Below, in pieces: positions 1 to 64,000 of a stretch of DNA of 64,000 nucleotides. This DNA comes from Escherichia coli (GTDB taxonomy: Bacteria; Pseudomonadota; Gammaproteobacteria; Enterobacterales; Enterobacteriaceae), in assembly GCF_017348835.2 (NCBI RefSeq), contig NZ_CP071375.1; one strand, given 5' to 3'. The position numbers and the translations under genes are program-made. Each line of letters opens with the position of its first letter. Positions within the stretch are counted from its first letter, which is position 1. The notes under the pieces were generated by a model that did no database searches, had not been told where the DNA came from, and worked only from the letters and a program-made list of their open reading frames with translations.

Positions 1-737
1 CCAAAGTTGAACAGCGTTTTGCGCCGCTTTCCATCAACCATCTGGATCAGTTCCCGGTAACGACCATCTCTTTTAACGTGCCAGATAACTATTCGCTGGG
101 CGATGCGGTGCAGGCGATTATGGACACCGAAAAGACGCTGAATCTGCCGGTGGATATCACCACGCAGTTCCAGGGCAGCACCCTCGCCTTCCAGTCGGCG
201 CTGGGCAGCACTGTCTGGCTGATTGTCGCGGCGGTGGTGGCGATGTATATCGTGCTCGGCATTCTATACGAGAGCTTTATTCACCCGATCACCATTCTCT
301 CGACGCTACCCACCGCAGGGGTCGGCGCACTGCTGGCGTTAATGATTGCCGGTAGCGAACTGGATGTGATTGCGATTATCGGCATTATTTTGCTGATCGG
401 TATCGTGAAGAAGAACGCCATCATGATGATCGACTTCGCGCTGGCTGCTGAGCGCGAGCAAGGCATGTCGCCGCGCGATGCAATCTACCAGGCTTGTCTG
501 TTGCGTTTTCGTCCGATCCTGATGACCACTCTGGCGGCTCTGCTTGGCGCGCTGCCGCTGATGTTGAGTACCGGGGTCGGCGCGGAACTGCGTCGTCCGT
601 TAGGTATCGGCATGGTCGGCGGCCTGATTGTCAGCCAGGTGCTGACGCTGTTCACCACGCCGGTGATTTATCTGCTGTTCGACCGCCTGGCATTGTGGAC
701 CAAAAGCCGCTTTGCCCGTCATGAAGAGGAGGCGTAA
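1..737 (+). CDS. mdtB: RND multidrug efflux permease MdtB, C-terminal part (5' end outside window)
   Basis: Frame open from window edge; translation shows typical RND C-terminal transmembrane block; stop TAA 735-737 immediately followed by mdtC start. Confidence 0.9.
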
Positions 738-3700
738 GTGAAGTTTTTTGCCCTCTTCATTTACCGCCCGGTGGCGACGATTTTACTGTCGGTCGCCATT
801 ACCCTGTGCGGCATACTGGGTTTCCGTATGCTGCCGGTCGCCCCGCTGCCGCAGGTCGATTTTCCGGTGATTATGGTCAGCGCCTCGCTGCCCGGTGCGT
901 CGCCGGAGACAATGGCGTCTTCCGTTGCCACGCCGCTGGAGCGCTCACTTGGGCGCATTGCCGGGGTCAGTGAAATGACCTCCAGCAGTTCGCTCGGCAG
1001 CACGCGTATTATTTTGCAGTTTGATTTTGACCGGGATATCAACGGTGCGGCGCGTGATGTGCAGGCGGCGATCAACGCCGCACAAAGTCTGCTGCCCAGT
1101 GGGATGCCCAGCCGCCCGACTTATCGCAAAGCGAACCCGTCGGATGCGCCAATTATGATCCTGACGCTAACCTCCGATACTTATTCGCAGGGTGAATTGT
1201 ACGATTTCGCCTCGACGCAGCTGGCTCCGACGATTTCGCAAATCGACGGCGTCGGTGATGTCGATGTCGGCGGCAGCTCGCTGCCCGCCGTGCGCGTCAG
1301 GCTGAACCCGCAGGCGCTGTTTAATCAGGGCGTGTCGCTGGACGACGTACGCGCTGCCATCAGCAATGCCAACGTGCGTAAACCGCAGGGGGCGCTGGAA
1401 GATGGCACTCACCGCTGGCAGATCCAGACCAACGATGAACTGAAAACCGCCGCTGAATATCAGCCGTTGATTATTCATTACAACAACGGCGGCGCGGTTC
1501 GTCTGGGCGATGTGGCGACGGTGACCGACTCAGTGCAGGATGTGCGCAACGCCGGGATGACCAACGCCAAACCGGCTATTTTGCTGATGATCCGCAAGCT
1601 GCCGGAAGCCAATATTATCCAGACGGTTGACAGCATCCGGGCAAAATTACCGGAGTTGCAGGAAACCATTCCGGCGGCGATTGATCTGCAAATTGCTCAG
1701 GATCGCTCCCCCACCATTCGCGCCTCGCTGGAAGAAGTCGAGCAAACGCTGATTATCTCGGTGGCGCTGGTGATTCTGGTGGTGTTTTTATTCCTGCGCT
1801 CGGGTCGCGCCACTATTATTCCCGCCGTTGCGGTGCCGGTTTCGCTGATTGGTACGTTTGCGGCGATGTACCTGTGCGGATTCAGTCTCAATAACCTGTC
1901 GTTAATGGCGCTCACCATCGCCACAGGCTTTGTGGTGGATGACGCCATCGTGGTGCTGGAAAACATTGCCCGTCATCTGGAAGCGGGGATGAAACCACTA
2001 CAGGCCGCGCTACAAGGTACTCGCGAAGTCGGTTTTACGGTGCTGTCGATGAGTCTGTCACTGGTGGCGGTGTTCCTGCCGCTGCTGTTGATGGGCGGAT
2101 TGCCGGGACGACTGTTACGCGAGTTTGCCGTAACGCTTTCTGTCGCCATTGGTATTTCGTTGCTGGTTTCCCTGACGCTAACGCCGATGATGTGTGGCTG
2201 GATGCTGAAAGCCAGCAAGCCGCGCGAGCAAAAGCGACTACGTGGTTTTGGTCGCATGTTGGTAGCCCTGCAACAAGGCTACGGCAAGTCACTGAAATGG
2301 GTGCTCAATCATACCCGTCTGGTGGGCGTGGTGCTGCTTGGCACCATTGCGCTGAATATCTGGCTATATATCTCGATCCCGAAAACCTTCTTCCCGGAGC
2401 AGGACACTGGCGTGTTGATGGGCGGGATTCAGGCGGATCAGAGTATTTCGTTTCAGGCGATGCGCGGTAAGTTGCAGGATTTCATGAAAATTATCCGTGA
2501 CGATCCGGCAGTGGATAATGTCACCGGATTTACCGGCGGTTCGCGAGTGAACAGCGGGATGATGTTTATCACCCTCAAGCCACGCGACGAACGCAGCGAA
2601 ACGGCGCAGCAAATTATCGACCGTCTGCGCGTGAAGCTGGCGAAAGAACCGGGGGCGAATCTGTTCCTGATGGCGGTACAGGATATTCGCGTTGGTGGGC
2701 GTCAGTCGAACGCCAGCTACCAGTACACGTTGTTATCCGACGACCTGGCGGCACTGCGCGAATGGGAGCCGAAAATCCGCAAAAAACTGGCGACGTTGCC
2801 GGAACTGGCGGACGTGAACTCCGATCAGCAGGATAACGGCGCGGAGATGAATCTGGTTTACGACCGCGACACCATGGCACGGCTGGGAATCGACGTACAG
2901 GCCGCCAACAGTCTGTTAAATAACGCCTTCGGTCAGCGGCAAATCTCGACCATTTACCAGCCGATGAACCAGTATAAAGTGGTGATGGAAGTGGATCCGC
3001 GCTATACCCAGGACATCAGCGCGCTGGAAAAAATGTTCGTTATCAATAACGAAGGCAAAGCGATCCCGCTGTCGTATTTCGCTAAATGGCAACCGGCGAA
3101 TGCCCCGCTGTCGGTGAATCATCAGGGATTATCGGCGGCCTCGACCATCTCGTTCAACCTACCGACCGGAAAATCGCTCTCGGACGCCAGTGCGGCGATC
3201 GATCGCGCAATGACCCAGCTTGGTGTGCCTTCGACGGTGCGCGGTAGTTTTGCCGGCACGGCGCAGGTGTTCCAGGAGACGATGAACTCGCAGGTGATCC
3301 TGATTATCGCCGCCATCGCTACGGTGTATATCGTGCTGGGTATCCTTTACGAGAGTTACGTACATCCGCTGACGATTCTCTCCACCCTGCCCTCGGCGGG
3401 CGTTGGAGCGCTGCTGGCGCTGGAGCTGTTCAATGCCCCGTTCAGCCTAATCGCCCTGATAGGGATCATGCTATTAATCGGCATCGTGAAGAAAAACGCC
3501 ATTATGATGGTCGATTTTGCGCTCGAAGCCCAACGGCACGGTAACCTGACGCCGCAGGAAGCTATTTTCCAGGCCTGTCTGCTGCGTTTTCGCCCGATTA
3601 TGATGACTACCCTGGCGGCGCTGTTTGGCACGCTGCCGCTGGTGTTGTCGGGCGGTGACGGCTCGGAGTTGCGCCAACCATTGGGGATCACCATTGTCGG

Positions 3701-3815
3701 CGGTCTGGTAATGAGCCAGCTCCTGACGCTGTATACCACGCCGGTGGTGTATCTCTTTTTCGACCGTCTGCGGCTGCGTTTTTCGCGTAAACCTAAACAA
3801 ACGGTAACCGAGTAA
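738..3815 (+). CDS. mdtC: RND multidrug efflux permease MdtC (1025 aa)
   Basis: 1025-aa ORF, GTG start one base after mdtB stop; RND AcrB-like sequence with two large periplasmic loops and 12 TM-type segments. Confidence 0.93.
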
Positions 3816-5231
3816 ATGACAGATCTTCCCGACAGCACCCGCTGGCAATTGTGGATTGTGGCTTTCGGCTTCTTTATGCAGTCGCTGGACACCACCATCG
3901 TAAACACCGCCCTTCCCTCAATGGCGCAAAGCCTCGGGGAAAGTCCGTTGCATATGCACATGGTCATTGTCTCTTATGTACTGACCGTGGCGGTGATGCT
4001 GCCCGCCAGCGGCTGGCTGGCGGACAAAGTCGGCGTGCGCAATATTTTCTTTACCGCCATCATGCTGTTTACTCTCGGTTCACTGTTTTGCGCGCTTTCC
4101 GGCACGCTGAACGAACTGTTGCTGGCACGCGCGTTACAGGGCGTGGGCGGTGCGATGATGGTGCCGGTCGGCAGGTTGACGGTGATGAAAATCGTACCGC
4201 GCGAGCAATATATGGCGGCGATGACCTTTGTCACGTTACCCGGTCAGGTCGGTCCGCTGCTCGGTCCGGCGCTTGGCGGTCTGCTGGTGGAGTACGCGTC
4301 GTGGCACTGGATCTTTTTGATCAACATTCCGGTGGGAATTATTGGTGCGATCGCCACATTGATGTTAATGCCGAACTATACCATGCAGACGCGGCGCTTT
4401 GATCTCTCCGGCTTTCTGTTGCTGGCGGTTGGCATGGCGGTATTAACCCTGGCGCTGGACGGCAGTAAAGGTACAGGTTTATCGCCGCTGGCGATTGCTG
4501 GCCTGGTCGCAGTTGGCGTGGTGGCACTGGTGCTTTATCTGCTGCACGCCAGAAATAACAACCGTGCCCTGTTCAGTCTGAAACTGTTCCGTACTCGTAC
4601 CTTTTCGCTGGGCCTGGCGGGGAGCTTTGCCGGACGTATTGGCAGTGGCATGTTGCCCTTTATGACACCGGTTTTCTTACAGATTGGCCTCGGTTTCTCA
4701 CCGTTTCATGCCGGACTGATGATGATCCCGATGGTGCTTGGCAGCATGGGAATGAAGCGAATTGTAGTTCAGGTGGTGAATCGCTTTGGTTATCGTCGGG
4801 TACTGGTAGCGACCACGCTGGGTCTGTCGCTGGTCACCCTACTGTTTATGACTACCGCTCTGCTGGGCTGGTACTATGTTTTGCCGTTCGTCCTGTTTTT
4901 ACAAGGAATGGTCAACTCGACGCGTTTCTCCTCTATGAACACCCTGACGCTGAAAGATCTCCCGGACAATCTGGCGAGCAGCGGCAACAGTCTGCTGTCG
5001 ATGATTATGCAATTGTCGATGAGTATCGGCGTCACCATCGCCGGGCTGTTGCTGGGACTTTTTGGTTCGCAGCATGTCAGCGTCGACAGCGGCACCACAC
5101 AAACCGTCTTTATGTACACCTGGCTTAGCATGGCGTTTATCATCGCCCTTCCGGCGTTCATCTTTGCCAGAGTGCCGAACGATACGCATCAAAATGTAGC
5201 TATTTCGCGGCGAAAAAGGAGCGCGCAATGA
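3816..5231 (+). CDS. mdtD: MFS transporter MdtD (471 aa)
   Basis: 471-aa ORF starting directly after mdtC stop; MFS-type hydrophobic profile; position in mdtABCD-baeSR operon. Confidence 0.9.
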
Positions 5232-6631
5232 AGTTCTGGCGACCCGGTATTACCGGCAAACTGTTTCTGGCGATTTTCGCCACCTGCATTGTCTTGCTGA
5301 TCAGTATGCACTGGGCGGTGCGTATCAGTTTTGAGCGTGGCTTTATTGATTACATCAAGCATGGTAATGAACAGCGATTACAACTGTTAAGTGATGCGCT
5401 TGGCGAGCAGTATGCGCAGCATGGCAACTGGCGCTTCCTGCGCAACAATGATCGCTTTGTCTTTCAGATCCTGCGTTCATTTGAACACGATAATTCGGAA
5501 GATAAACCCGGCCCGGGTATGCCACCACACGGCTGGCGTACTCAGTTCTGGGTGGTTGATCAAAACAACAAGGTGCTGGTTGGTCCGCGAGCGCCGATTC
5601 CACCTGACGGTACACGGCGACCCATTCTGGTCAACGGTGCGGAAGTGGGCGCGGTGATTGCCTCCCCCGTTGAGCGGCTGACCCGCAATACTGATATCAA
5701 TTTCGATAAACAACAGCGGCAAACCAGCTGGCTGATTGTCGCCCTGGCAACGTTACTCGCGGCGCTCGCCACCTTTCTGCTGGCGCGTGGTCTTTTGGCC
5801 CCGGTCAAACGGCTGGTGGACGGCACGCACAAACTGGCGGCGGGCGATTTCACAACCCGCGTGACGCCCACCAGTGAAGATGAACTGGGCAAACTGGCGC
5901 AAGACTTCAACCAGCTTGCCAGCACGCTGGAGAAAAACCAGCAAATGCGGCGCGATTTTATGGCCGATATTTCTCACGAACTGCGTACGCCATTAGCGGT
6001 GCTGCGCGGTGAACTAGAAGCTATTCAGGATGGCGTGCGCAAATTCACGCCGGAGACGGTGGCGTCTTTACAGGCGGAGGTCGGTACACTGACCAAACTG
6101 GTTGACGATCTTCATCAGTTGTCGATGTCTGATGAAGGCGCTCTCGCCTATCAAAAAGCACCGGTAGATTTGATCCCACTGCTGGAAGTGGCGGGCGGCG
6201 CATTTCGCGAACGATTCGCCAGCCGTGGCCTGAAACTGCAATTTTCCCTGCCAGACAGTATTACCGTATTTGGCGATCGCGACCGTTTAATGCAGTTGTT
6301 CAATAATTTACTGGAAAACAGCCTGCGCTACACTGACAGCGGCGGCAGCCTGAAAATCTCTGCCGAGCAGCACGACAAAACGGTGCGCCTGACCTTTGCC
6401 GACAGTGCGCCAGGTGTCAGTGACGATCAGCTACAAAAATTGTTTGAACGTTTTTATCGCACCGAAGGTTCCCGCAACCGTGCCAGCGGCGGTTCCGGGC
6501 TGGGGTTGGCGATTTGCCTGAACATTGTTGAAGCACATAATGGCCGCATTATTGCTGCCCATTCGCCTTTTGGCGGGGTAAGCATTACAGTAGAGTTACC
6601 GCTGGAACGGGATTTACAGAGAGAAGTATGA
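5228..6631 (+). CDS. baeS: Envelope-stress sensor histidine kinase BaeS (467 aa)
   Basis: ATGA overlap with mdtD stop; H-box motif ISHELRTPL and HATPase C-terminal motifs in translation. Confidence 0.92.
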
Positions 6632-7350
6632 CCGAGTTACCAATCGACGAAAACACACCGCGTATTTTGATCGTGGAAGATGAACCGAAGCTGGGGCAGT
6701 TGCTCATTGATTATCTGCGTGCTGCGAGCTATGCGCCGACGCTTATCAGCCACGGCGATCAGGTACTGCCGTATGTGCGCCAGACACCACCGGATCTGAT
6801 CCTGTTGGATCTGATGCTCCCTGGCACCGATGGCTTGACGCTGTGCCGGGAAATTCGTCGTTTTTCTGACATTCCTATCGTGATGGTCACGGCAAAAATC
6901 GAAGAGATCGACCGCCTGCTCGGACTGGAGATTGGCGCAGATGATTATATCTGTAAGCCGTACAGCCCACGGGAAGTGGTAGCGCGCGTCAAAACCATTT
7001 TGCGCCGTTGCAAACCGCAGCGTGAGTTGCAGCAACAGGATGCTGAAAGCCCGTTGATTATCGACGAAGGTCGTTTTCAGGCTTCATGGCGCGGTAAAAT
7101 GCTTGACCTGACGCCTGCGGAATTTCGTCTGCTGAAAACGCTCTCTCACGAACCAGGAAAAGTGTTCTCCCGCGAGCAATTGCTCAATCATCTTTATGAC
7201 GACTACCGCGTAGTAACCGACCGCACCATCGACAGCCACATTAAAAACCTGCGCCGCAAGCTGGAATCTCTCGACGCCGAACAGTCATTTATCCGCGCCG
7301 TTTACGGCGTTGGTTACCGCTGGGAAGCCGACGCCTGCCGCATCGTTTAG
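6628..7350 (+). CDS. baeR: OmpR-family response regulator BaeR (240 aa)
   Basis: ATGA overlap with baeS stop; receiver domain (ILIVEDEP...D) plus winged-helix C-terminus. Confidence 0.92.
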
Positions 7351-7540
7351 TTTTAGCGACATTACTTTGTTAGCCGGAGATGGCGTTCAGACCAGATCCG
7401 GCAACATTATCCCACGCATGGTCAGCAAACTGACATTATCTCTCCGCCCTGGCAGGCATCAGAAAATCGCTCATACTTTAATCGGTCAACAGCACCTTTA
7501 GATGCTGTTTTCGATAAGCAATTTCAATCAAGGAGTCATT

Positions 7541-7873
7541 ATGGCTGGTTGGTTTGAACTCAGTAAGAGCAGTGATAATCAGTTCCGGTTTGTGCTAAAA
7601 GCGGGCAATGGTGAGACTATCCTCACCAGCGAGCTGTATACCTCAAAAGCCTCTGCGGAAAAGGGCATCGCGTCGGTGCGTAGCAACAGCCCGCAAGAAG
7701 AACGCTATGAGAAAAAAACGGCAAGCAACGGCAAATTCTATTTCAATCTGAAAGCCGCCAATCATCAAATTATCGGCTCCAGCCAGATGTATGCTACCGC
7801 GCAATCTCGTGAAACCGGAATTGCCTCCGTTAAAGCCAATGGCACAAGCCAGACGGTGAAAGACAATACGTAA
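7541..7873 (+). CDS. yegP: UPF0339/DUF1508 family protein YegP (110 aa)
   Basis: ATG 7541 preceded by AGGAG at 7531-7535; internally duplicated DUF1508-like halves; ORF track frame starts earlier at 7502 but lacks an RBS. Confidence 0.85.
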   Translation: MAGWFELSKSSDNQFRFVLKAGNGETILTSELYTSKASAEKGIASVRSNSPQEERYEKKTASNGKFYFNLKAANHQIIGSSQMYATAQSRETGIASVKANGTSQTVKDNT

Positions 7874-7880
7874 TTACGAT

Positions 7881-7914
7881 GCCGGGCGTGGGTTGTTGGC
7901 GTCCGGCTTTATTT
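7881..7914 (+). terminator. Putative yegP terminator hairpin (8-bp stem with one GU) followed by TTTATTT
   Basis: Inverted repeat gccgggcg...cgtccggc 8 nt after yegP stop, followed by a T-rich tract. Confidence 0.4.
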
Positions 7915-8013
7915 CCAAATAACGCTTATTTATTTACCTGCGCCATTAAAATAGTGGACACTGATGAATACTCATTGTGCTTTCTTTGTTTAACATCTCC
8001 ATGCTTATCCTCC

Positions 8014-8025
8014 TGAACATGTTCA
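8014..8025. promoter_or_regulatory. Perfect 12-bp palindrome TGAACATGTTCA upstream of the parD-like gene (candidate operator)
   Basis: Read directly in the sequence; located about 90 bp upstream of the antitoxin start in an AT-rich region. Confidence 0.3.
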
Positions 8026-8116
8026 TCTGCCAAAATATCTTCTAATACTTTTCGTGACGCTATCCGGTTTATGACATACACTGATGTAAGATTTTTACTT
8101 ACAGGAGAGCATAAAC

Positions 8117-8368
8117 ATGGCCAGAACGATGACGGTTGATCTCGGCGATGAGTTGCGTGAATTTATCGAGTCCTTAATTGAATCCGGCGACTATCGCACC
8201 CAAAGCGAAGTGATCCGTGAGTCACTGCGCTTACTTCGAGAAAAGCAAGCAGAGTCTCGCCTGCAAGCGTTACGTGACATGCTTGCAGAAGGGTTGAGTA
8301 GTGGTGAAGCTCAGCCGTGGGAAAAGGACGCGTTTTTACGGAAGGTGAAAGCAGGGATAAGGAAATAA
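8117..8368 (+). CDS. ParD-family (ribbon-helix-helix, COG3609-like) type II antitoxin (83 aa)
   Basis: AGGAGAG RBS at 8103-8109; translation carries the ParD-like motif GDYRTQSEVIRESLRLL; stop 1 nt before toxin start. Confidence 0.75.
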   Translation: MARTMTVDLGDELREFIESLIESGDYRTQSEVIRESLRLLREKQAESRLQALRDMLAEGLSSGEAQPWEKDAFLRKVKAGIRK

Positions 8369-8369
8369 T

Positions 8370-8666
8370 GTGCGTATTATTAAACTCATGCCAAAAGCCA
8401 ATGAGGATTTAGAAGGCATCTGGTATTACAGTTATCACCATTTCGGCGAACCACAAGCCGACAGATATGTGGAACATCTTTCAGACGTTCTCCAGATTCT
8501 GAGTAACAATAATATAGGTACGCCCAGACCTGAATTAGGCGAAGGTATTTTTGTTCTTCCTTTTGAACGCCACGTAATTTATTTCCTGCAATCACCAGGG
8601 GAAATTATCGTCATTCGTACCCTTAACCAAAACCAGGACGCCACCAGACATTTACACTGGAGCTAA
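8370..8666 (+). CDS. ParE/RelE-superfamily type II toxin (98 aa from GTG 8370; alternative ATG at 8388)
   Basis: Small protein with ParE-like conserved pattern (DL..I..Y...FG...A..Y......L..L...P..G.P...LG.G.....F.RHVIYF......I.VIR.L....D); tightly coupled to the upstream antitoxin gene. Confidence 0.72.
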   Translation: MRIIKLMPKANEDLEGIWYYSYHHFGEPQADRYVEHLSDVLQILSNNNIGTPRPELGEGIFVLPFERHVIYFLQSPGEIIVIRTLNQNQDATRHLHWS

Positions 8667-8768
8667 ACCCGCCGATTGCGCTACAATGCCCGCCCTTAAA
8701 GTGGGGGCACTCCCCTAACCGCTTCATCAGGTGAAGCGGATCTGACCTGTCATCAGAACGAGAGAATT

Positions 8769-10130
8769 ATGTTTAAACCGGAACTCCTTTCCCCGGCGGG
8801 AACGCTGAAAAATATGCGTTACGCTTTCGCTTATGGCGCAGATGCTGTTTATGCGGGCCAGCCGCGTTACTCCCTGCGTGTGCGCAACAACGAATTCAAC
8901 CACGAAAACCTTCAGCTCGGCATCAATGAAGCCCACGCGCTGGGGAAAAAGTTTTATGTCGTGGTCAACATTGCACCGCACAACGCCAAGCTGAAAACCT
9001 TTATCCGTGACCTGAAACCGGTGGTGGAAATGGGGCCGGATGCGCTGATTATGTCCGATCCAGGGCTGATTATGCTGGTGCGTGAGCACTTCCCTGAAAT
9101 GCCGATCCACCTCTCGGTGCAGGCTAACGCCGTAAACTGGGCGACGGTGAAATTCTGGCAGCAAATGGGCCTGACCCGCGTGATCCTCTCTCGCGAGCTG
9201 TCGCTGGAAGAGATTGAAGAGATCCGTAATCAGGTGCCGGATATGGAGATCGAGATCTTCGTTCACGGCGCACTGTGCATGGCCTACTCCGGTCGCTGCC
9301 TGCTCTCTGGCTATATCAACAAGCGCGACCCGAACCAGGGTACCTGCACCAACGCCTGCCGCTGGGAGTACAACGTCCAGGAAGGGAAAGAAGATGAAGT
9401 TGGCAACATCGTACACAAGTACGAGCCGATTCCGGTGCAAAATGTTGAGCCGACGCTGGGTATCGGCGCGCCAACCGACAAAGTGTTTATGATCGAAGAG
9501 GCCCAGCGTCCGGGCGAGTATATGACCGCGTTTGAAGATGAGCACGGCACTTACATCATGAACTCGAAAGATCTGCGCGCCATCGCCCATGTAGAACGCC
9601 TTACCAAAATGGGCGTGCATTCGCTGAAAATCGAAGGTCGTACCAAATCTTTCTACTATTGCGCACGCACCGCACAGGTTTACCGCAAAGCTATCGATGA
9701 TGCCGCTGCGGGCAAACCGTTTGACACCAGCCTGCTGGAAACCCTGGAAGGTCTGGCGCATCGTGGCTATACCGAAGGTTTCCTGCGTCGTCATACTCAC
9801 GACGATTATCAGAACTACGAATACGGTTATTCAGTTTCTGACCGCCAGCAGTTTGTAGGTGAGTTTACCGGTGAGCGCAAGGGGGACCTCGCGGCGGTAG
9901 CGGTGAAAAATAAATTCTCCGTTGGCGACAGCCTTGAGCTGATGACGCCGCAAGGCAACATTAACTTTACCCTTGAGCACATGGAAAACGCCAAAGGTGA
10001 AGCGATGCCGGTCGCACCAGGCGATGGTTATACTGTGTGGCTCCCGGTCCCGCAGGATCTTGAGCTCAATTACGCTCTGCTGATGCGTAATTTCTCCGGG
10101 GAAACCACGCGTAACCCACACGGTAAGTGA
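8769..10130 (+). CDS. yegQ: Peptidase U32-family protein YegQ (453 aa)
   Basis: 453-aa ORF; U32 collagenase-like family sequence with conserved Cys cluster; synteny. Confidence 0.88.
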   Translation: MFKPELLSPAGTLKNMRYAFAYGADAVYAGQPRYSLRVRNNEFNHENLQLGINEAHALGKKFYVVVNIAPHNAKLKTFIRDLKPVVEMGPDALIMSDPGLIMLVREHFPEMPIHLSVQANAVNWATVKFWQQMGLTRVILSRELSLEEIEEIRNQVPDMEIEIFVHGALCMAYSGRCLLSGYINKRDPNQGTCTNACRWEYNVQEGKEDEVGNIVHKYEPIPVQNVEPTLGIGAPTDKVFMIEEAQRPGEYMTAFEDEHGTYIMNSKDLRAIAHVERLTKMGVHSLKIEGRTKSFYYCARTAQVYRKAIDDAAAGKPFDTSLLETLEGLAHRGYTEGFLRRHTHDDYQNYEYGYSVSDRQQFVGEFTGERKGDLAAVAVKNKFSVGDSLELMTPQGNINFTLEHMENAKGEAMPVAPGDGYTVWLPVPQDLELNYALLMRNFSGETTRNPHGK

Positions 10131-10214
10131 TTAATTTCGATTATTTTTCCCGGATGGAAAATTCTTAGAAACCGATCACATACAGCTGCATTTATTAAGG
10201 TTATCATCCGTTTC

Positions 10215-10301
10215 GCTGAAAAACATAACCCATAAAATGCTAGCTGTACCAGGAACCACCTCCTTAGCCTGTGTAATCTCCCTTACACGGGCTTATTTTT
10301 T
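10215..10301 (+). ncRNA. cyaR: CRP-dependent Hfq-binding sRNA CyaR (RyeE)
   Basis: Sequence GCTGAAAAACATAACCCATAAAATGCTAGCTGTACCAGGAACCACCTCCTTAGCC... ending in a hairpin and T-run matches my memory of CyaR, including the CCTCCTT anti-SD-like seed; located downstream of yegQ as in E. coli. Confidence 0.85.
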
Positions 10302-10459
10302 ATGCATAAGCCCTATCCCTGGTCACCGTCTTCCATTGACCACATCGATAGAATCTCCCTTCATAGCACGATGCCTTTCACGTAACGGCATCGTGCTCGC
10401 ACAGGTTCCGGCTAAGCACAACCAGAACGCGCATGTTTGACGCTTACCAAAAAATATTC

Positions 10460-10777
10460 TCACTCTCCACATTTGAATGTCAGACGAGCGACGCCATGTA
10501 ATCCTGCACCTTCTGTCTTCAGGTCAACTATCTGCATTTTTTTGCCCTGAGTAACACAGAAATGGGCTGCATCATTTTTTACTATATTTTCTGCACCAGA
10601 TATTCTACCCCTGGCTAAAGAAGCTTCGGCTTCGGTGTAGTATTGGTTATCGAGTTTACGCTGAATATTACTTTTATATGCAAGACCAAATTTACCGATA
10701 CTTGTCTCATCATTATGCACAGCACAACCAGACATAAGAAAAATACTAAATAATGATATAGCAACTATCTTTTTCAT
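10460..10777 (-). CDS. yegR: Lipoprotein-like uncharacterized protein YegR (105 aa)
   Basis: 105-aa ORF with signal peptide plus lipobox-like LMSGC; synteny. Confidence 0.8.
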   Translation of the reverse strand: MKKIVAISLFSIFLMSGCAVHNDETSIGKFGLAYKSNIQRKLDNQYYTEAEASLARGRISGAENIVKNDAAHFCVTQGKKMQIVDLKTEGAGLHGVARLTFKCGE

Positions 10778-11183
10778 CTCACCTTCCCCCCATTAAATAC
10801 CAACGACACGCCCTGGTGTTTAAATATAATAATGGCATGATTATTATAATTGAATAGGATTATAATAAATGTTCTGTACAACATTTCCTACATAAGTAGG
10901 AATTACGGACATGGAGGCCCTTCCGGGTAACTCTATGGGGGCTTTAATATATTATATTGAAGATGCCACTGTTTAGTTGAATATTAGGTATATGCTCTTT
11001 TTTGAAATTTATCGGTGGCTGCCGTTAGTATTCGCTGTCCCCATTGCAAGCTCCTGGTGGTAACCACTGAATCCTCCATACTTGAACTGACTATTTATCC
11101 TCCGACTTTCATCCTGTTCTGACTCCACCTTTTCTTTTCTGCTCTACACTATCTACAGACCAATCATAAAGGCACATACGATC

Positions 11184-12083
11184 ATGGCAGAATTTCCCGC
11201 CAGCTTACTGATTCTTAATGGCAAAAGTACTGACAATCTACCCTTGCGCGAAGCAATTATGCTGTTGCGTGAGGAAGGAATGACGATCCATGTGCGGGTC
11301 ACCTGGGAGAAAGGCGATGCCGCACGATATGTAGAGGAGGCCCGGAAGTTGGGCGTCGCAACGGTGATTGCCGGTGGTGGCGATGGCACCATTAATGAAG
11401 TTTCTACGGCGTTGATTCAGTGTGAGGGGGATGACATACCCGCGCTGGGAATTTTGCCATTAGGAACCGCCAATGATTTTGCCACCAGTGTAGGGATTCC
11501 TGAGGCACTGGATAAGGCGCTGAAACTGGCAATTGCCGGTAACGCCATTGCGATAGATATGGCGCAGGTCAACAAACAAACCTGTTTTATTAATATGGCG
11601 ACAGGCGGATTTGGGACGCGTATTACCACAGAAACGCCGGAAAAATTAAAAGCCGCGCTGGGTGGCGTCTCTTATATCATTCATGGCTTAATGCGCATGG
11701 ATACTCTGCAACCGGACCGTTGTGAAATCCACGGTGAAAACTTTCACTGGCAAGGTGACGCCCTGGTCATTGGTATTGGTAACGGGCGTCAGGCCGGTGG
11801 CGGTCAACAATTGTGCCCGAACGCGTTAATTAACGATGGCTTGCTGCAACTGCGCATTTTTACCGGCGATGAAATTCTTCCGGCTCTCGTATCAACCTTA
11901 AAATCTGACGAAGATAACCCGAATATTATCGAAGGCGCTTCGTCGTGGTTTGATATACAAGCCCCACACGAAATCACTTTTAATCTTGATGGCGAACCGT
12001 TGAGTGGGCAAAACTTCCATATTGAAATACTTCCGGCGGCGTTGCGTTGTCGATTACCACCAGATTGTCCATTATTGCGTTAA
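11184..12083 (+). CDS. yegS: Lipid kinase YegS (299 aa), DAGK-catalytic-domain family
   Basis: 299-aa ORF; GGDGT motif of the diacylglycerol kinase catalytic domain family. Confidence 0.88.
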
Positions 12084-12121
12084 TCAAACTATTCTCTCTT
12101 GAACCAGGGAGAATCCGTAAT

Positions 12122-12156
12122 GCCGGATGCGGTGTAAACACCTTATCCGGCATACA
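12122..12156. repeat. REP (repetitive extragenic palindrome) element
   Basis: GCCGGATGCGGTGTAAACACCTTATCCGGCATAC matches the E. coli REP consensus; lies in the yegS-gatR intergenic space. Confidence 0.65.
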
Positions 12157-12164
12157 GAACAATA

Positions 12165-12944
12165 CTACACCGTAATTAATTTTACCCGTGTCTTCTGCAA
12201 TGCCAGTTTATCCACCTCTGACACGGCATCATCGGTAATAATAATGTCAATTTTTTCGATTGGCAGTACCTGATTAAAACCGCGACGATTAAATTTCGAT
12301 GAATCGAGAACGGCAATCACTTTATTTGCGGCGGTGACCATCGCCCCGCTAATCGAATAACCTTCATTAAAGGTCGTAATACCATTAACCGCATCAATAC
12401 CATCAGCACCGACAAACATTAAATCGGCATTAATATCCTGCAATGAACGCTCGGCAATGGAACCATGCATCGAGCGCGTTTTATGGCGGACCGTGCCACC
12501 ACAGACGACCAGAGTAATGTCTTTATTTTCGGAAAGGGCAAACGCTGCCGGGAGACTGTTGGTAATCACCGTGATATTTTTGGCGGTCATTAATCCTTCG
12601 GCGATAAGCATTGTCGTACTTCCGCTGTCGAGAATAACGGTCATCCCTTCGTGGATCATTTTGACTGCCGCCTGCGCTATTCTGTTTTTTGGCGCGCTGG
12701 CGAGCTGAAATCGCTCTTTAAACCCGACTTCCTGGGTCTCGGTTTCACTATTACCGGACATTATTTTCGCCGCACCGCCATGAAAGCGCGTAACCACGCC
12801 TTTTTGTTCGAGAAAGCGCAAATCGGCACGGATTGTCGCTTCCGAGGCAGCAAATACTCCCGCCAGATCCTGAACAAGCACGGTTCCCTGTTCATTCACT
12901 AATTGGATGATCTTATTCCTTCGCTCGAATGAATTCATCGTCAT
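12165..12944 (-). CDS. gatR: DeoR-family galactitol operon repressor GatR, uninterrupted (259 aa)
   Basis: Continuous 259-aa ORF with N-terminal HTH and C-terminal DeoR sugar-binding domain; no IS sequence inside. Confidence 0.85.
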   Translation of the reverse strand: MTMNSFERRNKIIQLVNEQGTVLVQDLAGVFAASEATIRADLRFLEQKGVVTRFHGGAAKIMSGNSETETQEVGFKERFQLASAPKNRIAQAAVKMIHEGMTVILDSGSTTMLIAEGLMTAKNITVITNSLPAAFALSENKDITLVVCGGTVRHKTRSMHGSIAERSLQDINADLMFVGADGIDAVNGITTFNEGYSISGAMVTAANKVIAVLDSSKFNRRGFNQVLPIEKIDIIITDDAVSEVDKLALQKTRVKLITV

Positions 12945-13043
12945 TTACCCATATTCAATTGTGGCTAGTGTAAACGAAGGGGGACCATTGGTGAATGATC
13001 TGTTTTGCACAATACCGGGCCAGCATCACGCTGGCCCGCGGTT

Positions 13044-14084
13044 TCAGGGAATGAGCAACACTTTGCCCGGCATAGCATTACGAGCGATGTCACGCACCGC
13101 CTGGGCGAAGCATTCAAAGCTTCCACGGTGAGCGATTAATGGCTCCAGGCTTAACTTACGTTCTGTCAGCAACCGGCTCGCCGTTTCCCACTCCTGCCCC
13201 GGCCAAGGGCTGGAGTAGTTCATCCAACTGCCGATAACCGTCAGCTCTTTACGCAATATTTTGCCAAACGTTGCCGATGTTAAATGCAGATCCTGATGCA
13301 ACGTCCCCACCAGCGCCAGTTGGGCATGAGGACCGGCAATCTCTACCGCCAGTTCCACAGTTTGCGGTACGCCAGCCGTCTCGAGGATAAGCTGATTAAA
13401 GCGCAGCTCGCGTAAAACGCCCTGCATTTGCGGCGCGCTCATTTCGCTACTGTTAAATGTTTGCATCGCACCGAAAGATTTTGCCAGTGCCAGTTTTTCT
13501 GAGCTAATGTCGATCGCCGTCACACTCTTTGCTCCCAGCGCGACAGCGCACTGAATAGCCAGCAGACCAATGGTTCCGGCACCAATAATAATAACGTTTT
13601 TATTCTCACAACCTTGCGCTAAATGAAAAGCATGCAGGCCAACGGTAATCGGTTCAATAAAAGCCCCATCCTCAATAGGCATATCCGTGGGTAGAGCAAA
13701 GACATTTTTCCGCTTAACGACAATATATTCGGCAAATCCACCATCACGCCGTGAGCCAATAAAATCATATTTTGCGCACTGGGAATAAAACCCTTTCAGA
13801 CACTCTGGACAAGTAAAACAAGGTAATAACGGCACACAGGCAACCGCATCGCCAGGGTGTAAATCATCAACACCGGATCCCACCACATCAATATAGCCGC
13901 TAAATTCATGGCCTAACGTTATTGGATAATAATGTGCACCATTTTTAAATATCCTGGGTAAATCGGAACCACATAAGCCCGAGCTGGCAATTTTTACCCG
14001 CACCTCATCCTGATGTTTAATTTCAGGAATGACGCTTTCTGCAACGCGCACGATACCATCAGTATCATTCACCACTGATTTCAT
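13044..14084 (-). CDS. gatD: Galactitol-1-phosphate 5-dehydrogenase GatD (346 aa)
   Basis: Zn-dependent alcohol dehydrogenase family motifs (GHEFSG, GAGTIGL); synteny. Confidence 0.92.
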   Translation of the reverse strand: MKSVVNDTDGIVRVAESVIPEIKHQDEVRVKIASSGLCGSDLPRIFKNGAHYYPITLGHEFSGYIDVVGSGVDDLHPGDAVACVPLLPCFTCPECLKGFYSQCAKYDFIGSRRDGGFAEYIVVKRKNVFALPTDMPIEDGAFIEPITVGLHAFHLAQGCENKNVIIIGAGTIGLLAIQCAVALGAKSVTAIDISSEKLALAKSFGAMQTFNSSEMSAPQMQGVLRELRFNQLILETAGVPQTVELAVEIAGPHAQLALVGTLHQDLHLTSATFGKILRKELTVIGSWMNYSSPWPGQEWETASRLLTERKLSLEPLIAHRGSFECFAQAVRDIARNAMPGKVLLIP

Positions 14085-14131
14085 AAAAACTCCTGATTGT
14101 TAAGGGGGATAACCTCCCCCTCAGGTAAAAA

Positions 14132-15487
14132 TTATTCTGCGAGAACGGTTTTCTCTTGTTTAATAAAACCACGCGCTCTACGCCAGGTCATGAAAATACC
14201 GGTCAGATAAATTGCGCCGATAATAATGAAACCGGGAATATTTTGCGGGGAGAAAACCTGAATCAGTAACCAGGTAATGGGAGAACCGCCCTGATCCATT
14301 GAAGCCACCATACCCCCGGCTTTTAACGCCCCAGCATTAGCCGCCAGTTGGGTGTGCAAACCAATAGTTTGCGTCGCGATCCACAGGGTGATGCTCATAA
14401 TGATGACACCCGAGATTAAGGTGCGGAACAGATTTCCACGATGCACCGCGACCGCCATCGCCACGAAGAAGCCGATAGTGGCAAGATCGCCAAACGGCAG
14501 CACCTGATTACCCGGCACACAAACAGCAATTAAAATGGTGAGCGGGATAAAAATCAGGCTTGCCGATACCACCGCCGTATGCCCCAGCAGTAATGCGGGA
14601 TCCAGGCCAATCAGGAACTCCTGACCGCCGAACTTCGCCTGTAAACGACTACGGGCCTGCTTAGCGATGGGCGTTAAACCATCCATGATGGGTTTAATCA
14701 CCCGTGGCATTAGCAGCATCACCGCCGCCGTTTTTACCGCCAGCTGCAATACACCTTTGACATCGTAACCCGCGAGGATGCCGATAATCAGCCCCATCAC
14801 AAAACCCACGGTGACAGGCTCGCCAAAAGGGCCAAATTTGCGCTGAATATCATCGGCGCTAAATTTAATTCGGTTAACGCCTGGGATTTTCTCGATAATG
14901 GCATCGACCAGCACCGCAATCGGCCCCATATACGCCGACGTACCGTGCGGAATAGCAATGCCTTCCAGCTCAAAGAAATTTCGGGTATCGCGGGCAAACC
15001 AGTCGCCGAGCTTATAAACAAACGCCGCGTGAATTACCACACCCGCCATCCCTATCATCCATGAACCGGTTGCCAGGTGCAGCAACGCGCCGGTGAAGGT
15101 CATATGCCAGATATTCCAGATATCAACATTTACCACCCGCGTCATACGGGTCAGTAACATCGCCACGTTAACCAGAATCGCAATCGGAATCGCCACCAGC
15201 GCAATTTGCGACGCCCAGGTCATTGGTGAAGAGCCCGGCCAGCCAACATCGACCACATGCAGATTCAGGTCGAAATTTTCCGCCATCGCTTTCGCCGCCG
15301 GACCAATGGAATCCAGCATTAAGCCAATCACAAGGCCAATGCCAACAAAGCCAATCCCGATATGCAGACCCGCTTTAAAGCAATCGCCTGCCTTCATGCC
15401 TAATATTTTAGAAAAAATAATGATGACAATCGGCAGCATCACCGTAGGGCCGAGATCGAGAATATAACGCATGACTTCTGAAAACAT
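14132..15487 (-). CDS. gatC: PTS galactitol-specific EIIC GatC (451 aa)
   Basis: 451-aa polytopic membrane protein; synteny in gat operon. Confidence 0.92.
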   Translation of the reverse strand: MFSEVMRYILDLGPTVMLPIVIIIFSKILGMKAGDCFKAGLHIGIGFVGIGLVIGLMLDSIGPAAKAMAENFDLNLHVVDVGWPGSSPMTWASQIALVAIPIAILVNVAMLLTRMTRVVNVDIWNIWHMTFTGALLHLATGSWMIGMAGVVIHAAFVYKLGDWFARDTRNFFELEGIAIPHGTSAYMGPIAVLVDAIIEKIPGVNRIKFSADDIQRKFGPFGEPVTVGFVMGLIIGILAGYDVKGVLQLAVKTAAVMLLMPRVIKPIMDGLTPIAKQARSRLQAKFGGQEFLIGLDPALLLGHTAVVSASLIFIPLTILIAVCVPGNQVLPFGDLATIGFFVAMAVAVHRGNLFRTLISGVIIMSITLWIATQTIGLHTQLAANAGALKAGGMVASMDQGGSPITWLLIQVFSPQNIPGFIIIGAIYLTGIFMTWRRARGFIKQEKTVLAE

Positions 15488-15490
15488 AGG

Positions 15491-15775
15491 TCACCCCTGT
15501 AAGATAGTCAGAATTTTATTTTGTAATGCTTCGATACCGACACCAGAAACAAAAGGCATGCCGTGAACTAACGGAATATCGCCAAAACTACGATCCACCC
15601 TGGCAGTGGTACATATCAAATGCACACCATCCATATAGGTTTCTATTTCATTAACCCGACACTGGATTAATTCAACAGGAATATTATGACTCTGACACAA
15701 CTCTTTAATTTCTTCCGCCGCCATCGTAGAGGTCGCAACCGCGCCTCCGCAAGCGACAATAATCTTGCGTTTCAT
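15491..15775 (-). CDS. gatB: PTS galactitol-specific EIIB GatB (94 aa)
   Basis: 94-aa ORF with N-terminal active-site Cys ([10 protein letters not shown]); synteny. Confidence 0.92.
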
Positions 15776-15805
15776 AAATAGTCCTTTTTATTGTTACAGA
15801 GGGAT

Positions 15806-16258
15806 TTATTCGTCTGAATCTAAAACATACTTTGTGAAGTATTCCTTTAACTGGGTTTCAGGAAGAGTGATTAGTGTCTCGACGATATCGGGCTGTTGTA
15901 ACTTGCCAAATAAACAGCGTAAAAGTTTCAATTGCTGCTGCGGATTTTCCACAATCAACGCAATAACCAACGATACCGCCACGTCGTTATCATCATCCGC
16001 TTGCTGAAAATGAACTTTATTTGTTGGCCTTAACAGATAAATGGCTGACGACTTAGCATGAATCGCCTCACAATGCGGTATTGCAATGGCGTGCTGCTCA
16101 AGCATTATCCCGGTAGGGAATTCTGCTTCTCTGGCAATTAATGCCTGTGGCCAGGTATCATGAACCACACCTTTCGCGAGCATCTCATTACCGATATGGG
16201 TTAAAACTTCGCTACGATCGACAAAAGAAATTCCGCTACGAACAAACAGGTTAGTCAT
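15806..16258 (-). CDS. gatA: PTS galactitol-specific EIIA GatA (150 aa)
   Basis: 150-aa ORF; synteny. Confidence 0.92.
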   Translation of the reverse strand: MTNLFVRSGISFVDRSEVLTHIGNEMLAKGVVHDTWPQALIAREAEFPTGIMLEQHAIAIPHCEAIHAKSSAIYLLRPTNKVHFQQADDDNDVAVSLVIALIVENPQQQLKLLRCLFGKLQQPDIVETLITLPETQLKEYFTKYVLDSDE

Positions 16259-16267
16259 ATACCGTCC

Positions 16268-17530
<1,263 letters not shown>

Positions 17531-17531
17531 A

Positions 17532-18467
<936 letters not shown>

Positions 18468-18530
18468 TTAAATGTCGAGATAACGATCACAAAAACGACA
18501 ATATGAAAAATTGTTCGAGGAGTGAAAGGC

Positions 18531-18560
18531 AAAAAAAACGGCCTCCCGATAGGGAAGCCG
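18531..18560 (-). terminator. Rho-independent terminator downstream of fbaB and its REP cluster
   Basis: On the minus strand, hairpin cggcttccc-tatc-gggaggccg followed by an 8-nt U-run. Confidence 0.6.
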
Positions 18561-18583
18561 TAGCAAAGTGCGCGTTATTTTAT

Positions 18584-18698
18584 GCCGGATGCAGTGTAAA
18601 CATACGTGGCAGCGCTGTGTAGGCATGATAAGACGCTTCAGCGTCGCATCAGGCATAGGTTGCCGGATGCAGCGTAAACGCCTTATCCGTCCTACGGG
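18584..18698. repeat. BIME: cluster of three REP elements
   Basis: GCCGGATGCAGTGTAAACATACGTGGC / GTAGGCATGATAAGACGCTTCAGCGTCGCATCAGGCAT / GCCGGATGCAGCGTAAACGCCTTATCCGTCCTACG are typical REP consensus variants in alternating orientation. Confidence 0.75.
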
Positions 18699-18722
18699 GT
18701 GGTGTTGTTCGTATAAGGCGTA

Positions 18723-19775
18723 TCAGGCGATAGTAATTTTGCTATCGAGATAAACGTCCTGCACGGCGTTAATCAGTTTCACGCCGTCAGCCATCGATTT
18801 CTTGAACGCCTTACGTCCAAGAATCAGCCCCATTCCGCCAGCGCGTTTGTTGATAACCGCAGTACGCACTGCATCGCTGAGGTCAGTTTCACCGCCTGCA
18901 GCACCGCCGGAGTTTATCAACCCGGCCCGGCCCATATAGCAGTTAGCTAACTGATAACGCACCAGATCAATCGGGTTTTCGCTGGTCAACTTGCTGTACA
19001 CGCGATCGTCTGTATAACCGTAATTAACCGCTTTATAGCCGCCGTTATTTTCCGCCATTTTTTGTTTGACGATATCTGCACCTATGGTTGCCGCCAGATG
19101 GTTCGCCTGACCAGTCAGGTCGGCGGAGACATGGTAATCAACGCCATCTTTCTTAAAGGCGGAGTTACGCAAATAGGCCCACAGCACTGTCACCATGCCC
19201 AGCTCGTGCGCACGTTCAAAAGCCGCAGAAATTTCTTCAATCTGGCGACGTGACTCTTCCGAGCCAAAATAGATAGTCGCACCAACCGCCACCGCGCCCA
19301 TGTTGAACGCCTGCTCCACGCTGGCATACAGCGTTTGATCGTAGGTATTCGGGTAACTTAGCGTCTCGTTGTGATTAAGTTTGACGAGAAATGGAATGCG
19401 ATGCGCATAGCGCCGCGATACCGACGCCAACACGCCGTAAGTTGATGCCACACAGTTACAGCCCGCTTCGATCGCCAGTTCAACAATGTTTTTCGGGTCA
19501 AAGTAGAGCGGGTTAGCAGCAAATGAAGCTCCGGCAGAGTGCTCAACGCCCTGGTCAACCGGCAGAATAGAAAGATATCCTGTGCCAGCCAGACGCCCGG
19601 TGTTGTACAACGTCTGCATATTACGTAACACCGCTGGCGGGCGATTATTGTCAATCATCACGCGGTCTACGTAGTCATGTCCGGGGAGATAAAGCTGGTC
19701 AGAAGGAATAGTCATACAACGGTGCTGTAAAAGGTTGTCGGCGTCTTTGCCAAGCAACTGCGCAATATCTGTCAT
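18723..19775 (-). CDS. fbaB: Class I fructose-bisphosphate aldolase FbaB (350 aa)
   Basis: Start assigned to the internal ATG ([20 protein letters not shown]...) of the 374-aa track ORF; DhnA-type aldolase. Confidence 0.9.
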
Positions 19776-20031
19776 TACTATGCTCCCGTAAATTCCGATT
19801 GGATATCGGCTATGGATTGTCCTGGCCCGCCTTTTGCGGGCAATCATAATCCTGGTCGTTACGGGCGAGTTTTTCCATCTTTTGGATGTTTTTTCAGCGT
19901 TTTCTGTTGGCTCGATTCATCAGAAAAAATGTTAGCGCGGTCAAGTTTTCACCGCAAAGGTATTTAAAAGGTATTATTAAGTGGTATTGTCATCGCGTAC
20001 CTTACATTACCTGTCATGAAGGAATTAAAAG

Positions 20032-21309
20032 ATGAAAACAACAGCAAAGCTGTCGTTCATGATGTTTGTTGAATGGTTTATCTGGGGCGCGTGGTTTGTG
20101 CCATTGTGGTTGTGGTTAAGTAAAAGCGGTTTTAGTGCCGGAGAAATTGGCTGGTCCTATGCCTGTACCGCCATTGCGGCGATCCTGTCGCCAATTCTGG
20201 TTGGCTCCATCACTGACCGCTTTTTCTCGGCGCAAAAAGTGCTGGCGGTATTGATGTTCGCAGGCGCGCTGCTGATGTATTTCGCTGCGCAACAGACCAC
20301 TTTTGCCGGGTTCTTCCCGTTACTGCTGGCCTACTCGCTAACCTATATGCCGACCATTGCGCTGACTAACAGTATCGCTTTTGCCAACGTGCCGGATGTG
20401 GAGCGTGATTTCCCGCGCATTCGTGTGATGGGCACTATCGGTTGGATTGCCTCCGGTCTGGCATGTGGATTCTTGCCGCAAATGCTGGGGTATGCCGATA
20501 TCTCACCAACCAATATTCCATTACTGATTACCGCCGGAAGTTCTGCTCTACTCGGTGTGTTTGCGTTTTTCCTGCCCGACACGCCGCCAAAAAGCACCGG
20601 CAAAATGGATATTAAAGTCATGCTCGGCCTGGATGCGCTGATCCTGCTGCGCGATAAAAACTTCCTCGTTTTTTTCTTCTGTTCATTCCTGTTTGCGATG
20701 CCGTTGGCGTTCTATTACATCTTTGCCAATGGTTATCTGACCGAAGTCGGGATGAAAAACGCCACCGGCTGGATGACGCTCGGCCAGTTCTCTGAAATCT
20801 TCTTTATGCTCGCATTACCGTTTTTCACCAAACGCTTTGGTATCAAAAAGGTATTATTGCTTGGTCTGGTCACCGCTGCGATCCGCTATGGCTTCTTTAT
20901 TTACGGTAGTGCGGATGAATATTTCACCTACGCGTTACTGTTCCTCGGTATTTTGCTTCACGGCGTAAGTTACGATTTTTACTACGTTACCGCTTACATC
21001 TATGTCGATAAAAAAGCCCCCGTGCATATGCGTACCGCTGCGCAGGGGCTGATCACGCTCTGCTGCCAGGGCTTCGGCAGTTTGCTCGGCTATCGTCTTG
21101 GCGGTGTGATGATGGAAAAGATGTTCGCTTATCAGGAACCGGTAAACGGACTGACTTTCAACTGGTCCGGGATGTGGACTTTTGGCGCGGTGATGATTGC
21201 CATTATCGCCGTGCTGTTCATGATCTTTTTCCGCGAATCCGACAACGAAATTACGGCTATCAAGGTCGATGATCGCGATATTGCGTTGACACAAGGGGAA
21301 GTTAAATGA
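20032..21309 (+). CDS. yegT: MFS nucleoside transporter YegT (425 aa)
   Basis: 425-aa 12-TM protein; NupG/XapB-like; synteny. Confidence 0.88.
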   Translation: MKTTAKLSFMMFVEWFIWGAWFVPLWLWLSKSGFSAGEIGWSYACTAIAAILSPILVGSITDRFFSAQKVLAVLMFAGALLMYFAAQQTTFAGFFPLLLAYSLTYMPTIALTNSIAFANVPDVERDFPRIRVMGTIGWIASGLACGFLPQMLGYADISPTNIPLLITAGSSALLGVFAFFLPDTPPKSTGKMDIKVMLGLDALILLRDKNFLVFFFCSFLFAMPLAFYYIFANGYLTEVGMKNATGWMTLGQFSEIFFMLALPFFTKRFGIKKVLLLGLVTAAIRYGFFIYGSADEYFTYALLFLGILLHGVSYDFYYVTAYIYVDKKAPVHMRTAAQGLITLCCQGFGSLLGYRLGGVMMEKMFAYQEPVNGLTFNWSGMWTFGAVMIAIIAVLFMIFFRESDNEITAIKVDDRDIALTQGEVK

Positions 21310-22310
21310 AAACAGAACGTATTCTCGGTGCTCTTTATGGGCAGGCGTTAGGGGATGCGATGGGGATGCCCTCCGAGCTTTGGCCACGCAGCCGCGTTAA
21401 AGCATACTTTGGCTGGATTGACCGTTTTCTGCCTGGACCAAAGGAGAATAACGCGGCCTGTTATTTTAACCGCGCCGAATTCACCGACGATACCTCGATG
21501 GCGCTGTGTCTGGCGGATGCGTTGCTGGAACGTGAAGGCAAGATCGATCCGGATCTGATTGGGCGTAATATCCTCGACTGGGCGCTGCGTTTCGACGCCT
21601 TCAACAAAAACGTGCTAGGTCCGACCTCGAAGATTGCGCTTAACGCCATTCGCGACGGTAAACCCGTTGCTGAACTGGATAACAACGGCGTGACCAACGG
21701 CGCAGCGATGCGCGTCTCGCCATTAGGTTGTTTGCTTCCGGCGCGTGATGTTGATTCCTTTATTGATGATGTGGCGCTGGCGTCCAGCCCGACCCATAAA
21801 TCCGATCTGGCGGTTGCAGGTGCGGTAGTCATCGCATGGGCGATTTCTCGTGCCATTGACGGAGAAAGCTGGTCAGCAATTGTTGATTCACTGCCTTCAA
21901 TTGCGCGACATGCACAGCAAAAACGCATCACTACCTTCAGCGCCTCACTGGCGGCGCGGCTGGAGATTGCGCTGAAAATTGTGCGCAATGCAGACGGCAC
22001 TGAATCCGCCAGCGAACAGCTTTACCAGGTCGTTGGCGCAGGTACCAGCACTATTGAGTCCGTTCCGTGCGCCATTGCGCTGGTTGAACTGGCACAAACC
22101 GACCCGAACCGTTGCGCCGTCCTCTGCGCTAACCTTGGCGGCGATACAGACACCATCGGTGCTATGGCGACGGCAATCTGCGGCGCGTTGCATGGCATTA
22201 ACGCTATCGATCCTGCGTTAAAGGCGGAACTGGATGCGGTAAATCAGCTTGATTTCAACCGCTATGCCACAGCGCTGGCGAAGTATCGTCAACAACGGGA
22301 GGCGGCATGA
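21306..22310 (+). CDS. yegU: ADP-ribosylglycohydrolase-family protein YegU (334 aa)
   Basis: ATGA overlap with yegT stop; ADP-ribosylglycohydrolase family signature (GDAMG...TDDT). Confidence 0.85.
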   Translation: MKTERILGALYGQALGDAMGMPSELWPRSRVKAYFGWIDRFLPGPKENNAACYFNRAEFTDDTSMALCLADALLEREGKIDPDLIGRNILDWALRFDAFNKNVLGPTSKIALNAIRDGKPVAELDNNGVTNGAAMRVSPLGCLLPARDVDSFIDDVALASSPTHKSDLAVAGAVVIAWAISRAIDGESWSAIVDSLPSIARHAQQKRITTFSASLAARLEIALKIVRNADGTESASEQLYQVVGAGTSTIESVPCAIALVELAQTDPNRCAVLCANLGGDTDTIGAMATAICGALHGINAIDPALKAELDAVNQLDFNRYATALAKYRQQREAA

Positions 22311-23272
22311 GCGGCGCTCGATTACACACGCTGCTGCCTGAATTAACCACGCGTCAGCCGGTTATGGTGATTGGCGCGGCAGTCATTGATGTGATCGCCG
22401 ACGCTTATGCCCTCCCCTGGCGTGGGTGCGATATCGAACTGAAACAGCAGAGCGTTAACGTTGGCGGCTGCGCACTGAATATTGCCGTGGCGTTAAAGCG
22501 CCTCGGCATCGAAGCGGGTAAAGCCTTGCCGCTCGGTCAGGGCGTGTGGGCGGAGATTATTCGCAACCGGATGGCAAAAGAGGGCTTAATCAGCCTGATC
22601 GATAACGCCGAAGGTGATAACGGCTGGTGTCTGGCGCTGGTTGAGCCGGATGGCGAACGCACTTTTATGTCATTCAGCGGTGTGGAAAATCAGTGGAATC
22701 GCCAGTGGCTGGCGCGATTAACCGTTGCGCCTGGCAGCCTGCTCTATTTTTCCGGTTATCAACTGGCCTCGCCCTGCGGCGAATTGTTAGTGGAATGGCT
22801 GGAAAAGCTGCAAGACGTGACGCCGTTTATCGATTTTGGCCCACGTATTGGCGATATCCCGGACGCATTACTGGCGCGGATCATGGCCTGTCGACCTTTA
22901 GTGTCACTCAATCGTCAAGAGGCTGAGATTGCCGCCGAACGTTTTGCTTTATCCGCAGAGATAACAACACTTGGCAAGCAATGGCAGGAGAAATTTGCCG
23001 CGCCGTTGATCGTTCGTCTCGATAAAGAAGGCGCATGGTATTTCAGCAACGACGCTTCTGGCTGCATTCCGGCATATCCAAGGCAAGTTGTAGATACCAT
23101 TGGGGCGGGCGACAGTCATGCAGGTGGCGTACTTGCCGGGCTGGCTTCTGGTCTGCCACTGGCGGATGCCGTATTACTGGGCAATGCAGTGGCGTCGTGG
23201 GTTGTCGGGCATCGGGGCGGTGATTGTGCGCCAACGCGCGAGGAACTACTCCTCGCACACAAAAACGTATAG
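22307..23272 (+). CDS. yegV: PfkB/ribokinase-family sugar or nucleoside kinase YegV (321 aa)
   Basis: ATGA overlap with yegU stop; PfkB C-terminal motif DTIGAGDSHAGG. Confidence 0.85.
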   Translation: MSGARLHTLLPELTTRQPVMVIGAAVIDVIADAYALPWRGCDIELKQQSVNVGGCALNIAVALKRLGIEAGKALPLGQGVWAEIIRNRMAKEGLISLIDNAEGDNGWCLALVEPDGERTFMSFSGVENQWNRQWLARLTVAPGSLLYFSGYQLASPCGELLVEWLEKLQDVTPFIDFGPRIGDIPDALLARIMACRPLVSLNRQEAEIAAERFALSAEITTLGKQWQEKFAAPLIVRLDKEGAWYFSNDASGCIPAYPRQVVDTIGAGDSHAGGVLAGLASGLPLADAVLLGNAVASWVVGHRGGDCAPTREELLLAHKNV

Positions 23273-23992
23273 ATCGCTGCGACAGTGGCTAATGCTGTAC
23301 TCAATAGGCCGTTGCTGTTGGTCAAGCGCCACTTGCTTGATCACCAGCACCGGTATTTTGCTATCTAACTGAATATGTGACTGAAACTCGGCATCCGGCA
23401 TCCGGGCGCTAACGCGGGAACGCGTACGTTGTGGGTAAATGTGCTGGCTGCGGAAATAGTCATAAAGAGAAATTCCGATGGCATCAACATCATGAATTAA
23501 ATGCGCCGGAACCCACGATTCCTCAATCGATACCGCTTCTTCATCGACATAGCGAATACGCTTAAGCAAAAAGACATCACTTCCCGCTTCGACCGCCAGC
23601 TGCTGCGCGACTTCTTCGGGACATTTCACGACACGCTTGTTAACCCATAGCGTATCGGGCTTTTTCCCGCGCAATACCACCTGCTGAGAAAAACCTCGCG
23701 CTTCTTTCAACGAGTATTCGAAGATGTTGTTGATCTGCGTGCCGTAACCACGCGAACGCGTCACCACGCCCTCTTCTTCCAGCGCCTGCATCGCCTTGCG
23801 CACCGTAATGCGCGAAACGCCGGTTAACTGACTTAAATCACGCTCACCGGGCAAAATATTGCCATGCTCCAGCACCCCGCTGCGCACGGCATTTTTTACC
23901 GTTTCGGCAAACTTAATATAAAGCGGCGTGTTATCCGCCGCTAAAATACGCTCGTTCAGTTGGGCAATCAGCTGGGTATGCGCTTGTTCCAT
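23246..23992 (-). CDS. yegW: GntR-family transcriptional regulator YegW (248 aa)
   Basis: N-terminal GntR HTH, UTRA-like C-terminus; convergent 27-nt overlap with yegV. Confidence 0.85.
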   Translation of the reverse strand: MEQAHTQLIAQLNERILAADNTPLYIKFAETVKNAVRSGVLEHGNILPGERDLSQLTGVSRITVRKAMQALEEEGVVTRSRGYGTQINNIFEYSLKEARGFSQQVVLRGKKPDTLWVNKRVVKCPEEVAQQLAVEAGSDVFLLKRIRYVDEEAVSIEESWVPAHLIHDVDAIGISLYDYFRSQHIYPQRTRSRVSARMPDAEFQSHIQLDSKIPVLVIKQVALDQQQRPIEYSISHCRSDLYVFVCEE

Positions 23993-24039
23993 TTGTCTTT
24001 TTCCTGCCAGGGAGTCTGGTGGGAGTATATCACTGCTTC

Positions 24040-24870
24040 TTATTTAAGGCGTTTCTTTATCCCCTCAACGAATGCCTGCAACTCCTCCACCGTGCCATTA
24101 AATACATTAAAATCCACCGGACCATTGATGCCATCTACCTGTCCACGGTCGGAATGCTGCCAGAAGCGCCAGGCCATGCCGTCATTGTCCGGACGACGTT
24201 GATAGTAGTGCGCCACCCACCACGGATATTCATTGAAATAGCCCGCCAGATTGGTGTGATAAAAAACGGCTCCTGAGTAAATAATCGGCTTTTTTCCCGT
24301 ACTTTTTTCGACCATTTTTAGCCACTGACTTACCCGCTTGCGTAATTCTTTTGCCGATAATTTTCCCCGCTCTTCTACGTCCAGTACCGCAGGGAAATCG
24401 CCTTGTGAGAAATCCACCGTTTGCAGAAATAATCGCGCCTGAACCGGCGCTGCTACCGACGGGGAGAAATAATGATACGCCCCGCGCAGCAGGCCATTTT
24501 CGCGGCTTAGTTGCCAGTTACGCGAAAAATACGGGTCCACCAGCTTTTCGCCTTCCGTCGCCTTAATAAAAGCAAACTGTAAGCGGATACCGTTGTCGCG
24601 CATTTTTGCCACCCGCTGCCAGTCGATCCGCTCCTGCCAGCGCGAAACATCTATTCCGTGAATGGTGTAACTGGCAGGAATGCGAATAGCGAAAGATTTA
24701 ACCGGGCGATAACCGTAGAAGTGGATGTAGTCTTTAATCTGAATTGCTGTCGAATAGAAAAAATTCACCGTCTGACGCGGATAAATTGCAACGATGGAAA
24801 TTAGCCCAAGAGCGCATAATAGAGCGGTGAGTTTTTTTCGACTGGTAATGCTTAGCTGCATTGGTTTCAT
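24040..24870 (-). CDS. yegX: Glycoside hydrolase family 25 (lysozyme-like) protein YegX
   Basis: 276-aa ORF (true start may be a few codons downstream); GH25 muramidase-like sequence. Confidence 0.8.
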   Translation of the reverse strand: MKPMQLSITSRKKLTALLCALGLISIVAIYPRQTVNFFYSTAIQIKDYIHFYGYRPVKSFAIRIPASYTIHGIDVSRWQERIDWQRVAKMRDNGIRLQFAFIKATEGEKLVDPYFSRNWQLSRENGLLRGAYHYFSPSVAAPVQARLFLQTVDFSQGDFPAVLDVEERGKLSAKELRKRVSQWLKMVEKSTGKKPIIYSGAVFYHTNLAGYFNEYPWWVAHYYQRRPDNDGMAWRFWQHSDRGQVDGINGPVDFNVFNGTVEELQAFVEGIKKRLK

Positions 24871-24925
24871 CCCTGAATGTCAGTGCCAAAGGCTGACAAT
24901 AACCAAAGCAGCTATAGTACGGTGC

Positions 24926-25726
24926 TCACCACCAGGCGTGGAAGTGGTGAACCGGACCAATACCGTGACCAACTTCCAGCGTGTCGGCCTGTGCTAACGC
25001 CGATGAAAGCCAGCTTTTTGCCTCCTGTACGGTGTCAGCCCAGTTTGTATGGCGCGGGCGTAGTGCAGCCAACGCCGCAGAGAGCGTACAACCAGTGCCG
25101 TGGGTGTTTTTGGTCATAATGCGCGGTGCAGTAAATCGTTGTTCTCCCTCACGAGTAAACAGCCAGTCCGGGCTTTGTTCAGCATCCAGATGACCACCTT
25201 TCATTAGCACTGCGCCACAGCCCATCGCCAACAGCGATCGCCCTTGTTCCAGCATTTCCTGTTCGGTGCGCGCGTGTGGCGCGTCGAGCAAGGCGGCTGC
25301 TTCGGGCAAGTTTGGCGTTATTAATGAAACCTGTGGCAATAATCGACTGCGTAGCGTGGCAACTGCCGAGGGTGAAAGCAGTGGGTCGCCGCTTTTTGCC
25401 AGCATAACGGTGTCGAGTACCACGTTTTGGATCTGATAACGTTGCAACCGTTCTGCCACCGCTTCAACAATATCGGTTTCCGCCAACATACCGATTTTAG
25501 TGGTGTCGATTCGCACATCGCTGAACACCGAATCGAGCTGGGCAGCGACAAAATCAGGCTCAATGCGATACACCGACTGTACGCCACGGGTGTTTTGCGC
25601 CACCAGAGCAGTAATAACTGAGCAACCATAAGCGCCAAGTGCCGAGAAGGTTTTAAGATCGGCCTGAATCCCCGCACCACCACTCGGATCAGTACCGGCA
25701 ATCGTCAGAGCGTTAATTCGTTTCAT
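24926..25726 (-). CDS. thiD: Hydroxymethylpyrimidine/phosphomethylpyrimidine kinase ThiD (266 aa)
   Basis: 266-aa ORF; PfkB-like HMP kinase; overlaps thiM stop. Confidence 0.92.
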
Positions 25727-26511
25727 GCCTGCACCTCCTGCGTCAATTGCCAGAGCGCATCAAGGAAATGTGGAACAAAACTGCCTGGCCCCTCGCTTCT
25801 GGCGACTGCGCGTTCTCCGGCTTGTTTCATCCAGTGACAGGCAGATGCGACATTTTCCAGCGTATCGCCTGGTAACGCACAGCAGGCAGCGACAACCGCC
25901 GATAATGCACAGCCAGTTCCTACCACTTTGGTCATTAACGGATCGCCACCGTGAATACCAATGATACGATGTCCATCGGTAACATAATCCATCTCTCCAG
26001 TGACCACGACGATTGCGCCGGTTTCCCGTGCCAGTGTTTGTGCAGCGGGTATCGCGTTAGCTGCGGCGTCAGTGGTATCCACTCCCCGTCCGCCATTAGC
26101 AATGCCAGCTAATGCCATGATTTCCGAAGCATTACCACGTATCGCTGCCGGTTTAAAAGATAAAAGTTCATGACAAAAATGGCGGCGATAATCGAGCGCA
26201 CCAACCGCTACTGGATCAAGCGTCCAGGGTGTTTGAGAGCTTTTTGCTTGCTCAACGGCAGCACGCATCGCCTGTGCGCGTGGCTGCGTCAGTGTGCCAA
26301 CGTTAATCAACAAGGCACTGGCGATAGCCGCAAACTGACTGGCCTCTTCGGTTTCGATAACCATCGCTGGCGATGCACCGAGCGCCAGCAAGGTATTGGC
26401 AGTAAAGGTTTGCACCACATCGTTGGTCATGCAGTGCACAAGAGGGGAATGTTGGTGAAAAAGGTGTAACGTGTGCGCAGATTGCGCGGAACTCAGCAGG
26501 TCGACTTGCAT
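25723..26511 (-). CDS. thiM: Hydroxyethylthiazole kinase ThiM (262 aa)
   Basis: 262-aa ORF directly downstream of the thi-box riboswitch. Confidence 0.92.
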
Positions 26512-26645
26512 AGTTTGCTCCTGCCATAACGTGAAGAAGCAATGACCTGGTGGTCCGTGACTTCCCTACGCTGGCATTATCCAGATCAGGTGATACGGGT
26601 ATTTCTCAGCCTTCACGCAGAAGGGCACCCCGAGTCGTTTGGTTG
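26512..26645 (-). promoter_or_regulatory. TPP (thi-box) riboswitch in the thiM 5' leader
   Basis: Minus-strand sequence CGACTCGGGGTGCCCTTCTGCGTGAAGGCTGAGAAATACCCGTATCACCTGATCTGGATAATGCCAGCGTAGGGAAGTC followed by the SD-sequestering platform and ATG matches the classical thiM aptamer. Confidence 0.9.
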
Positions 26646-26733
26646 CGATGATAAATCGCAGAGGAGGATGGTAATGTCCAGCGCACCCGTTGTAAACGAG
26701 GAAAAACGGCAGTTTTACAATCGCGTTAATAAA

Positions 26734-27006
26734 TTATTTGATATATGAATCCAGCACCTTCAGAACGACATCCAGATCTTCTTCACGTTTTAGCTCATCC
26801 CCCTGGTGAACGATGTGTTCAGTTAGATGACCTTTAATCACTTCCCGCATCAGACCGTTTACCGCGCCACGGATAGCAGCAATCTGTTGTAAAACTGCAG
26901 CGCATTCGTGCGGCTCGTCGAGCATTTTCTTGAGCGCCACGACCTGGCCCTGAATCTTACTGGCACGTGCTTTCAGTTTCTGTTTATCACGGATTGTATG
27001 AGACAT
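26734..27006 (-). CDS. rcnR: Ni/Co-responsive repressor RcnR (90 aa), CsoR/RcnR family
   Basis: 90-aa ORF with CsoR/RcnR-family metal-ligand residues; divergent from rcnA. Confidence 0.9.
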
Positions 27007-27054
27007 GGCAACACCTGGTTAACAAGAACATGAAAAATCATAGCACTATTAATC

Positions 27055-27069
27055 TACTGGGGGGTAGTA
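27055..27069. promoter_or_regulatory. RcnR operator site 1 (TACT-G6-N-AGTA)
   Basis: TACTGGGGGGTAGTA in the rcnR-rcnA divergent intergenic region. Confidence 0.8.
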
Positions 27070-27074
27070 TCAGG

Positions 27075-27089
27075 TACTGGGGGGGAGTA
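27075..27089. promoter_or_regulatory. RcnR operator site 2 (TACT-G6-N-AGTA)
   Basis: TACTGGGGGGGAGTA, 5 bp downstream of site 1. Confidence 0.8.
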
Positions 27090-27126
27090 GAATCAGATTG
27101 CCGAATTAATACTAAGAATTATTATC

Positions 27127-27951
27127 ATGACCGAATTTACAACTCTTCTTCAGCAAGGAAACGCCTGGTTCTTCATCCCCAGCGCCATCTTACTTGGTGC
27201 GCTTCATGGCCTGGAACCAGGGCACTCAAAAACGATGATGGCGGCGTTTATCATCGCCATCAAAGGCACCATTAAACAGGCGGTGATGCTCGGACTGGCA
27301 GCAACCATTTCGCATACCGCAGTGGTCTGGTTGATTGCCTTTGGCGGGATGGTGATCAGCAAGCGCTTTACTGCTCAATCAGCAGAACCGTGGCTCCAGT
27401 TGATTTCCGCAGTGATCATTATTGGCACCGCGTTCTGGATGTTCTGGCGTACCTGGCGCGGCGAACGCAACTGGCTGGAGAATATGCACGAGCATGATCA
27501 TGAGCATCATCACCACGATCACGAAGATCACCACGACCAAGGACATCATCACCATCACGAACATGGCGAGTATCAGGATGCCCATGCACGAGCCCATGCC
27601 AATGACATTAAACGACGCTTTGATGGTAGAGAGGTCACCAACTGGCAAATTTTGCTATTTGGCTTAACCGGTGGCCTTATCCCCTGCCCGGCAGCAATTA
27701 CCGTGCTGTTGATTTGCATTCAGTTGAAAGCCCTGACACTGGGCGCAACACTGGTCGTCAGTTTCAGCATTGGCCTGGCGTTAACGCTTGTCACCGTAGG
27801 CGTTGGCGCAGCAATCAGCGTTCAGCAGGTCGCAAAACGCTGGAGCGGATTTAACACTCTCGCTAAACGCGCCCCCTATTTTTCCAGTCTGTTGATTGGC
27901 TTAGTTGGTGTGTATATGGGCGTACATGGCTTCATGGGCATAATGCGATAA
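27127..27951 (+). CDS. rcnA: Ni/Co efflux protein RcnA (274 aa) with histidine-rich loop
   Basis: Membrane protein with central His/Asp/Glu-rich tract (HEHDHEHHHHDHEDHHDQGHHHHHEH). Confidence 0.92.
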   Translation: MTEFTTLLQQGNAWFFIPSAILLGALHGLEPGHSKTMMAAFIIAIKGTIKQAVMLGLAATISHTAVVWLIAFGGMVISKRFTAQSAEPWLQLISAVIIIGTAFWMFWRTWRGERNWLENMHEHDHEHHHHDHEDHHDQGHHHHHEHGEYQDAHARAHANDIKRRFDGREVTNWQILLFGLTGGLIPCPAAITVLLICIQLKALTLGATLVVSFSIGLALTLVTVGVGAAISVQQVAKRWSGFNTLAKRAPYFSSLLIGLVGVYMGVHGFMGIMR

Positions 27952-28169
27952 CTCAATCCTTTAGGCTTGCATGTTATCTTCAGCCCAGGATGATTCTTAA
28001 ATCAGCTATTTCCGCAGACTCTCTGCTCGCTAAGGATGCTTTTAGGGCATCCTTTCATTTACACTTTTTACGAAATCATGGGATCACTAACAAAATATCG
28101 CTTGTCAGTTATATTGTATGGCAGGAAAGATATGCGACTGATATTACAGATCCCCAAAGTGGAGAGTTT

Positions 28170-28508
28170 ATGACCATTCAAAATAAGATGTTGCTGGGTG
28201 TGCTTTTGCTAGTTACCAGTGCCGCCTGGGCCGCACCAGCCACCGCGGGTTCGACCAATACCTCGGGAATTTCTAAGTATGAGTTAAGCAGTTTCATTGC
28301 TGACTTTAAGCATTTCAAACCAGGCGATACCGTCCCAGAGATGTACCGCACCGATGAGTACAACATTAAGCAGTGGCAGTTACGTAACCTGCCCGCACCT
28401 GATGCCGGGACGCACTGGACCTATATGGGTGGCGCGTACGTGTTGATCAGCGACACCGACGGTAAAATCATTAAAGCCTACGACGGTGAGATTTTTTATC
28501 ATCGCTAA
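28170..28508 (+). CDS. rcnB: Periplasmic Ni/Co homeostasis protein RcnB (YohN), 112 aa
   Basis: Start assigned to the ATG preceded by GGAGAG; signal peptide; the 172-aa track ORF is an upstream in-frame extension without RBS. Confidence 0.85.
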   Translation: MTIQNKMLLGVLLLVTSAAWAAPATAGSTNTSGISKYELSSFIADFKHFKPGDTVPEMYRTDEYNIKQWQLRNLPAPDAGTHWTYMGGAYVLISDTDGKIIKAYDGEIFYHR

Positions 28509-28514
28509 AAAAAG

Positions 28515-28533
28515 CCCCCTCATCATGAGGGGG
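28515..28533. terminator. Hairpin between convergent rcnB and yehA (8-bp stem CCCCCTCA/TGAGGGGG), bidirectional terminator candidate
   Basis: Perfect inverted repeat flanked by an A-run on the left, which gives a U-run for the minus-strand yehA transcript. Confidence 0.6.
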
Positions 28534-28589
28534 AAATGCAGACATCTTGTTATTTTTTATTATTAGCCACTTGCTCGTCTTGCTTGTTA

Positions 28590-29624
28590 TTAGTCGTATT
28601 TCACGTTGATTAGTGCGGTTGCCTGTAGTGCGCCAGATTTAACTTTGTTTGTATCGTAGACGTAGTAACTGGCTGTTATCGGAATTGAAACCGTTGTATC
28701 TGTAAGTTTTGACTTTGCCGCAATTTCTTTTAAATTTGTGTATCCTTTACTGCTGTTAGTGATATTTAAAAGTGTGACTGGCGAACCATTACTTTCAAGA
28801 ATAAATCCTACGCCATTATCTTCCGCACCTTTCAGTATTGTGTTGCTGTTGGTTAACAAGTCAGAACTTGATAAATACACCTGCATTTTCCGTGATGTTT
28901 GATTTTGTTGACCTAATAAATTTTTACAACGCAGAATAATATCCTCTTTTTTACTATTTATTGTTGCTTTGTTACCTGTCGCTGGTAATTGTGAAACGGG
29001 AATACTGTCTAAAGTAATTAATAAATCGTCCGGTTTGCAGGTTGTGGTTATCGGGTTGTATGACAATGTCAGATTAAAGGAATAGACACCTGCATTTTGT
29101 GCCAATGCATTTCTGTAGCTATTTACACATGCATCCCATGACTTACCACCTAATAAACACAGTAGAAATTGTACTGCGGCACTCCCGCGTGTCGATGATG
29201 AAGCACTGGATAATGTCGCAACTCCATTAATCATCACTGAACCGCCGCCCCCCGCAGAAACATTCACTTTTGCATTACTAGCCGCAGGTGTCACCGTTAC
29301 CGAATAACCACTGGTGAAACTGGTCTGATTATTTGACAACGTGATGTTGTTTTTATTGGTCCATTCAAAATGTAAATTTAATTTAATGGTATCGTTATAA
29401 AGTCCAACAATAATATCCGACGGGCTCATAGGGGTGATAGTATTTGTACTCACGCATGACGAATCATTAAAATTATGCTCATAGGTCGCCATTTGTGTTT
29501 GAGTAAGTGCAAAATCCCCCTGAACAACCAAGTTGTGCTGAACAGATAACTCACTATAACATGCTGCATAGCTCACTGGCATAACCATCATCATTAATAT
29601 AAATAGCATTATGCGAATTTTCAT
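28590..29624 (-). CDS. yehA: Fimbrial adhesin-like protein YehA (344 aa)
   Basis: Signal peptide; Ser/Thr/Asn-rich fimbrial-type sequence; last gene of the yehDCBA chaperone-usher operon. Confidence 0.85.
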   Translation of the reverse strand: MKIRIMLFILMMMVMPVSYAACYSELSVQHNLVVQGDFALTQTQMATYEHNFNDSSCVSTNTITPMSPSDIIVGLYNDTIKLNLHFEWTNKNNITLSNNQTSFTSGYSVTVTPAASNAKVNVSAGGGGSVMINGVATLSSASSSTRGSAAVQFLLCLLGGKSWDACVNSYRNALAQNAGVYSFNLTLSYNPITTTCKPDDLLITLDSIPVSQLPATGNKATINSKKEDIILRCKNLLGQQNQTSRKMQVYLSSSDLLTNSNTILKGAEDNGVGFILESNGSPVTLLNITNSSKGYTNLKEIAAKSKLTDTTVSIPITASYYVYDTNKVKSGALQATALINVKYD

Positions 29625-29639
29625 AGAACCACCTGACTA

Positions 29640-32120
29640 TTACTGGCAAATATAATTTCTACTTTCATCAATCTCTTTACCGAAGATGATTGTGCATGAA
29701 AGTCCTTGTTGCTTATTAATTGCCACATTAACCGATGGCGGTACTTCATTGGTGCGAATAAATAACTGACTTCCCTGGCCGACAACGCCAATATTATGAC
29801 CGTGGATATCATTGACTTCATAACCAAACGTTAATGGTTGCCCATCCGCTCTTAACGCTTTTATAAACCAAGGCTTGCGCTGATCGGTATCAAAATTGAC
29901 CAGTACAACCGCGCCGCGATAAGGTGCGGCAATTTTCCGGTTACCGCGCAATTCTGCTTCGCTATCGCTTTGCGACACATCCAGCATCAGGTGATTTTCC
30001 CGATAAGGTGTCATTCCGTCGTATACCACCACTCCATTACGGTTTGTTGTGCGATATTTTTGCCCATTGACATAAGCATCTTTAATTCCTGGTGCATTCA
30101 TCACAGCAAACGTTTCGGAAAGACGGTTCGCCAGATTAACGCCACCCGACCAGGCGACAATGCCCCCTGAAACACTGGCTCCAGCCTGTCGATAAGTACT
30201 CGACTGACTATAACTGCCATTCACTGTTGCCACCGGCGCGTTCCAGGTTAAATTCGCTCCAGCTGTCGTTTCATTTCCCTGATGTTGATGACTCAGGTTG
30301 ACGCCATAATTGAACTGATCCCGACTCCCTACTGTTCCTGATAATCCCGTATTATTTGAGGCAAAACCCTGATCATCAAACGTCGTTGAGTTAGACATAT
30401 ATATTTGCCGACGAGGCGTCGTAACGTCATCACCCCAATCAAAGGGAATCGATATAAAAATATTAAAACGTTTCTCTTCATGATGATTCTCGTCATACGC
30501 CTGGCTTGCCGCGAGGGTATAGCTTATCCGTCGCAGGTTGTTGGAATAACTCAACTGATAATCCTTACTGCTGCCACTACGCCCCCAGTAATCTCGCCAT
30601 AACGTACTTAATGACACAGACCCCCAGCCTTCTGGCAATGACTGGCTCATATTGGCAGAAAAGCTATTTTTACGGCCAAAATCGTTCTGGTAATAATCGG
30701 CAATGTCATAGATATCGTTTTCATCACGGCGATAATTATCTTTATTGTTTGCCCAAACGTGATCGTTAAATGTCCGGTAATCACGCGACGAATAACGCCA
30801 GGCCGCCAGACCAAAACGCGTCGACCTTTGGCTCACAAATTTGTTGTAGGCAATTTGATAACTTTGCCCGTCAAACACATCGCCGTTGTCTTGTTTACTA
30901 TGCGACTTCGTGGCATCGACGGAAATTGCGCCAATGCGCGTGTTCCAACCTGTTCCGAGGGTAAACGCATAGTAATTATTAGCAACCATCGTGCCGCCAT
31001 ACAGCGTCAATAAGTTATTAAAACCATACTGATAACCTGCCTGGACAAAATCACTTTGCTTGCTCGCACCTTCAATATGACTACGGCCCGCTGCAAAATC
31101 ATATTTTGATACGCCAGGTTGCAACATATTAGGTACTGCCGCATAAGGCACCAGATAGGTGGTTACCGAACCGTCCGCCTCTTTCACGCTGACATCAAGA
31201 TCTGCTCCACCACCGGCCAACTGCAAATCTGTAATCGCAAACGGGCCAGGAGGAACCTCTTTCTGATAAACCACAAAACCGTTCTGTTCAATAGTTACCA
31301 GCGCGTTACTCTGAGCAATCCCCTGCACCCGTGGCGTAAAATTTTGTTTCGAGTTAGGCAACATCTGCATATCACGAAACAACCGCACACCGCTGAAGCG
31401 AACAGAATCAAAAATATCGCTTGATGTGTACATATCACCCACGCGAAGCGTGCCGAGAAGTTGGGCAAATCCACGTTCCAGATACAGGGTATTGCTTTTC
31501 CACGCCCCTGGATTGTTATTTGTTTTACTGAAACTGGCATCAGAATGCAGTTGCCACCCCAGTAAATTTAACCCGCTGTTAAAACGTACATATGTACTCT
31601 TACTATTACCCGACGCTTTATAGTCGCTGTAATACTGACTTACGTAATAAGACGTATAAAACGCATTGATTCCCCGCTCCCAGTTTTCTGGCGGAACGTA
31701 ACCATTTTCCAGCTCTTCAACCCAGGCTTGCGGAACAGCGAGATCCAAACGAAAAATCCCAATATCCCAGGAGTAGCTTCCGCCCTGAACAAGTTGCTCA
31801 AATGTTAAACACTGATTTTCGCATGCAAAATTATCGCTATTTATACCTAACCGCTTTACAATTTCACGCGTCAGGCAAGTTTCATGTGGGTTATCTTTGA
31901 CGATAATCTCATATTTTCCACGCCATTGTTTATTGACATAAATATCAATGTCGTACTGCCCAGGTAAAGGCTGATTATCATCAAGACGCAAATTTGTTAC
32001 TTGCTCACCTTTCATTCCTCCCATCATAAAATGGGTGTCAAAGGTTTCTTCTGCTGCATGTGCTTCAATGCCGAGCAATAACGCGACTATTGCTGATGCA
32101 AGCGGGGTCATTCTCAACAT
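29640..32120 (-). CDS. yehB: Outer-membrane fimbrial usher YehB
   Basis: About 826 aa from MLRMTPLASA; usher family beta-barrel sequence. Confidence 0.9.
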   Translation of the reverse strand: MLRMTPLASAIVALLLGIEAHAAEETFDTHFMMGGMKGEQVTNLRLDDNQPLPGQYDIDIYVNKQWRGKYEIIVKDNPHETCLTREIVKRLGINSDNFACENQCLTFEQLVQGGSYSWDIGIFRLDLAVPQAWVEELENGYVPPENWERGINAFYTSYYVSQYYSDYKASGNSKSTYVRFNSGLNLLGWQLHSDASFSKTNNNPGAWKSNTLYLERGFAQLLGTLRVGDMYTSSDIFDSVRFSGVRLFRDMQMLPNSKQNFTPRVQGIAQSNALVTIEQNGFVVYQKEVPPGPFAITDLQLAGGGADLDVSVKEADGSVTTYLVPYAAVPNMLQPGVSKYDFAAGRSHIEGASKQSDFVQAGYQYGFNNLLTLYGGTMVANNYYAFTLGTGWNTRIGAISVDATKSHSKQDNGDVFDGQSYQIAYNKFVSQRSTRFGLAAWRYSSRDYRTFNDHVWANNKDNYRRDENDIYDIADYYQNDFGRKNSFSANMSQSLPEGWGSVSLSTLWRDYWGRSGSSKDYQLSYSNNLRRISYTLAASQAYDENHHEEKRFNIFISIPFDWGDDVTTPRRQIYMSNSTTFDDQGFASNNTGLSGTVGSRDQFNYGVNLSHQHQGNETTAGANLTWNAPVATVNGSYSQSSTYRQAGASVSGGIVAWSGGVNLANRLSETFAVMNAPGIKDAYVNGQKYRTTNRNGVVVYDGMTPYRENHLMLDVSQSDSEAELRGNRKIAAPYRGAVVLVNFDTDQRKPWFIKALRADGQPLTFGYEVNDIHGHNIGVVGQGSQLFIRTNEVPPSVNVAINKQQGLSCTIIFGKEIDESRNYICQ

Positions 32121-32135
32121 AGGCAGCTCCTGCAA

Positions 32136-32810
32136 TTAAATTTTGTCACTAATATAGTTGCCGTGATCATCGATAATGGTCAGTTGCCAGCCATTCGCAT
32201 TATTATTTTTTACACTAACATTCTGACTTTCTTGTGGTGCAATCATGATTGTTTCATAATTCACTTTGACGTTATTAGCCTTAACATCAGAAATCGTTAC
32301 CCAATTTGGCGAGTCATTTTTTATGACTACGTTATTACCGCTACGACTCACTCGTAATTTTTTAAAAGTCGTTTTATTTACCGGAGCAATACCAGCAGGA
32401 CGGTAAAACAACTTGATTCTGTTTTGCATGGCAAATTTTAACGCATTCTTTCCTTCATCTTCTGGGCTATTCGGTGGAATATCCAGAACATTAAGATAAA
32501 AAATACTTTCCTTATTACTGGGTAATTTATTAGGCATGATTTTAATTTTTATTTGTTGCCCAGAATTGGCCGCTACTTTCACTACTGGTGGCGTTAACAT
32601 GAAAGGAACCTGAATCTTTTCTGGCGGCAGAGACGTGTCGCCATCATCAATCCACGCCTGCATCAGCGAAGAGCGGTTTCCCTGATTCATCAGTTGTACC
32701 ATGACCTCTTTCTGCTCTGCCGGGTAAATGATACGGGTCCCGAAAATAACCATTCCGGCATGCACGGGGAATATCATAGAAGAGATGAGTAAAGATAATA
32801 ACCCTTTCAT
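32136..32810 (-). CDS. yehC: Periplasmic fimbrial chaperone YehC
   Basis: PapD-like chaperone; start assigned to MKGLLSLL with signal peptide. Confidence 0.88.
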   Translation of the reverse strand: MKGLLSLLISSMIFPVHAGMVIFGTRIIYPAEQKEVMVQLMNQGNRSSLMQAWIDDGDTSLPPEKIQVPFMLTPPVVKVAANSGQQIKIKIMPNKLPSNKESIFYLNVLDIPPNSPEDEGKNALKFAMQNRIKLFYRPAGIAPVNKTTFKKLRVSRSGNNVVIKNDSPNWVTISDVKANNVKVNYETIMIAPQESQNVSVKNNNANGWQLTIIDDHGNYISDKI

Positions 32811-32897
32811 CTTAATGCCTCTTATATTTATGCTGGCCGCCATGAATATGGCGGCCATTTTAACTTACTGAAAAAACAAGATGATTATTTTAAATAT

Positions 32898-33440
32898 TTA
32901 ATCCTGGGCAACACGCATAACCAATGAAGAGTTAACAGTACCAGATGCAACACCACTGTCAGTCAACTTCAGATATTTTGCCTTAAACGGTATTGCATAT
33001 TGTCCATCAGCAGTTTTATAACTTTCAATATTAAATGGTGCGGAAATATCCAGTACGTCACTGCTATCTCCCAAATAGAGATAGTATCCAACTGTGTCAT
33101 TACTACTGGATATTGCCTTATCATTACCAAGAATTTTCTCGTTGGTGATCAACGAAAGTTTTACGCCATCAATAGTCTTCGGACAAGTAATTTTCAGCAT
33201 ACTGCTGGTTACACCAACCGCGCCATCATAAGTTGAATATTTCGCTTTACCATCAAATACAGTGGTGGGTACAGTCGGCATATTAATACTGACTGAATCA
33301 CCGCCAGCGACAAATGTACATGGTGATTCAGCAATATTACCTTTAATGGTTAAAGTTCCGGTATCTACTTCAGCAGCGAAAATACCAGCACTCATAAATA
33401 CAGAAGATAAGACAGCGACAGCAATAATTGAATGTTTCAT
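32898..33440 (-). CDS. yehD: Fimbrial major subunit-like protein YehD (180 aa)
   Basis: Signal peptide and fimbrial subunit C-terminal beta-strand motif. Confidence 0.88.
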   Translation of the reverse strand: MKHSIIAVAVLSSVFMSAGIFAAEVDTGTLTIKGNIAESPCTFVAGGDSVSINMPTVPTTVFDGKAKYSTYDGAVGVTSSMLKITCPKTIDGVKLSLITNEKILGNDKAISSSNDTVGYYLYLGDSSDVLDISAPFNIESYKTADGQYAIPFKAKYLKLTDSGVASGTVNSSLVMRVAQD

Positions 33441-33669
33441 GATGCATTCCTTAATAAGTTTATTTTGTTTTGTTAAGAGTCTGTATCTCTTGGAAACAAA
33501 TTTCTCACATCAAAAAGGTTGCCGCAATGTAAACATATTGTTTTGTTGATTTAAAACAAATTAACTAATGCGATATAAATACAACAAATGATTCGCTATA
33601 ACAAACATTTTTGAAACTGATTAATTACCGTAAATTACCGTAAATAACATTTATGGGATGAATAAAAAA

Positions 33670-33704
33670 GCCAAAATCATTCATAGGAATGATTTTGGCT
33701 TTTT
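33670..33704 (-). terminator. Hairpin (12-bp stem GCCAAAATCATT/AATGATTTTGGC) flanked by A/T runs, terminator downstream of yehE
   Basis: Perfect inverted repeat with T-run on both strands. Confidence 0.6.
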
Positions 33705-33731
33705 AAATATGCTTAAAACGGTGTTGGCAAA

Positions 33732-34013
33732 TTAATCGTAGCGATTTAACACGATTTTGCGTTTGTCGTTATTACCCACAGCTACCACTTCTGTCGTAAC
33801 GCCTTTTGCAGTAGAAGAAGCACGATAGTTGGTTTCAACTCGTTGTAACAACTGCCCACAACGTTGCTGAAGATGATTATTAACAACATCCATACTGCAT
33901 GTAGGGGAACTAATTCTGCCATTGATGGTTAATGTTGCAGTATCAGAAGAGAACGCGGGTGATGCTAGTCCATAAGCAAGAAAAACAGCTCCTGACAGCC
34001 AATACTTATTCAT
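33732..34013 (-). CDS. yehE: Uncharacterized secreted protein YehE (93 aa)
   Basis: 93-aa ORF with signal peptide; synteny upstream of yehD. Confidence 0.8.
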   Translation of the reverse strand: MNKYWLSGAVFLAYGLASPAFSSDTATLTINGRISSPTCSMDVVNNHLQQRCGQLLQRVETNYRASSTAKGVTTEVVAVGNNDKRKIVLNRYD

Positions 34014-34274
34014 TGAACGTTATCCCTGTAGTAAAGGTTATGCCTGGATAGAATGAGTGCATAACAAACTATAGCTGTACATCCACTACACAGCACGAAG
34101 GATGATAATGAAGCATTGCCTGTACGATCAATCGACTTTGTAGAGTTTCGGACGAAGGTCCGCAGAATATTCGCAGTATTAAATAAGTGTTCATTAATGC
34201 GGCAAAAACAAATACACCGCATCAATGTAACATCTCTGCGGTGTATGAAGAATAACCAGAATGGTTAATAGGCG

Positions 34275-35384
34275 TTAGACCGCGCGGAAGGAAATCTCGC
34301 CTGGAATGACTTCACCCTGCCAGTAGAGCTGAGCTGCAACGCGGTCAGCCAGCTGGCGGTAGATAGCGGTAAATTCGCTCTCCGGACGGCTGATAACCGT
34401 TGGCGTGCCTTTATCGAGATCCTCACGTAAGGAGATGTGTAACGGCATCTGCCCCAGCAGCTGTGTATGGTATTTTTCAGCCAGTTTCTCTGCACCACCG
34501 GTACCGAAAATCGGTTCATGGTGACCACAGTTACTGCAAATATGCACACTCATGTTCTCGACAATACCGAGCACCGGAACCTCGACTTTCTCGAACATCA
34601 CAATGCCTTTTTTCGCATCGATCAACGCGATGTCCTGCGGGGTGGTGACCACAACTGCACCAGTTACTGGAATGTTTTGCGCCAGCGTCAATTGAATGTC
34701 ACCGGTGCCTGGCGGCATATCAAGCACCAGATAGTCGAGATCCGGCCACAAGGTTTCCTGCAACATCTGCATTAACGCCTTGCTCGCCATCGGTCCACGC
34801 CACACCATCGCATTGTCGTCAGTGACCAGATAACCAATTGAATTGGTTGCCAGGCCATGAGACATAATCGGTGCCATATGGGTACCGTCCGGCGAAGTTG
34901 GACGCTGATTTTCTGCGCCCAGCATGGTGGGAATTGATGGACCGTAGATATCGGCGTCCAGAATGCCGACTTTCGCCCCTTCCGCCGCCAGTGCCAGCGC
35001 CAGGTTTACCGCCGTGGAGGATTTACCCACGCCGCCTTTACCGGAACTGACCGCAATGATGTTCTTCACGCCATTAATACCCGGCTGATTCTTCACGCGT
35101 TTTAAGGTGGCGATATTGTGCGACAGTTTCCAGTCGATAGCTTTCGCCCCGGTGATACGCAGCAGTTCGGCGCTACATTGCTCTTTTAACTCTTCAAACG
35201 CGCTATGCCAGACGAATGGCATAACCAGTTCCACATGCAACGTGTCGTCCATCCAGGCGACATGGTGCAACGCTTTCAGCGTGGTGAGGTTATGCTTCAG
35301 GGTTGGGTGCTGAAAATTGGCCAGTGTCCCGGCGACCATTGCGCGCAAGGCTTCTGGTGATTTGGCCTGGGATTGTTCGTTCAT
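34275..35384 (-). CDS. apbC: Fe-S cluster carrier ATPase ApbC/Mrp (369 aa)
   Basis: P-loop GKGGVGKS; start assigned to MNEQSQAK with GGAG RBS. Confidence 0.92.
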   Translation of the reverse strand: MNEQSQAKSPEALRAMVAGTLANFQHPTLKHNLTTLKALHHVAWMDDTLHVELVMPFVWHSAFEELKEQCSAELLRITGAKAIDWKLSHNIATLKRVKNQPGINGVKNIIAVSSGKGGVGKSSTAVNLALALAAEGAKVGILDADIYGPSIPTMLGAENQRPTSPDGTHMAPIMSHGLATNSIGYLVTDDNAMVWRGPMASKALMQMLQETLWPDLDYLVLDMPPGTGDIQLTLAQNIPVTGAVVVTTPQDIALIDAKKGIVMFEKVEVPVLGIVENMSVHICSNCGHHEPIFGTGGAEKLAEKYHTQLLGQMPLHISLREDLDKGTPTVISRPESEFTAIYRQLADRVAAQLYWQGEVIPGEISFRAV

Positions 35385-35515
35385 CCCGACTCCTTTTTTG
35401 TATAGATAAACCATCAGCTGATAGTTTACCTGAAGAATATAGAGAAGTACTTACTTAACATTTTCCCATTTGGTACTATCTAACCCCTTTTCACTATTAA
35501 GAAGTAATGCCTACT

Positions 35516-37549
35516 ATGACTCAAGTCGCGAAGAAAATTCTGGTGACGTGCGCACTGCCGTACGCTAACGGCTCAATCCACCTCGGCCATATGCTGGAGC
35601 ACATCCAGGCTGATGTCTGGGTCCGTTACCAGCGAATGCGCGGCCACGAGGTCAACTTCATCTGCGCCGACGATGCCCACGGTACACCAATCATGCTGAA
35701 AGCTCAGCAGCTTGGTATCACCCCGGAGCAGATGATTGGCGAAATGAGTCAGGAGCATCAGACTGATTTCGCAGGCTTTAACATCAGCTATGACAACTAT
35801 CACTCGACGCACAGCGAAGAGAACCGCCAGTTGTCAGAACTTATCTACTCTCGCCTGAAAGAAAACGGTTTTATTAAAAACCGCACCATCTCTCAGCTGT
35901 ACGATCCGGAAAAAGGCATGTTCCTGCCGGACCGTTTTGTGAAAGGCACCTGCCCGAAATGTAAATCCCCGGATCAATACGGCGATAACTGCGAAGTCTG
36001 CGGTGCGACCTACAGCCCGACTGAACTGATCGAGCCGAAATCGGTGGTTTCTGGCGCCACCCCGGTAATGCGTGATTCTGAACACTTCTTCTTTGATCTG
36101 CCCTCTTTCAGCGAAATGCTGCAGGCATGGACCCGCAGCGGTGCGTTGCAGGAGCAGGTGGCAAATAAAATGCAGGAGTGGTTTGAATCTGGCCTGCAAC
36201 AGTGGGATATCTCCCGCGATGCCCCTTATTTCGGTTTTGAAATTCCGAACGCGCCGGGCAAATATTTCTACGTCTGGCTGGACGCACCGATTGGCTATAT
36301 GGGTTCTTTCAAGAATCTGTGCGATAAGCGCGGCGACAGCGTAAGCTTCGATGAATACTGGAAGAAAGACTCCACCGCCGAGCTGTACCACTTCATCGGT
36401 AAAGATATTGTTTACTTCCACAGCCTGTTCTGGCCTGCAATGCTGGAAGGCAGCAACTTCCGCAAGCCGACCAACCTGTTTGTTCATGGCTATGTGACGG
36501 TGAACGGCGCGAAGATGTCTAAGTCTCGCGGTACCTTTATTAAAGCCAGCACCTGGCTGAATCATTTTGACGCCGACAGCCTGCGTTACTACTACACTGC
36601 GAAACTCTCTTCGCGCATTGATGATATCGATCTCAACCTGGAAGATTTCGTTCAGCGCGTGAATGCCGATATCGTTAATAAAGTGGTTAACCTGGCCTCT
36701 CGTAATGCGGGCTTTATCAACAAGCGTTTTGACGGTGTGCTGGCAAGCGAACTGGCTGACCCGCAGTTGTACAAAACCTTCACTGATGCCGCTGAAGTGA
36801 TTGGTGAAGCGTGGGAAAGCCGCGAATTTGGTAAAGCAGTGCGCGAAATCATGGCGCTGGCTGACCTGGCTAACCGATATGTCGATGAACAGGCTCCGTG
36901 GGTGGTGGCGAAACAGGAAGGCCGCGATGCCGACCTGCAGGCAATTTGCTCAATGGGCATCAACCTGTTCCGCGTGCTGATGACTTACCTGAAACCGGTA
37001 CTGCCGAAACTGACCGAGCGTGCAGAAGCATTCCTCAATACAGAACTGACCTGGAATGGTATCCAGCAACCGCTGCTGGGCCACAAAGTGAATCCGTTCA
37101 AGGCGCTATATAACCGCATCGATATGAAGCAGGTTGAAGCACTGGTGGAAGCGTCTAAAGAAGAAGTGAAAGCAGCTGCCGCGCCAGTTACTGGCCCACT
37201 GGCAGATGATCCGATTCAGGAAACCATCACCTTTGACGACTTCGCCAAAGTTGACCTGCGCGTGGCGCTGATTGAAAACGCAGAGTTTGTTGAAGGTTCT
37301 GACAAACTGCTACGCCTGACGCTGGATCTCGGCGGCGAAAAGCGTAATGTCTTCTCCGGCATTCGTTCTGCTTACCCGGATCCGCAGGCACTGATCGGGC
37401 GTCACACCATTATGGTGGCCAACCTGGCGCCACGTAAAATGCGCTTTGGTATCTCCGAAGGCATGGTAATGGCTGCTGGTCCTGGCGGGAAAGATATTTT
37501 CCTGTTAAGCCCGGATGCTGGTGCTAAACCAGGCCATCAGGTGAAATAA
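35516..37549 (+). CDS. metG: Methionyl-tRNA synthetase MetG (677 aa)
   Basis: HLGH (as HIGH-class motif) and KMSKS motifs; Zn knuckles CPKC/CEVC; start at MTQVAKK. Confidence 0.95.
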
Positions 37550-37558
37550 TCCCCCTTC

Positions 37559-37588
37559 AAGGCGCTGCATCGACAGCGCCTTTTCTTT
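37559..37588 (+). terminator. Rho-independent terminator of metG
   Basis: Hairpin AAGGCGCTG-catcga-CAGCGCCTT followed by TTTTCTTT. Confidence 0.8.
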
Positions 37589-37689
37589 ATAAATTCCTAA
37601 AGTTGTTTTCTTGCGATTTTGTCTCTCTCTAACCCGCATAAATACTGGTAGCATCTGCATTCAACTGGATAAAATTACAGGGATGCAGA

Positions 37690-40600
37690 ATGAGACACTT
37701 TATCTATCAGGACGAAAAATCACATAAATTCTGGGCGGTTGAGCAACAGGATAATGAGCTTCATATTAGATGGGGTAAAGTCGGTACTAACGGGCAAAGT
37801 CAGATAAAAAGTTTTTCAGATGCTGCTGCAGCGGCAAAAGCGGAGCTTAAGCTGATCGCAGAGAAAACGAAAAAAGGCTATGTGGAAAATGCTTCAGCAA
37901 ACGTGCATATCTCCCCCATCACCAAAGCCACTCCTGAAGTTGAAACTTCCCCTGAGAGTAAAAACCAACGCCCGTGGCTGGCTGATGATGCAGTTATTCC
38001 GGTAACTGACGATATTAACCGATTTGCTTTTCCTCATCGCTCTCGCCCCAGAGAGATCAATTATCTGCGCAAAGACGGTGAGATATGGAAGCGTATTGCA
38101 GATAACACCAGGGCATATGATCCCGACAACAATTACCGCTCTTATCCTGAAAACTGGCAGCAGGCTTTTGCTGAGTTACAAAGGCGAATTCTGGATAATC
38201 AACAGACAGGGAGTGCGCAATCTGATGCAGCATTGCTCTGGAGTTTTTGGAACTCTTACTCTGCAGATGAACTGGTCGATGACTTAGTCATTCGCTGTGG
38301 TCTGGAAAGCGCCGTTGAAATCGCCCTTTTTGCCCTTCAACTCAAATATAAACCAGTAAAAGGCGCAGTAACCACCATCATTCCACCTAATCACGAAGCA
38401 GAATCGCTACCTAGTTGGCATCAACGTCTATGTCATCATCTTTCACTCGCTTCAGAAGATGAGTGGCAACGCTGTGTAGATAAAGTACTCACCGCCATTC
38501 CGACGCTATCCCCCGCACGGCAACCTTTTGCGGCGCTACTGCTCCCTGAACGCCCGGATATCGCCCATGCTATAGCTCTACGCTATGCAGACCAAAACGT
38601 CCCGGCGATCACCTGGTTAAGTATGATGGTAAGCGATGATGTTGCCCTGGCCATCCAGGAAATATATGGTTTCCCACCGCTATATAATGATTTCCGCAAA
38701 TATCTGGCTACGTTGCTGGCAAATAATGGAATGCGTGGTGTAAGCCGGATTCTTCTCAAGCTACCTGTCGACTATCCCGTAAAATACACGGACCTTTTCA
38801 CTCACATACACGCCAATGCTGAAGATCTTGTCAAATGGCTATGGAAAACGAATCACCCGGATGCGATTCAAATTCTGATCCTCGGTGTAAATGGCAAGAA
38901 AAAGCACCTGGAATACTTAAGCAAAGCCTGCCAAAAACATCCCGCTGCGGCTATTGCCGCTTATGCTACTTTGCTGGCAATACATGAAAATAATGAGTGG
39001 CGTAAAGCGCTTGTCAAACTGATTACTGCCACGCCAGAGTTAGTATGCGAGGTCATTCCCTGGGTTAATGCTAAGGCGGCAGGCATCTTATCTGAATGTC
39101 GTCCGCTGCCAGTAGCTGAAGAATGTGAATATGCCACTGTGGATATGTTGCCGGAGCTGCTTGTCGCTCCACCGTGGATAATAAATAAGAAAAAGAATGT
39201 CATACCCGTATTTGATTTACCGGTACTTCCCATTCCTGCCGTCACGGATATCACACCAGGAATTACAGAGTTAATCAGTCATACTGACATATCCAGATTC
39301 AGTGAAATCGCGCAATATCAGGCATCACAGCAAACCTTATTTACCGATCTGCCACTAATTGAAAAAGAAAGCTGGGAGACATCTTTCATTCCTTTTACAC
39401 CAGAACAACAAATCCTTTGGCAATTAGGTTTTAATGAATGGCTGCATTGCGAAAATGACTTACATGAAAAAAAATATATACCGCAAAGCGCTGTTGATGC
39501 CTTGTTGCGCTTTGATTTTCCAGCACTAAAAGCTGAGTTTGCGAAATATCACAACAATGCCAACAAAAGCTGGAATCTATCTGCGCTTTGTTACTTACCG
39601 GGACAACAGGCGATCTCATTTCTCAACCAAATAATCATTGAGGAGCGATATTCAGGTGAGAAAGAGATTCTGGCGGTTTTTGGTAGTACGGCCATTCCTG
39701 CGTTTATGACCTGCTTGCAACGAGATCATCAACGCCTGTGGATATTCACCCTTTTTATTGGAGCCAGTGAACTAGCCTTACCAATGGCGCAGCGGTTACA
39801 GAAAAAAATGGGTTACAAGGATGCCGTTAATTGGCTGGCAAATAACCCGCGCCATGCCGCCGCCGGGCTACTGCCTTTGGCGCTGGGCAAACCGTGCCAA
39901 AATCGGGAATATGCCCGCCAGGCACTCCTCCTGCTAGTGAAATTAAACCAGCGAGAAACGATTGAGGAAATCACCCAAGGATATAATCAACCTGATGTTT
40001 TAGCTGCGCTGGCAACATTATTTGATAGCGACCCACTGGAAGAATATCCTGCAAAAATCGCCCCACTGCCCGGCTTTTATCAGTTCCCCTTATGGCGCAG
40101 ACCTCGGCTTAAAAGTAACAACCTGCCTCTGCCAGATGACACTATGCGCCACCTCGGCACAATGTTGAGCTTTCCACGCGACATTACCTCCTACGCTGGG
40201 CTGGCGATCATCAAAGAGACCTTCACCCGCGAATCACTGGCTGACTTTGGCTGGGATCTCTACACGGCATGGACAGAAGCTGGCGCACCCGCAAAAGAGA
40301 ACTGGGCATTTACCTCGCTGGGGATTCTAGGCAATGACGACACCGCGCGTAAACTAACCCCGCTCATCCGCGCCTGGCCGGGTGAATCCCAGCATAAACG
40401 CGCGGTTTACGGGCTGGATGTGTTAGCCAGTATCGGTAGCGACATTGCGCTTATGTTGCTTAATGGCATTGCGCAAAAGATTAAATTCGTTGCATTACAG
40501 GAACATGCCAGCGACAGAATCAATATGGTCGCCGAAAATCGCGGACTGACAATGGCCGAACTGGAAGATCGCCTGGCGCCGGATTTAGGGCTTGATAGCA

Positions 40601-41490
40601 GTGGCTCGCTGATACTGGATTTCGGCCCCCGCAAATTCACCGTTGGTTTTGACGAAACCTTAAAACCTGTAGTGTGCGATGCAAACGGCAAAGTCCTGAA
40701 AGATTTACCTAAGCCAAACCAGAGCGATGATAAAACACTGGCAACTGACGCAGTTAATCTCTTCAAACAGTTGAAAAAAGATGTTCGTGCTATCGCCAGC
40801 CAGCAAATTACCCGTCTGGAACAGGCTATGTGCCAGCGCAGACGCTGGACGGCAGAGCAGTTCCGCCTGTTTCTGGTGGAGCATCCGCTGGTACGTCACT
40901 TAACCCGACGGCTGTTATGGGGAGTATATACTGAGGAAAACACGCTGATTGCCTGCTTCCGGGTCGCAGAAGATAGCACTTACAGCGATGCGCAGGAAGA
41001 GCTATTCACGTTACCAGCAGGAAACATCGGTATTCCGCATGTGCTGGAAATATCCCCTGAATCCGCCGCTGCATTCAGGCAAATTTACGCTGATTACGAA
41101 CTGCTTCCCCCTTTCCAACAGCTCGAGCGAGGTAGCTATCACCTTGCTGATAATGAACGTAATACTCACGAACTGACACGCTGGCAAGGACGGCTTTGCC
41201 AGGCCGGACGCATTGTCGGGCTGGAACGCCGAGGCTGGCAACGTCTGGAAGAAAGCGGCAGCGTTTATGCGATGCGCAAAACAACCCCTCATGGCGATCT
41301 CGAACTTGAAACGGAACCTTTTTCATTAATTTATGGTGAAACGGGGTATGGCGACCAGCTACCGGTTGAAAGCGTAAAAATCACCTCGCCAGATGATCGC
41401 TACGGTAAACAATCCTCACTCACTTTCTCCATGCTCGACGACATCACCGCCAGCGAGCTGATTAACGACATCGAATCACTGTTTGATTAA
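37690..41490 (+). CDS. molR: MolR-like large protein, paralog 1 (1266 aa): N-terminal WGR domain + long DUF4132-type body
   Basis: N-terminus MRHFIYQDEKSHKFWAVEQQDNELHIRWGKVGTNGQSQ is a WGR-domain signature; remainder recognised as the YehI/MolR family; apparently intact here. Symbol assignment is from memory and tentative. Confidence 0.7.
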   Translation: MRHFIYQDEKSHKFWAVEQQDNELHIRWGKVGTNGQSQIKSFSDAAAAAKAELKLIAEKTKKGYVENASANVHISPITKATPEVETSPESKNQRPWLADDAVIPVTDDINRFAFPHRSRPREINYLRKDGEIWKRIADNTRAYDPDNNYRSYPENWQQAFAELQRRILDNQQTGSAQSDAALLWSFWNSYSADELVDDLVIRCGLESAVEIALFALQLKYKPVKGAVTTIIPPNHEAESLPSWHQRLCHHLSLASEDEWQRCVDKVLTAIPTLSPARQPFAALLLPERPDIAHAIALRYADQNVPAITWLSMMVSDDVALAIQEIYGFPPLYNDFRKYLATLLANNGMRGVSRILLKLPVDYPVKYTDLFTHIHANAEDLVKWLWKTNHPDAIQILILGVNGKKKHLEYLSKACQKHPAAAIAAYATLLAIHENNEWRKALVKLITATPELVCEVIPWVNAKAAGILSECRPLPVAEECEYATVDMLPELLVAPPWIINKKKNVIPVFDLPVLPIPAVTDITPGITELISHTDISRFSEIAQYQASQQTLFTDLPLIEKESWETSFIPFTPEQQILWQLGFNEWLHCENDLHEKKYIPQSAVDALLRFDFPALKAEFAKYHNNANKSWNLSALCYLPGQQAISFLNQIIIEERYSGEKEILAVFGSTAIPAFMTCLQRDHQRLWIFTLFIGASELALPMAQRLQKKMGYKDAVNWLANNPRHAAAGLLPLALGKPCQNREYARQALLLLVKLNQRETIEEITQGYNQPDVLAALATLFDSDPLEEYPAKIAPLPGFYQFPLWRRPRLKSNNLPLPDDTMRHLGTMLSFPRDITSYAGLAIIKETFTRESLADFGWDLYTAWTEAGAPAKENWAFTSLGILGNDDTARKLTPLIRAWPGESQHKRAVYGLDVLASIGSDIALMLLNGIAQKIKFVALQEHASDRINMVAENRGLTMAELEDRLAPDLGLDSSGSLILDFGPRKFTVGFDETLKPVVCDANGKVLKDLPKPNQSDDKTLATDAVNLFKQLKKDVRAIASQQITRLEQAMCQRRRWTAEQFRLFLVEHPLVRHLTRRLLWGVYTEENTLIACFRVAEDSTYSDAQEELFTLPAGNIGIPHVLEISPESAAAFRQIYADYELLPPFQQLERGSYHLADNERNTHELTRWQGRLCQAGRIVGLERRGWQRLEESGSVYAMRKTTPHGDLELETEPFSLIYGETGYGDQLPVESVKITSPDDRYGKQSSLTFSMLDDITASELINDIESLFD

Positions 41491-41502
41491 AAGGATTTAA
41501 CA

Positions 41503-44500
41503 ATGAAAACCTATATTTATCAGGACGAAAAATCACATAAATTCTGGGCGGTGGAGCAGCAGAGAAACGAGCTGCATATTACCTGGGGTAAAGTCGGCAC
41601 TAACGGGCAAAGTCAGGTAAAAAGCTTTGCAGATGCTGCGGCGGCGGAAAAAGCGGAACTGAAGCTGATTGCGGAGAAGGTGAAGAAGGGGTATGTGGAG
41701 CAAGTAGACGCTAACGCTCACTCACATGATGCCTCAGCAAAGAAAGTCCTGGTCACAGAGGAAAAAGCCTCAATAAATCACCAGGCAGCAACTAATGGTT
41801 TACCCTGGCTGGCAGATAACGATCCCATTATTCTTCCCCCGAATATTGCCCGCCATGCCCTCAGCCACCGCCTTTGGCCGGGAGAGCCAGTAAAAAAGCC
41901 AACCAAACCCGAGAAACAAAATTTAATTTCCCGATTGGCAAATCGTACTTATCATTATTATAAAAATCTGACTTTCGATTACAGCTCATGCTCTGATGAA
42001 TGGGCTGATGCGATTAGCCAGGCAATCAGCTTAATTAAGGCCCAAAAGACTGAGATACCCGCGCGTACTATGGCGGTACTTACTTTTCTGGAAATATGTT
42101 TTTGTCAGGGCTGGAATGATGAAACCTCACCCGAGTTGCTGGATGAAATTGTAAGCACCTTCGGTATCGAATACGCAACTGAAACTGTCATCTTCTGGTG
42201 GCAAATTGATTTCGATTTTGACTATAAAGATGAACATTTGACTTTCTTTATTAATTATGGAGATAGCAGCAAGGACAGTTATAGAAGGAATAACGACAAA
42301 TTTAGTTTACGTCTGCGTAAACATTTATCACTAGCAGAAGAAGAAGTATGGCAAAATTGCATTGCAAAATTACTCGTTGCGTTACCAGATATATCACTCT
42401 ATCGCCAACCGTTAATTGCCATTTTAATGCCAGAAATACCCGAAGTGGCCCATGAGATCGTACATCGTTTACACCAGGTCGCAGATGTTCCACAACTTGA
42501 AATGTTGAAACTGGTAGCGACAGATCCATTCACGCTCGAAATACTGGAGAACTATCAATACATTGATGTATTTAACACCTATGGTGCCAGTTGGTCAGCT
42601 ACGGTATTACGGGAGCAAGGTATAGCGGCACTGGCTCGCCTGGCTCCCTATGCTGAAGAAGATAATTGCGGTGACGTACTGAAATGTATTAATCATCCGT
42701 TGGCCATTACGGCACTCATCGAAGCCGCCGATACTAATAAACGCTGTTATGAACGACTAATAAAAAGTGCCGAAAATTTTCCTTCTGCAACGATAGTGGC
42801 ATTAGCCGAAGCATTGGTAAAAAAAGATGATAAACGCAAACATATGTTGCTGGTTTCATTACTTAATGCAAATCCTTTATTGGTCGAAAAATTAGTCATC
42901 GGATTATCGTCGCAAGCGGCAAATTTATTGCAACAATGTCAGCAATTGCTGAATAGTCGCAATGAAGATTTTGCAAACTCAGAAATTCTACCAATGGTAC
43001 TAGTCTCGCCGCCCTGGGAAACTCAAAATAAAAATAACGACAACAGTCCTGTGGGTAAATACCCGGCGAAAATCCCCCCTTTGCCGTTGTTTTATCAACC
43101 TCCATTATGGACTCGCCCGAAACTCAAAAATAGCAGCAAGGTACTGCCAGATAGCGCCCTCCTCCACCTCGGTGAAATGCTCCGCTTCCCTCAGGAAGAG
43201 GCTCTGTATCCGGGATTATTGCAGGTGAAAGATGCCTGTACCGCCGACTCACTGGCTGAATTTGCCTGGGATCTGTTTACCGCCTGGCTGACTGCGGGCG
43301 CACCGTCGAAAGAGAGTTGGGCGTTCACTGCGTTAGGCGTTCTTGGTAACGATGACACCGCTCGCAAACTGACGCCATTAATCCGCGCCTGGCCTGGTGA
43401 ATCCCAGCATAAACGCGCCACCGTCGGGCTTGATATCCTCGCCGCTATCGGTAGTGATATCGCCCTGATGCAGCTTAACGGCATTGCTCAGAAACTGAAA
43501 TTCAAAGCTTTACAGGAGCGGGCGAAAGAGAAAATTGCCGACATTGCTGAAAGCCGCGAACTCACGGTGGCGGAGCTTGAAGATCGGTTAGCACCAGATC
43601 TCGGTCTGGATGATAACGGTTCGTTGCTGCTGGATTTCGGCTCACGCCAGTTCACCGTCAGCTTTGATGAAACCTTAAAACCGTTTGTGCGTGATGTTTC
43701 TGGCAGCCGTCTGAAAGACCTGCCCAAACCAAACAAAAGCGATGATGAATCACAGGCGAACGATGCTGTTAACCGCTACAAACTGCTGAAAAAAGATGCG
43801 CGTACCGTCGCCGCCCAGCAGGTAGCAAGGCTGGAATCCGCCATGTGCCTGCGTCGCCGCTGGTCACCGGAAAACTTTCAGCTCTTCCTGGTTGAGCATC
43901 CGCTGGTTCGCCACTTAACCCGCCGTCTGATTTGGGGCGTTTATAGCGCCGAAAACCAGCTGCAGGCTTGCTTTCGCGTAGCGGAAGATAACAGCTACAG
44001 CACCGCTGACGATGATCTTTTCACCCTGCCGGAAGGCGATATCTCTATTGGTATTCCTCACGTTCTGGAAATATCACCGACGGATGCTGCCGCCTTTGGT
44101 CAGCTTTTTGCCGACTACGAACTGTTACCACCGTTCCGCCAGCTTGACCGTAACAGTTACGCCCTGACAGAAGCCGAGCGCAACGCCAGCGAACTGACCC
44201 GCTGGGCAGGCAGAAAATGCCCGAGCGGTCGGGTAATGGGGCTGGCGAATAAAGGCTGGATAAAGGGCGAACCACAGGATGGAGGCTGGATCGGCTGGAT
44301 GATCAAACCTCTGGGCCGCTGGTCGTTAATCATGGAAATCGATGAAGGCTTTGCAGTGGGTATGTCACCAGCCGAACTTAGCGCTGAGCAGCTCTTAAGC
44401 AAGCTGTGGCTATGGGAAGGCAAAGCGGAAAGCTATGGCTGGGGGAGTAATTCAACACAGGAAGCGCAGCTCTCCGTACTCGATGCCATCACCGCCAGCG

Positions 44501-44535
44501 AGCTAATTAACGATATTGAAGCCCTGTTTGAATAA
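41503..44535 (+). CDS. MolR/YehI-family paralog 2 (1010 aa): WGR domain + DUF4132-type body lacking an internal segment of about 240 aa
   Basis: N-terminal WGR nearly identical to paralog 1; conserved C-terminal motif ITASELINDIEALFE; internal module absent relative to paralogs 1 and 3. Confidence 0.7.
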   Translation: MKTYIYQDEKSHKFWAVEQQRNELHITWGKVGTNGQSQVKSFADAAAAEKAELKLIAEKVKKGYVEQVDANAHSHDASAKKVLVTEEKASINHQAATNGLPWLADNDPIILPPNIARHALSHRLWPGEPVKKPTKPEKQNLISRLANRTYHYYKNLTFDYSSCSDEWADAISQAISLIKAQKTEIPARTMAVLTFLEICFCQGWNDETSPELLDEIVSTFGIEYATETVIFWWQIDFDFDYKDEHLTFFINYGDSSKDSYRRNNDKFSLRLRKHLSLAEEEVWQNCIAKLLVALPDISLYRQPLIAILMPEIPEVAHEIVHRLHQVADVPQLEMLKLVATDPFTLEILENYQYIDVFNTYGASWSATVLREQGIAALARLAPYAEEDNCGDVLKCINHPLAITALIEAADTNKRCYERLIKSAENFPSATIVALAEALVKKDDKRKHMLLVSLLNANPLLVEKLVIGLSSQAANLLQQCQQLLNSRNEDFANSEILPMVLVSPPWETQNKNNDNSPVGKYPAKIPPLPLFYQPPLWTRPKLKNSSKVLPDSALLHLGEMLRFPQEEALYPGLLQVKDACTADSLAEFAWDLFTAWLTAGAPSKESWAFTALGVLGNDDTARKLTPLIRAWPGESQHKRATVGLDILAAIGSDIALMQLNGIAQKLKFKALQERAKEKIADIAESRELTVAELEDRLAPDLGLDDNGSLLLDFGSRQFTVSFDETLKPFVRDVSGSRLKDLPKPNKSDDESQANDAVNRYKLLKKDARTVAAQQVARLESAMCLRRRWSPENFQLFLVEHPLVRHLTRRLIWGVYSAENQLQACFRVAEDNSYSTADDDLFTLPEGDISIGIPHVLEISPTDAAAFGQLFADYELLPPFRQLDRNSYALTEAERNASELTRWAGRKCPSGRVMGLANKGWIKGEPQDGGWIGWMIKPLGRWSLIMEIDEGFAVGMSPAELSAEQLLSKLWLWEGKAESYGWGSNSTQEAQLSVLDAITASELINDIEALFE

Positions 44536-44544
44536 GGAAAGAGC

Positions 44545-47500
44545 ATGGACAAGGAATTACCGTGGCTGGCTGATAACGCCCAACTGGAACTGAAATATAA
44601 AAAGGGTAAAACACCACTCAGCCATCGCAATTGGCCGGGCGAACCAGTGCCTGTTATCACTGAAAGCATCATTCAGACACTGGGTGATGAATTGCTACAA
44701 AAAGCTGAGAAGAAAAAAAACATTGTCTGGCGTTATGAAAATTTTTCACTGGAGTGGCAGTCCGCCATCACGCAGGCCATCAACTTGATCGGCGAACACA
44801 AACCCTCAATCCCGGCCCGGACAATGGCGGCGCTAGCCTGTATCGCGCAAAATGACAGCCAACAGTTGCTCGACGAAATCGTCCAACAAGAGGGGCTGGA
44901 ATATGCGACTGAGGTGGTGATTGCACGCCAGTTTATTGCGCGGTGTTATGAGAGTGATCCTCTGGTAGTGACATTGCAGTATCAGGACGAGGATTATGGC
45001 TATGGTTATCGCTCAGAAACCTATAACGAATTCGATCTCCGACTGCGTAAGCATCTCTCTCTGGCAGAGGAAAGCTGCTGGCAGCGTTGCGCCGACAAAC
45101 TCATTGCCGCACTACCAGGAATAACCAAAGTTCGCCGCCCTTTTATTGCGCTGATCCTCCCGGAAAAACCAGAAATAGCCAATGAGTTGGTAGGCCTTGA
45201 ATGCCCGCGAACTCATTTTCATTCTAAGGAGTGGTTAAAAGTTGTTGCTAATGACCCCACAGCGGTGAGAAAACTCGAACACTACTGGAGCCAGGATATA
45301 TTTAGCGATCGAGAAGCCAGCTACATGTCGCATGAAAACCACTTCGGCTACGCGGCCTGCGCCTCCCTTTTGCGCGAACAAGGACTGGCAGCCGTTCCGC
45401 GCCTGGCAATGTATGCTCATAAAGAAGATTGCGGCAGTCTGCTGGTACAAATTAACCATCCGCAAGTCATCCGCACCTTGCTGTTAGTTGCTGATAAAAA
45501 CAAACCCAGCCTGCAACGTGTGGCTAAATACAGTAAAAACTTCCCCCATGCGACGCTCGCCGCACTGGCAGAACTGCTGGCGTTAAAAGAACCACCAGCC
45601 CGCCCTGGTTATCCAATCATCGAAGACAAAAAGCTGCCTGCACAGCAAAAAGCTCGAGATGAATACTGGCGTACGCTGTTACAAACGCTGATGGCATCGC
45701 AGCCACAACTGGCAGCAGAAGTGATGCCGTGGTTAAGTACTCAAGCCAGGGCAGTGCTGAAGAGTTATTTATCGGCACTGCCAAAACCGGTTATTGATGG
45801 CACCGATAACAGCAATCTGCCTGAAATCCTCGTTTCACCACCGTGGCGTAGTAAGAAAAAAATGACAGCTCCACGTCTTGATTTGGCACGGCTCGAATTA
45901 ACTCCGCAAGTTTACTGGCAACCAGGCGAACGAGAGAGGCTTGCCGCCACTGAGCCTGCCCGTTATTTCAGCACGGAATCTCTTGCGGAACGCATGGAAC
46001 AAAAAAGTGGACGAGTTGTATTACAGGAACTGGGTTTTGGGGATGATGTATGGCTGTTTTTGAATTATATACTCCCCGGAAAACTGGATGCTGCACGCAA
46101 TTCACTCATTGTTGAGTGGCATTACTACCAGGGGCGGGTTGAAGAGATCCTGAATGGCTGGAACTCCCCGGAAGCACAATTAGCAGAACAGGCGCTTCGC
46201 AGCGGTCACGTAGAAGCGTTAATTAACATATGGGAAAATGACAACTACTCACGTTATCGTCCGGAAAAGAGTGTCTGGAACCTGTATTTATTGGCACAGT
46301 TGCCGCGTGAGATGGCTTTGACCTTCTGGCTGCGTATCAATGAGAAAAAACATCTGTTCGCGGGTGAGGACTATTTTCTCAGTATCCTCGGATTGGATGC
46401 GCTACCAGGTCTGCTGTTGGCTTTTTCACATCGTCCAAAAGAAACATTTCCGTTAATTTTAAATTTTGGCGCAACAGAACTGGCCCTGCCTGTTGCCCGC
46501 GTCTGGCGACGTTTCGCGGTGCAGCGTGATCTGGCTCGCCAGTGGATTTTACAATGGCCGGAACATACGGCTACTGCACTTATCCCTCTTGTCTTCACCA
46601 AATCTAGCGATAAAAGCGAAGCTGCATTACTTGCCCTGCGTTTACTTTACGAACATGGGCATGGCGAATTGCTACAAACTGTAGCCAATCGTTGGCAGCG
46701 TACAGATCTATGGCCTGCCCTGGAACAATTACTTAAACAGAGTCCAATAGAGATTTACCCGGCACGCATTCCAAAAGCCCCTGATTTCTGGCATCCGCAA
46801 ATGTGGTCCAGGCCGCGCCTTATCACTAATAATCAAACTGTTACCGATGACGCTCTGGAAATTATCGGCGAAATGCTGCGCTTTACCCAGGGGGGACGTT
46901 TTTATAGCTGGCTGGAACAACTGAAAACGTTCTGCCAGCCACAAACGCTGGCAGCTTTTGCCTGGGATCTCTTCACTGCGTGGCAACAAGCTGGTGCCCC
47001 CGCAAAAGACAACTGGGCATTTCTGGCGTTAAGTCTCTTTGGTGACGAAAGCACGGCACGGGATCTGACGACACAGATCCTCGCCTGGCCACAAGAAGGC
47101 AAATCTGCCCGTGCTGTCAGCGGCCTGAACATCCTTACCCTGATGAATAATGATATGGCGCTGATACAGCTGCATCATATATCGCAACGGGCTAAATCCC
47201 GCCCCTTACGTGATAACGCGGCGGAATTTCTTCAGGTGGTCGCAGAAAATCGCGGGCTAAGCCAGGAAGAGCTAGCGGACAGATTAGTCCCAACCCTGGG
47301 CCTTGATGATCCGCAGGCGTTGAGTTTTGATTTTGGTCCCCGGCAGTTTACCGTTCGCTTCGATGAAAACCTCAACCCGGTTATCTTTGATCAGCAAAAC
47401 GTTCGCCAGAAAAGCGTTCCCCGGTTGCGCGCCGATGACGATCAACTGAAAGCGCCCGAGGCACTGGCCCGACTAAAAGGGCTAAAAAAAGATGCCACTC

Positions 47501-48177
47501 AGGTGAGCAAAAACCTGCTCCCGCGTCTTGAAACGGCCCTACGTACCACCCGACGCTGGTCGCTGGCAGATTTTCATTCTCTGTTTGTTAATCATCCCTT
47601 TACCCGTCTGGTTACCCAGCGATTAATATGGGGGGCTTATCCGGCAAATGAACCGCGTTGTTTACTCAACGCCTTTCGTGTGGCCGCAGAGGGGGAGTTC
47701 TGCAATGCGCAAGATGAGCCCATTGGCCTGCCTGCGGATGCTCTGATTGGCATTGCCCACCCGTTAGAAATGGCAGCAGAAATGCGCAGTGAATTTGCAC
47801 AGCTTTTTGCCGATTACGAAATTATGCCGCCTTTTCGCCAGTTGGCGCGGCGCACGGTGCTGCTGACGCCTGACGAGTCAGCCAGTAACAGCCTGACTCG
47901 CTGGGAAGGTAAATCCGCTACCGTTGGGCAACTTATGGGAATGCGATACAAAGGCTGGGAGTCAGGCTATGAGGACGCATTTGTCTATGACTTAAGTGAA
48001 TACCGGCTGGTCCTTAAGTTTTCACCCGGTTTTAACCACTACAATGTTGATAGCAAAGCGCTAATGAGCTTCCGTTCTCTTCGAGTGTACCGTGACAATA
48101 AATCCGTCACTTTTGCCGAACTTGATGTGTTTGATTTGAGTGAGGCGTTAAGCGCACCTGACGTCATTTTCCATTAA
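44545..48177 (+). CDS. yehI: DUF4132-family protein YehI (1210 aa), paralog 3, no WGR domain
   Basis: Begins at the conserved LPWLADN motif that lies about 95 aa into paralogs 1 and 2; 1210 aa as I remember for YehI. Confidence 0.8.
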   Translation: MDKELPWLADNAQLELKYKKGKTPLSHRNWPGEPVPVITESIIQTLGDELLQKAEKKKNIVWRYENFSLEWQSAITQAINLIGEHKPSIPARTMAALACIAQNDSQQLLDEIVQQEGLEYATEVVIARQFIARCYESDPLVVTLQYQDEDYGYGYRSETYNEFDLRLRKHLSLAEESCWQRCADKLIAALPGITKVRRPFIALILPEKPEIANELVGLECPRTHFHSKEWLKVVANDPTAVRKLEHYWSQDIFSDREASYMSHENHFGYAACASLLREQGLAAVPRLAMYAHKEDCGSLLVQINHPQVIRTLLLVADKNKPSLQRVAKYSKNFPHATLAALAELLALKEPPARPGYPIIEDKKLPAQQKARDEYWRTLLQTLMASQPQLAAEVMPWLSTQARAVLKSYLSALPKPVIDGTDNSNLPEILVSPPWRSKKKMTAPRLDLARLELTPQVYWQPGERERLAATEPARYFSTESLAERMEQKSGRVVLQELGFGDDVWLFLNYILPGKLDAARNSLIVEWHYYQGRVEEILNGWNSPEAQLAEQALRSGHVEALINIWENDNYSRYRPEKSVWNLYLLAQLPREMALTFWLRINEKKHLFAGEDYFLSILGLDALPGLLLAFSHRPKETFPLILNFGATELALPVARVWRRFAVQRDLARQWILQWPEHTATALIPLVFTKSSDKSEAALLALRLLYEHGHGELLQTVANRWQRTDLWPALEQLLKQSPIEIYPARIPKAPDFWHPQMWSRPRLITNNQTVTDDALEIIGEMLRFTQGGRFYSWLEQLKTFCQPQTLAAFAWDLFTAWQQAGAPAKDNWAFLALSLFGDESTARDLTTQILAWPQEGKSARAVSGLNILTLMNNDMALIQLHHISQRAKSRPLRDNAAEFLQVVAENRGLSQEELADRLVPTLGLDDPQALSFDFGPRQFTVRFDENLNPVIFDQQNVRQKSVPRLRADDDQLKAPEALARLKGLKKDATQVSKNLLPRLETALRTTRRWSLADFHSLFVNHPFTRLVTQRLIWGAYPANEPRCLLNAFRVAAEGEFCNAQDEPIGLPADALIGIAHPLEMAAEMRSEFAQLFADYEIMPPFRQLARRTVLLTPDESASNSLTRWEGKSATVGQLMGMRYKGWESGYEDAFVYDLSEYRLVLKFSPGFNHYNVDSKALMSFRSLRVYRDNKSVTFAELDVFDLSEALSAPDVIFH

Positions 48178-48237
48178 AACACAGCGGGCAGTGATGCAAC
48201 TGCCCGTTATCAACACGACTTACCAGCGGGGAAAGCG

Positions 48238-48555
48238 ATGATCGTGCAAAAAGAGCTGGTTGCTATTTACGATTATGAGGTCCCTGTACCTGAAGATCCG
48301 TTTTCCTTCAGACTTGAGATCCATAAATGCTCTGAATTATTTACAGGTTCCGTCTATCGACTGGAGCGATTCCGGCTACATCCAACATTTCGTCAACGTG
48401 ATCGAGAAGATGCTGACCCGCTAATAAATGATGCGTTGATTTATATAAGAGATGAGTGTATTGATGAGCGGAAATTACGAGGTGAATCACCTGAAACTGT
48501 AATAGCAATTTTTAATCGTGAACTACAGAATATATTCAACCAAGAAATAGAATAA
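48238..48555 (+). CDS. yehK: Uncharacterized protein YehK (105 aa)
   Basis: 105-aa ORF; synteny. Confidence 0.75.
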   Translation: MIVQKELVAIYDYEVPVPEDPFSFRLEIHKCSELFTGSVYRLERFRLHPTFRQRDREDADPLINDALIYIRDECIDERKLRGESPETVIAIFNRELQNIFNQEIE

Positions 48556-48664
48556 TATACTCTAGATAATTCAAGTCGCAGCACATGCAACTTGAAGTAT
48601 GACGAGTATAGCTTTATTAAAGGGGGAAGCGGTTTTCCCCCTTAGATGCGTTTCAATTTGCCCG

Positions 48665-48754
48665 TTACTTCAACAAATCAATCAACCGTAACAGAGCTAC
48701 TAATAGCTCCAGTACAGCAATGAGCACGGTTAACTTTTGTGTCAGCGTGTCCAT
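48665..48754 (-). CDS. zorO: Type I toxin, ShoB/Zor-like small hydrophobic peptide (29 aa: MDTLTQKLTVLIAVLELLVALLRLIDLLK)
   Basis: Not in the ORF track (below size cutoff). ATG with AGGAGA SD 4 nt upstream; single predicted TM helix with charged C-terminus; about 175-nt 5' UTR; divergent antisense sRNA upstream. Symbol from my recollection of the EHEC zorO-orzO locus, unverified. Confidence 0.65.
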   Translation of the reverse strand: MDTLTQKLTVLIAVLELLVALLRLIDLLK

Positions 48755-48935
48755 CCGCTCTCCTTATTAAGGAGCGCAACACCAGCACCTTACCCTTACA
48801 CTGCCTGTCGATACTGGTTTACGTATGTTGGACCACGATGTTGCACTCCGGATCAGGGCACCACCTGCAGCACCACCCGTCCGGTAGCCAGGACTTGAAA
48901 TAGGTTCGATCCGGCGCAACGTCCCAACGGTCTGG

Positions 48936-48963
48936 ATTATAAATCTCATTATCTTAATTGCAA
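48936..48963 (-). promoter_or_regulatory. Sigma70-type promoter for the toxin mRNA (-35 TTGCAA, 16-bp spacer, -10 TATAAT)
   Basis: Hexamers read on the minus strand; -35 shares the palindromic TTGCAA with the divergent sRNA promoter. Confidence 0.5.
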
Positions 48964-48986
48964 CGGGGTCCAGCCGTGGTTATAAT
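48958..48986 (+). promoter_or_regulatory. Sigma70-type promoter for the antisense sRNA (-35 TTGCAA, 17-bp spacer, -10 TATAAT)
   Basis: Hexamers read on the plus strand directly upstream of the sRNA. Confidence 0.5.
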
Positions 48987-48992
48987 TCGTTC

Positions 48993-49075
48993 GTTGGAAC
49001 ACGATGTTGCACAGGCTGTGGTGTTAGGCCTGAAAATAGTAAATAAAAGAACCTGCCTCACCAGCAGGTTTTTTT
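48993..49075 (+). ncRNA. orzO: Antitoxin sRNA (OrzO/OhsC-like) divergent from the toxin gene
   Basis: Short transcript bounded by the promoter and a rho-independent terminator (CCTGC-ctcacca-GCAGG + T7 at 49053-49075); its first 20 nt (48993-49012) repeat 48827-48846 within the toxin 5' UTR with 19/20 identity, giving antisense complementarity. Confidence 0.6.
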
Positions 49076-49186
49076 ATTTACTGTGATCTGCTTTCCAGAT
49101 ATTTTTCGCTCAAACAACTAATGCGCCAAACATTTATTGCGCGTAAAATATCGTTTATTTCATTAATACATTTCAGGGATGAATAT

Positions 49187-50275
49187 ATGTCACCGCAGAA
49201 TAATCATCTGCAGCGTCCGCCTGCTGCTGTGTTATACGCCGATGAACTGGCAAAATTAAAACAAAATGATACCGCACCTTGCCCGCCCGGTTGGCAGTTA
49301 AGTTTGCCTGCGGCCCGTGCTTTTATCCTTGGCGATAGCGCGCAAAATATTAGCCGTAAAGTGGTGATTAGTCCCTCCGCTGTCGAACGTATGTTAGTCA
49401 CTCTTGCCACCGGACGCGGTTTGATGTTGGTGGGGGAACCTGGCAGCGCAAAATCTCTCCTGTCTGAATTACTGGCAACCGCTATTAGCGGCGATGCCGG
49501 GTTAACCATCCAGGGCGGCGCATCTACTACCGAAGATCAAATCAAGTACGGCTTGAACTACGCCCTGCTTATCAATCATGGTCCATCAACGGAAGCGCTG
49601 GTCCCTGCCCCGCTTTACCAGGGAATGCGCGACGGCAAAATCGTCCGTTTTGAAGAGATAACGCGTACACCGCTGGAAGTGCAAGACTGTCTGTTAGGTA
49701 TGCTTTCTGACAGGGTGATGACGGTGCCGGAACTCACTGGTGAAGCCAGTCAGCTCTATGCGCGAGAAGGCTTTAATATTATTGCCACTGCCAATACCCG
49801 CGATCGCGGCGTCAATGAAATGAGTGCTGCGCTAAAGCGTCGCTTCGATTTTGAAACTGTCTTTCCGATTATGGATTTCGTCCAGGAGCTGGAGCTTGTC
49901 GCCAGTGCTTCGGCGCGTTTGCTGGCCCATAGCGGTATTCCGCATAAAGTGCCTGACGCGGTACTGGAGTTACTGGTCCGCACCTTCCGCGATCTGCGTG
50001 CCAACGGCGAAAAGAAAACGTCAATGGATACACTAACAGCGATTATGTCCACCGCTGAAGCCGTGAACGTGGCCCACGCTGTGGGCGTCCGCGCCTGGTT
50101 TTTAGCGAATCGCGCAGGTGAGCCAGCCGATCTGGTGGACTGTATTGCCGGAACCATCGTCAAAGATAACGAAGAAGATCGCGCTCGTCTGCGCCGTTAC
50201 TTCGAACAGCGAGTCGCCATACATAAAGAAGCTCACTGGCAGGCTTATTATCAAGCCCGCCACCGCCTGCCGTGA
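49187..50275 (+). CDS. yehL: MoxR-type AAA+ ATPase YehL (362 aa)
   Basis: Walker A GEPGSAKS; MoxR/CbbQ-like; start at MSPQNNHLQRP. Confidence 0.85.
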   Translation: MSPQNNHLQRPPAAVLYADELAKLKQNDTAPCPPGWQLSLPAARAFILGDSAQNISRKVVISPSAVERMLVTLATGRGLMLVGEPGSAKSLLSELLATAISGDAGLTIQGGASTTEDQIKYGLNYALLINHGPSTEALVPAPLYQGMRDGKIVRFEEITRTPLEVQDCLLGMLSDRVMTVPELTGEASQLYAREGFNIIATANTRDRGVNEMSAALKRRFDFETVFPIMDFVQELELVASASARLLAHSGIPHKVPDAVLELLVRTFRDLRANGEKKTSMDTLTAIMSTAEAVNVAHAVGVRAWFLANRAGEPADLVDCIAGTIVKDNEEDRARLRRYFEQRVAIHKEAHWQAYYQARHRLP

Positions 50276-50285
50276 GGAAAGATGC

Positions 50286-52565
50286 ATGAGCGAGCCGTTA
50301 ATTGTCGGCATCCGGCATCATAGCCCGGCCTGCGCCCGGCTGGTGAAATCGTTAATCGAAAGCCAGCGGCCACGATACGTGTTGATTGAAGGCCCGGCTG
50401 ATTTTAATGACCGGGTATACGAACTGTTTTTAGCCCACCAGCTTCCGGTAGCTATTTACAGTTATTGCCAGTATCAGGACGGTACGGCCCCCGGGCGCGG
50501 TGCCTGGACGCCATTTGCTGAATTTTCGCCGGAGTGGCAGGCGCTACAAGCCGCACGTCGTATTCAGGCACAAACTTACTTCATCGATTTGCCTTGCTGG
50601 GCACAGAGTGAAGAAGAGGACGATTCGCCTGATACGCAAGATGAAAGCCAGGCCTTACTGCTGCGTGCCACCCGCATGGATAACAGCGATACCCTGTGGG
50701 ATCACTTGTTCGAAGATGAAAGCCAGCAAACTGCATTACCCTCTGCGCTGGCGCACTATTTTGCCCAACTGCGGGGCGACTCCCCCGGAGATGCACTCAA
50801 TCGTCAGCGCGAAGCCTTTATGGCCCGCTGGATTGGATGGGCGATGCAGCAAAATAATGGCGACGTGTTAGTTGTCTGCGGTGGCTGGCACGCTCCGGCA
50901 CTGGCAAAAATGTGGCGCGAATGTCCGCAGGAAATTAACACGCCAGAATTGCCGTCGCTGGCAGATGCCGTTACAGGTTGTTATCTCACACCCTACAGTG
51001 AAAAGCGCCTTGATGTGCTGGCAGGATACCTTTCCGGAATGCCTGCCCCGGTCTGGCAAAGCTGGTGCTGGCAGTGGGGCTTACAGCAGGCGGGAGAACA
51101 ACTGCTAAAAACGGTTCTTACCCGTTTGCGCCAACACCACTTGCCTGCTTCGACCGCGGATATGGCTGCCGCTCATCTGCATGCGATGGCGCTGGCACAG
51201 TTGCGCGGACATAAACTACCGTTACGCATTGACTGGCTGGATGCCATAGCAGGCTCGCTGATTAAAGAAGCCCTGAACGCGCCGTTGCCGTGGAGCTATC
51301 GCGGCGTTATTCATCCCGACACCGATCCGATTCTGCTAACGTTGATAGACACATTAGCGGGTGACGGATTCGGTAAACTTGCCCCTTCTACGCCACAACC
51401 GCCTCTGCCAAAAGATGTCACCTGCGAACTGGAACGTACCGCAATCTCTCTTCCGGCGGAGCTTACCTTAAATCGCTTTAACCCCAATGGACTAGCGCAA
51501 AGTCAGGTGTTACATCGGCTGGCAATACTGGAGATCCCAGGGATTGTACGCCAGCAGGGAAGCACACTGACACTTGCAGGCAACGGTGAAGAACGCTGGA
51601 AATTAACCCGCCCGCTTAGCCAGCATGCGGCATTGATTGAGGCCGCCTGCTTTGGTGCCACACTCCAGGAAGCCGCACGCCATAAATTAGAAGCCGATAT
51701 GCTGGACGCGGGTGGAATCGGCAGTATCACCACATGTCTTAGCCAGGCGGCGTTAGCGGGTCTGGCGTCCTTCAGTCAACAATTACTGGAGCAACTCACA
51801 TTATTAATCGCCCAGGAAAATCAATTTGCCGAAATGGGCCAGGCGCTGGAAGTGCTATATGCCTTATGGCGGCTGGATGAAATTAGCGGTATGCAAGGCG
51901 CGCAGATATTACAAACGACGTTATGCGCGGCTATCGATCGCACGCTCTGGCTGTGTGAATCCAACGGCAAACCGGATGAAAAGGAGTTTCACGCTCACCT
52001 GCATAGCTGGCAGGCGCTTTGCCATATCCTGCGCGATCTACATAGCGGCGTTAATTTACCCGGCGTTTCTCTTTCTGCGGCGGTAGCCTTACTGGAGCGA
52101 CGCAGTCAGGCAATCCATGCCCCGGCGCTGGATCGCGGCGCGGCTCTTGGCGCACTGATGCGTCTGGAACATCCCAACGCCAGTGCCGAAGCGGCGCTGA
52201 CGATGCTGGCACAGTTTTTCCCGGCACAATCCGGCGAAGCGCTGCACGGTTTGCTGGCGCTGGCCCGCCATCAACTGGCCTGTCAGCCGGCATTTATCGC
52301 CGGTTTCAGCAGTCATTTAAATCAACTAAGTGATGCCGATTTTATCAATGCCCTGCCCGATTTACGCGCGGCGATGGCCTGGCTACCGCCACGAGAACGC
52401 GGGACGCTGGCGCATCAGGTGCTTGAACATTATCAACTGGCGCAACTTCCCGTTTCGGCGCTGCAAATGCCGTTGCATTGCCCACCACAAGCCATTGCAC
52501 ATCATCAACAACTCGAACAGCAGGCACTGGCATCGCTGCAAAACTGGGGAGTTTTCCATGTCTGA
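50286..52565 (+). CDS. yehM: Uncharacterized large protein YehM (759 aa)
   Basis: Start MSEPLIVGIRHHSP 11 nt after yehL stop; no recognisable catalytic motif. Confidence 0.8.
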   Translation: MSEPLIVGIRHHSPACARLVKSLIESQRPRYVLIEGPADFNDRVYELFLAHQLPVAIYSYCQYQDGTAPGRGAWTPFAEFSPEWQALQAARRIQAQTYFIDLPCWAQSEEEDDSPDTQDESQALLLRATRMDNSDTLWDHLFEDESQQTALPSALAHYFAQLRGDSPGDALNRQREAFMARWIGWAMQQNNGDVLVVCGGWHAPALAKMWRECPQEINTPELPSLADAVTGCYLTPYSEKRLDVLAGYLSGMPAPVWQSWCWQWGLQQAGEQLLKTVLTRLRQHHLPASTADMAAAHLHAMALAQLRGHKLPLRIDWLDAIAGSLIKEALNAPLPWSYRGVIHPDTDPILLTLIDTLAGDGFGKLAPSTPQPPLPKDVTCELERTAISLPAELTLNRFNPNGLAQSQVLHRLAILEIPGIVRQQGSTLTLAGNGEERWKLTRPLSQHAALIEAACFGATLQEAARHKLEADMLDAGGIGSITTCLSQAALAGLASFSQQLLEQLTLLIAQENQFAEMGQALEVLYALWRLDEISGMQGAQILQTTLCAAIDRTLWLCESNGKPDEKEFHAHLHSWQALCHILRDLHSGVNLPGVSLSAAVALLERRSQAIHAPALDRGAALGALMRLEHPNASAEAALTMLAQFFPAQSGEALHGLLALARHQLACQPAFIAGFSSHLNQLSDADFINALPDLRAAMAWLPPRERGTLAHQVLEHYQLAQLPVSALQMPLHCPPQAIAHHQQLEQQALASLQNWGVFHV

Positions 52566-53694
52566 ACTGAACGATCTTCTGACCACCCGTGAGCTACAAC
52601 GCTGGCGATTAATTCTTGGCGAAGCGGCAGAAACGACGCTTTGTGGGCTGGATGACAACGCCCGGCAGATAGACCACGCGCTGGAATGGCTGTATGGGCG
52701 CGATCCTGAACGGCTCCAGCGTGGTGAACGCTCCGGTGGATTAGGTGGCTCAAATCTCACCACCCCTGAGTGGATCAACAGTATTCACACGCTGTTTCCG
52801 CAACTGGTGATTGAGCGGCTGGAAAGCGATGCCGTACTGCGCTATGGCATTGAAGATGTGGTGACGAATCTCGACGTGCTGGAACGTATGCAGCCTTCTG
52901 AAAGCCTGCTACGCGCCGTTTTGCACACCAAACATCTGATGAACCCCGAAGTACTGGCTGCCGCCCGCCGGATAGTGCGCCAGGTTGTTGAAGAAATTAT
53001 GGCTCGACTGGCAAAGGAAGTTCGTCAGGCTTTTTCTGGTGTCCGCGATCGCCGTCGCCGCTCATTTATTCCACTGGCGCGAAACTTTGATTTCAAAAGT
53101 ACTCTTCGCGCCAACCTGCAACACTGGCACCCGCAACACGGCAAGTTGTATATCGAATCCCCCCGCTTTAACAGCCGCATTAAACGCCAAAGCGAACAAT
53201 GGCAACTGGTCTTACTGGTTGATCAAAGCGGCTCGATGGTCGATTCGGTGATCCACTCTGCGGTGATGGCGGCCTGTTTATGGCAGTTACCCGGCATTCG
53301 TACCCATCTGGTGGCGTTTGACACAAGCGTCGTTGATCTCACGGCAGACGTTGCCGATCCGGTAGAGTTATTAATGAAAGTGCAATTAGGCGGCGGAACC
53401 AATATCGCCAGTGCCGTGGAATATGGTCGGCAACTTATTGAACAACCAGCGAAAAGCGTCATTATCCTCGTGAGCGATTTTTACGAAGGGGGTTCATCAT
53501 CATTACTGACGCATCAGGTGAAAAAGTGTGTCCAGAGCGGCATCAAAGTGCTGGGACTGGCGGCGCTCGATAGCACCGCAACACCTTGCTATGACCACGA
53601 TACGGCCCAGGCGCTGGTAAATGTCGGCGCACAAATAGCCGCCATGACGCCGGGCGAGCTGGCATCATGGCTTGCGGAGAATCTTCAGTCATGA
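52558..53694 (+). CDS. yehP: von Willebrand factor A (VWA) domain protein YehP (378 aa)
   Basis: ATGTCTGA overlap with yehM stop; MIDAS motif LLVDQSGSM. Confidence 0.85.
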   Translation: MSELNDLLTTRELQRWRLILGEAAETTLCGLDDNARQIDHALEWLYGRDPERLQRGERSGGLGGSNLTTPEWINSIHTLFPQLVIERLESDAVLRYGIEDVVTNLDVLERMQPSESLLRAVLHTKHLMNPEVLAAARRIVRQVVEEIMARLAKEVRQAFSGVRDRRRRSFIPLARNFDFKSTLRANLQHWHPQHGKLYIESPRFNSRIKRQSEQWQLVLLVDQSGSMVDSVIHSAVMAACLWQLPGIRTHLVAFDTSVVDLTADVADPVELLMKVQLGGGTNIASAVEYGRQLIEQPAKSVIILVSDFYEGGSSSLLTHQVKKCVQSGIKVLGLAALDSTATPCYDHDTAQALVNVGAQIAAMTPGELASWLAENLQS

Positions 53695-55694
53695 ATTCAC
53701 TACGTCCGGAATTATTAGAACTGACACCGCAGGCACTGACGGCGTTAAGCAATGCCGGTTTTGTTAAGCGCAGCCTTAAGGAACTGGAAAATGGCAACGT
53801 CCCGGAAATCAGCCATGAGAACGGCGCTTTAATCGCCACCTTCAGTGACGGTGTCCGTACCCAGCTGGCGAACGGTCAGGCACTGAAAGAGGCTCAGTGC
53901 AGCTGCGGGGCCAGCGGCATGTGCCGTCATCGCGTGATGCTGGTGTTAAGTTATCAACGACTTTGTGCCACCGTCCAGCCCACGGAAAAAGAAGAAGAGT
54001 GGGATCCGGCAATCTGGCTGGAAGAACTGGCTACCCTGCCCGATGCCACCCGCAAACGCGCACAGGCGCTGGTCGCTAAAGGCATCACCATTGAGTTGTT
54101 CTGTACGCCGGGCGAAATTCCCTCTGCCCGCTTACCGATGAGCGATGTGCGTTTTTATTCCCGTAGCAGCATTCGTTTCGCCCGTTGTGATTGTATTGAA
54201 GGCACACTTTGCGAACATGTCGTACTGGCAGTACAGGCCTTTGTCCAGGCAAAAGCGCAGCAAGCGGAATTGACTCATTTAATCTGGCAGATGCGCAGCG
54301 AACACGTCACATCATCTGACGATCCGTTTGCCAGCGAAGAAGGCAACGCGTGTCGTCAATATGTTCAGCAATTAAGCCAGGCATTATGGCTTGGCGGCAT
54401 CAGCCAGCCGCTCATCCATTACGAGGCAGCATTCAACCGCGCATTGCAGGCGGCAGAGGCCTGCAACTGGCGCTGGATGAGTGAGTCACTACGACAGCTA
54501 CGGGCAAGCGTTGATGCCTTCCATGCCCGCGCCAGCCACTATCATGCCGGAGAATGCTTACGTCAGCTTGCGGCATTAAACAGTCGATTAAATTGCGCAC
54601 AAGAGATGGCGCGCCGCGACAGTATCAGTGAAGTTCCTCCCATGCCGTGGCGAACGGTGGTTGGCGCAGGCATTGCTGGCGAAGCAAAGCTTGATCATTT
54701 GCGGCTGGTGTCGCTAGGTATGCGTTGCTGGCAGGATATTGAGCAGTATGGTTTACGCATCTGGTTTACCGATCCCGACACCGGCAGTATTTTGCACCTT
54801 TCGCGCAGTTGGCCGCGAAGTGAACAGGAAAACTCACCGGCAGCGACGCGTCGGCTATTTAGTTTTCAGGCAGGCGCGCTGGCGGGTGGGCAAATTGTTT
54901 CACAAGCAGCAAAACGCAGTGCCGATGGCGAGCTGCTGTTAGCTACCCGCAACCGCTTGAGTAGTGTTATTCCACTGTCGCCAGACGCCTGGAAAATGCT
55001 GAGTACGCCGCTGCGCCAGCCGGGCATTGTGGCTTTGCGGGAATATTTACGCCAGCGTCCCCCCTCCTGCATACGGCCTCTTAATCAGGTCGATAACTTA
55101 TTTATTCTGCCGGTCGCTGAGTGTATTTCGCTCGGTTGGGATAGCAGCCGCCAGACGCTGGATGCGCAGGTAATCAGCGGCGAAGGTGAAGATAATCTGC
55201 TGACGTTATCACTGCCAGCCTCAGCCAGCGCGCCTTATGCCGTTGAACGCATGGCGGCGCTTTTGCAACAAACAGACGACCCCGTGTGTCTGGTTTCTGG
55301 CTTTGTCAGTTTTGTTGATGGGCAATTGACACTGGAACCACAGGTAATGATGACAAAGACTCGAGCCTGGGCGCTGGACGCAGAAACTGCGCCTGTGGTG
55401 GCATCACTACCTTCTGCCAGCGTTCTGCCTGTGCCGTCTACTGCTCATCAGTTGCTGATGCGCTGCCAGGCATTACTTATTCAACTGCTCCATAACGGCT
55501 GGCGCTATCAGGAACAGAGTGCTATTGGTCAGGCAGAGTTGCTGGCGAATGACCTCACCGCGGTGGGTTTTTATCGGCTGGCACATATGTTGGGACAATT
55601 TCGTAATACAGAAAGCGAGGCATGGGTAGAAGCAATGAATAACGGTGTTTTGCTGTGCGAACAATTATTCCCCATGCTTCAGCAACAAGGATGA
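53691..55694 (+). CDS. yehQ: SWIM zinc-finger protein YehQ (667 aa from the ATG overlapping the yehP stop)
   Basis: ATGA overlap with yehP stop; two CxCx5CxH SWIM motifs at 53898-53930 (CSCGASGMCRH) and 54186-54218 (CDCIEGTLCEH). Confidence 0.8.
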   Translation: MNSLRPELLELTPQALTALSNAGFVKRSLKELENGNVPEISHENGALIATFSDGVRTQLANGQALKEAQCSCGASGMCRHRVMLVLSYQRLCATVQPTEKEEEWDPAIWLEELATLPDATRKRAQALVAKGITIELFCTPGEIPSARLPMSDVRFYSRSSIRFARCDCIEGTLCEHVVLAVQAFVQAKAQQAELTHLIWQMRSEHVTSSDDPFASEEGNACRQYVQQLSQALWLGGISQPLIHYEAAFNRALQAAEACNWRWMSESLRQLRASVDAFHARASHYHAGECLRQLAALNSRLNCAQEMARRDSISEVPPMPWRTVVGAGIAGEAKLDHLRLVSLGMRCWQDIEQYGLRIWFTDPDTGSILHLSRSWPRSEQENSPAATRRLFSFQAGALAGGQIVSQAAKRSADGELLLATRNRLSSVIPLSPDAWKMLSTPLRQPGIVALREYLRQRPPSCIRPLNQVDNLFILPVAECISLGWDSSRQTLDAQVISGEGEDNLLTLSLPASASAPYAVERMAALLQQTDDPVCLVSGFVSFVDGQLTLEPQVMMTKTRAWALDAETAPVVASLPSASVLPVPSTAHQLLMRCQALLIQLLHNGWRYQEQSAIGQAELLANDLTAVGFYRLAHMLGQFRNTESEAWVEAMNNGVLLCEQLFPMLQQQG

Positions 55695-55818
55695 AATAGT
55701 GCTTTTTACTAAGAGTTCTACTCCAGTTCCGGACTGCTCACGCCACGGTATTAGGCATATCCTATATAGCCCCTGGTGAGAGTCACCAGTTCCTTGATTA
55801 AATAAAATGGAGTTTTAC

Positions 55819-56280
55819 ATGAAGGCTTTCAATAAGCTGTTTTCCCTTGTTGTTGCATCTGTTCTGGTTTTCTCTCTTGCTGGCTGCGGTGACAAAGAAG
55901 AATCGAAGAAATTCAGCGCCAATCTGAACGGCACTGAAATTGCCATTACCCATGTCTACAAAGGTGACAAGGTGCTTAAGCAATCTTCTGAAACCAAAAT
56001 TCAATTTGCCTCCATTGGTGCAACCACCAAAGAAGACGCTGCCAAGACACTTGAGCCGTTAAGCGCCAAATACAAAAACATCGCGGGTGTTGAAGAAAAA
56101 TTAACCTATACCGATACCTACGCGCAGGAAAACGTGACTATCGATATGGAAAAAGTGGATTTTAAAGCCCTGCAGGGTATTTCAGGAATCAACGTTTCTG
56201 CTGAAGATGCCAAAAAAGGTATCACTATGGCGCAAATGGAACTGGTGATGAAAGCCGCTGGTTTTAAAGAAGTGAAATAA
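55819..56280 (+). CDS. yehR: Lipoprotein YehR (153 aa), DUF1307
   Basis: Signal peptide with lipobox LAGC; GGAG RBS. Confidence 0.85.
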   Translation: MKAFNKLFSLVVASVLVFSLAGCGDKEESKKFSANLNGTEIAITHVYKGDKVLKQSSETKIQFASIGATTKEDAAKTLEPLSAKYKNIAGVEEKLTYTDTYAQENVTIDMEKVDFKALQGISGINVSAEDAKKGITMAQMELVMKAAGFKEVK

Positions 56281-56320
56281 TCTGTCGGCGGCCATGTTTC
56301 GCATGGCCGCCATACCCGTC

Positions 56321-56791
56321 TTAGCTTTTCTTCACATGCTGGCGCGCTGCCAGTCCACGCAGAAAATAACGTAAAAATTGATCGCCGCATTCGCGAAAGT
56401 TTTTATGATCCGGTGCGCGCATCATCGCTGTAATTTCCGGCATCGAAACGCGGAACTGCTGTTCGGTGAGGATCGCCAGAATGTCATCGGTTTTCAGCGA
56501 AAACGCGATGCGTAATTTTTTCAGCACGATGTTGTTATTAATGCGACGTTCCGGCTCCAGTGCCGGAGCAGACTCATCCTTGCCGCGTTTTTCATAAATC
56601 AGGCCATTGAGGAATGACGACAAAACAATGTCCGGACAACGCTGAAAACCCTCTTCGTCTTCTTTACGTAGCCAGACGGCGATCTGTTCCGCGGTGGCTT
56701 CGACATTACCCAGCGCCAGAATACGCACCAGGTCATTATTATTGGCTTTCAAAATGTAGCGCACGCTGCGCAGAATATCGTTACTTAGCAT
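56321..56791 (-). CDS. yehS: DUF1456-family protein YehS (156 aa)
   Basis: Internally duplicated DUF1456-like halves; start at MLSNDILRSVRY. Confidence 0.8.
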   Translation of the reverse strand: MLSNDILRSVRYILKANNNDLVRILALGNVEATAEQIAVWLRKEDEEGFQRCPDIVLSSFLNGLIYEKRGKDESAPALEPERRINNNIVLKKLRIAFSLKTDDILAILTEQQFRVSMPEITAMMRAPDHKNFRECGDQFLRYFLRGLAARQHVKKS

Positions 56792-56837
56792 GAGGCCTTC
56801 AGGTGTTGATGAGGCAAAAAGCCATTTTAGCAGTCTT

Positions 56838-57557
56838 TTACAGGCCAATCGCCTCTTTTAAGCTTTTCAGATAACGGCGGCTGACCGGCACGGTTAAGCC
56901 ATTACGCAAAATCAACTCGGCCTGGCCGTTATCTTCCAGACGAATCTCCTGTAAATGCGCGAGGTTAACCAGATACTGACGATGGCAGCGCAGTAGTGGT
57001 GTACGACTTTCCAGGGTACGTAATGTCAATTCGGTAAAGCCCTCTTTCCCTTCGTGGCTGGTAACGTAGACACCGCTCATCCGACTGCTGACAAATGCCA
57101 CATCTTTCATTTGCAACAAATAAATCCGACTATGCCCCGTACAAGGGATAAATTTCAGCGCCTGTTGATTTTCCGGTAACAGCGAAACATCCTGCTTGCT
57201 GCGTTCCTGACGCAAACGCGCCAGCGTTTTCTCCAGTCGCGCTTCATCAATTGGCTTCAGCAGATAGTCAAAGGCATGTTCTTCAAAGGCTTTAATAGCG
57301 TATTCGTCAAACGCGGTGAGAAAAACAATATACGGACGATGTTCCGGGTCGAGCATCCCCACCATTTCCAGACCACTGATGCGCGGCATCTGGATATCGA
57401 GAAACAGCACATCCGGGCGCAGTTTATGCACCGCGCCGATCCCTTCCACGGCGTTTGAACACTCACCAACGATTTCAATATCGCTCTGCTCCTGCAAAAA
57501 TACGCGCAGGTTCTCCCGTGCTAACGGTTCATCATCGACAATTAAGACTTTAATCAT
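56838..57557 (-). CDS. btsR: LytTR-family response regulator BtsR (YehT), 239 aa
   Basis: Receiver domain ([11 protein letters not shown]) plus LytTR DNA-binding domain. Confidence 0.9.
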
Positions 57558-59239
57558 GCCTCGTCCCTCCATGGTAGTCGTAACGTTATTCGGGTGTAAC
57601 TATCAGGCTCACAGGCGACGCTTATCCCATAGTCATCGCCAAACCGTTCACGTAAACGCTTATCCACCAGATTCATACCCAGCCCACTGGCATTGGTTAC
57701 CGGTTGATACAAACCGGCATTGTCTTCGATCTCCAGCATCAAATGTTGCCCCTCACGTCGGGCGCTGATTGCCACTCGCCCTGTATCCAGCAGTTGTGAT
57801 GTCCCATGTTTAATGGCGTTTTCCACTATCGGTTGCAGGGTAAACGCGGGCAATTGCTGCTGGGATAATTCTTGCGGAATAGCAATGTTGACCTGCAACC
57901 GCGACTGGAAGCGCGCCTTTTCAATTTGCAGATAAGCGTTCACATGTTCAATTTCGTCGGCGAGAGTAACAAACTCCGAAGGCCGCTTTAAGTTTTTGCG
58001 GAAAAAAGTGGAAAGATACTGCACCAGCTGGCTGGCCTGTTCGCTGTCGCGACGGATCACAGCTTTAATGGTGTTAAGCGCATTAAACAAAAAATGGGGG
58101 TTCACCTGGGCGTGAAGCAGTTTGATCTCTGACTGGGTGAGCATCGCTTTTTGCCGCTCATATTGCCCGGCGAGGATCTGCGCCGAAAGCAGTTGCGCAA
58201 TCCCCTCGCCCAGCGTGCGGTTGATTGAACTGAATAAACGGTTTTTGGCTTCATACAATTTGATGGTGCCCATCACCCGCTGATTTTCACCACGCAACGG
58301 AATTACCAGCGTCGACCCCAGTTTGCATTGCGGATGCAAAGAGCAACGATAAGGTACTTCGTTGCCATCAGCGTAGACCACTTCACCGGTTTCAATCGCT
58401 TTTAAAGTATAAGTTGAAGAAATCGGTTTGCCGGGTAAATGGTGGTCGTCACCAATTCCGGTAAAGGCCAGCAATTTCTCTCGATCGGTAATCGCGACTG
58501 CACCAATATCCAGCTCCTGATACAGCACCTGAGCCACTTTCATGCTGTTCACTTCGTTAAACCCCTGTCGCAAAATGCCTTCCGTCGAGGCTGCCACTTT
58601 CAGCGCAGTGGCAGAAAAAGCCGAAGTGTATTTTTCAAACATCGCGCGTTTATCGAGCAATATACGCATAAACAGCGCCGCGCCGACGGTATTGGTGACC
58701 ATCATTGGCGCAGCAATATTACTCACCAGACGCACCGCATCTTCATAAGGTCGGGCGATCGCCAGGATGATCAGCATTTGCACCATTTCAGCGACGAACG
58801 TGACGGCACCGGCGGTAATGGGGTTAAAGACTTTATCAGTGCGCCCGCGGCGGATCAGGATGCTGTGTACCAGGCCACCGAGCAATCCTTCAACGATGGT
58901 CGAGATCATGCAACTTAACGCGGTCATGCCCCCCATCGAATATCGATGTAACCCGCCGGTCAGACCAACCAGCCCACCGACGACCGGACCGCCGAGTAAG
59001 CCGCCCATTACCGCGCCTATCGCACGGGTATTGGCAATAGAATCGTCAATGTGCAACCCAAACCAGGTGCCCATGATGCAGAAGATGGAAAAGACGATGT
59101 AGCAGAGAAATTTATGCGGCAGACGAACCGTGACCTGCATTAACGGTATGAATAATGGCGTTTTACTCATTAACCACGCAATGACTAAAAAAACGCACAT
59201 CTGCTGAAGCAGCAGCAACACCAGATTAAAATCGTACAT
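57554..59239 (-). CDS. btsS: LytS-type sensor histidine kinase BtsS (YehU), 561 aa
   Basis: 5TM LytS-type N-terminus, GAF-like region, His-kinase C-terminus; overlaps btsR start. Confidence 0.9.
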
Positions 59240-59460
59240 ACCCGCAAACCACACTTCCCTTTAAAACGCGTAACATACATTGCCTGCGTTTAACTTTCTT
59301 TGAACTCTTGCAGAAAAATGAGAATTCGTGAGTACGATCACTCAAAATCGCCTGGCAAAAATAAAATCACCCTATAGATGCACAAAAAACGGGCAAAACT
59401 ACCTGGTTCGCAAAACTGCGTCTAAAGTTAAACCGGGACCTCGCGAGCAAGGGTGAGACG

Positions 59461-60192
59461 ATGGCGCTTTACACAATTGGTGAAGTGGCGTTGCTTTGTG
59501 ATATTAACCCTGTCACGTTACGCGCGTGGCAGAGGCGTTACGGATTGCTGAAACCGCAACGGACAGACGGCGGTCATCGGCTGTTCAACGATGCCGATAT
59601 TGACCGGATCCGCGAGATCAAACGCTGGATCGACAACGGCGTACAGGTCAGCAAAGTTAAAATGCTGCTCAGTAATGAAAATGTTGATGTGCAGAACGGC
59701 TGGCGCGATCAGCAAGAAACATTACTGACTTACTTGCAAAGCGGCAATCTGCATAGCCTGCGAACGTGGATCAAAGAGCGCGGTCAGGATTACCCCGCCC
59801 AGACGCTCACCACGCATTTGTTTATTCCTCTGCGTCGACGGCTTCAGTGCCAACAACCGACTCTCCAGGCGCTGCTGGCGATCCTCGACGGCGTACTGAT
59901 CAACTACATCGCCATTTGTCTGGCTTCGGCACGTAAAAAACAGGGTAAAGATGCGCTGGTGGTTGGCTGGAATATTCAGGATACCACCCGTCTGTGGCTG
60001 GAGGGCTGGATTGCCAGTCAACAAGGATGGCGCATTGATGTCCTCGCCCACTCGCTCAATCAACTACGCCCTGAACTATTCGAAGGCCGTACATTGCTGG
60101 TGTGGTGCGGTGAAAATCGAACCTCCGCCCAACAGCAGCAACTCACCAGTTGGCAAGAACAAGGCCATGATATTTTCCCACTCGGCATTTAA
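59461..60192 (+). CDS. mlrA: MerR-family transcriptional regulator MlrA (243 aa)
   Basis: N-terminal MerR HTH (YTIGEVALLCDINPVTLRAWQRRYGLL). Confidence 0.9.
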   Translation: MALYTIGEVALLCDINPVTLRAWQRRYGLLKPQRTDGGHRLFNDADIDRIREIKRWIDNGVQVSKVKMLLSNENVDVQNGWRDQQETLLTYLQSGNLHSLRTWIKERGQDYPAQTLTTHLFIPLRRRLQCQQPTLQALLAILDGVLINYIAICLASARKKQGKDALVVGWNIQDTTRLWLEGWIASQQGWRIDVLAHSLNQLRPELFEGRTLLVWCGENRTSAQQQQLTSWQEQGHDIFPLGI

Positions 60193-60251
60193 TGATTCGT
60201 TAACAAATGCGCTTTACTGTACAATCCTTTCGTTAACATAAGGAGTGCATT

Positions 60252-60359
60252 ATGCGCATAGCTAAAATTGGGGTCATCGCCCTGTTCCTGTTTATGGCGT
60301 TAGGCGGAATTGGTGGCGTCATGCTCGCAGGTTATACCTTTATTTTGCGTGCTGGCTAA
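60252..60359 (+). CDS. yohO: Small membrane protein YohO (35 aa)
   Basis: ATG with AGGAGTG RBS; 35-codon hydrophobic [38 protein letters not shown]; below ORF-track cutoff. Confidence 0.75.
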
Positions 60360-61071
60360 GCGCCTGCACCAGCCTTTCAAACAGGCGGTCTGCGATGATC
60401 GCCGCCAGTGCCACCAGTAACGCCCCCTGGATCACATACGCGGTATTAAATCCGCTAAGCCCGATGATGATGGGCGTACCCAGCGTGCTGGCCCCTACCG
60501 TTGAGGCGATCGTCGCCGTACCAATGTTGATAATCACCGAAGTTCGCACGCCCGCCAGAATCACCGGAGCCGCCAGCGGTAGCTCGACCTTACGCAGTCG
60601 CTGACCACGACTCATTCCCATACCCTTCGCAACTTCTGTCACGCTGGCATCAATCGCTCCCAGCCCGGCAAGTGTCGCCTGCAGGACGGGCAGCACACCG
60701 TACAGGATCAAGGCGATAATCGCCGGTTGCAGGCCAAAGCCGATCACCGGAACGGCAATCGCCAGCACCGCAACGGGCGGAAAAGTCTGCCCAACGGCGG
60801 CAATAGTTTCCACCAGTGGGCGAAATTCCGCGCCCCACGGGCGAGTGACAGCAATTCCGGCACCAGTACCAATGATCACCGCAAACAAACTCGAAATTCC
60901 CACCAGCCAGAAATGAGCCAGTGCCAGAGCTGCAAAACTTTCTTGCTGATAAACGGGTCGTGGCAGTTGTGGGAACAAGGCAGCAAACAGCGGCTGGCTG
61001 TAAGGCAGCCAGAAAATCAGTGCCACAAACAAAGCAATGAGCCAGAACAGCGGATCGCGCAACATCTTCAT
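60340..61071 (-). CDS. yehW: Osmoprotectant ABC transporter permease YehW (243 aa)
   Basis: ABC permease with EAA-like loop; synteny. Confidence 0.9.
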
Positions 61072-61075
61072 ACGC

Positions 61076-62002
61076 TTACGCCTCCACCAGCAGATCCCGA
61101 AAATGCAGCGTGCCGCAAGGCTGGCCCTGCGTGTTCACCACCGGCAGCACCTCGCATCCCCGCGCGACAAACAGAGAGAGCGCATCGCGCAGCGTCATCT
61201 CTTCTGCCAGTGCCTCACCTTCTGCCCGTTCTTCGCGACGCACGTAATCCGCCACACTACGTAACGAAAGCAGGCGCACCCCCAGTTCACTACGTCCAAA
61301 AAACTGGCGGACAAAATCATTCGCCGGACGAGTCAGCATCGTCAGCGGATTCCCCTGCTGCACCACTTCACCGTGATCCATCAATACCAGATGTTCTGCC
61401 AGCCGTAGCGCCTCATCAATATCATGAGTGACCAGCACAATAGTGCGCCCCAGCAAACGGTGAATGCGCGTCATCTCTTGTTGCAACGCGCCGCGCGTTA
61501 CCGGGTCCAGTGCGCCAAAAGGTTCATCCATCAGTAAGACTTGCGGATCGGCAGCCAGTGCGCGCGCCACTCCCACACGTTGCTGCTGACCACCGGAAAG
61601 CTGATGCGGATAACGCTCACGCAAATTTGACTCCAGCCCCAGTAGCGCCATTAATTCGTCGATACGATCGTCAATCCTCGCCCGCGACCATTTTTGTAAT
61701 TGCGGCACGGTAGCGATGTTTTGCGCCACGCTCCAGTGGGGGAACAGGCCAATAGATTGAATGGCATAGCCCATTCGGCGGCGCAACTCCAGTACTGGCA
61801 GCGAGCGAATTTCTTCTCCGGCAAAGCGGATCTCTCCGCTGTCATGCTCCACCAGGCGGTTAATCATTTTCAGGGTGGTGGATTTGCCGGAACCAGATGT
61901 GCCAATCAGCACCGAAAAACTCCCTTCCTGAAAATTGAGATTGAGATCGTTAACGGCTTTTTGTGCGCCGAACAGTTTGCTGACATGGCTAAATTCAATC
62001 AT
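61076..62002 (-). CDS. yehX: Osmoprotectant ABC transporter ATP-binding protein YehX (308 aa)
   Basis: Walker [10 protein letters not shown], signature LSGGQQQR, Walker B LLMDEP. Confidence 0.92.
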
Positions 62003-63152
62003 TACGTTTCACCTTCAGCAGTGCGATAAGCAAATCGAACAGCGCGTCGGTAAGCACCGCCAGAACAATTACCGGGATCACCCCCAGCAACACTAAATCA
62101 ATGGCGCTGCTTAGCAGCCCCTGGAAAACCAGCGCACCAAAACCGCCTGCGCCGATTAACGCCGCAATCACCGCCATACCTACAGTTTGTACCATCACCA
62201 CCCGCAGGCTGCGCAGAAATACCGGTAACGCCAGTGGTAACTGAACATGCAGGAATCGCTGCGCCCCGCTCATCCCCATCGCTCTGGCGCTTTCCAGCAC
62301 ATCGCGCGGGATCTGGTTCAAACCGACTACCACGCCGCGCACCAGCGGCAGCAAGGCATAGAGCACCAGCGCAATCAGTGCGGGTGTCATTCCGGTTCCT
62401 GCTATGCCGAGCTTCCCCAGCCACGGAAAGGCCGTCACCAGCGCGGCAAGCGGCGCAATCAACAGGCCAAAGAGCGCCACCGAAGGCACGGTCTGAATGA
62501 CATTGAGCAGAGAAAAAATCGCCCCCTGCCGCGCGGTGGAAAAGTAGCACCAGATGCCCAATGGCACACCAATCACTAACGCAGGCAGCACCGCACCAAA
62601 CAGCAACGTCAGATGTTGTGCCAGCGCGTCGTCAAACACATCCTGACGGTTGGCGTATTCTTTCATTAGCGAGAGATCGTTAAGCGTGCCGGAGTAAAGC
62701 AACCACAGCGGAATAATGGCAATCTGCATATGCAACAACCAGCGCCACAGCGGATGCGTGGAGATTCGGCGGATGGCATCGCTACAGGCCAGCAATGCCA
62801 GCGCCGCAGCCAGCCAGAAACCACTGCCGAGGCTGGTACGCGCCAGCGCACTGCCATTTTGCGCCAGTTGGGTCGCCGCCTTTCCAGCTCCCCACACCAG
62901 CAATACGAAGACGAATTGCGCCAGAATGAGTGCAAAAATGCTGCCTTTTTTAGCGGGAATAAAACAGGCTGTCAGCCAGGCGCAACCAACGCCCACCAGC
63001 ATCCAGATCGTTTGCGGCCACAGTTGCCAGAGATGACGCCCTTCACCCGAGACTAAACGATTAGGCGCGTAACTGATAAACGGCAGCGCCGCTGCGATTG
63101 CCGTCAGCAACATCAGCAGCGCCAGAACAGGATTAATACGTAGATAAGTCAC
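61995..63152 (-). CDS. yehY: Osmoprotectant ABC transporter permease YehY (385 aa)
   Basis: ABC permease; 8-nt overlap with yehX start. Confidence 0.9.
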
Positions 63153-63158
63153 GGGAAA

Positions 63159-64000
63159 TTACTTCGTCCACCCTTTTTGTTTCAGGTAGTCGGCAGCCAC
63201 TTTTTTGGCATCCAGTCCTTCAACTGCAATGCTGGCATTCAGTTGCTGCAATGTTTTTGCATCGAGGCTGGCGAAGACTGGCTGTAGCCACTGTGCCATT
63301 TGCGGATACTCTTTCAGCACCGACTCACGCACCACTGGTGCAGGCGCGTAGATAGGTTGCACGCCTTGCGGATCGCTTAAGGTTTGCAGCCCCAGCGCCG
63401 CGACCGGACCGTCAGTGCCGTAAGCCATTGCGGCATTAACGCCAGAAGTTTGCTGGGCAGCGGCTTTAATCGTTACCGCCGTGTCGCCGCCAGCCAGTGA
63501 CAGTAACTGATCCTGATCGAGTTTAAAGTCGTAGGCTTTTTCAAACGCAGGTAACGCATCGGCGCGTTCGATAAACTCTGCCGAGGCTGCCAGTTTGAAG
63601 GTGCCGCCCTCTTTCAGATAACGACTCAGGTCAGCAAGCGAAGTGAGTTTGTTTTTCTCTGCCACATCCTGACGCACGGCGATAGTCCAGGTGTTATTTG
63701 CAGGCGCGGGCGTCAGCCAGATTAACTTGTTGTGCTCCGCATCGAGCTTTTTGACTTTCTCGTAGCCCTGCCCGGCATTTTTCCACGCTGCATCGTTTTC
63801 ATCTTTAAAGAAGAAAGCGCCATTGCCGGTATATTCCGGATAGATATCCAGTTCACCGGAAGTAATCGCCCCGCGCACCACAGGAGTCGTTCCGAGTTGC
63901 ACTTTATTGACCGTCGGTACGCCGTGACTTTCGAGTACCTGCAAGATGATGTTGCCGAGCAGCGCGCCTTCGGTATCGATTTTTGAACCGACTTTAACGG
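63159..64000 (-). CDS. osmF: Periplasmic glycine betaine-binding protein OsmF (YehZ), C-terminal part (5' end outside window)
   Basis: Reading frame stays open to the window edge beyond the track's first start codon; substrate-binding protein sequence. Confidence 0.88.
   Translation of the reverse strand, partial: VKVGSKIDTEGALLGNIILQVLESHGVPTVNKVQLGTTPVVRGAITSGELDIYPEYTGNGAFFFKDENDAAWKNAGQGYEKVKKLDAEHNKLIWLTPAPANNTWTIAVRQDVAEKNKLTSLADLSRYLKEGGTFKLAASAEFIERADALPAFEKAYDFKLDQDQLLSLAGGDTAVTIKAAAQQTSGVNAAMAYGTDGPVAALGLQTLSDPQGVQPIYAPAPVVRESVLKEYPQMAQWLQPVFASLDAKTLQQLNASIAVEGLDAKKVAADYLKQKGWTK

Follow-up and report, generated by a model that had tools for sequence, protein, structure and literature searches.

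A chromosomal ParD/ParE-type toxin-antitoxin module at the variable yegP-yegQ site of Escherichia coli

The interval between yegP and yegQ in the Escherichia coli chromosome analysed here holds two small open reading frames, which raises the question of what they encode, how they might be controlled and how they came to lie at this site. The window is a 64,000-nucleotide stretch of the record GCF_017348835.2 NZ_CP071375.1, and all positions are counted from its first letter. The original prediction had proposed a ParD/ParE-like type II toxin-antitoxin cassette, gained as a small accessory insertion. A literature search returned no study, experimental or other, of this yegP-yegQ parDE locus, and a 2025 review lists no E. 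coli ParDE other than plasmid systems.

The ORF list of the window placed parD at 8117-8368 on the + strand (83 aa, ATG start) and parE at 8370-8666 on the same strand (98 aa, GTG start). The parD stop codon TAA occupies 8366-8368 and is followed by a single T at 8369, the GTG of parE beginning at 8370, thus confirming both the 83-aa and 98-aa reading frames and the one-nucleotide spacer first described. Shine-Dalgarno sequences were found before each gene, AGGAG (8103-8107) lying 9 nt before the ATG of parD and AAGGA (8359-8363) 6 nt before the GTG of parE. With the antitoxin gene first, both genes on one strand, a 1-nt gap and a Shine-Dalgarno sequence before each gene, the locus has the layout of a type II toxin-antitoxin operon. 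Two other reading frames were dismissed: a 51-aa minus-strand ORF at 7926-8081, which contains two 1-nt indels between alleles, and a 45-aa ORF at 7879-8016, which runs across the yegP terminator. An Rfam scan detected no RNA family in the cassette, the sole match being CyaR downstream of yegQ.

The product of parD matched PF03693 over residues 1-78 (4.7e-19) and TIGR02606 with 88.4 bits, far above the cutoff of 46.2, together with a weak match to RHH_1 (0.0034). Among solved structures the best match was PrpA of Pseudoalteromonas rubra (PDB 7YCS, E 1.9e-27), followed in order by VcParD2, CcParD1 and MtParD1, and RefSeq names the gene 'ParD family antitoxin'. The PF03693 and TIGR02606 matches bear out the antitoxin of RHH/ParD type that had been proposed; judged by its sequence, parD encodes an antitoxin of the ParD family whose DNA-binding domain is predicted to be a ribbon-helix-helix.

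The start site of parD needed separate consideration. In the record PE164, which is 100% identical, the PGAP annotation flags the ParD coding sequence, equivalent to window 8071-8368, as 'frameshifted', and the majority-allele ParD in RefSeq is a protein of 98 aa starting at an upstream ATG. The upstream allele of the window occurs at an identity of at least 99% in about 100 genomes, while an allele 90-95% identical to it occurs in 1,737; window and majority allele differ by a 13-bp indel and three 1-nt indels, including an additional C at 8116, directly 5' of the ATG at 8117. Taken at face value, the flag and the extra C would make parD a frameshifted pseudogene and leave the module broken in this strain, which we regard as very improbable. 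The extra C lies upstream of ATG 8117 and disrupts only the 15-codon N-terminal extension of the 98-aa annotation, it is also found in Escherichia whittamii, and the supposed extension holds the Shine-Dalgarno sequence and a conserved inverted repeat, discussed below as a candidate operator. Moreover, the Pfam match starts with the first residue of the 83-aa ORF, the MARTMTVD start is common to PrpA and three plasmid ParDs, and the plasmid parD reading frames carry a stop four codons upstream of MARTMTVD. The real start is probably at 8117, both the 98-aa majority model and the flag being start-site artefacts, the latter because the reference start is over-long. The pseudogene call in RefSeq concerns the allele shared by these roughly 100 genomes.

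The product of parE matched PF05016 (2.5e-12), residues 4-90 aligning with positions 1-88 of the 89 of the model. Searches against solved structures returned PrpT (6.4e-12), MtParE1 (1.6e-7), CcParE1 (6.4e-7) and VcParE2 (3.6e-6), and gave no sequence match to RelE, YoeB, HigB or YafQ. No NCBIfam model matched the toxin, and neither ParD nor ParE matched the PADLOC-DB 2.0 defence models at E<=0.01. A representative library contained 1,602 relatives of the toxin at E<=1e-3; an alignment of 111 sequences from the representative search was used as input for AlphaFold2. The resulting model had a pLDDT of 91.7 and the order beta-alpha-alpha-beta-beta-beta, with helices at residues 8-25 and 27-46, which include the long N-terminal alpha-hairpin of ParE type, and strands at 60-65, 68-74 and 78-86. 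When this model was searched against the PDB with Foldseek, the top 22 matches were all ParE toxins.

RelE and ParE belong to one superfamily and RefSeq gives the second gene the generic name 'RelE/ParE family toxin', and the product was accordingly weighed as a RelE-like ribosome-dependent mRNA endonuclease instead of a gyrase poison. The TM-scores, normalised to query length, were 0.88 for PrpT and 0.83-0.84 for MtParE1, VcParE2 and CcParE1, with values for RelE, YoeB and YafQ (0.47-0.68) well below these; together with the alpha-hairpin and the failure of RelE-type structures to match in sequence, they render the endonuclease reading scarcely credible. The toxin had been described beforehand as having a ParE/RelE fold, and the nearly full-length PF05016 match and the modelled structure both support this description, the fold being near that of solved ParE toxins and not of RelE-type RNases. 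By its predicted structure the second protein is a ParE-fold toxin.

To our knowledge, ParE toxins have no defined catalytic site, and hence no catalytic residues for checking. In the 111-sequence alignment, the toxin retained the family positions A10, D13, I17, A30, Y33, H68, R83 and L85 as well as the majority residues D90 and H94. Of the 111 homologs, 95 have His at position 86, where this toxin has Asn and its close plasmid relatives Ser; at position 84, 106 of the 111 have Val or Ile, the Thr seen here being confined to this allele. Phe occupies position 25, corresponding to Trp25 of VcParE2, the key toxicity residue, for which only Tyr is a full substitute (10.1101/2025.07.24.666505). 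Since Asn86 stands in place of His and Thr84 in place of Ile or Val, the potency of this ParE allele is uncertain as judged from these substitutions.

Several characterised systems share the fold of the toxin at different distances. Caulobacter ParDE1 (3KXE), Mycobacterium tuberculosis ParDE1 (8C24) and Vibrio cholerae ParDE2 (7R5A) combine the same fold, at the TM-scores of 0.83-0.84 given above, with a PF03693-type antitoxin; their toxins are 26-30% identical to the cassette ParE and differ from it by a Trp at the Phe25 position and a His at the Asn86 position. RK2 ParDE and E. coli O157 PaaA2-ParE2 are likewise type II modules with ParE-fold toxins, ParE2 reaching a TM of 0.76-0.77 to the cassette model, but they are distant in sequence: RK2 ParD belongs to another antitoxin family, PF09386 (PMC7848731), and PaaA2-ParE2 belongs to a prophage, has three components and uses an unrelated antitoxin. 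ParDE-I (YacA/YacB) of IncI/IncF resistance plasmids is also called ParDE, is common in Enterobacteriaceae and has a toxin that induces SOS (PMC6614396). It was rejected as a source of the cassette as it forms another subgroup, about 15% identical to CcParE1 by its authors' figures (PMC6614396).

The best solved-structure match for both proteins was the PrpT/PrpA pair of the P. rubra megaplasmid pMBL6842 (7YCS/7YCU; PMC7848731, PMC9731233), which resembles the cassette in its PF05016/PF03693 pairing, gene order, RTMTVD strand and a TGTAA core in the DNA motif. PrpT is about 32% identical to the cassette toxin and has the conserved His at the position of Asn86. The PrpTA genes lie on a plasmid whose copy number PrpA limits by additional binding to the origin iterons, whereas the cassette is chromosomal with no replicon nearby. 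A copy-number controller of the PrpT/PrpA type was thus rejected for this locus: the cassette upstream region was found in 1,844 genomes, on the chromosome in all of them and on plasmids in none, and the repeat that might serve as ParD target occurs once in the 64-kb window.

Apart from the chromosomal copies in Escherichia and Pluralibacter gergoviae, the nearest relatives were ParDE systems of Salmonella, Klebsiella, Citrobacter and Pantoea plasmids (such as pRM11065-1, pC9_001 and pDSJ09). They carry the same operator-like repeat before the start codon but differ in lying on large and in many cases conjugative plasmids, in a ParD of 88 aa with another C-terminal tail, and in an overlap of 14 nt between parD and parE in place of the 1-nt gap found here.

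The leader of the operon (7907-8119) has a G+C content of 34.7%, against about 51-58% in the flanking genes, and contains a perfect 12-nt palindrome, TGAACATGTTCA, at 8014-8025, which has no strand of its own, lies 92 nt upstream of the parD ATG and occurs once in the window. The AT-rich leader and its palindrome were thus found as originally described. By eye, and to the best of our knowledge, the palindrome does not fit the LexA, CRP, FNR or Cra consensus sites. As palindromes of this kind appeared in 6.6% of shuffles of the 213-nt leader, its existence alone is weak evidence of function.

To compare leaders across genomic contexts, we aligned the upstream regions of seven cassettes from four contexts, namely three Escherichia alleles (the one analysed here, the majority one and that of E. 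whittamii), the P. gergoviae copy and three plasmid copies, from Salmonella, K. aerogenes and Pantoea. Conservation was confined to one block, an inverted repeat, TGTAAGAT-N5-nCTTACA, at window 8085-8103, just 5' of the Shine-Dalgarno sequence, in which GTAAGA and CTTA were invariant and the rest near-invariant. The repeat, TGTAAG-N7-CTTACA without regard to strand, is unique in the window and was matched in 0 of 100 shuffles. The palindrome had been put forward as the binding site of the antitoxin, and its perfection, its uniqueness and its retention in all four Escherichia alleles, whose whole upstream region is just 83-87% identical, speak for such a role. The leaders of the P. gergoviae, Salmonella, Klebsiella and Pantoea cassettes, however, lack it despite nearly identical ParD DNA-binding domains, and it is far from the parD start codon, within the reach of chance in the shuffles and unlike the PrpA motif; as the ParD operator it is improbable.

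The repeat conserved in its place is likely to be the candidate to prefer. PrpA leaves a 30-bp footprint over the -35 and part of the -10 element, with the motif TTTG(T/A)AAT (PMC7848731); the arms of the repeat have TGTAA in common with this motif, a core of 5 nt only, and the ParD beta-strand RTMTVD is identical to that of PrpA. A scan with the PrpA motif gave one site with 1 mismatch, within the terminator tail (7911-7918), and no convincing site elsewhere. It is thus at 8085-8103, and not at the palindrome, that autoregulation should be looked for.

A sigma-70 consensus scan returned no + strand site upstream of parD. The plasmid homologs carry TTGAGT-17-TAAGAT at the place where the window has TAAGAT (8087-8092, + strand), a hexamer within the left arm of the repeat that falls below the threshold of the scan, and because of this correspondence it can be read as a putative -10 element.

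On these grounds we consider it highly probable that the chromosomal locus belongs to the ParE/PF03693-ParD group of type II toxin-antitoxin operons, with PrpT/PrpA as its closest characterised relative, and would work as follows. The two genes would be co-transcribed from a weak promoter whose -10 element, TAAGAT, is part of the left repeat arm. Repression of the operon would come from ParD dimers, on their own or together with ParE, that bind the repeat through the N-terminal beta-strand RTMTVD, as suggested by the leader comparison and by analogy with related systems. The C-terminal half of ParD is expected to wrap around and neutralise ParE, as in the solved complexes 7YCS, 3KXE, 8C24 and 7R5A. 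Once ParD has been degraded without replacement, the ParE released in this way would poison DNA gyrase, leading to DNA breaks, SOS and growth arrest. Gyrase poisoning is documented for the relatives CcParE1, MtParE1 and VcParE2 (10.1101/2025.07.24.666505, PMC10203498), from which we infer the same activity for this ParE; the target of PrpT is unreported, the word 'gyrase' occurring in neither PrpT paper (PMC7848731, PMC9731233).

The boundaries and distribution of the module were then defined by genome comparison. In a five-strain alignment of the yegP-yegQ interval, 770 bp on the + strand (7908-8677) stood against 21 nt of unrelated-looking sequence in K-12, so that the span first given, 7874-8700, holds the divergent segment but is slightly generous at its ends. 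The 21 nt of the K-12 empty site loosely resemble the 3' end of parE, about 15 of 21 positions agreeing by eye, a length too short to tell an insertion from a loss. K-12, BL21(DE3) and O157:H7 have no gene between yegP and yegQ, in agreement with the original description of K-12. The cassette was found in the interval in 1,843 of 5,426 complete E. coli genomes (34%), always once; the pair is thus absent from K-12 and from most E. coli, and parDE is accessory in the species. No near-identical E. coli cassette was found on plasmids, two hits at 98% labelled 'plasmid' being chromosome-sized records of 1.4 Mb and 4.8 Mb.

The left boundary falls within a terminator-like hairpin of yegP on the + strand (7881-7915), whose stem pairs 7881-7888 with 7900-7907 and is followed by the T-rich tail TTTATTTC. 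A terminator scan called the inner stem, 7895-7907, and the tail, the longer stem being recognised by reading the sequence. The tail, from 7908 onward, is cassette-specific DNA; K-12 has no T-rich tail after yegP and gave no terminator-like call there. Neither direct or inverted terminal repeats, target-site duplications, an integrase nor a transposase were found flanking the cassette, and its flanks point to no mechanism of insertion.

A scan of one genome per species, covering close relatives only, returned three loci that bear on the history of the site. In E. whittamii the complete cassette lies in the baeR-yegP-parD-parE-yegQ context also seen here, with DNA identities to the window of 96.4% for parD and 95.3% for parE and lower values for the flanks (baeR 90.0%, yegP 86.2%, yegQ 93.0%). 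Escherichia sp. E1V33 retains at the same site the left end and the 3' half of parE, without parD. The P. gergoviae copy, located between alr and tyrB, begins with ATA and is disrupted in its toxin frame.

Within E. coli the same slot holds other contents. In 298 genomes, including Nissle 1917 and UPEC 26-1, it is occupied by a four-gene island encoding a hypothetical protein and DUF4034, DUF1266 and PcfJ-domain proteins. In UPEC 26-1 this island is bounded by the left-end stretch of the cassette and by an exact copy of the right-end 30 nt (8648-8677, + strand), which span the final five codons of parE, its stop codon and a further 11 nt. The left-end stretch (7908-7957 on the + strand, its right edge approximate) is retained where the toxin-antitoxin genes were replaced, as in UPEC 26-1 and the Nissle-type island strains, and where they were internally deleted, as in Escherichia sp. 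E1V33. About 97 further E. coli genomes carry a HEAT-repeat gene at the site, with or without IS1, followed by a truncated and diverged 52-aa ParD (62% identical) and a parE tail with no toxin; in KFu023 and CFS3246 a near-identical 30-nt right end lies behind the truncated ParD. Since the plasmid toxins end in the C-terminal motif HL(H/N)W, as does the cassette parE, the 30-nt tail retained in toxin-less strains is a relic of parE and not native intergenic DNA.

As read from these comparisons, the slot is an old, decaying polymorphic site at which the module has been left intact, has decayed or has been overwritten according to lineage. The accessory part of the proposed 'small accessory insertion' therefore stands, while a simple recent insertion does not agree with a sister species that has the cassette and with relics in other lineages. 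With intact, toxin-deleted and replaced states all present in nature, the slot lends itself to the study of chromosomal toxin-antitoxin decay.

Within the intact copies the two genes have changed to different extents. In parD, nonsynonymous changes accounted for 0 of 3-4 changed codons within E. coli and for 1 of 9-12 in comparison with E. whittamii; in parE they accounted for 1/3, 5/7 and 5/13 changed codons, proportionally more than in parD, which indicates that constraint is tighter on the antitoxin gene. Identity to the plasmid homologs was 82-85% for ParD against 63-65% for ParE, identity to PrpA was about 61% (hand count from the alignment) against 32% to PrpT, and the first 54 residues of ParD are identical to those of the K. 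aerogenes pC9_001 ParD. At these larger distances, conservation of ParD is roughly double that of ParE.

This asymmetry, together with Asn86 for a near-universal His, Thr84 in this allele, the lineages that lost the toxin and kept a ParD fragment, and the ATA start and frameshifted toxin of P. gergoviae, could indicate a domesticated or decaying module, its toxin attenuated or inactive and the locus kept mainly through ParD as a repressor or an 'anti-addiction' antidote against plasmid ParE. We consider this unlikely for the cassette, as the parE reading frame is intact in every full cassette examined and in large protein clusters, the fold of the model is confident, the nearly invariant and majority residues listed above are retained, and Ser86 in the close plasmid relatives implies that His is not required in this subgroup.

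More doubtful is the specific proposal that the chromosomal ParD is kept mainly for its interaction with plasmids, repressing plasmid parDE promoters and neutralising plasmid ParE while the partner toxin drifts, with Asn86 for His and Thr84 for Ile. An action on plasmid parDE is conceivable because, over those 54 residues, the DNA-binding half does not differ from the ParD encoded by a conjugative Klebsiella plasmid, and the same conserved operator is present; by analogy with PrpA, ParD could also affect plasmid replication. If true, the proposal would explain the stronger conservation of the antitoxin, which runs counter to the trend reported for ParE systems.

Under the preferred interpretation, a chromosomal type II operon, the module is real but ordinary, its family, architecture and RefSeq gene names being already known, and nothing here alters what is known of ParDE systems. 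Its importance is mostly local: this strain has one more type II toxin-antitoxin module than K-12, at a variable E. coli site. The cassette also separates yegQ/trhP, a tRNA-modification gene, from a promoter-like site present in K-12, and for this reason the expression of yegQ/trhP may differ between cassette-bearing and empty strains.

In K-12, a promoter-like site, TTTACC-17-TACAAT, lies immediately 5' of yegQ/trhP (positions 1537-1565 of the K-12 locus, L001), with 9/12 matches against a chance expectation of 0.1. The -35 element of this site falls within the 21-nt stretch found in K-12 in place of the cassette, while its TACAAT is still present in the window at 8682-8687 (region compared, 8648-8690). 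The parE-yegQ interval of the window contains neither a + strand promoter-like site nor a terminator; yegQ transcription may therefore be different in strains bearing the cassette, possibly with read-through from parDE into yegQ. The yegQ leader (8703-8739) carries two hairpins kept in all strains compared. One, at about 8703-8715, has the form GGGG-loop-CCCC; the other, at 8719-8739, has a perfect stem of 8 bp, CCGCTTCA/TGAAGCGG. Neither matched any Rfam family. On the yegP side, cassette DNA provides the T-rich tail that follows the terminator hairpin of yegP (7881-7915), and no terminator-like call was returned 3' of yegP in K-12, where this tail is missing.

The parD gene is labelled "frameshifted" by RefSeq in the allele of the window and annotated as 98 aa long in the majority allele, the annotated gene spanning 8071-8368 in the window, 3198-3495 in compared locus L002 and 1709-2005 in compared locus L003. 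Both the label and the length probably derive from an over-extended start, which crosses the candidate operator and the Shine-Dalgarno sequence.

The yegP-yegQ slot is also found in other states. A HEAT-repeat protein gene, sometimes interrupted by IS1, occupies it in about 97 genomes (compared loci L014 732-1200, L015 206-1205 and L016 7216-8985). Behind this gene come a diverged 52-aa ParD fragment, in which the DNA-binding strand is missing, and next the 3' tail of parE. This state is a relic, lacking the toxin, of a cassette allele that is older or different. In 298 complete genomes the slot holds a 4.7-kb island of four genes, located on the opposite strand at L013 14919-19634 in UPEC 26-1 and identical in Nissle 1917, which encodes hypothetical, DUF4034, DUF1266 and PcfJ-domain proteins and is flanked by relics of both ParDE cassette ends.

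A homologous cassette occurs in Pluralibacter gergoviae between alr and tyrB (L008 2748-3297), a chromosomal context unlike yegP-yegQ. It appears inactivated, with ATA in place of ATG at the ParD start and a toxin frame disrupted by a stop and a frameshift; the candidate operator repeat remains intact.

Finally, the CyaR (RyeE) sRNA gene was detected 3' of yegQ at 10213-10298 (Rfam RF00112, 100.7 bits), the position expected for this region.

Follow-up and report, generated by a model that had tools for sequence, protein, structure and literature searches.

A vacant P2 attachment site in the cyaR terminator of Escherichia coli and a probable fossil P2-type insertion, including yegR, beside it

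Introduction

A phage attachment site without a phage raises the question of its past: it may never have been entered, it may have been vacated by a clean excision, or it may still border the remains of an older guest. This question is posed by a 64,000-nucleotide stretch of E. coli DNA (the window in what follows), in which the small RNA gene cyaR and the oppositely oriented yegR are separated by a very short interval (Table 1). A first-pass annotation had stated that K-12 carries a P2-like remnant with ogrK and yegZ between these two genes and that the 3' region of cyaR serves as an integration site of the P2 family, and it had described the interval as empty apart from a strong hairpin. The best explanation of the observations collected here, to which we assign a probability of about 0.8, combines a vacant attB at 10275-10301 with an older, fixed P2-type insertion that would extend from 10302 to about 11100.

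Table 1. Coordinates of the features of the cyaR-yegS region in the window.
Feature	Position	Strand	Remarks
yegQ/trhP	8769-10130	+	Upstream of cyaR
cyaR (CyaR/RyeE sRNA)	10213-10298	+	Rfam RF00112, 100.7 bits (threshold 47), full-length match
cyaR terminator hairpin	10266-10293, then T-run to 10301	+	Called by the terminator scan
Intact 27-bp P2 attachment core (attB locI), AATCTCCCTTACACGGGCTTATTTTTT	10275-10301	.	3' half of the cyaR terminator
~800-bp segment	10302-11102	.	Present in E. coli; right boundary blurred (11093-11107)
cyaR-yegR interval	10302-10459		Left end of the ~800-bp E. coli-specific segment
Putative decayed P2 Int P-arm binding site, CTGGTCACCGTCTTCCATTGACCACATCGA	10319-10348	.	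One arm repeat intact, the other degraded
Hairpin AGCACGATGCC-N11-GGCATCGTGCT	10365-10397		Perfect 11-bp stem, loop of 11 nt; lies 63 nt past the yegR stop (- strand)
yegR	10460-10777	-	105-aa ORF; annotated as yegR in matching genomes
AT-rich region upstream of yegR	10778-11019	.	38.5% GC over the whole stretch 10778-11102
Inverted repeat TTCCTAC-N4-GTAGGAA	10885-10902		7-bp arms; upstream of yegR
Putative int-side attP arm, decayed, ending in a degenerate second core (fossil attR)	11020-11096	.	Right edge of the segment
yegS	11184-12083	+	Beyond yegR

The P2 attachment core in the cyaR terminator

The short gap between cyaR and yegR is real; it amounts to 158 bp when the T-run to 10301 is assigned to cyaR and to 160-161 bp when it is measured from the Rfam or the K-12-equivalent end of the gene. 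In MG1655 the annotated order is trhP, cyaR, a 629-bp "cryptic prophage PR-X" (2167183-2167811, with ogrK and the pseudogene yegZ), yegR and yegS, so that K-12 does have a P2-like remnant at this place, as had been stated. The alignment with K-12, which the first-pass annotation had put forward as a check, was carried out by pairwise BLAST and returned two blocks that overlap within the cyaR terminator, with the K-12 insert lying between them. The K-12 interval is thus not the same short one, and, the two blocks meeting within the att core, the site in the window holds neither a prophage nor a remnant of the K-12 type.

The assignment of the cyaR 3' region to the P2 family is borne out by direct comparison with the phage. 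Window positions 10275-10302 and positions 24355-24382 of P2 (AF063097) are identical at 28 of 28 nucleotides, a range that spans the annotated 27-bp attP core (24356-24382). According to the terminator scan, the attachment core corresponds to the descending arm and the T-run of the cyaR terminator. The same core is found at both junctions of P2-like prophages elsewhere, as in strain EC6622 at attR (L003) and attL (L006) and in FRIK944, E686 and elppa10, and in the genomes with a split locus the overlap of the two matched pieces falls on the core (query positions 145-171). From the core to the right, the attR of EC6622 and the window have the same sequence. In the window only ~160 bp lie between cyaR and yegR, the PR-X insert of K-12 being absent.

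From the identity of its core with the attP of P2 it follows that window 10275-10301 is an intact, unoccupied primary P2 attachment site, and its recombination with attP by P2 Int, together with IHF, is predicted. The P2 integration site has been given as MG1655 position 2165238 (PMC3448106, Table 1). No difference separates the site in the window from P2 locI, given that the core is identical to that of the phage and that locus and orientation are those of the P2-like prophages in other E. coli. We take the vacant site to be the "locI" of the classical P2 literature, reportedly defined in E. coli C by Barreiro and Haggard-Ljungquist in 1992, in work that is also said to have detected a P2-like remnant in K-12. 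The MG1655 position 2165238, in turn, presumably belongs to an older version of the coordinates, in which it would fall just past cyaR. As for the further proposal that the site is "unoccupied or cleanly excised", the vacancy stands, while the two histories leave the same sequence behind, because excision by Int and Cox restores attB exactly.

As in other integration sites located at the 3' ends of sRNA and tRNA genes, here too the core is the terminator half of the gene, and attL regenerates a full cyaR.

Outside E. coli, a scan with one genome per species and the 28-nt cyaR terminator as query returned matches to Kluyvera and to E. coli-like loci only. Kluyvera species (e.g. K. intermedia, L012) share the exact cyaR terminator and P2 core and, since in K. 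intermedia the core is directly followed by a P2-like arm, a terminator and an ogr-like region, the site has been used outside Escherichia as well. A contig labelled as a Collinsella MAG (L010) also carries an E. coli-like cyaR with a P2 arm, which suggests contamination or mis-binning.

Occupancy of the site in E. coli genomes

The junction is uninterrupted in 4149 of 5426 complete E. coli genomes (76%), as judged from a 110-bp query (10236-10345) covered to at least 80% in one place, and a 670-bp query that joins pieces up to 835 bp apart covers 4562 of the 5426. Small inserts occur in about 413 genomes (~8%), the sampled ones being the K-12-type remnant, many of them in laboratory derivatives of K-12, and large inserts in about 864 (~16%), every sampled one of which is a P2-like prophage. 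The sampled occupants (EC6622, O157:H7 FRIK944, E686 and elppa10) share one orientation, with ogr and D beside cyaR and int, C and cox beside yegR.

With 76% of the junctions uninterrupted, the empty site is therefore the rule in E. coli. It is not an unusual condition but the majority state, and the vacancy of P2 locI is an ordinary and already known finding. Taken by itself the vacant site is of small import; its one message is that in this strain, in contrast to K-12, the integration site preferred by P2-like phages is available to them.

An E. coli-specific segment beginning at the core

The DNA to the right of the core has a different distribution. In an Escherichia lineage typified by strain E69, in Citrobacter koseri and in Salmonella, homology to the window breaks off with the last base of the core (10301) and is taken up again at 11094-11107 (E. 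albertii and E. fergusonii lie outside this outgroup sample). The segment thus delimited has a GC content of 40.4%, against 50.4% for the window. In strain E69, 7 bp separate the core from the region upstream of yegS, and the E69-type YegS protein is found on many contigs on which yegQ, cyaR and yegS are contiguous and yegR is absent. Over 9 kb this lineage, labelled Escherichia or E. coli by the submitters, shares 89-92% identity with the window. In C. koseri, too, yegQ, cyaR and yegS are contiguous and the segment is absent.

The same breakpoints could be explained by a segment ancestral to Escherichia and Citrobacter that was lost independently in the divergent Escherichia and in C. koseri and replaced in Salmonella, for example when Int and Cox excised it between its attL and an attR that still worked at the time. 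Site-specific excision would indeed be expected to leave several lineages with the same breakpoints at the edge of the core, and P2-like phages that could supply both proteins infect the yegR-less lineage, which can itself carry a P2-like prophage with int directly beside yegS (L018, L021). We nevertheless hold this history to be improbable, as high-identity YegR is present only in E. coli and Shigella and a single gain is more parsimonious than a series of independent losses. Moreover, even an ancestral segment would still be an att-bounded integrated element, so that the timing of its arrival would change and its nature would not.

Probable remnants of both attP arms

In P2 the core is followed, in this order, by the IHF site, the Int P-arm site, the ogr terminator and ogr. 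Beyond the end of the core, the window contains a stretch (10319-10348) that aligns locally with the P2 P-arm site CTGGTCACGTCCACACATTGACCACATCGA with a score of 38 (P2, L004 1561-1591; annotated Int P arm, 1563-1590). Among 2000 dinucleotide shuffles (mean 14.9, standard deviation 2.3, maximum 30) none reached this score, and no other of the 814 chunks of the window, counted by strand, matched it. Within this stretch, ATTGACCACATCGATA is invariant in 10 E. coli alleles. The interval is, consequently, not empty apart from its hairpin, as had been supposed: it contains what is probably a decayed P2 Int P-arm site and forms the left end of the segment. Since K-12 possesses a true P arm inside PR-X and, in addition, this copy to the right of PR-X, the copy predates PR-X. 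In the literature on cyaR and on the P2 att region that was covered, a scope that leaves aside the 1992 locI paper, no description of such arm fossils was found.

Two further resemblances in the interval were discarded. A repeat of the first 10 nt of the core (AATCTCCCTT) at 10352-10361 was considered as a scar and then dropped as allele-specific; it was given no weight because it reads AATCCTCCTT in K-12, in B2 and in most other alleles. The similarity of 10407-10455 to the right end of phage 186 (49 bp, 78%, E = 0.5) lies near cos and not att, and was treated as chance.

At the opposite end of the segment, 11020-11096 is colinear with the int-side arm of P2 (the Cox-site region) and with a genuine attR, and the alignment ends at the segment boundary. 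In a test specified beforehand, the last 60, 80, 100 or 140 bp before the shared anchor CGACTTTCATCCTG were globally aligned to the genuine attR (L018), which is taken from a prophage in the yegR-less Escherichia lineage. At most 1 of 3000 shuffles came up to the score observed in this anchored alignment, and none of ~3400 other sequence windows did so. Under strict local scoring the signal is weaker (29 of 2000 shuffles, p about 0.015), and the right-hand core is not significant when taken alone (581 of 2000 shuffles), the arm alignment running into a degenerate core. The arms at the two ends of the segment have the orientation of an integrated P2, with the P arm by cyaR and the int-side arm by yegS.

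These results bear on the plainest of the alternatives, namely that the attB is pristine and has never been modified, that the interval, yegR and the flanks are ancestral chromosome and that the likeness to P2 arms is due to chance. Such a history would agree with the lack of phage genes in the segment and with the weakness of the right-end core, but it would leave to coincidence a left arm that outscores all of its shuffles and all the other chunks, a right arm that stands out in a position-anchored test, a low GC content and the break of homology exactly at the core edge in three outgroups; we regard it as very improbable.

Searches for other phage material in the segment gave nothing comparable to the arms. 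BLAST of 10303-10459, of 10778-11110 and of the YegR protein against phage collections yielded only records that contain E. coli host flank (AY639599 and ON470606) and chance-level matches, and tblastn of P2-like Int and Ogr against the segment gave no match. Beyond the arms, then, these searches detected no DNA or protein similarity to phages in the segment, and no recognisable phage genes or fragments.

A parallel island in Salmonella

The same two breakpoints delimit a different insertion in Salmonella enterica CP019409.1 (L022 1150-3918), where a 2.8-kb island with 38.6% GC lies between cyaR and yegS and encodes an SseK/NleB-family effector, a CesT-like chaperone and a 111-aa ORF. Right after the core, the island starts with a stretch resembling the P2 IHF and P-arm region and with a hairpin (score 32 against 15.2 +/- 2.4; 0/2000). 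In the yegR-less Escherichia lineage and in C. koseri, where the site is pristine, the corresponding score remains at background (13-14). Breakpoints, low GC content, P-arm-like stretch and hairpin are thus shared with the yegR segment of E. coli, whereas the cargo is unrelated to yegR and no convincing right-end arm was found in the island (soft score 10). By analogy, the island can be regarded as an independent parallel that supports the model of a fossil insertion. A GTTTAT tandem repeat adjoins its 111-aa ORF.

The gene yegR

The product of yegR is a predicted lipoprotein of 105 aa that is essentially confined to E. coli and Shigella. More distant relatives of YegR, in Enterobacter sp. BIDMC 29 and in two metagenomic lineages, occur in contexts that are not P2-like, one of them being rich in IS elements, and these contexts give no evidence for yegR as a phage moron. 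A match of YegR to PHROG 21109 probably stems from host flank that was included in predicted prophages.

These relatives bear on another possible history, in which yegR reached the locus in a different way and the scars of one or more later P2 prophages, which decayed through deletion as PR-X is doing in K-12, account for the arm-like pieces. The non-phage contexts of the relatives, including the IS-rich one, would suit such separate histories, and K-12 demonstrates that a deletion can leave an attL arm and a truncated core behind. Against them, the arms lie at the extreme ends of a segment that is absent from the outgroups and have the orientation of a single prophage; furthermore, with the intact core as its point of entry, a later prophage would come to lie to the left of yegR, from where no int-side arm can arise on the right of the gene. 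Separate histories are accordingly unlikely.

Regarding its regulation, EvgA binds the yegR promoter according to a review (PMC8147483). The region upstream of yegR is AT-rich and contains a 7-bp inverted repeat (Table 1). In our reading this repeat resembles an EvgA box and, if it is one, a horizontally acquired gene would have been wired into the acid-resistance regulon.

Some alleles of the locus differ around yegR. A 12-bp direct repeat (AGCACAACCAGA, at 10415-10426 and 10721-10732) flanks most of the gene, and in FDAARGOS_1077 (L015) the DNA between the two copies is exactly lost, with deletion of most of yegR. Genomes of the B2 type (IHE3034, L002 about 1826-1995) have an extra ~170 bp of 30% GC between window positions 10450 and 10451, that is, immediately after the yegR stop codon and not at the att core; this insert has no obvious ORF and showed no phage similarity.

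Origin of the segment

The ~800-bp segment is probably a fossil P2-type insertion that has become fixed in E. coli. A P2-type integrase would recombine the identical 27-bp core of attP with the core in the cyaR terminator, and integration would rebuild cyaR at attL and place ogr and D by cyaR and int by yegR; PR-X of K-12 is a decayed occupant of this core. In the same manner, one old P2-type integration on the E. coli stem may have given rise to the DNA from 10302 to about 11100, comprising the interval, the hairpin, yegR and its promoter region, the interior of which would later have been lost or replaced, so that yegR was left and only the two attP arms survived in recognisable form. A single ancient integration is the simplest account of both arms and of yegR. 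As the insertion would lie to the right of the core, the attB of today would be the attL of the fossil, whose left core would owe its preservation to the cyaR terminator, of which it forms part, and whose right copy would have drifted. On the other side, no trace of a phage gene or protein (Int, Ogr) survives in the segment, yegR is devoid of relatives in real phage contexts, and the right core has decayed to a level that shuffled sequences often reach, with the strictly scored right arm at the modest significance given above.

A model for the formation of such a fossil is provided by PR-X, a decayed P2-like occupant of the same core that retains attL, the P arm and a truncated right-hand core. 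PR-X measures 629 bp, preserves ogr together with part of gene D and does not occur in the window; the older fossil, by contrast, would lie to the right of PR-X, is present in K-12 too, has no phage gene and is fixed across E. coli. In principle the cyaR site would not differ in this respect from other sites at sRNA and tRNA 3' ends, and what it would add is a layered use, by the fossil and subsequently by PR-X or by a full prophage.

Extended to its full scope, this reading, towards which we lean somewhat, holds that the primary P2 site is the attL of a fixed ~800-bp fossil prophage with yegR as its sole surviving content, and that the cyaR terminator has been a long-lived and reused gateway, the Salmonella effector island bearing the same P-arm scar. 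If this is true, P2-family elements would have delivered, via the cyaR terminator, genes that their hosts then kept, and a single attachment site within an sRNA terminator would link two lineage-specific islands, that of E. coli with yegR and that of Salmonella with the SseK-family effector. The orphan yegR would gain an origin as a horizontally acquired, att-bounded gene. In addition, "empty" att sites may carry layered scars of earlier integrations, a point of modest added value, and the locus could inform studies of sRNA genes as integration hotspots.

The hairpin between cyaR and yegR

The strong hairpin with an 11-bp stem that had been described at 10365-10397 is indeed present. It is unique in the window even when 2 mismatches are allowed, and none of 100 shuffles contained any match; furthermore, on either strand the fold of the cyaR-yegR interval exceeds those of its shuffles in stability (z about -3.5). 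The stem is not followed by a T-run on either strand, the sequence after it being CGCACAGG on the + strand and ATGAAGGG on the - strand, and the scan for intrinsic terminators calls only that of cyaR. Neither does the hairpin behave as a REP- or BIME-type element with many dispersed copies, as a single copy is found in the window and a 670-bp query has a median of 1 place per genome. Its left arm is nearly invariant across alleles. No covariation was seen across ten alleles, in which the two innermost pairs are weakened in B2 and one pair is broken in STECUZB006, both uncompensated.

The hairpin lies 16 nt beyond the P-arm fossil, as the ogr terminator of P2 lies 7 nt beyond the P arm; the two sequences are unrelated. 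It recurs in 78 IMG/VR viral contigs (L040-L117), all with an E. coli host context and with the core and/or the arm fossil just upstream. All 78 matches being host flank, they offer no independent phage context for the hairpin; its presence in the host context of predicted viral contigs indicates instead that prophage-boundary calls at this locus overrun attR into host DNA. In many of these contigs the hairpin is about 380-410 bp from the end of the locus. The observation could inform the programs that call prophage boundaries, which routinely take in about 400 bp of host flank here.

Most likely, the hairpin is a 3'-end structure of the yegR transcript, either a stabiliser or a weak terminator, and it possibly descends from a phage terminator. 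That it is a selected functional element in itself, be it an intrinsic terminator or a palindrome of the repeated extragenic or the protein-binding kind, seems doubtful to us. A perfect 11-bp stem is not expected by chance, and the stability of the interval and the constancy of the left arm point in the same direction; the structure, however, is single-copy, ends in no T-run and escapes the terminator scan, its stem has uncompensated changes in the B2 and STECUZB006 alleles, the E. coli alleles are too alike for their conservation to weigh much, and every viral-contig match is host flank.

Other features of the window

Between yegP and yegQ, the window contains a toxin-antitoxin pair of the parD/parE type (8117-8666; ParD_antitoxin E = 4e-19, ParE_toxin E = 2e-12). 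The yegP-yegQ gap is only 146 bp in K-12 and in strain elppa10, and EC6622 has both parD/parE-type genes. Among the divergent Escherichia loci, the call between yegP and yegQ is limited to a ParD-family gene, and in L017 even this one is not called. To the right of yegS, gatR, of the DeoR family, is an intact ORF of 259 aa (12165-12944), while the gatR of K-12 is split by IS3E. Further Rfam matches in the window are an OrzO-P antitoxin RNA at 49000-49075 (99.9 bits), naRNA4 at 18622-18692 (64.5 bits) and a TPP riboswitch at 26546-26642 (71.2 bits).

What the first reader, a model, noticed from the sequence alone, without database searches (positions are those of the whole stretch)
12165..12944. 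gatR is uninterrupted (no IS element), unlike my recollection of K-12
The DeoR-type repressor gene is a continuous 259-codon ORF. In K-12 I recall gatR being split by an IS3 insertion, which makes the gat operon constitutive there. Together with the gatY nonsense codon, this strain's galactitol regulon state differs from the lab reference in two ways.
Basis: partly seen in the sequence, partly recalled or inferred. Interest (0 to 1): 0.3.

Follow-up and report, generated by a model that had tools for sequence, protein, structure and literature searches.

The report
Intact galactitol repressor gene gatR
[quoted passage not shown] The laboratory strain K-12, whose copy is split by an IS3 element, is the exception, so the finding is correct but ordinary.

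Summary
Window 12165..12944 (- strand) is one continuous 259-codon ORF; NCBI's PGAP pipeline starts it two codons later, giving 257 aa. It has the full DeoR architecture (HTH_DeoR plus DeoRC) and lies between gatD and yegS, as gatR does.

In a K-12 derivative, gatR is split by a 1258-bp IS3 with a 3-bp target duplication (GTC = window 12640-12642, codons 99/100). Removing the IS and one GTC in silico gives a protein 100% identical to the window's GatR; all 11 nucleotide differences are synonymous.

Intact is the norm:
- 5109 of 5426 complete E. coli genomes carry gatR.
- 4756 of them have it in one piece.
- 346 carry the K-12 gatR::IS3 junction; those listed are laboratory K-12 lineages.

Published work already describes the K-12 lesion and its constitutive gat expression.

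The companion claim also holds. gatY carries Q141* (CAG to TAG, 17991-17993). This allele is rare: 3 of 5093 genomes.

The window is 99.997% identical to pig isolate PE164.

Verdict: already known, low interest. Probable state: a repressible gat operon whose first gene is a pseudogene. The phenotype was not tested.

The parts
12165..12944 (-). gatR, galactitol operon repressor of the DeoR/GlpR family. It is a continuous ORF of 259 codons plus stop; the PGAP-style start is at 12938 (257 aa).
   Evidence: ORF list; PE164 annotation; Pfam and NCBIfam matches; 100% amino-acid identity to reconstructed K-12 GatR.
12765..12923 (-). N-terminal DeoR-type helix-turn-helix DNA-binding domain (residues 8-60 in 259-aa numbering).
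   Evidence: Pfam PF08220, E = 1.3e-16; coordinates converted by me.
12231..12692 (-). C-terminal DeoRC sensor (effector-binding) domain (residues 85-238).
   Evidence: Pfam PF00455, E = 2.5e-51; PDB 7l6l DeoR C-terminal domain, E = 1.9e-11.
12640..12642 (.). GTC: the site that is duplicated and occupied by the 1258-bp IS3 in K-12. It is unoccupied here and lies in codons 99/100 (257-aa numbering), at the start of the DeoRC domain.
   Evidence: Junction sequences in L001 compared with the window; codon mapping; the BLAST alignment of K-12 breaks at query position 743 = window 12642.
12945..13043 (-). gatD-gatR spacer, presumed to hold gatR's own promoter. It contains a G+C-rich hairpin just after the gatD stop and is 100% identical to K-12.
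   Evidence: Alignment. The promoter itself was not located: the scan gave no hit in the spacer.
13044..14084 (-). gatD, galactitol-1-phosphate 5-dehydrogenase, intact.
   Evidence: 3 amino-acid differences from K-12.
14132..16258 (-). gatC (14132-15487), gatB (15491-15775) and gatA (15806-16258): galactitol PTS components IIC, IIB and IIA, all intact.
16268..17530 (-). gatZ, tagatose-bisphosphate aldolase subunit, intact.
   Evidence: 9 amino-acid differences from K-12.
17559..18413 (-). gatY pseudogene. Codon 141 is TAG instead of CAG (Q141*) at 17991-17993; the rest of the gene is colinear with K-12 gatY.
   Evidence: Codon-by-codon comparison with K-12; PGAP note 'internal stop' in PE164; the exact 61-mer occurs in only 3 of 5093 genomes.
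18414..18722 (-). fbaB-gatY spacer holding the gatY promoter and operator region and REP-type repeats (an Rfam naRNA4 match at 18622-18692). It is close to K-12, with a few SNPs and two 1-bp indels.
   Evidence: Alignment; repeats; Rfam. Operators were not mapped.

Best explanation
The window carries the ordinary wild-type allele of gatR, the DeoR-family repressor of the galactitol (gat) operon.

Shown here:
- The gene is complete and has both family domains.
- It sits in the canonical gatYZABCD-gatR-yegS arrangement.
- Its protein is identical to the K-12 gene with the IS3 removed, and is the commonest GatR sequence in public data.

Inferred from family knowledge and the cited papers:
- GatR binds operators at the gatY promoter through its N-terminal helix-turn-helix and keeps gatYZABCD off.
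- A galactitol-derived effector bound by the C-terminal DeoRC domain releases it, so the operon is inducible here rather than constitutive as in K-12.

The operon it controls carries a rare nonsense mutation in its first gene (gatY Q141*). The predicted state is therefore 'regulated but crippled'. Galactitol uptake and the first oxidation step remain encoded, while the dedicated tagatose-1,6-bisphosphate aldolase catalytic subunit is truncated. That predicts poor or no growth on galactitol. The paralogue KbaY, intact in the near-identical strain PE164, might substitute.
For: - Continuous ORF.
- HTH_DeoR and DeoRC domains with full-length coverage.
- Synteny with gatD and yegS.
- 257/257 identity to reconstructed K-12 GatR; all 11 nucleotide differences are synonymous.
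- 256/257 identity to Nissle 1917 GatR, with 20 synonymous differences against 1 non-synonymous. This pattern indicates purifying selection.
- The exact protein is seen on at least 1000 contigs and is named 'galactitol utilization operon repressor' by its sources.
- It is intact in 4756 of 5109 gatR-bearing complete genomes. The K-12 junction occurs in 346 genomes.
- The gatD-gatR spacer is identical to K-12.
- Literature: silencing gatR is beneficial in natural isolates LF82 and CFT073 in mice, which implies that intact gatR represses there; in MG1655 gatR is broken by IS3E (bioRxiv 10.64898/2026.01.05.697630). The gat operon is constitutive or elevated in K-12 (PMC4072538; PMC3045373).
- gatY Q141*.
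- kbaY is intact in PE164.
Against: - No expression or binding data exist for this strain. Repression and inducibility are inferred, not shown.
- The true start codon (12944 or 12938) is unverified.
- The gatR promoter and the GatR operators were not located. The promoter scan gave only three hits, all inside the gene, against 1.8 expected by chance, and none in the spacer.
- The gatY upstream region differs from K-12 by a few SNPs and two 1-bp indels whose effect is unknown.
- The primary paper (Nobelmann and Lengeler 1996) could not be read.
Confidence: 0.9

Rival explanations
1. gatR is intact in sequence but is a leftover. With gatY knocked out, the whole gat locus is decaying in this small lineage, and gatR simply has not been hit yet.
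For: gatY Q141* is shared by three related complete genomes (PE164, F2_81, ERP001), so the lesion is inherited rather than a sequencing error. Loss of gat function is repeatedly selected in the mouse gut (PMC3945185). About 317 complete genomes lack gatR altogether.
Against: [quoted passage not shown] GatR has no amino-acid change from the commonest allele. A single point mutation is recent on this timescale and is revertible.
Confidence: 0.25
2. The intact ORF encodes a non-functional or differently specific regulator, despite looking like GatR.
For: None specific. NCBIfam has no GatR equivalog model, so the best scores go to the paralogue models AgaR and SrlR, below their cut-offs. PGAP therefore names the gene only 'DeoR/GlpR family'.
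Against: 100% identity to the K-12 gatR fragments, the same genomic position, and sources that name it galactitol operon repressor. Scores below the AgaR and SrlR cut-offs (232.9 against 260; 226.3 against 350) show that it is neither of those.
Confidence: 0.03
3. The apparent difference from K-12 is an assembly artefact: an IS element collapsed out of this sequence.
For: None.
Against: The site reads straight through with a single GTC and no IS ends. 4756 independent complete genomes show the same uninterrupted structure. The window matches a finished chromosome at 63998 of 64000 bases.
Confidence: 0.01

Closest known systems
E. coli K-12 gatR::IS3 (IS3E) pseudogene (MG1655, W3110, DH5-alpha and C600 lineages)
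   Same: It is the same gene at the same locus. After in-silico removal of the IS and one GTC, the protein is 257/257 identical, and the gatD-gatR spacer is identical.
   Different: K-12 has a 1258-bp IS3 with a 3-bp GTC duplication at the position of window 12640-12642, splitting the gene into pieces of 100 and 158 codons. The window has no insertion. K-12 is reported to express gat constitutively. The window strain is predicted to be repressible.
GatR of natural E. coli isolates (for example Nissle 1917; LF82 and CFT073 in the literature)
   Same: Full-length 257-aa protein, 256/257 identical to Nissle 1917 (I196V), with the same gene order. gatR behaves as an active repressor in LF82 and CFT073.
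   Different: Nissle 1917 has an intact gatY; the gatY status of LF82 and CFT073 was not checked. The window has gatY Q141*.
Paralogous DeoR-family sugar repressors AgaR, SrlR (GutR), GlpR and DeoR
   Same: The same two-domain architecture and length, with end-to-end alignment to the AgaR and SrlR models. The presumed mechanism is the same: an operator-binding repressor released by a sugar or sugar-phosphate effector.
   Different: Scores fall below the curated equivalog cut-offs, so it is a distinct orthologous group. It is linked to the gat operon rather than to the aga, srl or glp operons.

Membership tests
DeoR/GlpR family transcription regulators | N-terminal DeoR-type helix-turn-helix domain | tested here: met
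   PF08220 at residues 8-60, E = 1.3e-16, 60.5 bits against a cut-off of 21.
DeoR/GlpR family transcription regulators | C-terminal DeoRC sensor domain; total length about 250 aa | tested here: met
   PF00455 at residues 85-238, covering 5-159 of 160 model positions, E = 2.5e-51. Length is 257 or 259 aa.
GatR (galactitol operon repressor) orthologues | Encoded directly downstream of gatD at the end of gatYZABCD, next to yegS | tested here: met
   The gene order yegS, gatR, gatD, gatC, gatB, gatA, gatZ, gatY, fbaB is seen in the window and in PE164, K-12 and Nissle 1917.
GatR (galactitol operon repressor) orthologues | Sequence identity to the gatR of reference strains | tested here: met
   257/257 to reconstructed K-12; 256/257 to Nissle 1917; sources name the exact sequence 'galactitol utilization operon repressor'.
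GatR (galactitol operon repressor) orthologues | Represses gatYZABCD and is relieved by galactitol | not testable with these tools
   This needs expression or binding assays. Support comes only from the literature on other strains.
K-12-type gatR::IS3 null allele | IS3 inserted at the GTC site in codons 99/100 | tested here: not met
   The window reads ...AACGGTCATCCC... without interruption. The junction 60-mer occurs in 346 genomes; those listed are laboratory K-12 lineages.

The most novel reading that the evidence does not exclude
The rare gatY Q141* allele, sitting under an intact GatR in a small, mainly pig-associated clade (PE164, F2_81, ERP001), could be a naturally selected loss of galactitol catabolism. 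That would parallel the gat-negative sweeps seen when K-12 colonises mice. It would also show that selection against gat function can act even when the operon is properly repressed. Alternatively, the lesion could make the strain galactitol-sensitive through accumulation of phosphorylated intermediates.
Probability: 0.2. Interest if true: 0.2.

Novelty: already known. Interest (0 to 1): 0.05.

Why it matters
It matters little beyond annotation. It is a reminder that K-12 is a poor reference for gat regulation. The IS3 in gatR is a laboratory-lineage lesion, found in 346 of 5426 complete genomes, whereas natural isolates carry a highly conserved, intact repressor. For this strain it sets expectations: gat genes should be off without galactitol, and the rare gatY nonsense codon, not gatR, is the feature that could change its galactitol (dulcitol) phenotype.

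Tried and rejected
- Nobelmann and Lengeler 1996 (PMC178577), the primary description of gatR and its IS, is not held, so K-12 constitutivity is cited from later papers.
- The promoter and terminator scan of 12050-13150 was uninformative. It gave three weak promoter-like hits, all inside the coding sequence, against 1.8 expected, and no terminators.
- The repeat search found nothing in the gatD-gatR spacer. In the gatY upstream region it found only REP-type repeats and one weak inverted repeat (71% complementary), so I do not claim any operators.
- A literature search on gatY, galactitol and sensitivity returned nothing directly relevant to the toxicity of gatY loss.
- The window is not identical to any complete RefSeq genome. 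The best matches are PE164 (2 mismatches in 64 kb) and F2_81.
- The idea that gatR might be subtly damaged is rejected: it has no amino-acid difference from the commonest allele.
- The idea of an assembly artefact is rejected for the reasons given under the rival explanations.

Full report
**Observation.** The ORF list shows a single open reading frame at window 12165..12944 on the minus strand. It starts with ATG and encodes 259 aa beginning MTMNSFERRNK (sequence read). In strain PE164, which is almost identical, NCBI's PGAP pipeline starts the gene at the second ATG (window 12938). This gives 257 aa, WP_001295426.1, 'DeoR/GlpR family DNA-binding transcription regulator'. Both versions exist in public protein collections on at least 1000 contigs each, and some sources name them 'DeoR family galactitol utilization operon repressor'. 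Which start codon is used remains open.

**What it is.**
- Pfam finds HTH_DeoR at residues 8-60 (E = 1.3e-16) and DeoRC at residues 85-238 (E = 2.5e-51, 5-159 of 160 model positions).
- NCBIfam models of the paralogues AgaR and SrlR align end to end (2-256 of 256; 1-252 of 253). Their scores fall below the equivalog cut-offs, as expected for a distinct orthologue.
- The only solved relative by sequence is the DeoR C-terminal domain, 7l6l.
- The gene lies directly downstream of gatD and converges on yegS. Upstream come gatC, gatB, gatA, gatZ, gatY and fbaB. This is the canonical gat locus.

**Source of the window.** It matches E. coli PE164 (a pig isolate from China; NZ_CP114128.1, 1687823-1751822, reverse strand) at 63998 of 64000 bases. 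The two mismatches are at 48784 and 49446, far from gat. No complete RefSeq genome is identical. F2_81, also from a pig, is equally close in the region tested.

**Comparison with K-12.**
- In NEB5-alpha (a DH5-alpha derivative), the annotation shows a C-terminal gatR fragment, an 'IS3-like element IS3 family transposase', and then an N-terminal gatR fragment.
- Reading the junctions shows a 1258-bp element with inverted ends TGATCTTACC...GGTAGGATCA, flanked by a duplicated GTC. The same GTC occurs once in the window at 12640-12642.
- This site lies in codons 99/100 (257-aa numbering), at the start of the sensor domain.
- Removing the IS and one GTC gives a 257-aa protein identical to the window's GatR. 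The two genes differ at 11 of 774 nucleotides, all synonymous.
- The gatD-gatR spacer is identical in the two strains.

**How unusual is an intact gatR?** It is not unusual. Among 5426 complete E. coli genomes:
- 5109 carry gatR, and 4756 have at least 80% of it in one alignment.
- A 60-base probe across the K-12 gatR/IS3 junction is found whole in 346 genomes. The examples listed are laboratory K-12 lineages such as ER1709 and C600.
- This figure matches the 348 extra alignment places seen with the gene probe.
- About 317 genomes lack gatR altogether.

GatR of Nissle 1917, an isolate distinct from both K-12 and the window strain, is 256/257 identical (I196V). It shows 20 synonymous differences against 1 non-synonymous, which points to strong purifying selection.

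**Literature.**
- Several papers state that gatR of MG1655/K-12 is broken by IS3E and that the gat operon is therefore constitutive or highly expressed: PMC4072538, PMC3045373, PMC9189660 and bioRxiv 10.64898/2026.01.05.697630.
- PMC3045373 adds that the K-12 strain NCM3722 lacks the disruption.
- The bioRxiv study reports that silencing gatR benefits the natural isolates LF82 and CFT073 in mice. This implies that intact gatR actively represses in such strains.
- The primary paper by Nobelmann and Lengeler (1996) is not held.

**The gatY claim.**
- Aligned codon by codon with K-12 gatY, the window gene is colinear over 284 codons but has TAG in place of CAG at codon 141 (window 17991-17993, minus strand). 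There are also four missense differences.
- PGAP marks the PE164 gene 'internal stop'.
- A 61-base probe centred on the stop matches exactly in only 3 of 5093 genomes: PE164, F2_81 and ERP001. Of the rest, 5085 fall in the 95-99% band, and every listed hit there is 98.4%, which is one mismatch.
- The lesion is therefore real, inherited and rare.
- The other gat genes are full length with few substitutions.
- In PE164 the aga/kba cluster is complete with an intact kbaY, a paralogous tagatose-bisphosphate aldolase that might substitute when induced. This is a proxy genome, and the compensation is an inference.

**Mechanism.**
- Shown: gene integrity, domain architecture, synteny and identity to the common allele.
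- Inferred from family knowledge and the cited papers: GatR binds operators near the gatY promoter and is released by a galactitol-derived effector, so gat is inducible here rather than constitutive.
- Also inferred: with GatY truncated at residue 140 of 284, galactitol would still be taken up, phosphorylated and oxidised, but tagatose-1,6-bisphosphate would not be cleaved by the dedicated enzyme. That predicts a galactitol-negative or galactitol-sensitive phenotype. The early nonsense codon might also reduce expression of the downstream genes through polarity.
- I could not locate the gatR promoter or the operators.

**Verdict.** The window carries the wild-type state, and K-12 is the exception. 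The more distinctive feature of the locus is the rare gatY nonsense allele. Interest is low.

Noticed in passing
window 17991-17993 (- strand), within gatY 17559-18413: gatY Q141* (CAG to TAG). The exact allele occurs in only 3 of 5093 complete E. coli genomes (PE164, F2_81, ERP001). The other gat genes are intact.
   Followed up: yes
window 48665-48754 (-) and 49000-49075 (+): A type I toxin-antitoxin locus lies between yehK and yehL: a 29-aa ZorO-like toxin ORF (MDTLTQKLTVLIAVLELLVALLRLIDLLK) and an Rfam OrzO-P antitoxin RNA (99.9 bits). By my recollection this system is known from O157:H7 and is absent from K-12. One of the two SNPs against PE164 (48784) lies next to it.
   Followed up: partly
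window 8117-8666 (+): A ParD/ParE-type toxin-antitoxin pair sits between yegP and yegQ. PGAP calls the antitoxin 'frameshifted' in PE164, yet an 83-aa ORF starting MARTMTVDLGDEL is intact in the window. K-12 has yegQ directly after yegP here.
   Followed up: no
window 10213-10298 (+) and the yegQ-yegR spacer: CyaR (RyeE) sRNA, 100.7 bits. This strain lacks the ogrK / P2 late-control-D remnant that K-12 carries between yegQ and yegR.
   Followed up: no
window 18622-18692 (-): An Rfam naRNA4 (REP-derived nucleoid-associated RNA) match lies in the fbaB-gatY spacer, among several REP-like repeats.
   Followed up: no
window 26546-26642 (-): A TPP riboswitch lies ahead of thiMD, as annotated in PE164.
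   Followed up: no
window about 37000-48000; repeats at 37701-37886 and 41514-41699: Three tandem DUF4132 genes (the yehI family) are all annotated as intact in PE164. They share a segment that is 86% identical between paralogues. By my recollection the K-12 counterpart (molR) is a fragmented pseudogene.
   Followed up: no
L003 (K-12 NEB5-alpha) 5599-7082: The K-12 comparator strain carries a second lesion in the gat operon: an IS5 inserted in gatB. This is presumably specific to the DH5-alpha lineage.
   Followed up: no
L007 (PE164 590000-605000): The near-identical strain PE164 has a complete aga/kba cluster (agaR, kbaZ, agaVWEF, nagA, agaS, kbaY, agaBCD, agaI). By my recollection this cluster is partly deleted in K-12. 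kbaY could back up the lost GatY.
   Followed up: partly

Follow-up and report, generated by a model that had tools for sequence, protein, structure and literature searches.

Genomic context of the yegTUV locus

The window analysed in this work is a stretch of 64,000 nucleotides from Escherichia coli (contig NZ_CP071375.1), in which the yegT-yegU-yegV operon occupies positions 20032–23272 of the plus strand, as delimited by its open reading frames, by Pfam and NCBIfam matches and by the RefSeq annotation. The first gene, yegT (20032–21309, plus strand), encodes a member of the nucleoside:H+ symporter family and is followed on the same strand by yegU (ADP-ribosylglycohydrolase family) and yegV (PfkB kinase). 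Convergent with yegV lies yegW, or ggaR (23249–23992, minus strand), coding for a repressor of the GntR family, HutC subfamily, whose product is named "DNA-binding transcriptional regulator GgaR" in RefSeq. Across the intergenic spacer from yegT, fbaB is encoded on the minus strand and starts with an ATG at about 19775. The yegT ATG at 20032 corresponds to position 2,178,821 of MG1655, an offset of 2,158,789.

YegW contains a GntR winged helix (PF00392, residues 29–87, E = 3e-16) and a C-terminal UTRA domain, the effector domain with a chorismate-lyase fold (PF07702, residues 108–242, E = 2e-36), and it is this combination that places the protein in the HutC subfamily. Its closest solved structures are those of YvoA/NagR, including the DNA complex 4WWC. 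The gene is syntenic with yegTUV in 75 of 80 orthologous loci (see below); the other five lack a full-length YegW match, largely because the fetched sequence or the contig stops first.

Within the spacer, the hexamer GGTATT appears three times on the plus strand, at 19959–19964, 19970–19975 and 19983–19988, with start-to-start distances of 11 and 13 bp. Together the copies lie between 73 and 44 bp ahead of the start codon of yegT. The initial annotation had pointed to three phased copies here, quoting the sequence found at window positions 19956–19992, and all three were recovered with that spacing. The 401 bases around the repeats are present at no less than 95% identity, and annotated as fbaB | yegT, in 5,421 of 5,426 complete E. 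coli genomes.

Published GgaR binding mapped onto the window

The regulator of this operon has been described recently. Saito et al. (2024) renamed YegW as GgaR and characterised it as a repressor that has a single target and a link to glycogen accumulation (PMC10819704). In their ChIP-chip experiment a single genomic peak was obtained, located at the fbaB/yegT spacer, with a shoulder or second adjacent site inside yegT (PMC10819704). GgaR represses a single 3.3-kb yegTUV mRNA about 30-fold and leaves fbaB unaffected, and ADP-glucose, the reported effector, releases it from DNA in vitro (PMC10819704). Its abundance was estimated at about 10 dimers per cell, and the authors liken it to LacI as a low-copy, single-target regulator (PMC10819704). 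Neither the sequence GGTATT nor any of the terms footprint, consensus, palindrome and direct repeat occurs in the text of that article, which gives no recognition sequence (PMC10819704).

The gel-shift primers of the same study (PMC10819704) were mapped onto the window, which provides coordinates for each of the probes. In the upstream region, GgaR binds the spacer probe (19520–20018) and probe-2 (19842–20082, corresponding to 2178631–2178871 of MG1655, at 5 pmol), and does not bind probe-1 (19652–19926) or probe-3 (20011–20351). Further downstream, probe-4 (ending at 20750) and probe-6 (starting at 20848) are unbound, and probe-5 (20603–20900) is bound at 10 pmol only. The published gel shifts and ChIP thus place GgaR in one interval of about 120 bp upstream of yegT and in another of about 100–150 bp inside the gene. 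It follows from the pattern of bound and unbound upstream probes that the primary determinant lies within approximately 19900–20018, and the complete array described below spans 19956–20001. YegW, as the product of an adjacent GntR-family gene, had been put forward as a guess for the regulator; the binding and repression data (PMC10819704), together with this primer mapping, now give that proposal experimental support.

Structure and conservation of the upstream repeat array

The repeat unit is longer than the hexamer. In the upstream array (O1 from here on), unit 1 (19956–19964, plus strand) is an exact 9-mer, AAAGGTATT, repeated identically 11 bp downstream at 19967–19975, so that unit 2 (19967–19977, plus strand) reads AAAGGTATT(AT). 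A longer word, TTAA[A/G][A/T]GGTATT, recurs at the 13-bp distance. Unit 3 (19982–19990, plus strand) takes the form TGGTAnnnT, in which TGGTA and T19990 are invariant or nearly so and positions 19987–19989 vary. Downstream of it is a further conserved element, CGTACC (19996–20001), which read on the minus strand is GGTACG. Its GTACC portion (19997–20001) is found at that offset in 70 of 80 unique sequences. CGTACC is possibly a fourth, inverted half-site, or else part of the start region of transcription; conserved RNA pairing does not account for it. We also considered that a further direct repeat (GGyGTA) might lie at +35. The bases conserved there are GTACC and not GG, however, and would be better explained by a half-site in inverted orientation or by an element of the start site.

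Taken alone, the bare GGTATT triple is not significant. The hexamer is twice as common in the window as in shuffled sequences (51 occurrences against 25.6), and about 0.57 same-strand triples of any one hexamer within 30 bp would be expected per 64-kb window under a first-order Markov model, with three observed. A chance, functionless origin of the repeats would draw on precisely these figures, two other such triples being present in the window. The bare triple is weak evidence and the judgement must therefore rest on independent evidence.

To this end a scan with YegT was carried out taking one genome per species, which resulted in 80 loci, the genera including Escherichia, Citrobacter, Klebsiella, Enterobacter, Raoultella, Kluyvera, Buttiauxella and Cedecea, along with Salmonella diarizonae, Pectobacterium, Leminorella, Limnobaculum and others. 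The pattern GGTA-N7-GGTA-N9-nGTA was found at most 200 bp upstream of yegT in every one of these 80 orthologous loci of the Enterobacterales. The invariance of GGTA at the anchor positions is partly circular, given that the loci were anchored on that pattern, and the non-circular result is the presence of the anchor in 80 of 80. Information content was calculated per position from an ungapped comparison of 80 unique sequences. Mean values were 1.95 bits for unit 1, 1.97 for unit 2, 1.98 for the TGGTA of unit 3 and 1.65 for GTACC, as against 0.64 bits in the spacers between the units and 0.64 bits at the other upstream positions. Conservation of units 2 and 3 could in part reflect promoter −10 function and not repressor contacts (see below).

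The spacing is equally stable. The 13 bp between units 2 and 3 are kept in 83 of 84 species, the exception being Pantoea, with 12. More distant clusters were reached through YegW homologues of 62–79% identity, and among them Yersinia, Providencia and Aeromonas have the same array with the same 11/13 spacing. In Pantoea, where YegW identity falls to 62%, the array is a variant one (GGTATT, GGTATC, GGTGCT and GGTTCT at offsets 0, 11, 23 and 34). Conservation of the repeats in other enterobacteria had been proposed as a check, and both the repeats and their phasing were conserved in all 80 loci. The accompanying description of the spacing as about one helical turn is adequate for the 11-bp pair and fails for unit 3, which is about 100 degrees out of phase with unit 1. 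What is informative about the spacing of the repeats is its fixedness, not helical phasing.

The array also follows yegT. In six loci where the neighbour is not fbaB the repeats remain with yegT, and of 80 loci examined that carry the exact 23-base motif in metagenome contigs, 79 have it 40–130 bp ahead of a yegT start. The motif is found strictly together with the yegTUV-yegW cassette. Chance can be regarded as effectively refuted: the pattern occurs in all 80 orthologous loci, its units constant where its spacers vary, the exact motif is tied to yegT in metagenomes, and the location falls within an experimentally bound interval.

We have also built a weight matrix from the non-Escherichia upstream sites only and scanned both strands of the window with it. 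O1 (19956) scored 61.0 bits and a second site at 20836, inside yegT (O2, see below), scored 19.1 bits; everywhere else in the 64-kb window scores were −9.5 bits or lower. Throughout the 80 loci, positive matches were confined to O1 (80 of 80) and O2 (49 of 80). This restriction, along with the metagenomic tie to yegT, matches the behaviour of a single-target regulator. A search for autoregulation gave no motif match near yegW in any of the 80 loci. The original suggestion of a multimeric regulator site serving yegTUV is supported by these data, with an array conserved in 80 of 80 loci and a second copy located in the second GgaR-bound probe.

Predicted core promoter and CRP-like site

The array overlaps the likely core promoter. 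A consensus scan predicted a −35 hexamer TTCACC (19948–19953, plus strand), moderately conserved, separated by an 18-bp spacer from a predicted −10 hexamer TATTAT (19972–19977, plus strand), which overlaps unit 2 of O1. The invariant bases of unit 3 coincide with an extended −10 element, TGnTAnnnT. Two promoter models are plausible. In model A, TTCACC and TATTAT serve as −35 and −10, with a start near 19984 and the three units at approximately −25, −14 and +1. In model B, the extended −10 TGgTATTGT directs a start near 19997, with the units at about −38, −27 and −14 and GTACC at +1 to +5. In the Cappable-seq supplement text (PMC4782308), neither yegT nor any coordinate beginning 21787 is listed.

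Upstream of the array, a CRP-like site (TGTTA-N6-TCAAG, 19930–19945) is found at a fixed 29 bp from unit 1. Its core averages 1.79 bits against 0.64 in the flanks, and its distance to unit 1 is the same in Yersinia, Providencia and Aeromonas. A CRP SELEX peak, "fbaB<CRP>yegT", reported by Shimada et al. (2011), is in line with such a site (PMC3105977). Counted from the model A start the site would lie at about −46, and from the model B start at about −60. The CRP-like site is an element separate from the GgaR operator. CRP and CytR had been suggested for binding tests on the repeats; the conserved CRP-like site at the locus is distinct from them. No CytR-like word (GTTGCATT/TGCAA) was seen by eye in 19900–20031. 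An RNA-level explanation of the conserved leader was set aside, with no Rfam match and no conserved pairing in 15 diverse leaders.

One could argue from this overlap that the repeats are mainly core-promoter elements, namely two −10-like boxes and phased A-tracts bending the DNA, with GgaR binding elsewhere in 19900–20018, for instance at CGTACC. TATTAT does score as a −10 hexamer, the bases T19982, G19983, T19985, A19986 and T19990 are invariant as in an extended −10 with those in between varying, and the CRP-like site would fall around −60 if transcription started near 19997, as is usual for class I sites. However, such a reading leaves unexplained the invariant GG of every unit and the AAA preceding units 1 and 2, and also the near-copy internal to yegT, which lies in the other GgaR-bound probe and is kept by non-preferred codons (see below). 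Moreover, promoter and operator roles are compatible, their overlap being what repression by occlusion requires. We consider it improbable that the repeats are mainly promoter elements with the GgaR site elsewhere, and favour O1 being itself the operator.

A second copy of the array inside yegT

The second match, O2 (20836–20872, plus strand, TTTGGTATCAAAAAGGTATTATTGCTTGGTCTGGTCA), covers codons 269–281 of yegT, 880 bp downstream of O1. The segment 20839–20872 (GGTATCAAAAAGGTATTATTGCTTGGTCTGGTCA) matches 19959–19992 at 27 of its 34 bases and has the same 11/13 spacing, its three unit words being GGTAT, GGTAT and GGTCT. O2 lies inside probe-5, the only other probe bound by GgaR. The start of probe-6 at 20848 removes unit 1 of O2, and the failure of this probe to bind would fit a requirement for the first two units as a minimum. 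O2 has what is expected of an auxiliary operator, namely a second match to the primary operator, recognised by the same repressor with lower affinity (10 vs 5 pmol).

As O2 is located within a coding sequence, part of the match is imposed by the protein. The peptide FGIKKVLLLGL encoded at this point is invariant except for one Tyr at its first residue, and it forces GGnATnAAnAAnGTnnTn. For this reason codon choice was examined: at each critical position, the fraction of species with a motif-compatible codon was set against the values for every other conserved yegT column with that amino acid. The motif-compatible codon came first in the gene at Gly270 (GGT, 0.78 against a gene median of 0.17, rank 1 of 32), Lys273 (AAG, 0.95 against 0.25, rank 1 of 12), Val274 (GTA, 0.53 against 0.08, rank 1 of 15) and Leu275 (TTR, 0.72 against 0.08, rank 1 of 46), and second at Phe269 (TTT, 0.96 against 0.35, rank 2 of 40), Leu277 (CTT, 0.53 against 0.03, rank 2 of 46) and Gly278 (GGT, 0.62 against 0.17, rank 2 of 32). 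The codons of the motif are mostly non-preferred, in contrast to the preferred codons of the adjoining conserved segment. Because the control consists of the same species and the same gene, common descent is not enough to account for the bias. We conclude from these codon frequencies that O2 is probably under selection on synonymous sites in many lineages.

This maintenance beyond the needs of the protein, seen at seven codons ranking first or second, is not universal, O2 being lost in about 40% of the loci. It is degenerate (0 bits or less) in 31 of 80, including the group formed by Enterobacter, Lelliottia and Leclercia. A general scan of synonymous diversity along yegT did not flag O2, which ranked 144 of 414, and picked mainly a stretch of preferred codons (244–263) and the yegT/yegU overlap. 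That scan is insensitive here because one large clade has lost O2, and the codon comparison specific to the motif was the appropriate test.

A possible alternative, which we regard as the less likely one, is that O1 is the GgaR operator and O2 has no function, being a by-product of FGIKKVLLLGL, perhaps with rare-codon translational pausing, and its weak binding incidental. The part of the match that comes free with the peptide, the degenerate loci, an overall synonymous diversity that is average at O2 and the doubled amount of protein needed for binding relative to O1 all speak for it. Against it stand the codon ranks, the preferred codons of the neighbouring conserved segment and the occupancy detected in vivo by ChIP-chip (PMC10819704).

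Comparison with known GntR-family operators

The consensus for operators of the HutC subfamily is GTMTAKAC, with direct-repeat exceptions such as those of NagQ (TGGTATT), FarR (TGTATTAWTT) and NanR (TGGTATAW) (Suvorova et al., 2015, PMC4494728). The canonical sites (NagR/YvoA and the dre of DasR) share with yegT the GTMT half-site, the O1 units containing GTAT and unit 3 of O2 GTCT. They differ in being compact palindromes (NyGTMTAKACNy) bound by one dimer, whose two inverted half-sites abut with GT and AC 4 nt apart, in contrast to direct-repeat half-sites 11–13 bp apart. The palindrome GTMTAKAC is absent from O1, where the only inverted element is GTACC, 15 bp from unit 3 centre to centre. 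What O1 shows instead is the layout of a direct-repeat GntR operator, with three same-strand GGTAT-type copies at a fixed 11/13 spacing that recurs in O2.

A close parallel in arrangement is the NanR operator at the nanA promoter, which also consists of three head-to-tail hexamers of GGTAT type over the promoter of a catabolic and transport operon, controlled by a GntR-family repressor that is freed by a small-molecule effector. There, an N-terminal extension of 32 residues allows three NanR dimers to bind (GGTATA)3 cooperatively, and one repeat does not suffice, binding requiring two or more in a fixed arrangement (PMC8012715). YegW has a conserved extension of about 22 residues before its winged helix, compared to the 32 of NanR. 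Differences are also clear. NanR belongs to the FadR subfamily (FCD domain), unlike YegW, a HutC protein with its UTRA domain. The repeats of the NanR operator, read from MG1655, have a spacing of 9 and 8 bp as against 11 and 13 at yegT, and the hexamer is GGTATA in place of GGTATT.

Two HutC proteins are closer in family. The regulon of NagQ serves N-acetylglucosamine use in Xanthomonadales and related bacteria and differs from that of GgaR. FarR/MngR, which shares 25% identity with YegW and is one of its HutC paralogues in E. coli, represses an adjacent transport and catabolic operon through direct repeats with a GTATT core. Its repeats in the mngR-mngA spacer (TGTATTGTATTTGTATTATTT, minus strand, MG1655) are tighter than those of O1, and their core is TGTATT and not GGTATT. 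NagQ, compared here by its published word alone, has nearly the same direct-repeat word as O1, TGGTATT (PMC4494728). The recognition helix of YegW (VSRITVRKA), compared with those of MngR and NanR, does not predict direct-repeat binding, and the S-R-x-T-V-R helix is generic to HutC proteins, palindrome binders included.

These resemblances raise the question of whether a different protein binds the repeats, either NanR, MngR or a nucleoid protein drawn to AT-rich phased tracts, with the GgaR site nearby. E. coli NanR and FarR/MngR do recognise similar direct repeats (GGTATA three times and TGTATT repeats, respectively). Yet the motif strictly accompanies the yegTUV-yegW cassette, its 11 and 13 bp spacing is not the 9 and 8 bp of the NanR operator, and nothing ties NanR or MngR to yegT. 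In addition, GgaR ChIP-chip shows only the yegT locus, and the two probes bound are the two that carry an array. Binding of the repeats by another protein is therefore very improbable, and GgaR is retained as their ligand.

As for the pair of sites, the lac system offers a likeness, in that a single-target repressor has its strong operator at the promoter and another, weaker one in the first structural gene. O1 and O2 are 880 bp apart at yegT, as opposed to the 401 bp between O1 and O2 in lac, where LacI is a loop-forming tetramer. Neither GgaR nor any other HutC protein is known to tetramerise or to form loops.

A model for repression of yegTUV by GgaR

Overall, the GGTATT array O1 is very probably the primary operator of GgaR (YegW) upstream of yegTUV. 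The bases that GgaR contacts, its stoichiometry, the occlusion of the promoter and O1–O2 looping are what we infer beyond this. The layout of O1 would be two AAAGGTATT units at an 11-bp distance, followed after 13 bp by a TGGTA unit and, 15 bp later, probably by an inverted GGTAC. Each unit would resemble one GTMT half-site of the HutC palindrome, arranged head to tail, and by analogy with NanR two or more GgaR dimers may fill the array cooperatively. At about 10 dimers per cell, the supply of dimers for two multi-unit operators is limited.

Under either promoter model the filled array would cover the −10 region and the transcription start, and RNA polymerase would be excluded. This is the most economical mechanism, because the array overlaps the core promoter whichever of the two models is taken. 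The operon yegTUV would be held about 30-fold repressed until the effector, ADP-glucose according to PMC10819704, frees GgaR. The weaker O2 probably aids repression, be it through a loop to O1 or through a higher local concentration of repressor. A more ambitious proposal, which we advance only tentatively and think doubtful as a whole, is that GgaR would be the first HutC repressor with a NanR-like multi-dimer direct-repeat array and an intragenic operator that synonymous codon selection has preserved in much of the Enterobacterales, the two sites acting through a loop of about 880 bp or as a trap keeping the roughly 10 dimers of the cell at their one target.

Saito et al. (2024) had already identified the regulator, what it targets and roughly where it binds (PMC10819704). 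New with respect to that study are the operator at nucleotide level, the arrangement of its direct repeats, the extent to which it is conserved and the copy under probable selection within yegT. The papers searched, to the exclusion of EcoCyc, RegulonDB and RegPrecise, contain no other description of a GgaR operator. The overall picture of the circuit is unchanged by the definition of the operator, which is a refinement of a known circuit. It offers a specific operator of 46 bp, in which the units are clearly recognisable, together with another one within yegT, and makes footprinting, mutagenesis and reporter design on GgaR straightforward. The codon pattern of O2 is a clean example of a coding sequence shaped by a regulatory motif. 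For the GntR family, O1 enlarges the small set of operators made of direct repeats instead of palindromes, and offers a natural system for studying how a dimeric HutC protein reads head-to-tail sites.

Sequence Elements of the fbaB-yegT Spacer

The third unit of O1, the array of GGTATT repeats upstream of yegT proposed as the operator of GgaR (YegW), can also be read as promoter sequence, its invariant bases (TG-G-TA-nnn-T) forming an extended -10 element at 19982–19990, so that, judging from the sequence, the same bases may be used by both operator and promoter of yegT. Upstream of the first unit, and at a constant 29 bp from it, lies a CRP-like site (19930–19945) of the sequence TGTTAgcgcggTCAAG, flanked by AAA/TTT, that is kept across Enterobacterales. 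This site fits the CRP SELEX peak published for the fbaB-yegT interval as well as the reported repression of fbaB by CRP (PMC3105977).

The spacer also holds two inverted repeats. One is GC-rich (GGATTGTCCTGGCCCGC / GCGGGCAATCATAATCC, with arms of 17 nt and a loop of 5 nt) and is located on the minus strand at 19814–19852, in the leader region of fbaB. The other is a 10-bp inverted repeat, TTTTCTGTTG...CATCAGAAAA around GCTCGATT (19900–19927), of low conservation in an ungapped comparison, which on the minus strand reads CTGATGAATCGAGCC and in this form partly resembles a Cra (FruR) box. fbaB is a known target of Cra regulation.

The yegT leader of Escherichia is longer than that of other genera by five bases at 20003–20007 (GTACCTTACATTACCTG vs GTACCTTACCTG) and by one more base between the Shine-Dalgarno region and the yegT ATG (20016–20018). 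CATGAAGGA contains a conserved ATG ahead of the gene; because of these extra bases, E. coli has this ATG in a different reading frame from yegT, whereas most other genera have it in frame, five codons upstream.

Repeats Within the yegT Coding Sequence

The second copy of the array (O2, 20836–20872) lies within yegT, at codons 269–281, and is maintained through synonymous codons that are not the preferred ones (TTT, GGT, ATT, AAG, GTA, TTA, and CTT), every one of which ranks first or second in yegT. In Saito et al. (2024), the probe that bound GgaR more weakly coincides with this copy. Synonymous diversity is lowest, the yegT/yegU overlap excepted, at codons 244–263 (20761–20820), where by inspection the codons are mostly preferred and the protein segment is invariant; this therefore looks like ordinary codon bias and not like a regulatory element. 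Two other triple repeats, GTGGTT within 30 bp at 20091–20120 (inside yegT, in a stretch of recurring Trp/Leu/Val codons) and GCCAGC within 30 bp near 62788, look like coding-sequence coincidences.

The Repressor and the Aeromonas Cassette

YegW carries about 22 residues before the winged helix (residues 1–22, minus strand, 23927–23992), an N-terminal extension that MngR lacks. Among orthologues the extension is kept, with L8 and L12 invariant and H5, R15, and D20-P23 nearly so. By analogy, it recalls the extension of NanR, through which that protein binds repeats cooperatively.

The yegTUV-yegW cassette of Aeromonas jandaei encodes a YegW that shares 79% identity with the E. coli protein and is flanked by IS110-family transposase genes (4550–5578 and 10305–10532 of its contig), which suggests horizontal acquisition, with an enterobacterium as the source. 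The operator array accompanies the cassette, its unit 1 altered to GGTGCT, and would have been acquired along with it.

Follow-up and report, generated by a model that had tools for sequence, protein, structure and literature searches.

The DNA analysed here is a stretch of 64,000 nucleotides of Escherichia coli (contig NZ_CP071375.1; referred to as the window), and the tract under study lies within rcnA (27127..27951, + strand), an intact open reading frame of 825 bp that encodes a 274-residue Ni(II)/Co(II) efflux membrane protein of the NicO family. The window RcnA matches the Pfam NicO profile (PF03824) with E=6.1e-70, residues 13-273 aligning on profile positions 1-285 out of 287, and reaches 558 bits (cutoff 195; E=3e-168) against the NCBIfam nickel/cobalt efflux transporter model NF007454. 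Its gene is 100% identical over 825 bp to the annotated rcnA of strain PE164, and rcnA is the RefSeq name of the matching gene in 5,365 out of 5,426 complete E. coli genomes. No rcnA match was found in 61 of these 5,426 genomes, a few genomes presented two matching places, and one plasmid-borne match was observed among 20,395 records.

The export of nickel and cobalt by RcnA under the control of RcnR is established, and the genes and sites involved are found together in the window. The rcnR gene (26734..27006, - strand), encoding the Ni/Co-responsive repressor, is divergent from rcnA and was identified by its match to the NCBIfam RcnR equivalog NF011613 (E=4e-59), by its open reading frame and by the annotation of the K-12 locus. 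The intergenic region between rcnR and rcnA carries, as read from the sequence, the RcnR operator motif TACT-G6-N-AGTA twice (27055..27069 and 27075..27089), as defined in PMC7055735, and two RcnR operators have also been described at this position in K-12. Downstream lies rcnB (28170..28508, + strand), encoding a periplasmic accessory protein of the efflux system, whose coordinates were transferred from the K-12 annotation and correspond to the in-frame part of an ORF spanning 27990..28508. Since an NCBIfam search at the default threshold gave no match for rcnB in the window, it is identified from what RefSeq annotates at the collinear locus. The arrangement rcnR-operators-rcnA-rcnB is supported by profile, motif and collinearity with K-12. 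As in K-12, the rcn locus is bordered by thiM (25723..26511) and thiD (24926..25726), both on the - strand, and by yehA (28590..29624, - strand), a 344-aa ORF downstream of rcnB encoding a putative fimbrial-like adhesin. A TPP riboswitch (RF00059; 26546..26642, - strand; 71.2 bits) is located upstream of thiM, which is the ordinary K-12 arrangement. In strain ZF31, only the first 111 bp of rcnA are present, adjoining yehA.

A histidine-rich loop between two predicted helix bundles

The initial annotation had pointed to a histidine-rich low-complexity tract in rcnA, built from CAC, CAT and GAT codons, at 27481..27570, and this description was confirmed by in-frame translation, codon counts and the proportion of His. 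The interval is in frame with the rcnA ORF and encodes residues N119-E148 (NMHEHDHEHHHHDHEDHHDQGHHHHHEHGE), while the peptide that had been quoted, HEHDHEHHHHDHEDHHDQGHHHHHEH, corresponds to RcnA residues 121-146. The His/Asp/Glu-rich loop itself was delimited as 27484..27567 (+ strand), that is, the 28 codons from M120 to G147, the wider interval being the same plus one codon at each side. These 28 codons comprise eight CAC, eight CAT, three GAT, one GAC, two GAG, two GAA, one CAA, two GGN and one ATG, so that 16 out of the 28 loop residues are His, in a protein containing 22 His in all. On a background of 2.3% His, the binomial probability of such a content is approximately 1e-19.

Because the loop is made almost exclusively of CAY (His) and GAN (Asp/Glu) codons, its DNA is cryptically repetitive, and in the window it is only cryptically so. 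Tandem Repeats Finder detected an imperfect repeat of period 18 at 27508..27564 (+ strand; 3.2 copies, 74% matches), with overlapping rows of period 9 and period 12, and the longest perfect tandem in the tract consists of two copies of CATCAC.

The AlphaFold2 model of the window RcnA, built with 35 homologues, has a mean pLDDT of 80.8 and a pTM of 0.71. It contains confidently predicted helices from residues 2 to 120 and from 149 to 273, and a low-confidence coil in between, at residues 121-148; the mean pLDDT of the successive 10-residue blocks across residues 121-150 is 63, 48 and 45. An organization in two helix bundles with a hydrophilic, His-rich loop between them was found in the model, in the hydropathy profile and in the loops of the homologues, and the low-confidence coil fits a disordered linker joining two membrane-helix bundles. 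Eight Lys/Arg residues lie within residues 106-170, at either side of the tract (the flanks being WRTWRGERNW and DIKRRFDGRE), and, by the positive-inside rule, they suggest that the loop is cytoplasmic, in agreement with the prediction made for homologues in PMC11247825. A search of PDB sequences retrieved no solved structure for the family, but only weak matches (best E about 5e-4) to unrelated proteins.

Loop length and sequence across E. coli genomes

In the initial annotation, it was proposed that the tract may vary in length among strains, and that an identical length and sequence in all relatives would speak against it. The comparison across strains revealed that the tract is far from identical: the locus does vary in length. 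Eighteen alleles were taken from RefSeq complete genomes and aligned. The annotated RcnA proteins of the alleles fetched have 262, 267, 269, 273, 274, 277, 278, 279, 281, 283, 285 and 293 residues and, among the 18 alleles, all length differences sit between the conserved flanks NWLEN and EYQDAH, the remaining protein being nearly invariant. The loop ranges from 48 to 141 nt in these alleles, and the gene varies in length nowhere else. A wider view was obtained from the best 120 database proteins, from which 116 anchored proteins were drawn (all from E. coli or Shigella where named); they contain 42 distinct loops, of 21-54 residues and with 12-32 His.

The frequency of the length variants was inferred from BLAST identity bands and from 60-row systematic samples, using as query the loop plus 45 nt at each side (174 nt), which matches 5,363 E. 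coli genomes. Identity to the query is at least 99% in 1,404 genomes and 95-99% in 3,291, so that 4,695 out of 5,363 genomes are at least 95% identical over this region, and it falls below 95% in 668 (12.5%). This last percentage must be read as a lower bound, because a gain or loss of 3 to 6 nt still leaves a genome in the 95-99% band; hence, at least 668 of the 5,363 genomes differ by indels. In a 60-row systematic sample, 51 rows cover the whole query over a span of 174 nt, and one further row lacks a match to the first three bases only, with no indels. Seven rows differ by +15, -15, +24, -21, +51, +27 and +33 nt, and one row is cut by an IS3 element. The locus is, on these counts, hypervariable.

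The allele present in the window belongs to the commonest length class, that is, an 84-nt loop in a 274-aa protein, a length shared by about 87% of the genomes and found also in K-12, NU14 and ST131. Rodrigue et al. are said to have described, in 2005, the His-rich loop of K-12 RcnA (YohM). The K-12 protein is encoded by the same gene at the same position, likewise accompanied by rcnR and rcnB and with a loop of 84 nt; over its whole length, this gene is 98.4% identical to that of the window. The two proteins differ in the loop at four residues (E122G, H125Y, D134H and Q139H, from window to K-12) and, outside the loop, at one (G100S), so that the loop contains 16 His in the window versus 17 in K-12. 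In PMC11247825, the His-rich loop of K-12 RcnA was described as having 67 residues, 17 of them His. Within the 84-nt class, substitutions too are concentrated in the loop: among 50 distinct proteins of 274 residues, 10 of the 28 loop sites are variable, compared with 36 of 246 elsewhere (Fisher p=0.013), and the differences per site amount to 0.043 in the loop versus 0.008 in the rest. This indicates that, even at constant length, substitutions accumulate faster in the loop than elsewhere in RcnA.

Could the differences in length be produced mainly by the sequencing or the assembly of a low-complexity region? Some platforms are error-prone on low-complexity tracts, and one case might be so explained. 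In strain FDN-9 (NZ_CP158140.1, locus 124-974), which carries a (GACCAC)4-type allele, a 1-nt deletion is found in the His tract (GAG CAT CA- CAC CAC), and rcnA was labelled as frameshifted (pseudogene) by PGAP; this frameshift is either a real mutation or a sequencing error. However, with a single exception, the sampled variants differ by exact multiples of 3 or 6, the same alleles recur in many independent complete genomes of one lineage (for instance, six repeat copies in 20 sampled O157 genomes), and PCR fragment sizing in MLVA makes independent use of the polymorphism. A largely artefactual origin of the length variation is thus most improbable. The initial annotation had singled out the tract as the most likely place in the gene for an assembly or indel error. 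Given that the FDN-9 frameshift lies inside it, an indel error or mutation is indeed plausible at the tract, although this does not extend to the window itself, for which an assembly error was ruled out by the intact ORF, the commonest length and the full identity with the gene from the complete genome of PE164. In practical terms, whoever annotates or assembles rcnA should be prepared for genuine in-frame changes of length, and for an occasional error, at this place, and an RcnA of 262-293 residues is no reason to call a mis-assembly.

Insertion elements were also observed at the locus. In strain 81EVA (NZ_CP138397.1, locus about 2000), an IS3-family element replaces the 5' half of rcnA, with its junction inside the His tract, and rcnA resumes at GAA CAT CAC CAC GAC CAT GGA. 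In allele L014, an IS1A element is placed 36 bp downstream of rcnA.

Perfect hexamer arrays at a known typing site

In two lineage groups of E. coli, the length variants are built on perfect hexamer arrays. O157:H7-type genomes carry perfect (GACCAC)n, encoding (DH)n, with n from 4 to 11. In a 60-row sample, the spans of these alleles differ by exact multiples of 6 and their identities equal the values expected from gaps only; the array was found with n=4 in four rows, n=5 in four, n=6 in 20, n=7 in 10, n=8 in four, n=9 in one and n=10 in two, and n=11 occurs in allele L006. A second array, (CACGAG)n, encoding (HE)n with n=3, 4, 5 or 7, is present in about 146 genomes, including ST648 and IAI39. 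Other alleles point to different mutational routes. Thus, L003 lacks 36 nt of the K-12 allele, the missing stretch being flanked by ATCACGAACAT, as in a deletion between short direct repeats, whereas loops of 45-54 residues contain duplicated blocks of 9-18 codons (such as HHHHHHDHE or DHEHHHDHGHH, each present twice).

In the window, no perfect head-to-tail GACCAC array is found, but only an interrupted remnant (CAC CAC GAC CAA) and, therefore, its allele can be considered a degenerate, non-array allele of a VNTR locus. The window and K-12 alleles contain at most two perfect hexamer copies, as opposed to 4-11 in the O157 type, and the variation scales with repeat perfection, which is what predicts instability. 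Consequently, the notion that the tract is prone to slippage, as initially annotated, holds for the locus, where perfect hexamers form a copy-number series, but not for the window allele, which has no perfect array, is a poor substrate for slippage and is stable in length.

A repetitive tract in a coding region, together with one frameshifted allele, might also evoke a contingency locus, in which rcnA would be switched on and off by frameshifting (phase variation). This is hardly credible here, because the repeat units (6, 9, 18, 27 and 36 nt) are all multiples of 3. Moreover, roughly 190 sampled rows yielded a single out-of-frame allele, and the 1-nt deletion in FDN-9 is not placed in a homopolymer or in a non-triplet repeat.

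The polymorphism in length of this site is already known, and hence not new, because it has long been used as a variable-repeat marker in typing schemes. For E. coli O157, GACCAC is the repeat unit of the MLVA locus TR7 (PMC2246123). The forward TR7 primer from that work matches the window at 27408..27426 (+ strand) with one mismatch, and exactly in the O157 and K-12 loci, whereas the site of the reverse primer (as its complement, 27750..27769, + strand) is matched exactly by the window and by each of 14 loci compared. As the primers match at both sides, they bracket the tract; the window tract thus sits between the TR7 primer sites, at a position that is polymorphic in length within the species. 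The O157 TR7 alleles differ from that of the window in having 4-11 perfect GACCAC copies and an additional DNE after the loop, the window having neither. CVN014, a generic E. coli MLVA locus, is a doubtful candidate for the same site: it shows 2-11 copies within ST131, versus a standard 825-bp rcnA in the ST131 genome sampled.

Related markers are used in other enterobacteria. In Salmonella, the VNTR STTR5 lies in YohM (PMC5183578), and SENTR5/SE-5 is a 6-bp repeat in yohM (PMC2430564); in K. pneumoniae, the MLVA locus 27 is a CATGGT repeat in rcnA. The loss of an (HD)9 block from Salmonella rcnA has been documented during in vivo passage (PMC6760104). STTR5/SENTR5 and Klebsiella locus 27 correspond to the homologous loop and are likewise 6-bp, in-frame repeats, but their arrays are long and perfect, while the window tract is imperfect and stable in length. 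The locus, therefore, already serves in outbreak typing.

Possible roles of the loop and its expansion in homologues

These observations can be integrated in a model that we consider very probable, in which the tract encodes the central loop of RcnA and changes its length by slippage, deletion and duplication, rapidly so where perfect hexamers are present, the allele of the window being a common, intact and stable one and the variation being close to neutral. Briefly, the loop would join the N-terminal and the C-terminal membrane-helix bundles, being predicted as disordered and as cytoplasmic, and its His, Asp and Glu residues would most likely serve as ligands of Ni/Co at the cytoplasmic face. 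The bound metal might then be handed to the transport pathway, or the loop might gate this pathway; the loops of CDF and ZIP transporters offer an analogy. Slippage during replication, the loss of sequence between short direct repeats and the duplication of blocks would all alter the length in frame. A perfect hexamer array, once formed, would turn the site into a fast VNTR, built on (GACCAC)n in genomes of the O157:H7 type and on (CACGAG)n in another set of genomes, whereas the synonymous alternation of CAC and CAT, together with Glu, Gly and Gln codons, would break the repeats and yield a stable length, as in the window. Within the tolerated range, the variation in length is probably neutral or weakly selected.

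The His-rich cytoplasmic loops of CDF (ZnT/MTP/CzcD) and ZIP transporters are disordered, variable in length and located between membrane helices, and their proposed function is the capture, sensing or gating of metal at the cytoplasmic face. These are, however, families unrelated to RcnA, which belongs to NicO, and the likeness is one of mechanism only; the Pfam profile matches of the window RcnA include neither Cation_efflux nor Zip.

A different role for the loop would be that of a cytoplasmic chelator or buffer of Ni/Co, rather than a part of the transport process, with its length setting the buffering capacity. This would agree with the presence of 16 His among 28 residues. Against it, RcnA reportedly lowers intracellular Ni/Co (Rodrigue 2005; Iwig 2006). 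In addition, the protein has two conserved membrane halves with invariant residues (E30-P31-G32-H33, K35 and P186-C187), as would befit a transporter, and a stoichiometric chelator at the copy number of a membrane protein would bind little metal. The possibility was raised in PMC11247825, where RcnA was considered as either an exporter or a protein that chelates metal with its His-rich loop, and the question was left undecided there; in view of the above, we regard a mainly chelating loop as quite unlikely.

The initial annotation suggested that differences in length tune metal efflux, and the length of the loop might, alternatively, be adaptive. On such a view, selection on loop length and His count would set the capacity or the threshold of Ni/Co efflux in each lineage, and the arrays would be kept for evolvability. 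Several lineages have indeed a perfect hexamer array of their own in this loop (GACCAC and CACGAG within E. coli, (HD)n in the STTR5 locus of Salmonella and CATGGT in Klebsiella), and nearly all variants are in frame, but units of 6 nt keep the frame automatically. The dominance of mid-range STTR5 alleles was taken to suggest functional constraint in PMC5183578, although mutational bias, discussed in the same work, can also produce it. The loop is, moreover, strongly expanded in cable bacteria (PMC11247825). On the other hand, no allele has been tied to any phenotype, and a single loop length prevails in about 87% of E. coli genomes, which come from a variety of hosts and habitats. On balance, adaptive tuning in general deserves a minor share of credence, and its more specific version, in which the repeated perfect hexamer arrays would constitute a selected rheostat for the fast retuning of the cytoplasmic Ni/Co set-point and the 84-nt allele of the window a locked setting, appears unlikely. 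Neutral or weakly constrained variation is, then, more likely than adaptive tuning. The natural series of alleles documented here could serve to directly test the effect of loop length and His count on Ni/Co efflux.

Beyond E. coli, the loop of 50 full-length representatives of the family (50% identity level) ranges from about 14 to 249 residues and is mostly rich in HD, HG or HE. In about 10 of these 50 homologues, all outside the window, the loop reaches 127-249 residues and presents, besides the His-rich stretches, a conserved segment of approximately 100 residues (IDTGHG...PPRWRL...YLES..IPEPH.F...L.HGGH.H.Y..F), in which one Gly and three His are invariant. This segment gave no Pfam match. 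Its AlphaFold2 model is a confidently predicted all-β sandwich (pLDDT 88, pTM 0.80). A Foldseek search of the β-domain against the PDB produced no match with E below 0.001, the resemblance being that of a generic β-sandwich; the best TM-scores include BhCBM56, a carbohydrate-binding module, and the Helicobacter pylori copper-resistance protein CrdA. The β-domain inserted in these long loops may be an undescribed metal-binding domain.

Follow-up and report, generated by a model that had tools for sequence, protein, structure and literature searches.

An exact tandem duplication of a 10-mer in the spacer between yehE and the fimbrial operon yehDCBA creates, within the 64,000-nucleotide stretch of Escherichia coli DNA analysed here (the window), the only perfect match to the spaced consensus operator GTAAA-N5-GTAAA of the response regulator CpxR. 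The periodicity of the repeat is the trace of a duplication and not of chance. It is plausible, though the proposal should be regarded as tentative, that the two copies constitute a functional CpxR operator born by slippage upstream of yehDCBA; this is the sole specific model that fits the sequence perfectly, and its experimental support is indirect. Within the spacer, the candidate box follows the yehE terminator and precedes the promoter core of yehD, approximately 184-210 bp from the yehD ATG.

An exact search finds the 22-mer ATTACCGTAAATTACCGTAAAT once in the 64-kb window, at 33624-33645 on the + strand, and Tandem Repeats Finder delimits the array at 33623-33645 with a period of 10, 2.3 copies and 100% matches; read in the direction of transcription (minus strand), the array is TTTACGGTAA TTTACGGTAA. 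The tandem 10-mer reported in the initial annotation is therefore real and exact, but the interval given for it there (33615-33636) lies 9 bases too far left and takes in just the first 13 repeat bases. The surroundings were described accurately as an AT-rich yehE-yehD spacer with the repeat about 200 bp from the yehD start: the spacer (33441-33731) measures 291 bp, with a GC content of 27.5% vs. 50.4% for the window, and the repeat is located 184-205 bp upstream of the ATG at 33440. The 22-mer was absent from all 100 shuffles of the window, even when two mismatches were allowed, and among the five tandem arrays of comparable score that Tandem Repeats Finder reports in the 64 kb, only the yeh repeat is 100% exact. 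Given this exact periodicity over 23 bases, the origin of the repeat must be sought in duplication or slippage and not in random sequence. The coordinates of the repeat and of its surroundings are collected in Table 1.

Table 1. The tandem repeat, the elements of the yehE-yehD spacer and the neighbouring genes (positions are those of the window)
Feature	Position	Strand	Description
Exact tandem repeat	33624-33645	-	+ strand, ATTACCGTAA x2 followed by AT; yehD sense, ATTTACGGTAATTTACGGTAAT
Candidate perfect CpxR-type box	33630-33644	-	GTAAA-TTACC-GTAAA on +; TTTAC-GGTAA-TTTAC toward yehD
yehE	33732-34013	-	Upstream gene, DUF2574 (Pfam) and RefSeq annotation of matching genomes; stop codon at 33732
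yehE intrinsic terminator	33664-33704	-	GC-closed stem 33670-33699, A/U extension 33665-33704, U-tract 33664-33669
Fast-evolving distal spacer, holding the repeat	33591-33663	-	47-77% column identity to other Escherichia alleles
Conserved yehD core (promoter-proximal region and 5'UTR)	33471-33590	-	84-100% identity among Escherichia alleles
FNR-like box TTGTT-TTAA-ATCAA	33546-33559	-	9/10 to TTGAT-N4-ATCAA, within the conserved core
Promoter-like match TTTAAA-N18-TACATT	33526-33555	-	8/12, relaxed scan; weak prediction
yehD	32898-33440	-	Major fimbrial subunit, first gene of yehDCBA; Pfam Fimbrial and RefSeq annotation of matching genomes
yehC	32136-32810	-	Reading frame uninterrupted in the window
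yehB	29640-32120	-	Reading frame uninterrupted in the window
yehA	28590-29624	-	Reading frame uninterrupted in the window

The spacer is divided into parts that evolve very differently. At its yehE end lies a genuine intrinsic terminator, whose fold has a dG of -22.4 kcal/mol (z = -8.0), equalled by none of 200 shuffles, and in which 7 of 18 pairs stay paired despite changes on both sides among nine alleles/species (covarying variants GCCAAAAT/ATTTTGGC, GCCGAAAT/ATTTCGGC, GCTTAAAT/ATTTAAGC and GCTGAAAT/ATTTCAGC); a consensus terminator scan did not detect it. This terminator forms the upstream boundary of the yehD regulatory region, and the repeat, located 18 bp beyond it, is outside any yehE transcript. 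By column identity among Escherichia alleles, the stretch holding the repeat is the least conserved part of the spacer, and approximately 33 bp of variable sequence separate the repeat from the conserved core, blocks of which are still recognisable in Superficieibacter. The promoter-proximal region and 5'UTR (e.g., GTGAGAAATTTGTTTCCAAGAGATACAGACTCTTAACA) are nearly invariant in alleles that are otherwise 20-30% diverged. Such conservation implies a strong constraint beyond the FNR-like box, which itself is consistent with the published binding of FNR to yehD in vivo in K-12 (PMC2690998). Membership of K-12 yehD in the ArcA and NarL iModulons (PMC7657598 Data Set S1) points to anaerobic control of the gene. 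A second FNR/CRP-like half-palindrome, TTGAAACTGATTAA (33611-33624, 8/10 to the FNR consensus), adjoins the promoter-proximal end of the repeat. A strict scan found no promoter anywhere in the yehE-yehD spacer, and the relaxed scan yielded a sole promoter-like match in the conserved core. If this weak predicted promoter is used, transcription would start at approximately 33519 and the centre of the box and repeat would lie near -118, which would be far for simple repression.

Other structural explanations and origins of the repeat were considered and set aside. In a search of Rfam covariance models over 33300-34300, every match was far below the gathering score and driven by the terminator hairpin, and a known structured RNA was accordingly rejected; a hairpin or cruciform formed by the TTAC/GTAA palindromes was dismissed by inspection, as the stems would have just 4 bp. 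Because ISApl1 and IS1 insert in the spacer, the repeat was also considered as a footprint of IS excision. However, a clean tandem duplication of the target is rarely left behind when a bacterial IS is lost, and the recurrent +10/-10 changes described below fit slippage better. As an IS target, the spacer carries ISApl1 in LP5-1 (inserted in the region homologous to window positions ~33550-33660) and IS1 in FDAARGOS_943, approximately 17 bp from the repeat, where it displaces the terminator side. UMNF18-type alleles contain a second small tandem duplication, ATGCTTA x2, in the stretch that separates the terminator from the stop codon of yehE; this heptamer is single-copy in the window (33709-33715).

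CpxR is a response regulator of the OmpR/PhoB family whose phosphorylated form binds as a head-to-tail dimer. When the CpxR, H-NS, OmpR and FNR consensus motifs were scored ungapped across the spacer, the box GTAAATTACCGTAAA at 33630-33644 reached 10/10 to the CpxR consensus, which in E. coli is GTAAA(N)4-8GTAAA (PMC9603713), and its half-sites are 10 bp apart, i.e., one helical turn. The exact form GTAAA-N5-GTAAA occurs once in the 64 kb, at the yeh repeat, vs. 0.07 occurrences expected, and versions with one mismatch are present in the window at the chance rate (4 observed vs. 3.9 expected). The intergenic region between cpxR and cpxP of K-12 likewise contains exactly one perfect box, TTTAC-GTTGT-TTTAC toward cpxP, and the yeh box has the same orientation to yehD as that box has to cpxP. 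The suggestion that the tandem repeat is a candidate binding site thus survives as a hypothesis, and the consensus match allows it to be worded more specifically, as a putative CpxR site that faces yehD as the known box faces cpxP.

It is reasonable to propose the following course of events. In the weakly constrained stretch that separates the yehE terminator from the yehD core, replication slippage would create and maintain the 10-bp duplication. Because the unit is 10 bp long and contains GTAAA, two copies bring identical pentamers onto one face of the DNA at a distance of one helical turn. The resulting GTAAA-N5-GTAAA has the exact consensus form and, facing yehD as at cpxP, could serve as an operator to which phosphorylated CpxR binds as a head-to-tail dimer. 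When the Cpx envelope-stress response is active, phosphorylated CpxR would bind the repeat, at approximately -118 from the predicted promoter, and this binding would lower yehDCBA transcription. The Cpx system tends to lower pili production under periplasmic stress, and the repression reading is in line with this tendency as well as with the K-12 data presented below. A single copy would leave a single half-site, with a predicted loss of dimer binding, and three copies would provide three in-phase half-sites; any change by one 10-bp unit would keep the helical phase of everything upstream. An extension of this model, in which one, two or three half-sites make up a naturally tunable CpxR operator that sets the shut-down of Yeh under envelope stress, with the variants selected for the niche, appears improbable. 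If it nonetheless held, the variants recurring in cattle-associated O157:H7 and related lineages would have been selected for host or niche adaptation, and the repeat, which sits on a yeh haplotype exchanged with a cryptic clade of Escherichia, would represent the enteric equivalent of the heptads at ctxAB.

Published data on K-12 link yehD to Cpx. In RNA-seq from a study of two-component systems, MG1655 exposed to 5% ethanol shows yehD raised by 3.43 log2 (approximately 10-fold; padj 5.6e-6) in the cpxR knockout vs. the wild type (PMC7657598 Data Set S3). In the part of the same data set that covers baeR, no yehD entry was found, and the effect of cpxR therefore does not resemble a general knockout or ethanol artefact. 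On the other hand, yehD is also differentially expressed in the kdpE and zraR knockouts of K-12 (PMC7657598), which suggests a noisy, poorly expressed gene. The authors of that study class yehD as an indirect CpxR target, and their K-12 CpxR ChIP-exo lists no peak at yeh (PMC7657598 Data Set S2); it should be noted that the K-12 box is imperfect and that the same ChIP-exo also missed 52 published regulon genes. The type 1 fimbrial gene fimA, which like yehD belongs to a chaperone-usher operon and shows higher expression when cpxR is knocked out under that stress, differs from K-12 yehD in having CpxR ChIP-exo peaks, 227-260 bp upstream of its start codon (PMC7657598). By analogy, fimA may be taken as a precedent for repression of a chaperone-usher operon by CpxR from a comparable distance. 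The literature found on yeh and CpxR mentions neither the repeat nor a CpxR site at yehD.

The repeat travels on a recombined haplotype. Of 5426 complete E. coli genomes, 369, the majority of them O157:H7, carry the repeat-bearing yeh haplotype, as detected with a probe limited to the divergent part of the spacer. Over 12 kb, the window is matched at 100% by the pig isolates PE164 and F2_81, and most other E. coli genomes, K-12 included, are approximately 80-83% identical across the spacer. The block comprising yehC, yehD, the spacer and yehE (32136-34013) is 98.6-100% identical to Escherichia sp. E1V33, which belongs to a cryptic clade, and 67-89% identical to K-12, whereas the adjacent yehE-apbC spacer and apbC (34014-35200) are 97-99% identical to K-12 and 85-90% identical to E1V33. 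This flip of identity directly beyond the 5' end of yehE marks a recombination breakpoint, and the yeh haplotype has thus been exchanged by recombination.

Comparison of the alleles indicates that the half-sites are patchily conserved in Escherichia. In yehD sense, the window, O157 and E1V33 share TTTACGGTAA TTTACGGTAA, E. albertii has TTTACAACAA TTTACGGTAA, K-12 has TTTACATAAA TCTACATTAA (GTAGA-N5-GTAAA on the + strand, of the same length as the repeat), and JCM5491 and S5 have TTTATAGAAA TCCACATTAA; the E. whittamii allele holds one copy. No indels separate the aligned alleles at the columns homologous to the repeat. Both pentamers are present in E1V33 and in E. albertii, where they are kept (TTTAC-AACAA-TTTAC) with three of the five intervening bases changed, and most E. 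coli alleles carry one good and one degraded half-site; the degraded forms at the same columns are TTTAC/TCTAC in K-12 and TTTAT/TCCAC in JCM5491 and S5. The exact repeat is thus a homogenised version of a 10-bp periodicity that is older and degenerate.

Copy number was surveyed with 41-mer junction queries whose longest match in a two-copy genome does not exceed a 27-mer, too short for megablast to seed on, and the variant sequences were checked directly. Exactly two copies are present in 97% of the 369 carriers, three copies in nine and one copy in a single genome, that of the clinical O157 isolate ATCC 43889; the E. whittamii repeat is likewise single-copy. Counted conservatively from the flanking haplotypes and from an SNP matrix that covers 40 kb in eight O157 genomes, the events include at least four expansions and no fewer than two contractions, one in ATCC 43889 and one in E. 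whittamii. The expansions comprise the TB21-1/HB6/UTME-1 sublineage, perhaps common with the Swiss 33F4 clone; RIMD 0509939, on a two-copy Sakai/EDL933 background; 17MR471, with a UMNF18-type flank; and FDAARGOS_943, with an AHM8C160RI-type flank. The O157:H7 genomes TB21-1, HB6 and UTME-1 have three copies together with six linked markers in common, and the presence of three copies in three independent assemblies from one farm argues against an assembly error. The copy-number state is stably inherited within O157 lineages, and its changes are ordinary slippage and not phase variation. The comparison of copy number across strains proposed in the initial annotation therefore reveals a number that is not invariant, with 10 of 369 genomes differing from two copies, and of the slipped-strand, phase-variable element envisaged there, the mutational process is borne out (one, two or three copies) and the phase-variable locus is not. 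Elsewhere in the window, the histidine-rich coding repeat of rcnA (27508-27564; period 6/9/18) occurs in at least four lengths in the eight O157:H7 genomes compared, a variability far above that of the yeh 10-mer.

Several other readings of the repeat have to be weighed against a CpxR operator. It could well be a neutral slippage product without a regulatory role, its match to the CpxR consensus being coincidental, and this possibility must be taken seriously. No part of the spacer is less conserved than the one that holds the repeat, and the ATGCTTA duplication and IS insertions found in the same spacer suggest relaxed constraint; one-, two- and three-copy states all persist in natural isolates; the pentamers are degraded in most E. 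coli alleles; and no CpxR peak was called at the homologous K-12 site by ChIP-exo (PMC7657598). Moreover, any 10-bp duplication with GTAAA in its unit automatically yields a perfect box, so that coincidence is not negligible: the share of positions at which simulated random 10-bp duplications produce one is 4.3% in AT-rich sequence and 2% overall. Nonetheless, a probability of approximately 2-4% is just a few percent, and neutrality does not readily account for the orientation shared with cpxP, for E. albertii, in which both pentamers are kept while the bases between them diverge, for the Cpx dependence of yehD in K-12 or for the regulation of another chaperone-usher operon, fimA, by CpxR from a similar distance. 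The CpxR reading, for its part, is limited by the site of the box in fast-evolving DNA and by the persistence of one- and three-copy variants. Two copies are not essential, since one-copy variants persist in ATCC 43889 and E. whittamii.

Assigning the repeat to a regulator other than CpxR, i.e., to OmpR, another member of the OmpR/PhoB family or a dimeric reader of the TTAC-C-GTAA palindrome, is unlikely. A 10-bp direct-repeat geometry is common to OmpR sites GTTACATTTTGTTACAT (PMC5438342), TTAC is present in each unit, a 9-bp palindrome TTACCGTAA can be seen directly within each unit, and yehD expression shifts in several response-regulator knockouts (PMC7657598). However, the repeat scores below 11/17 to the OmpR 17-mer GTTACATTTTGTTACAT, for which reason an OmpR box was rejected; the main text of the K-12 OmpR ChIP-exo paper makes no mention of yeh (PMC5438342); no documented E. 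coli regulator was found that recognises TTACNGTAA; and the CpxR consensus fits perfectly without extra assumptions. Very unlikely is an H-NS silencing architecture in which the two copies would act as high-affinity nucleation sites. H-NS represses the operon, which is part of a static protein-occupancy domain, the spacer has a GC content of 27.5%, and the unit CGTAAATT resembles the high-affinity motif tCGATAAATT, with its central T-A step (PMC2094087), minus one base, but ungapped scoring finds no match of at least 8/10 to this motif in the spacer, vs. 1.4 per kb across the window, and the repeat carries the most GC-rich pentanucleotides (ACCGT) of the local stretch; a nucleation site at the repeat was rejected on the failed ungapped scoring. 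The chance that the repeat is a slipped-strand switch that toggles yehD within a population is smaller still. Copy number does vary (nine three-copy genomes and one one-copy genome among 369, in addition to the one-copy E. whittamii), and the changes recur on several backgrounds. Nevertheless, the tract is short, at 2.3 copies of a 10-mer; merely 10 of 369 genomes deviate from two copies, and the O157:H7 state is stably inherited; the tract is not in the promoter spacer or in any ORF and lies approximately 115-120 bp upstream of the sole promoter-like match; and a 10-bp unit keeps the helical phase. A synthetic four-copy query surfaced no four-copy genome, in a search in which overlapping BLAST pieces tied genomes at 100%. 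Rare variants, stable inheritance, a short tract, its position and the kept helical phase together rule out a classical phase-variation switch. Taken jointly, an H-NS role and phase variation retain only a slim chance of explaining the repeat.

Set beside known systems, the putative CpxR operator at yehD shares with the K-12 cpxP promoter a single perfect GTAAA-N5-GTAAA box, read as TTTAC-N5-TTTAC toward the gene, with 10-bp spacing at an envelope-related promoter. The cpxP box is located 80-94 bp upstream of the ATG and activates, whereas the yeh box is a candidate by sequence, lies approximately 184-210 bp upstream in non-conserved DNA and, as the K-12 data suggest, would repress; at yeh, furthermore, the whole 10-mer is repeated and not the pentamers alone. 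The TTTTGAT heptads upstream of ctxAB in Vibrio cholerae are likewise a tandem repeat upstream of a virulence-associated promoter with a strain-variable copy number, and one report describes them as regulator binding sites whose copy number affects promoter activity (bioRxiv 10.1101/2021.05.14.444153). The heptads differ from the yeh repeat in having 7-bp units, more copies and a demonstrated function, being bound by ToxR, ToxT and H-NS, whereas the yeh repeat has a 10-bp unit, one to three copies and a putative function. Slipped-strand contingency loci also have tandem repeats whose copy number is altered by slippage, but their long tracts, high switching rates and length-toggled expression have no counterpart at yeh.

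Transcriptional control of yehD has barely been mapped so far. Were the repeat a CpxR operator, the O157-type fimbrial operon would be tied directly to the envelope-stress response, and the Cpx dependence of yehD in the K-12 data would be explained. The one-, two- and three-copy alleles would then offer a natural allelic series in which to study the effect of half-site number on the tuning of a response-regulator operator. If functional, it would add another CpxR operator at a fimbrial promoter, with a natural copy series loosely comparable to the ctxAB heptads. If neutral, it would illustrate cleanly how a short tandem duplication is born and drifts in intergenic DNA, and would warn that duplication by itself can automatically generate a perfect consensus site.

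The literature on H-NS, SlyA and FNR agrees with the view of such an operon as cryptic and under the control of nucleoid proteins, though EHEC expresses it natively. In K-12, yehDCBA is silenced by H-NS, and overproduction of SlyA raises its transcript 3.6-fold (PMC5797941); the operon is within a static protein-occupancy domain (PMC12266141). In EHEC 86-24, the yeh operon is one transcript, expressed from its native promoter, induced by ethanolamine with AdoCbl and positively regulated by CsrA, which is reported to bind the yehD 5'UTR near the start codon, and Yeh fimbriae affect LEE expression and virulence in EHEC (PMC11287998). The operon is intact in the window. The usher gene yehB, intact in the window, Sakai, EDL933, TB21-1 and others, is an annotated pseudogene with an internal stop in O157:H7 Z866, and operon integrity therefore varies within O157.
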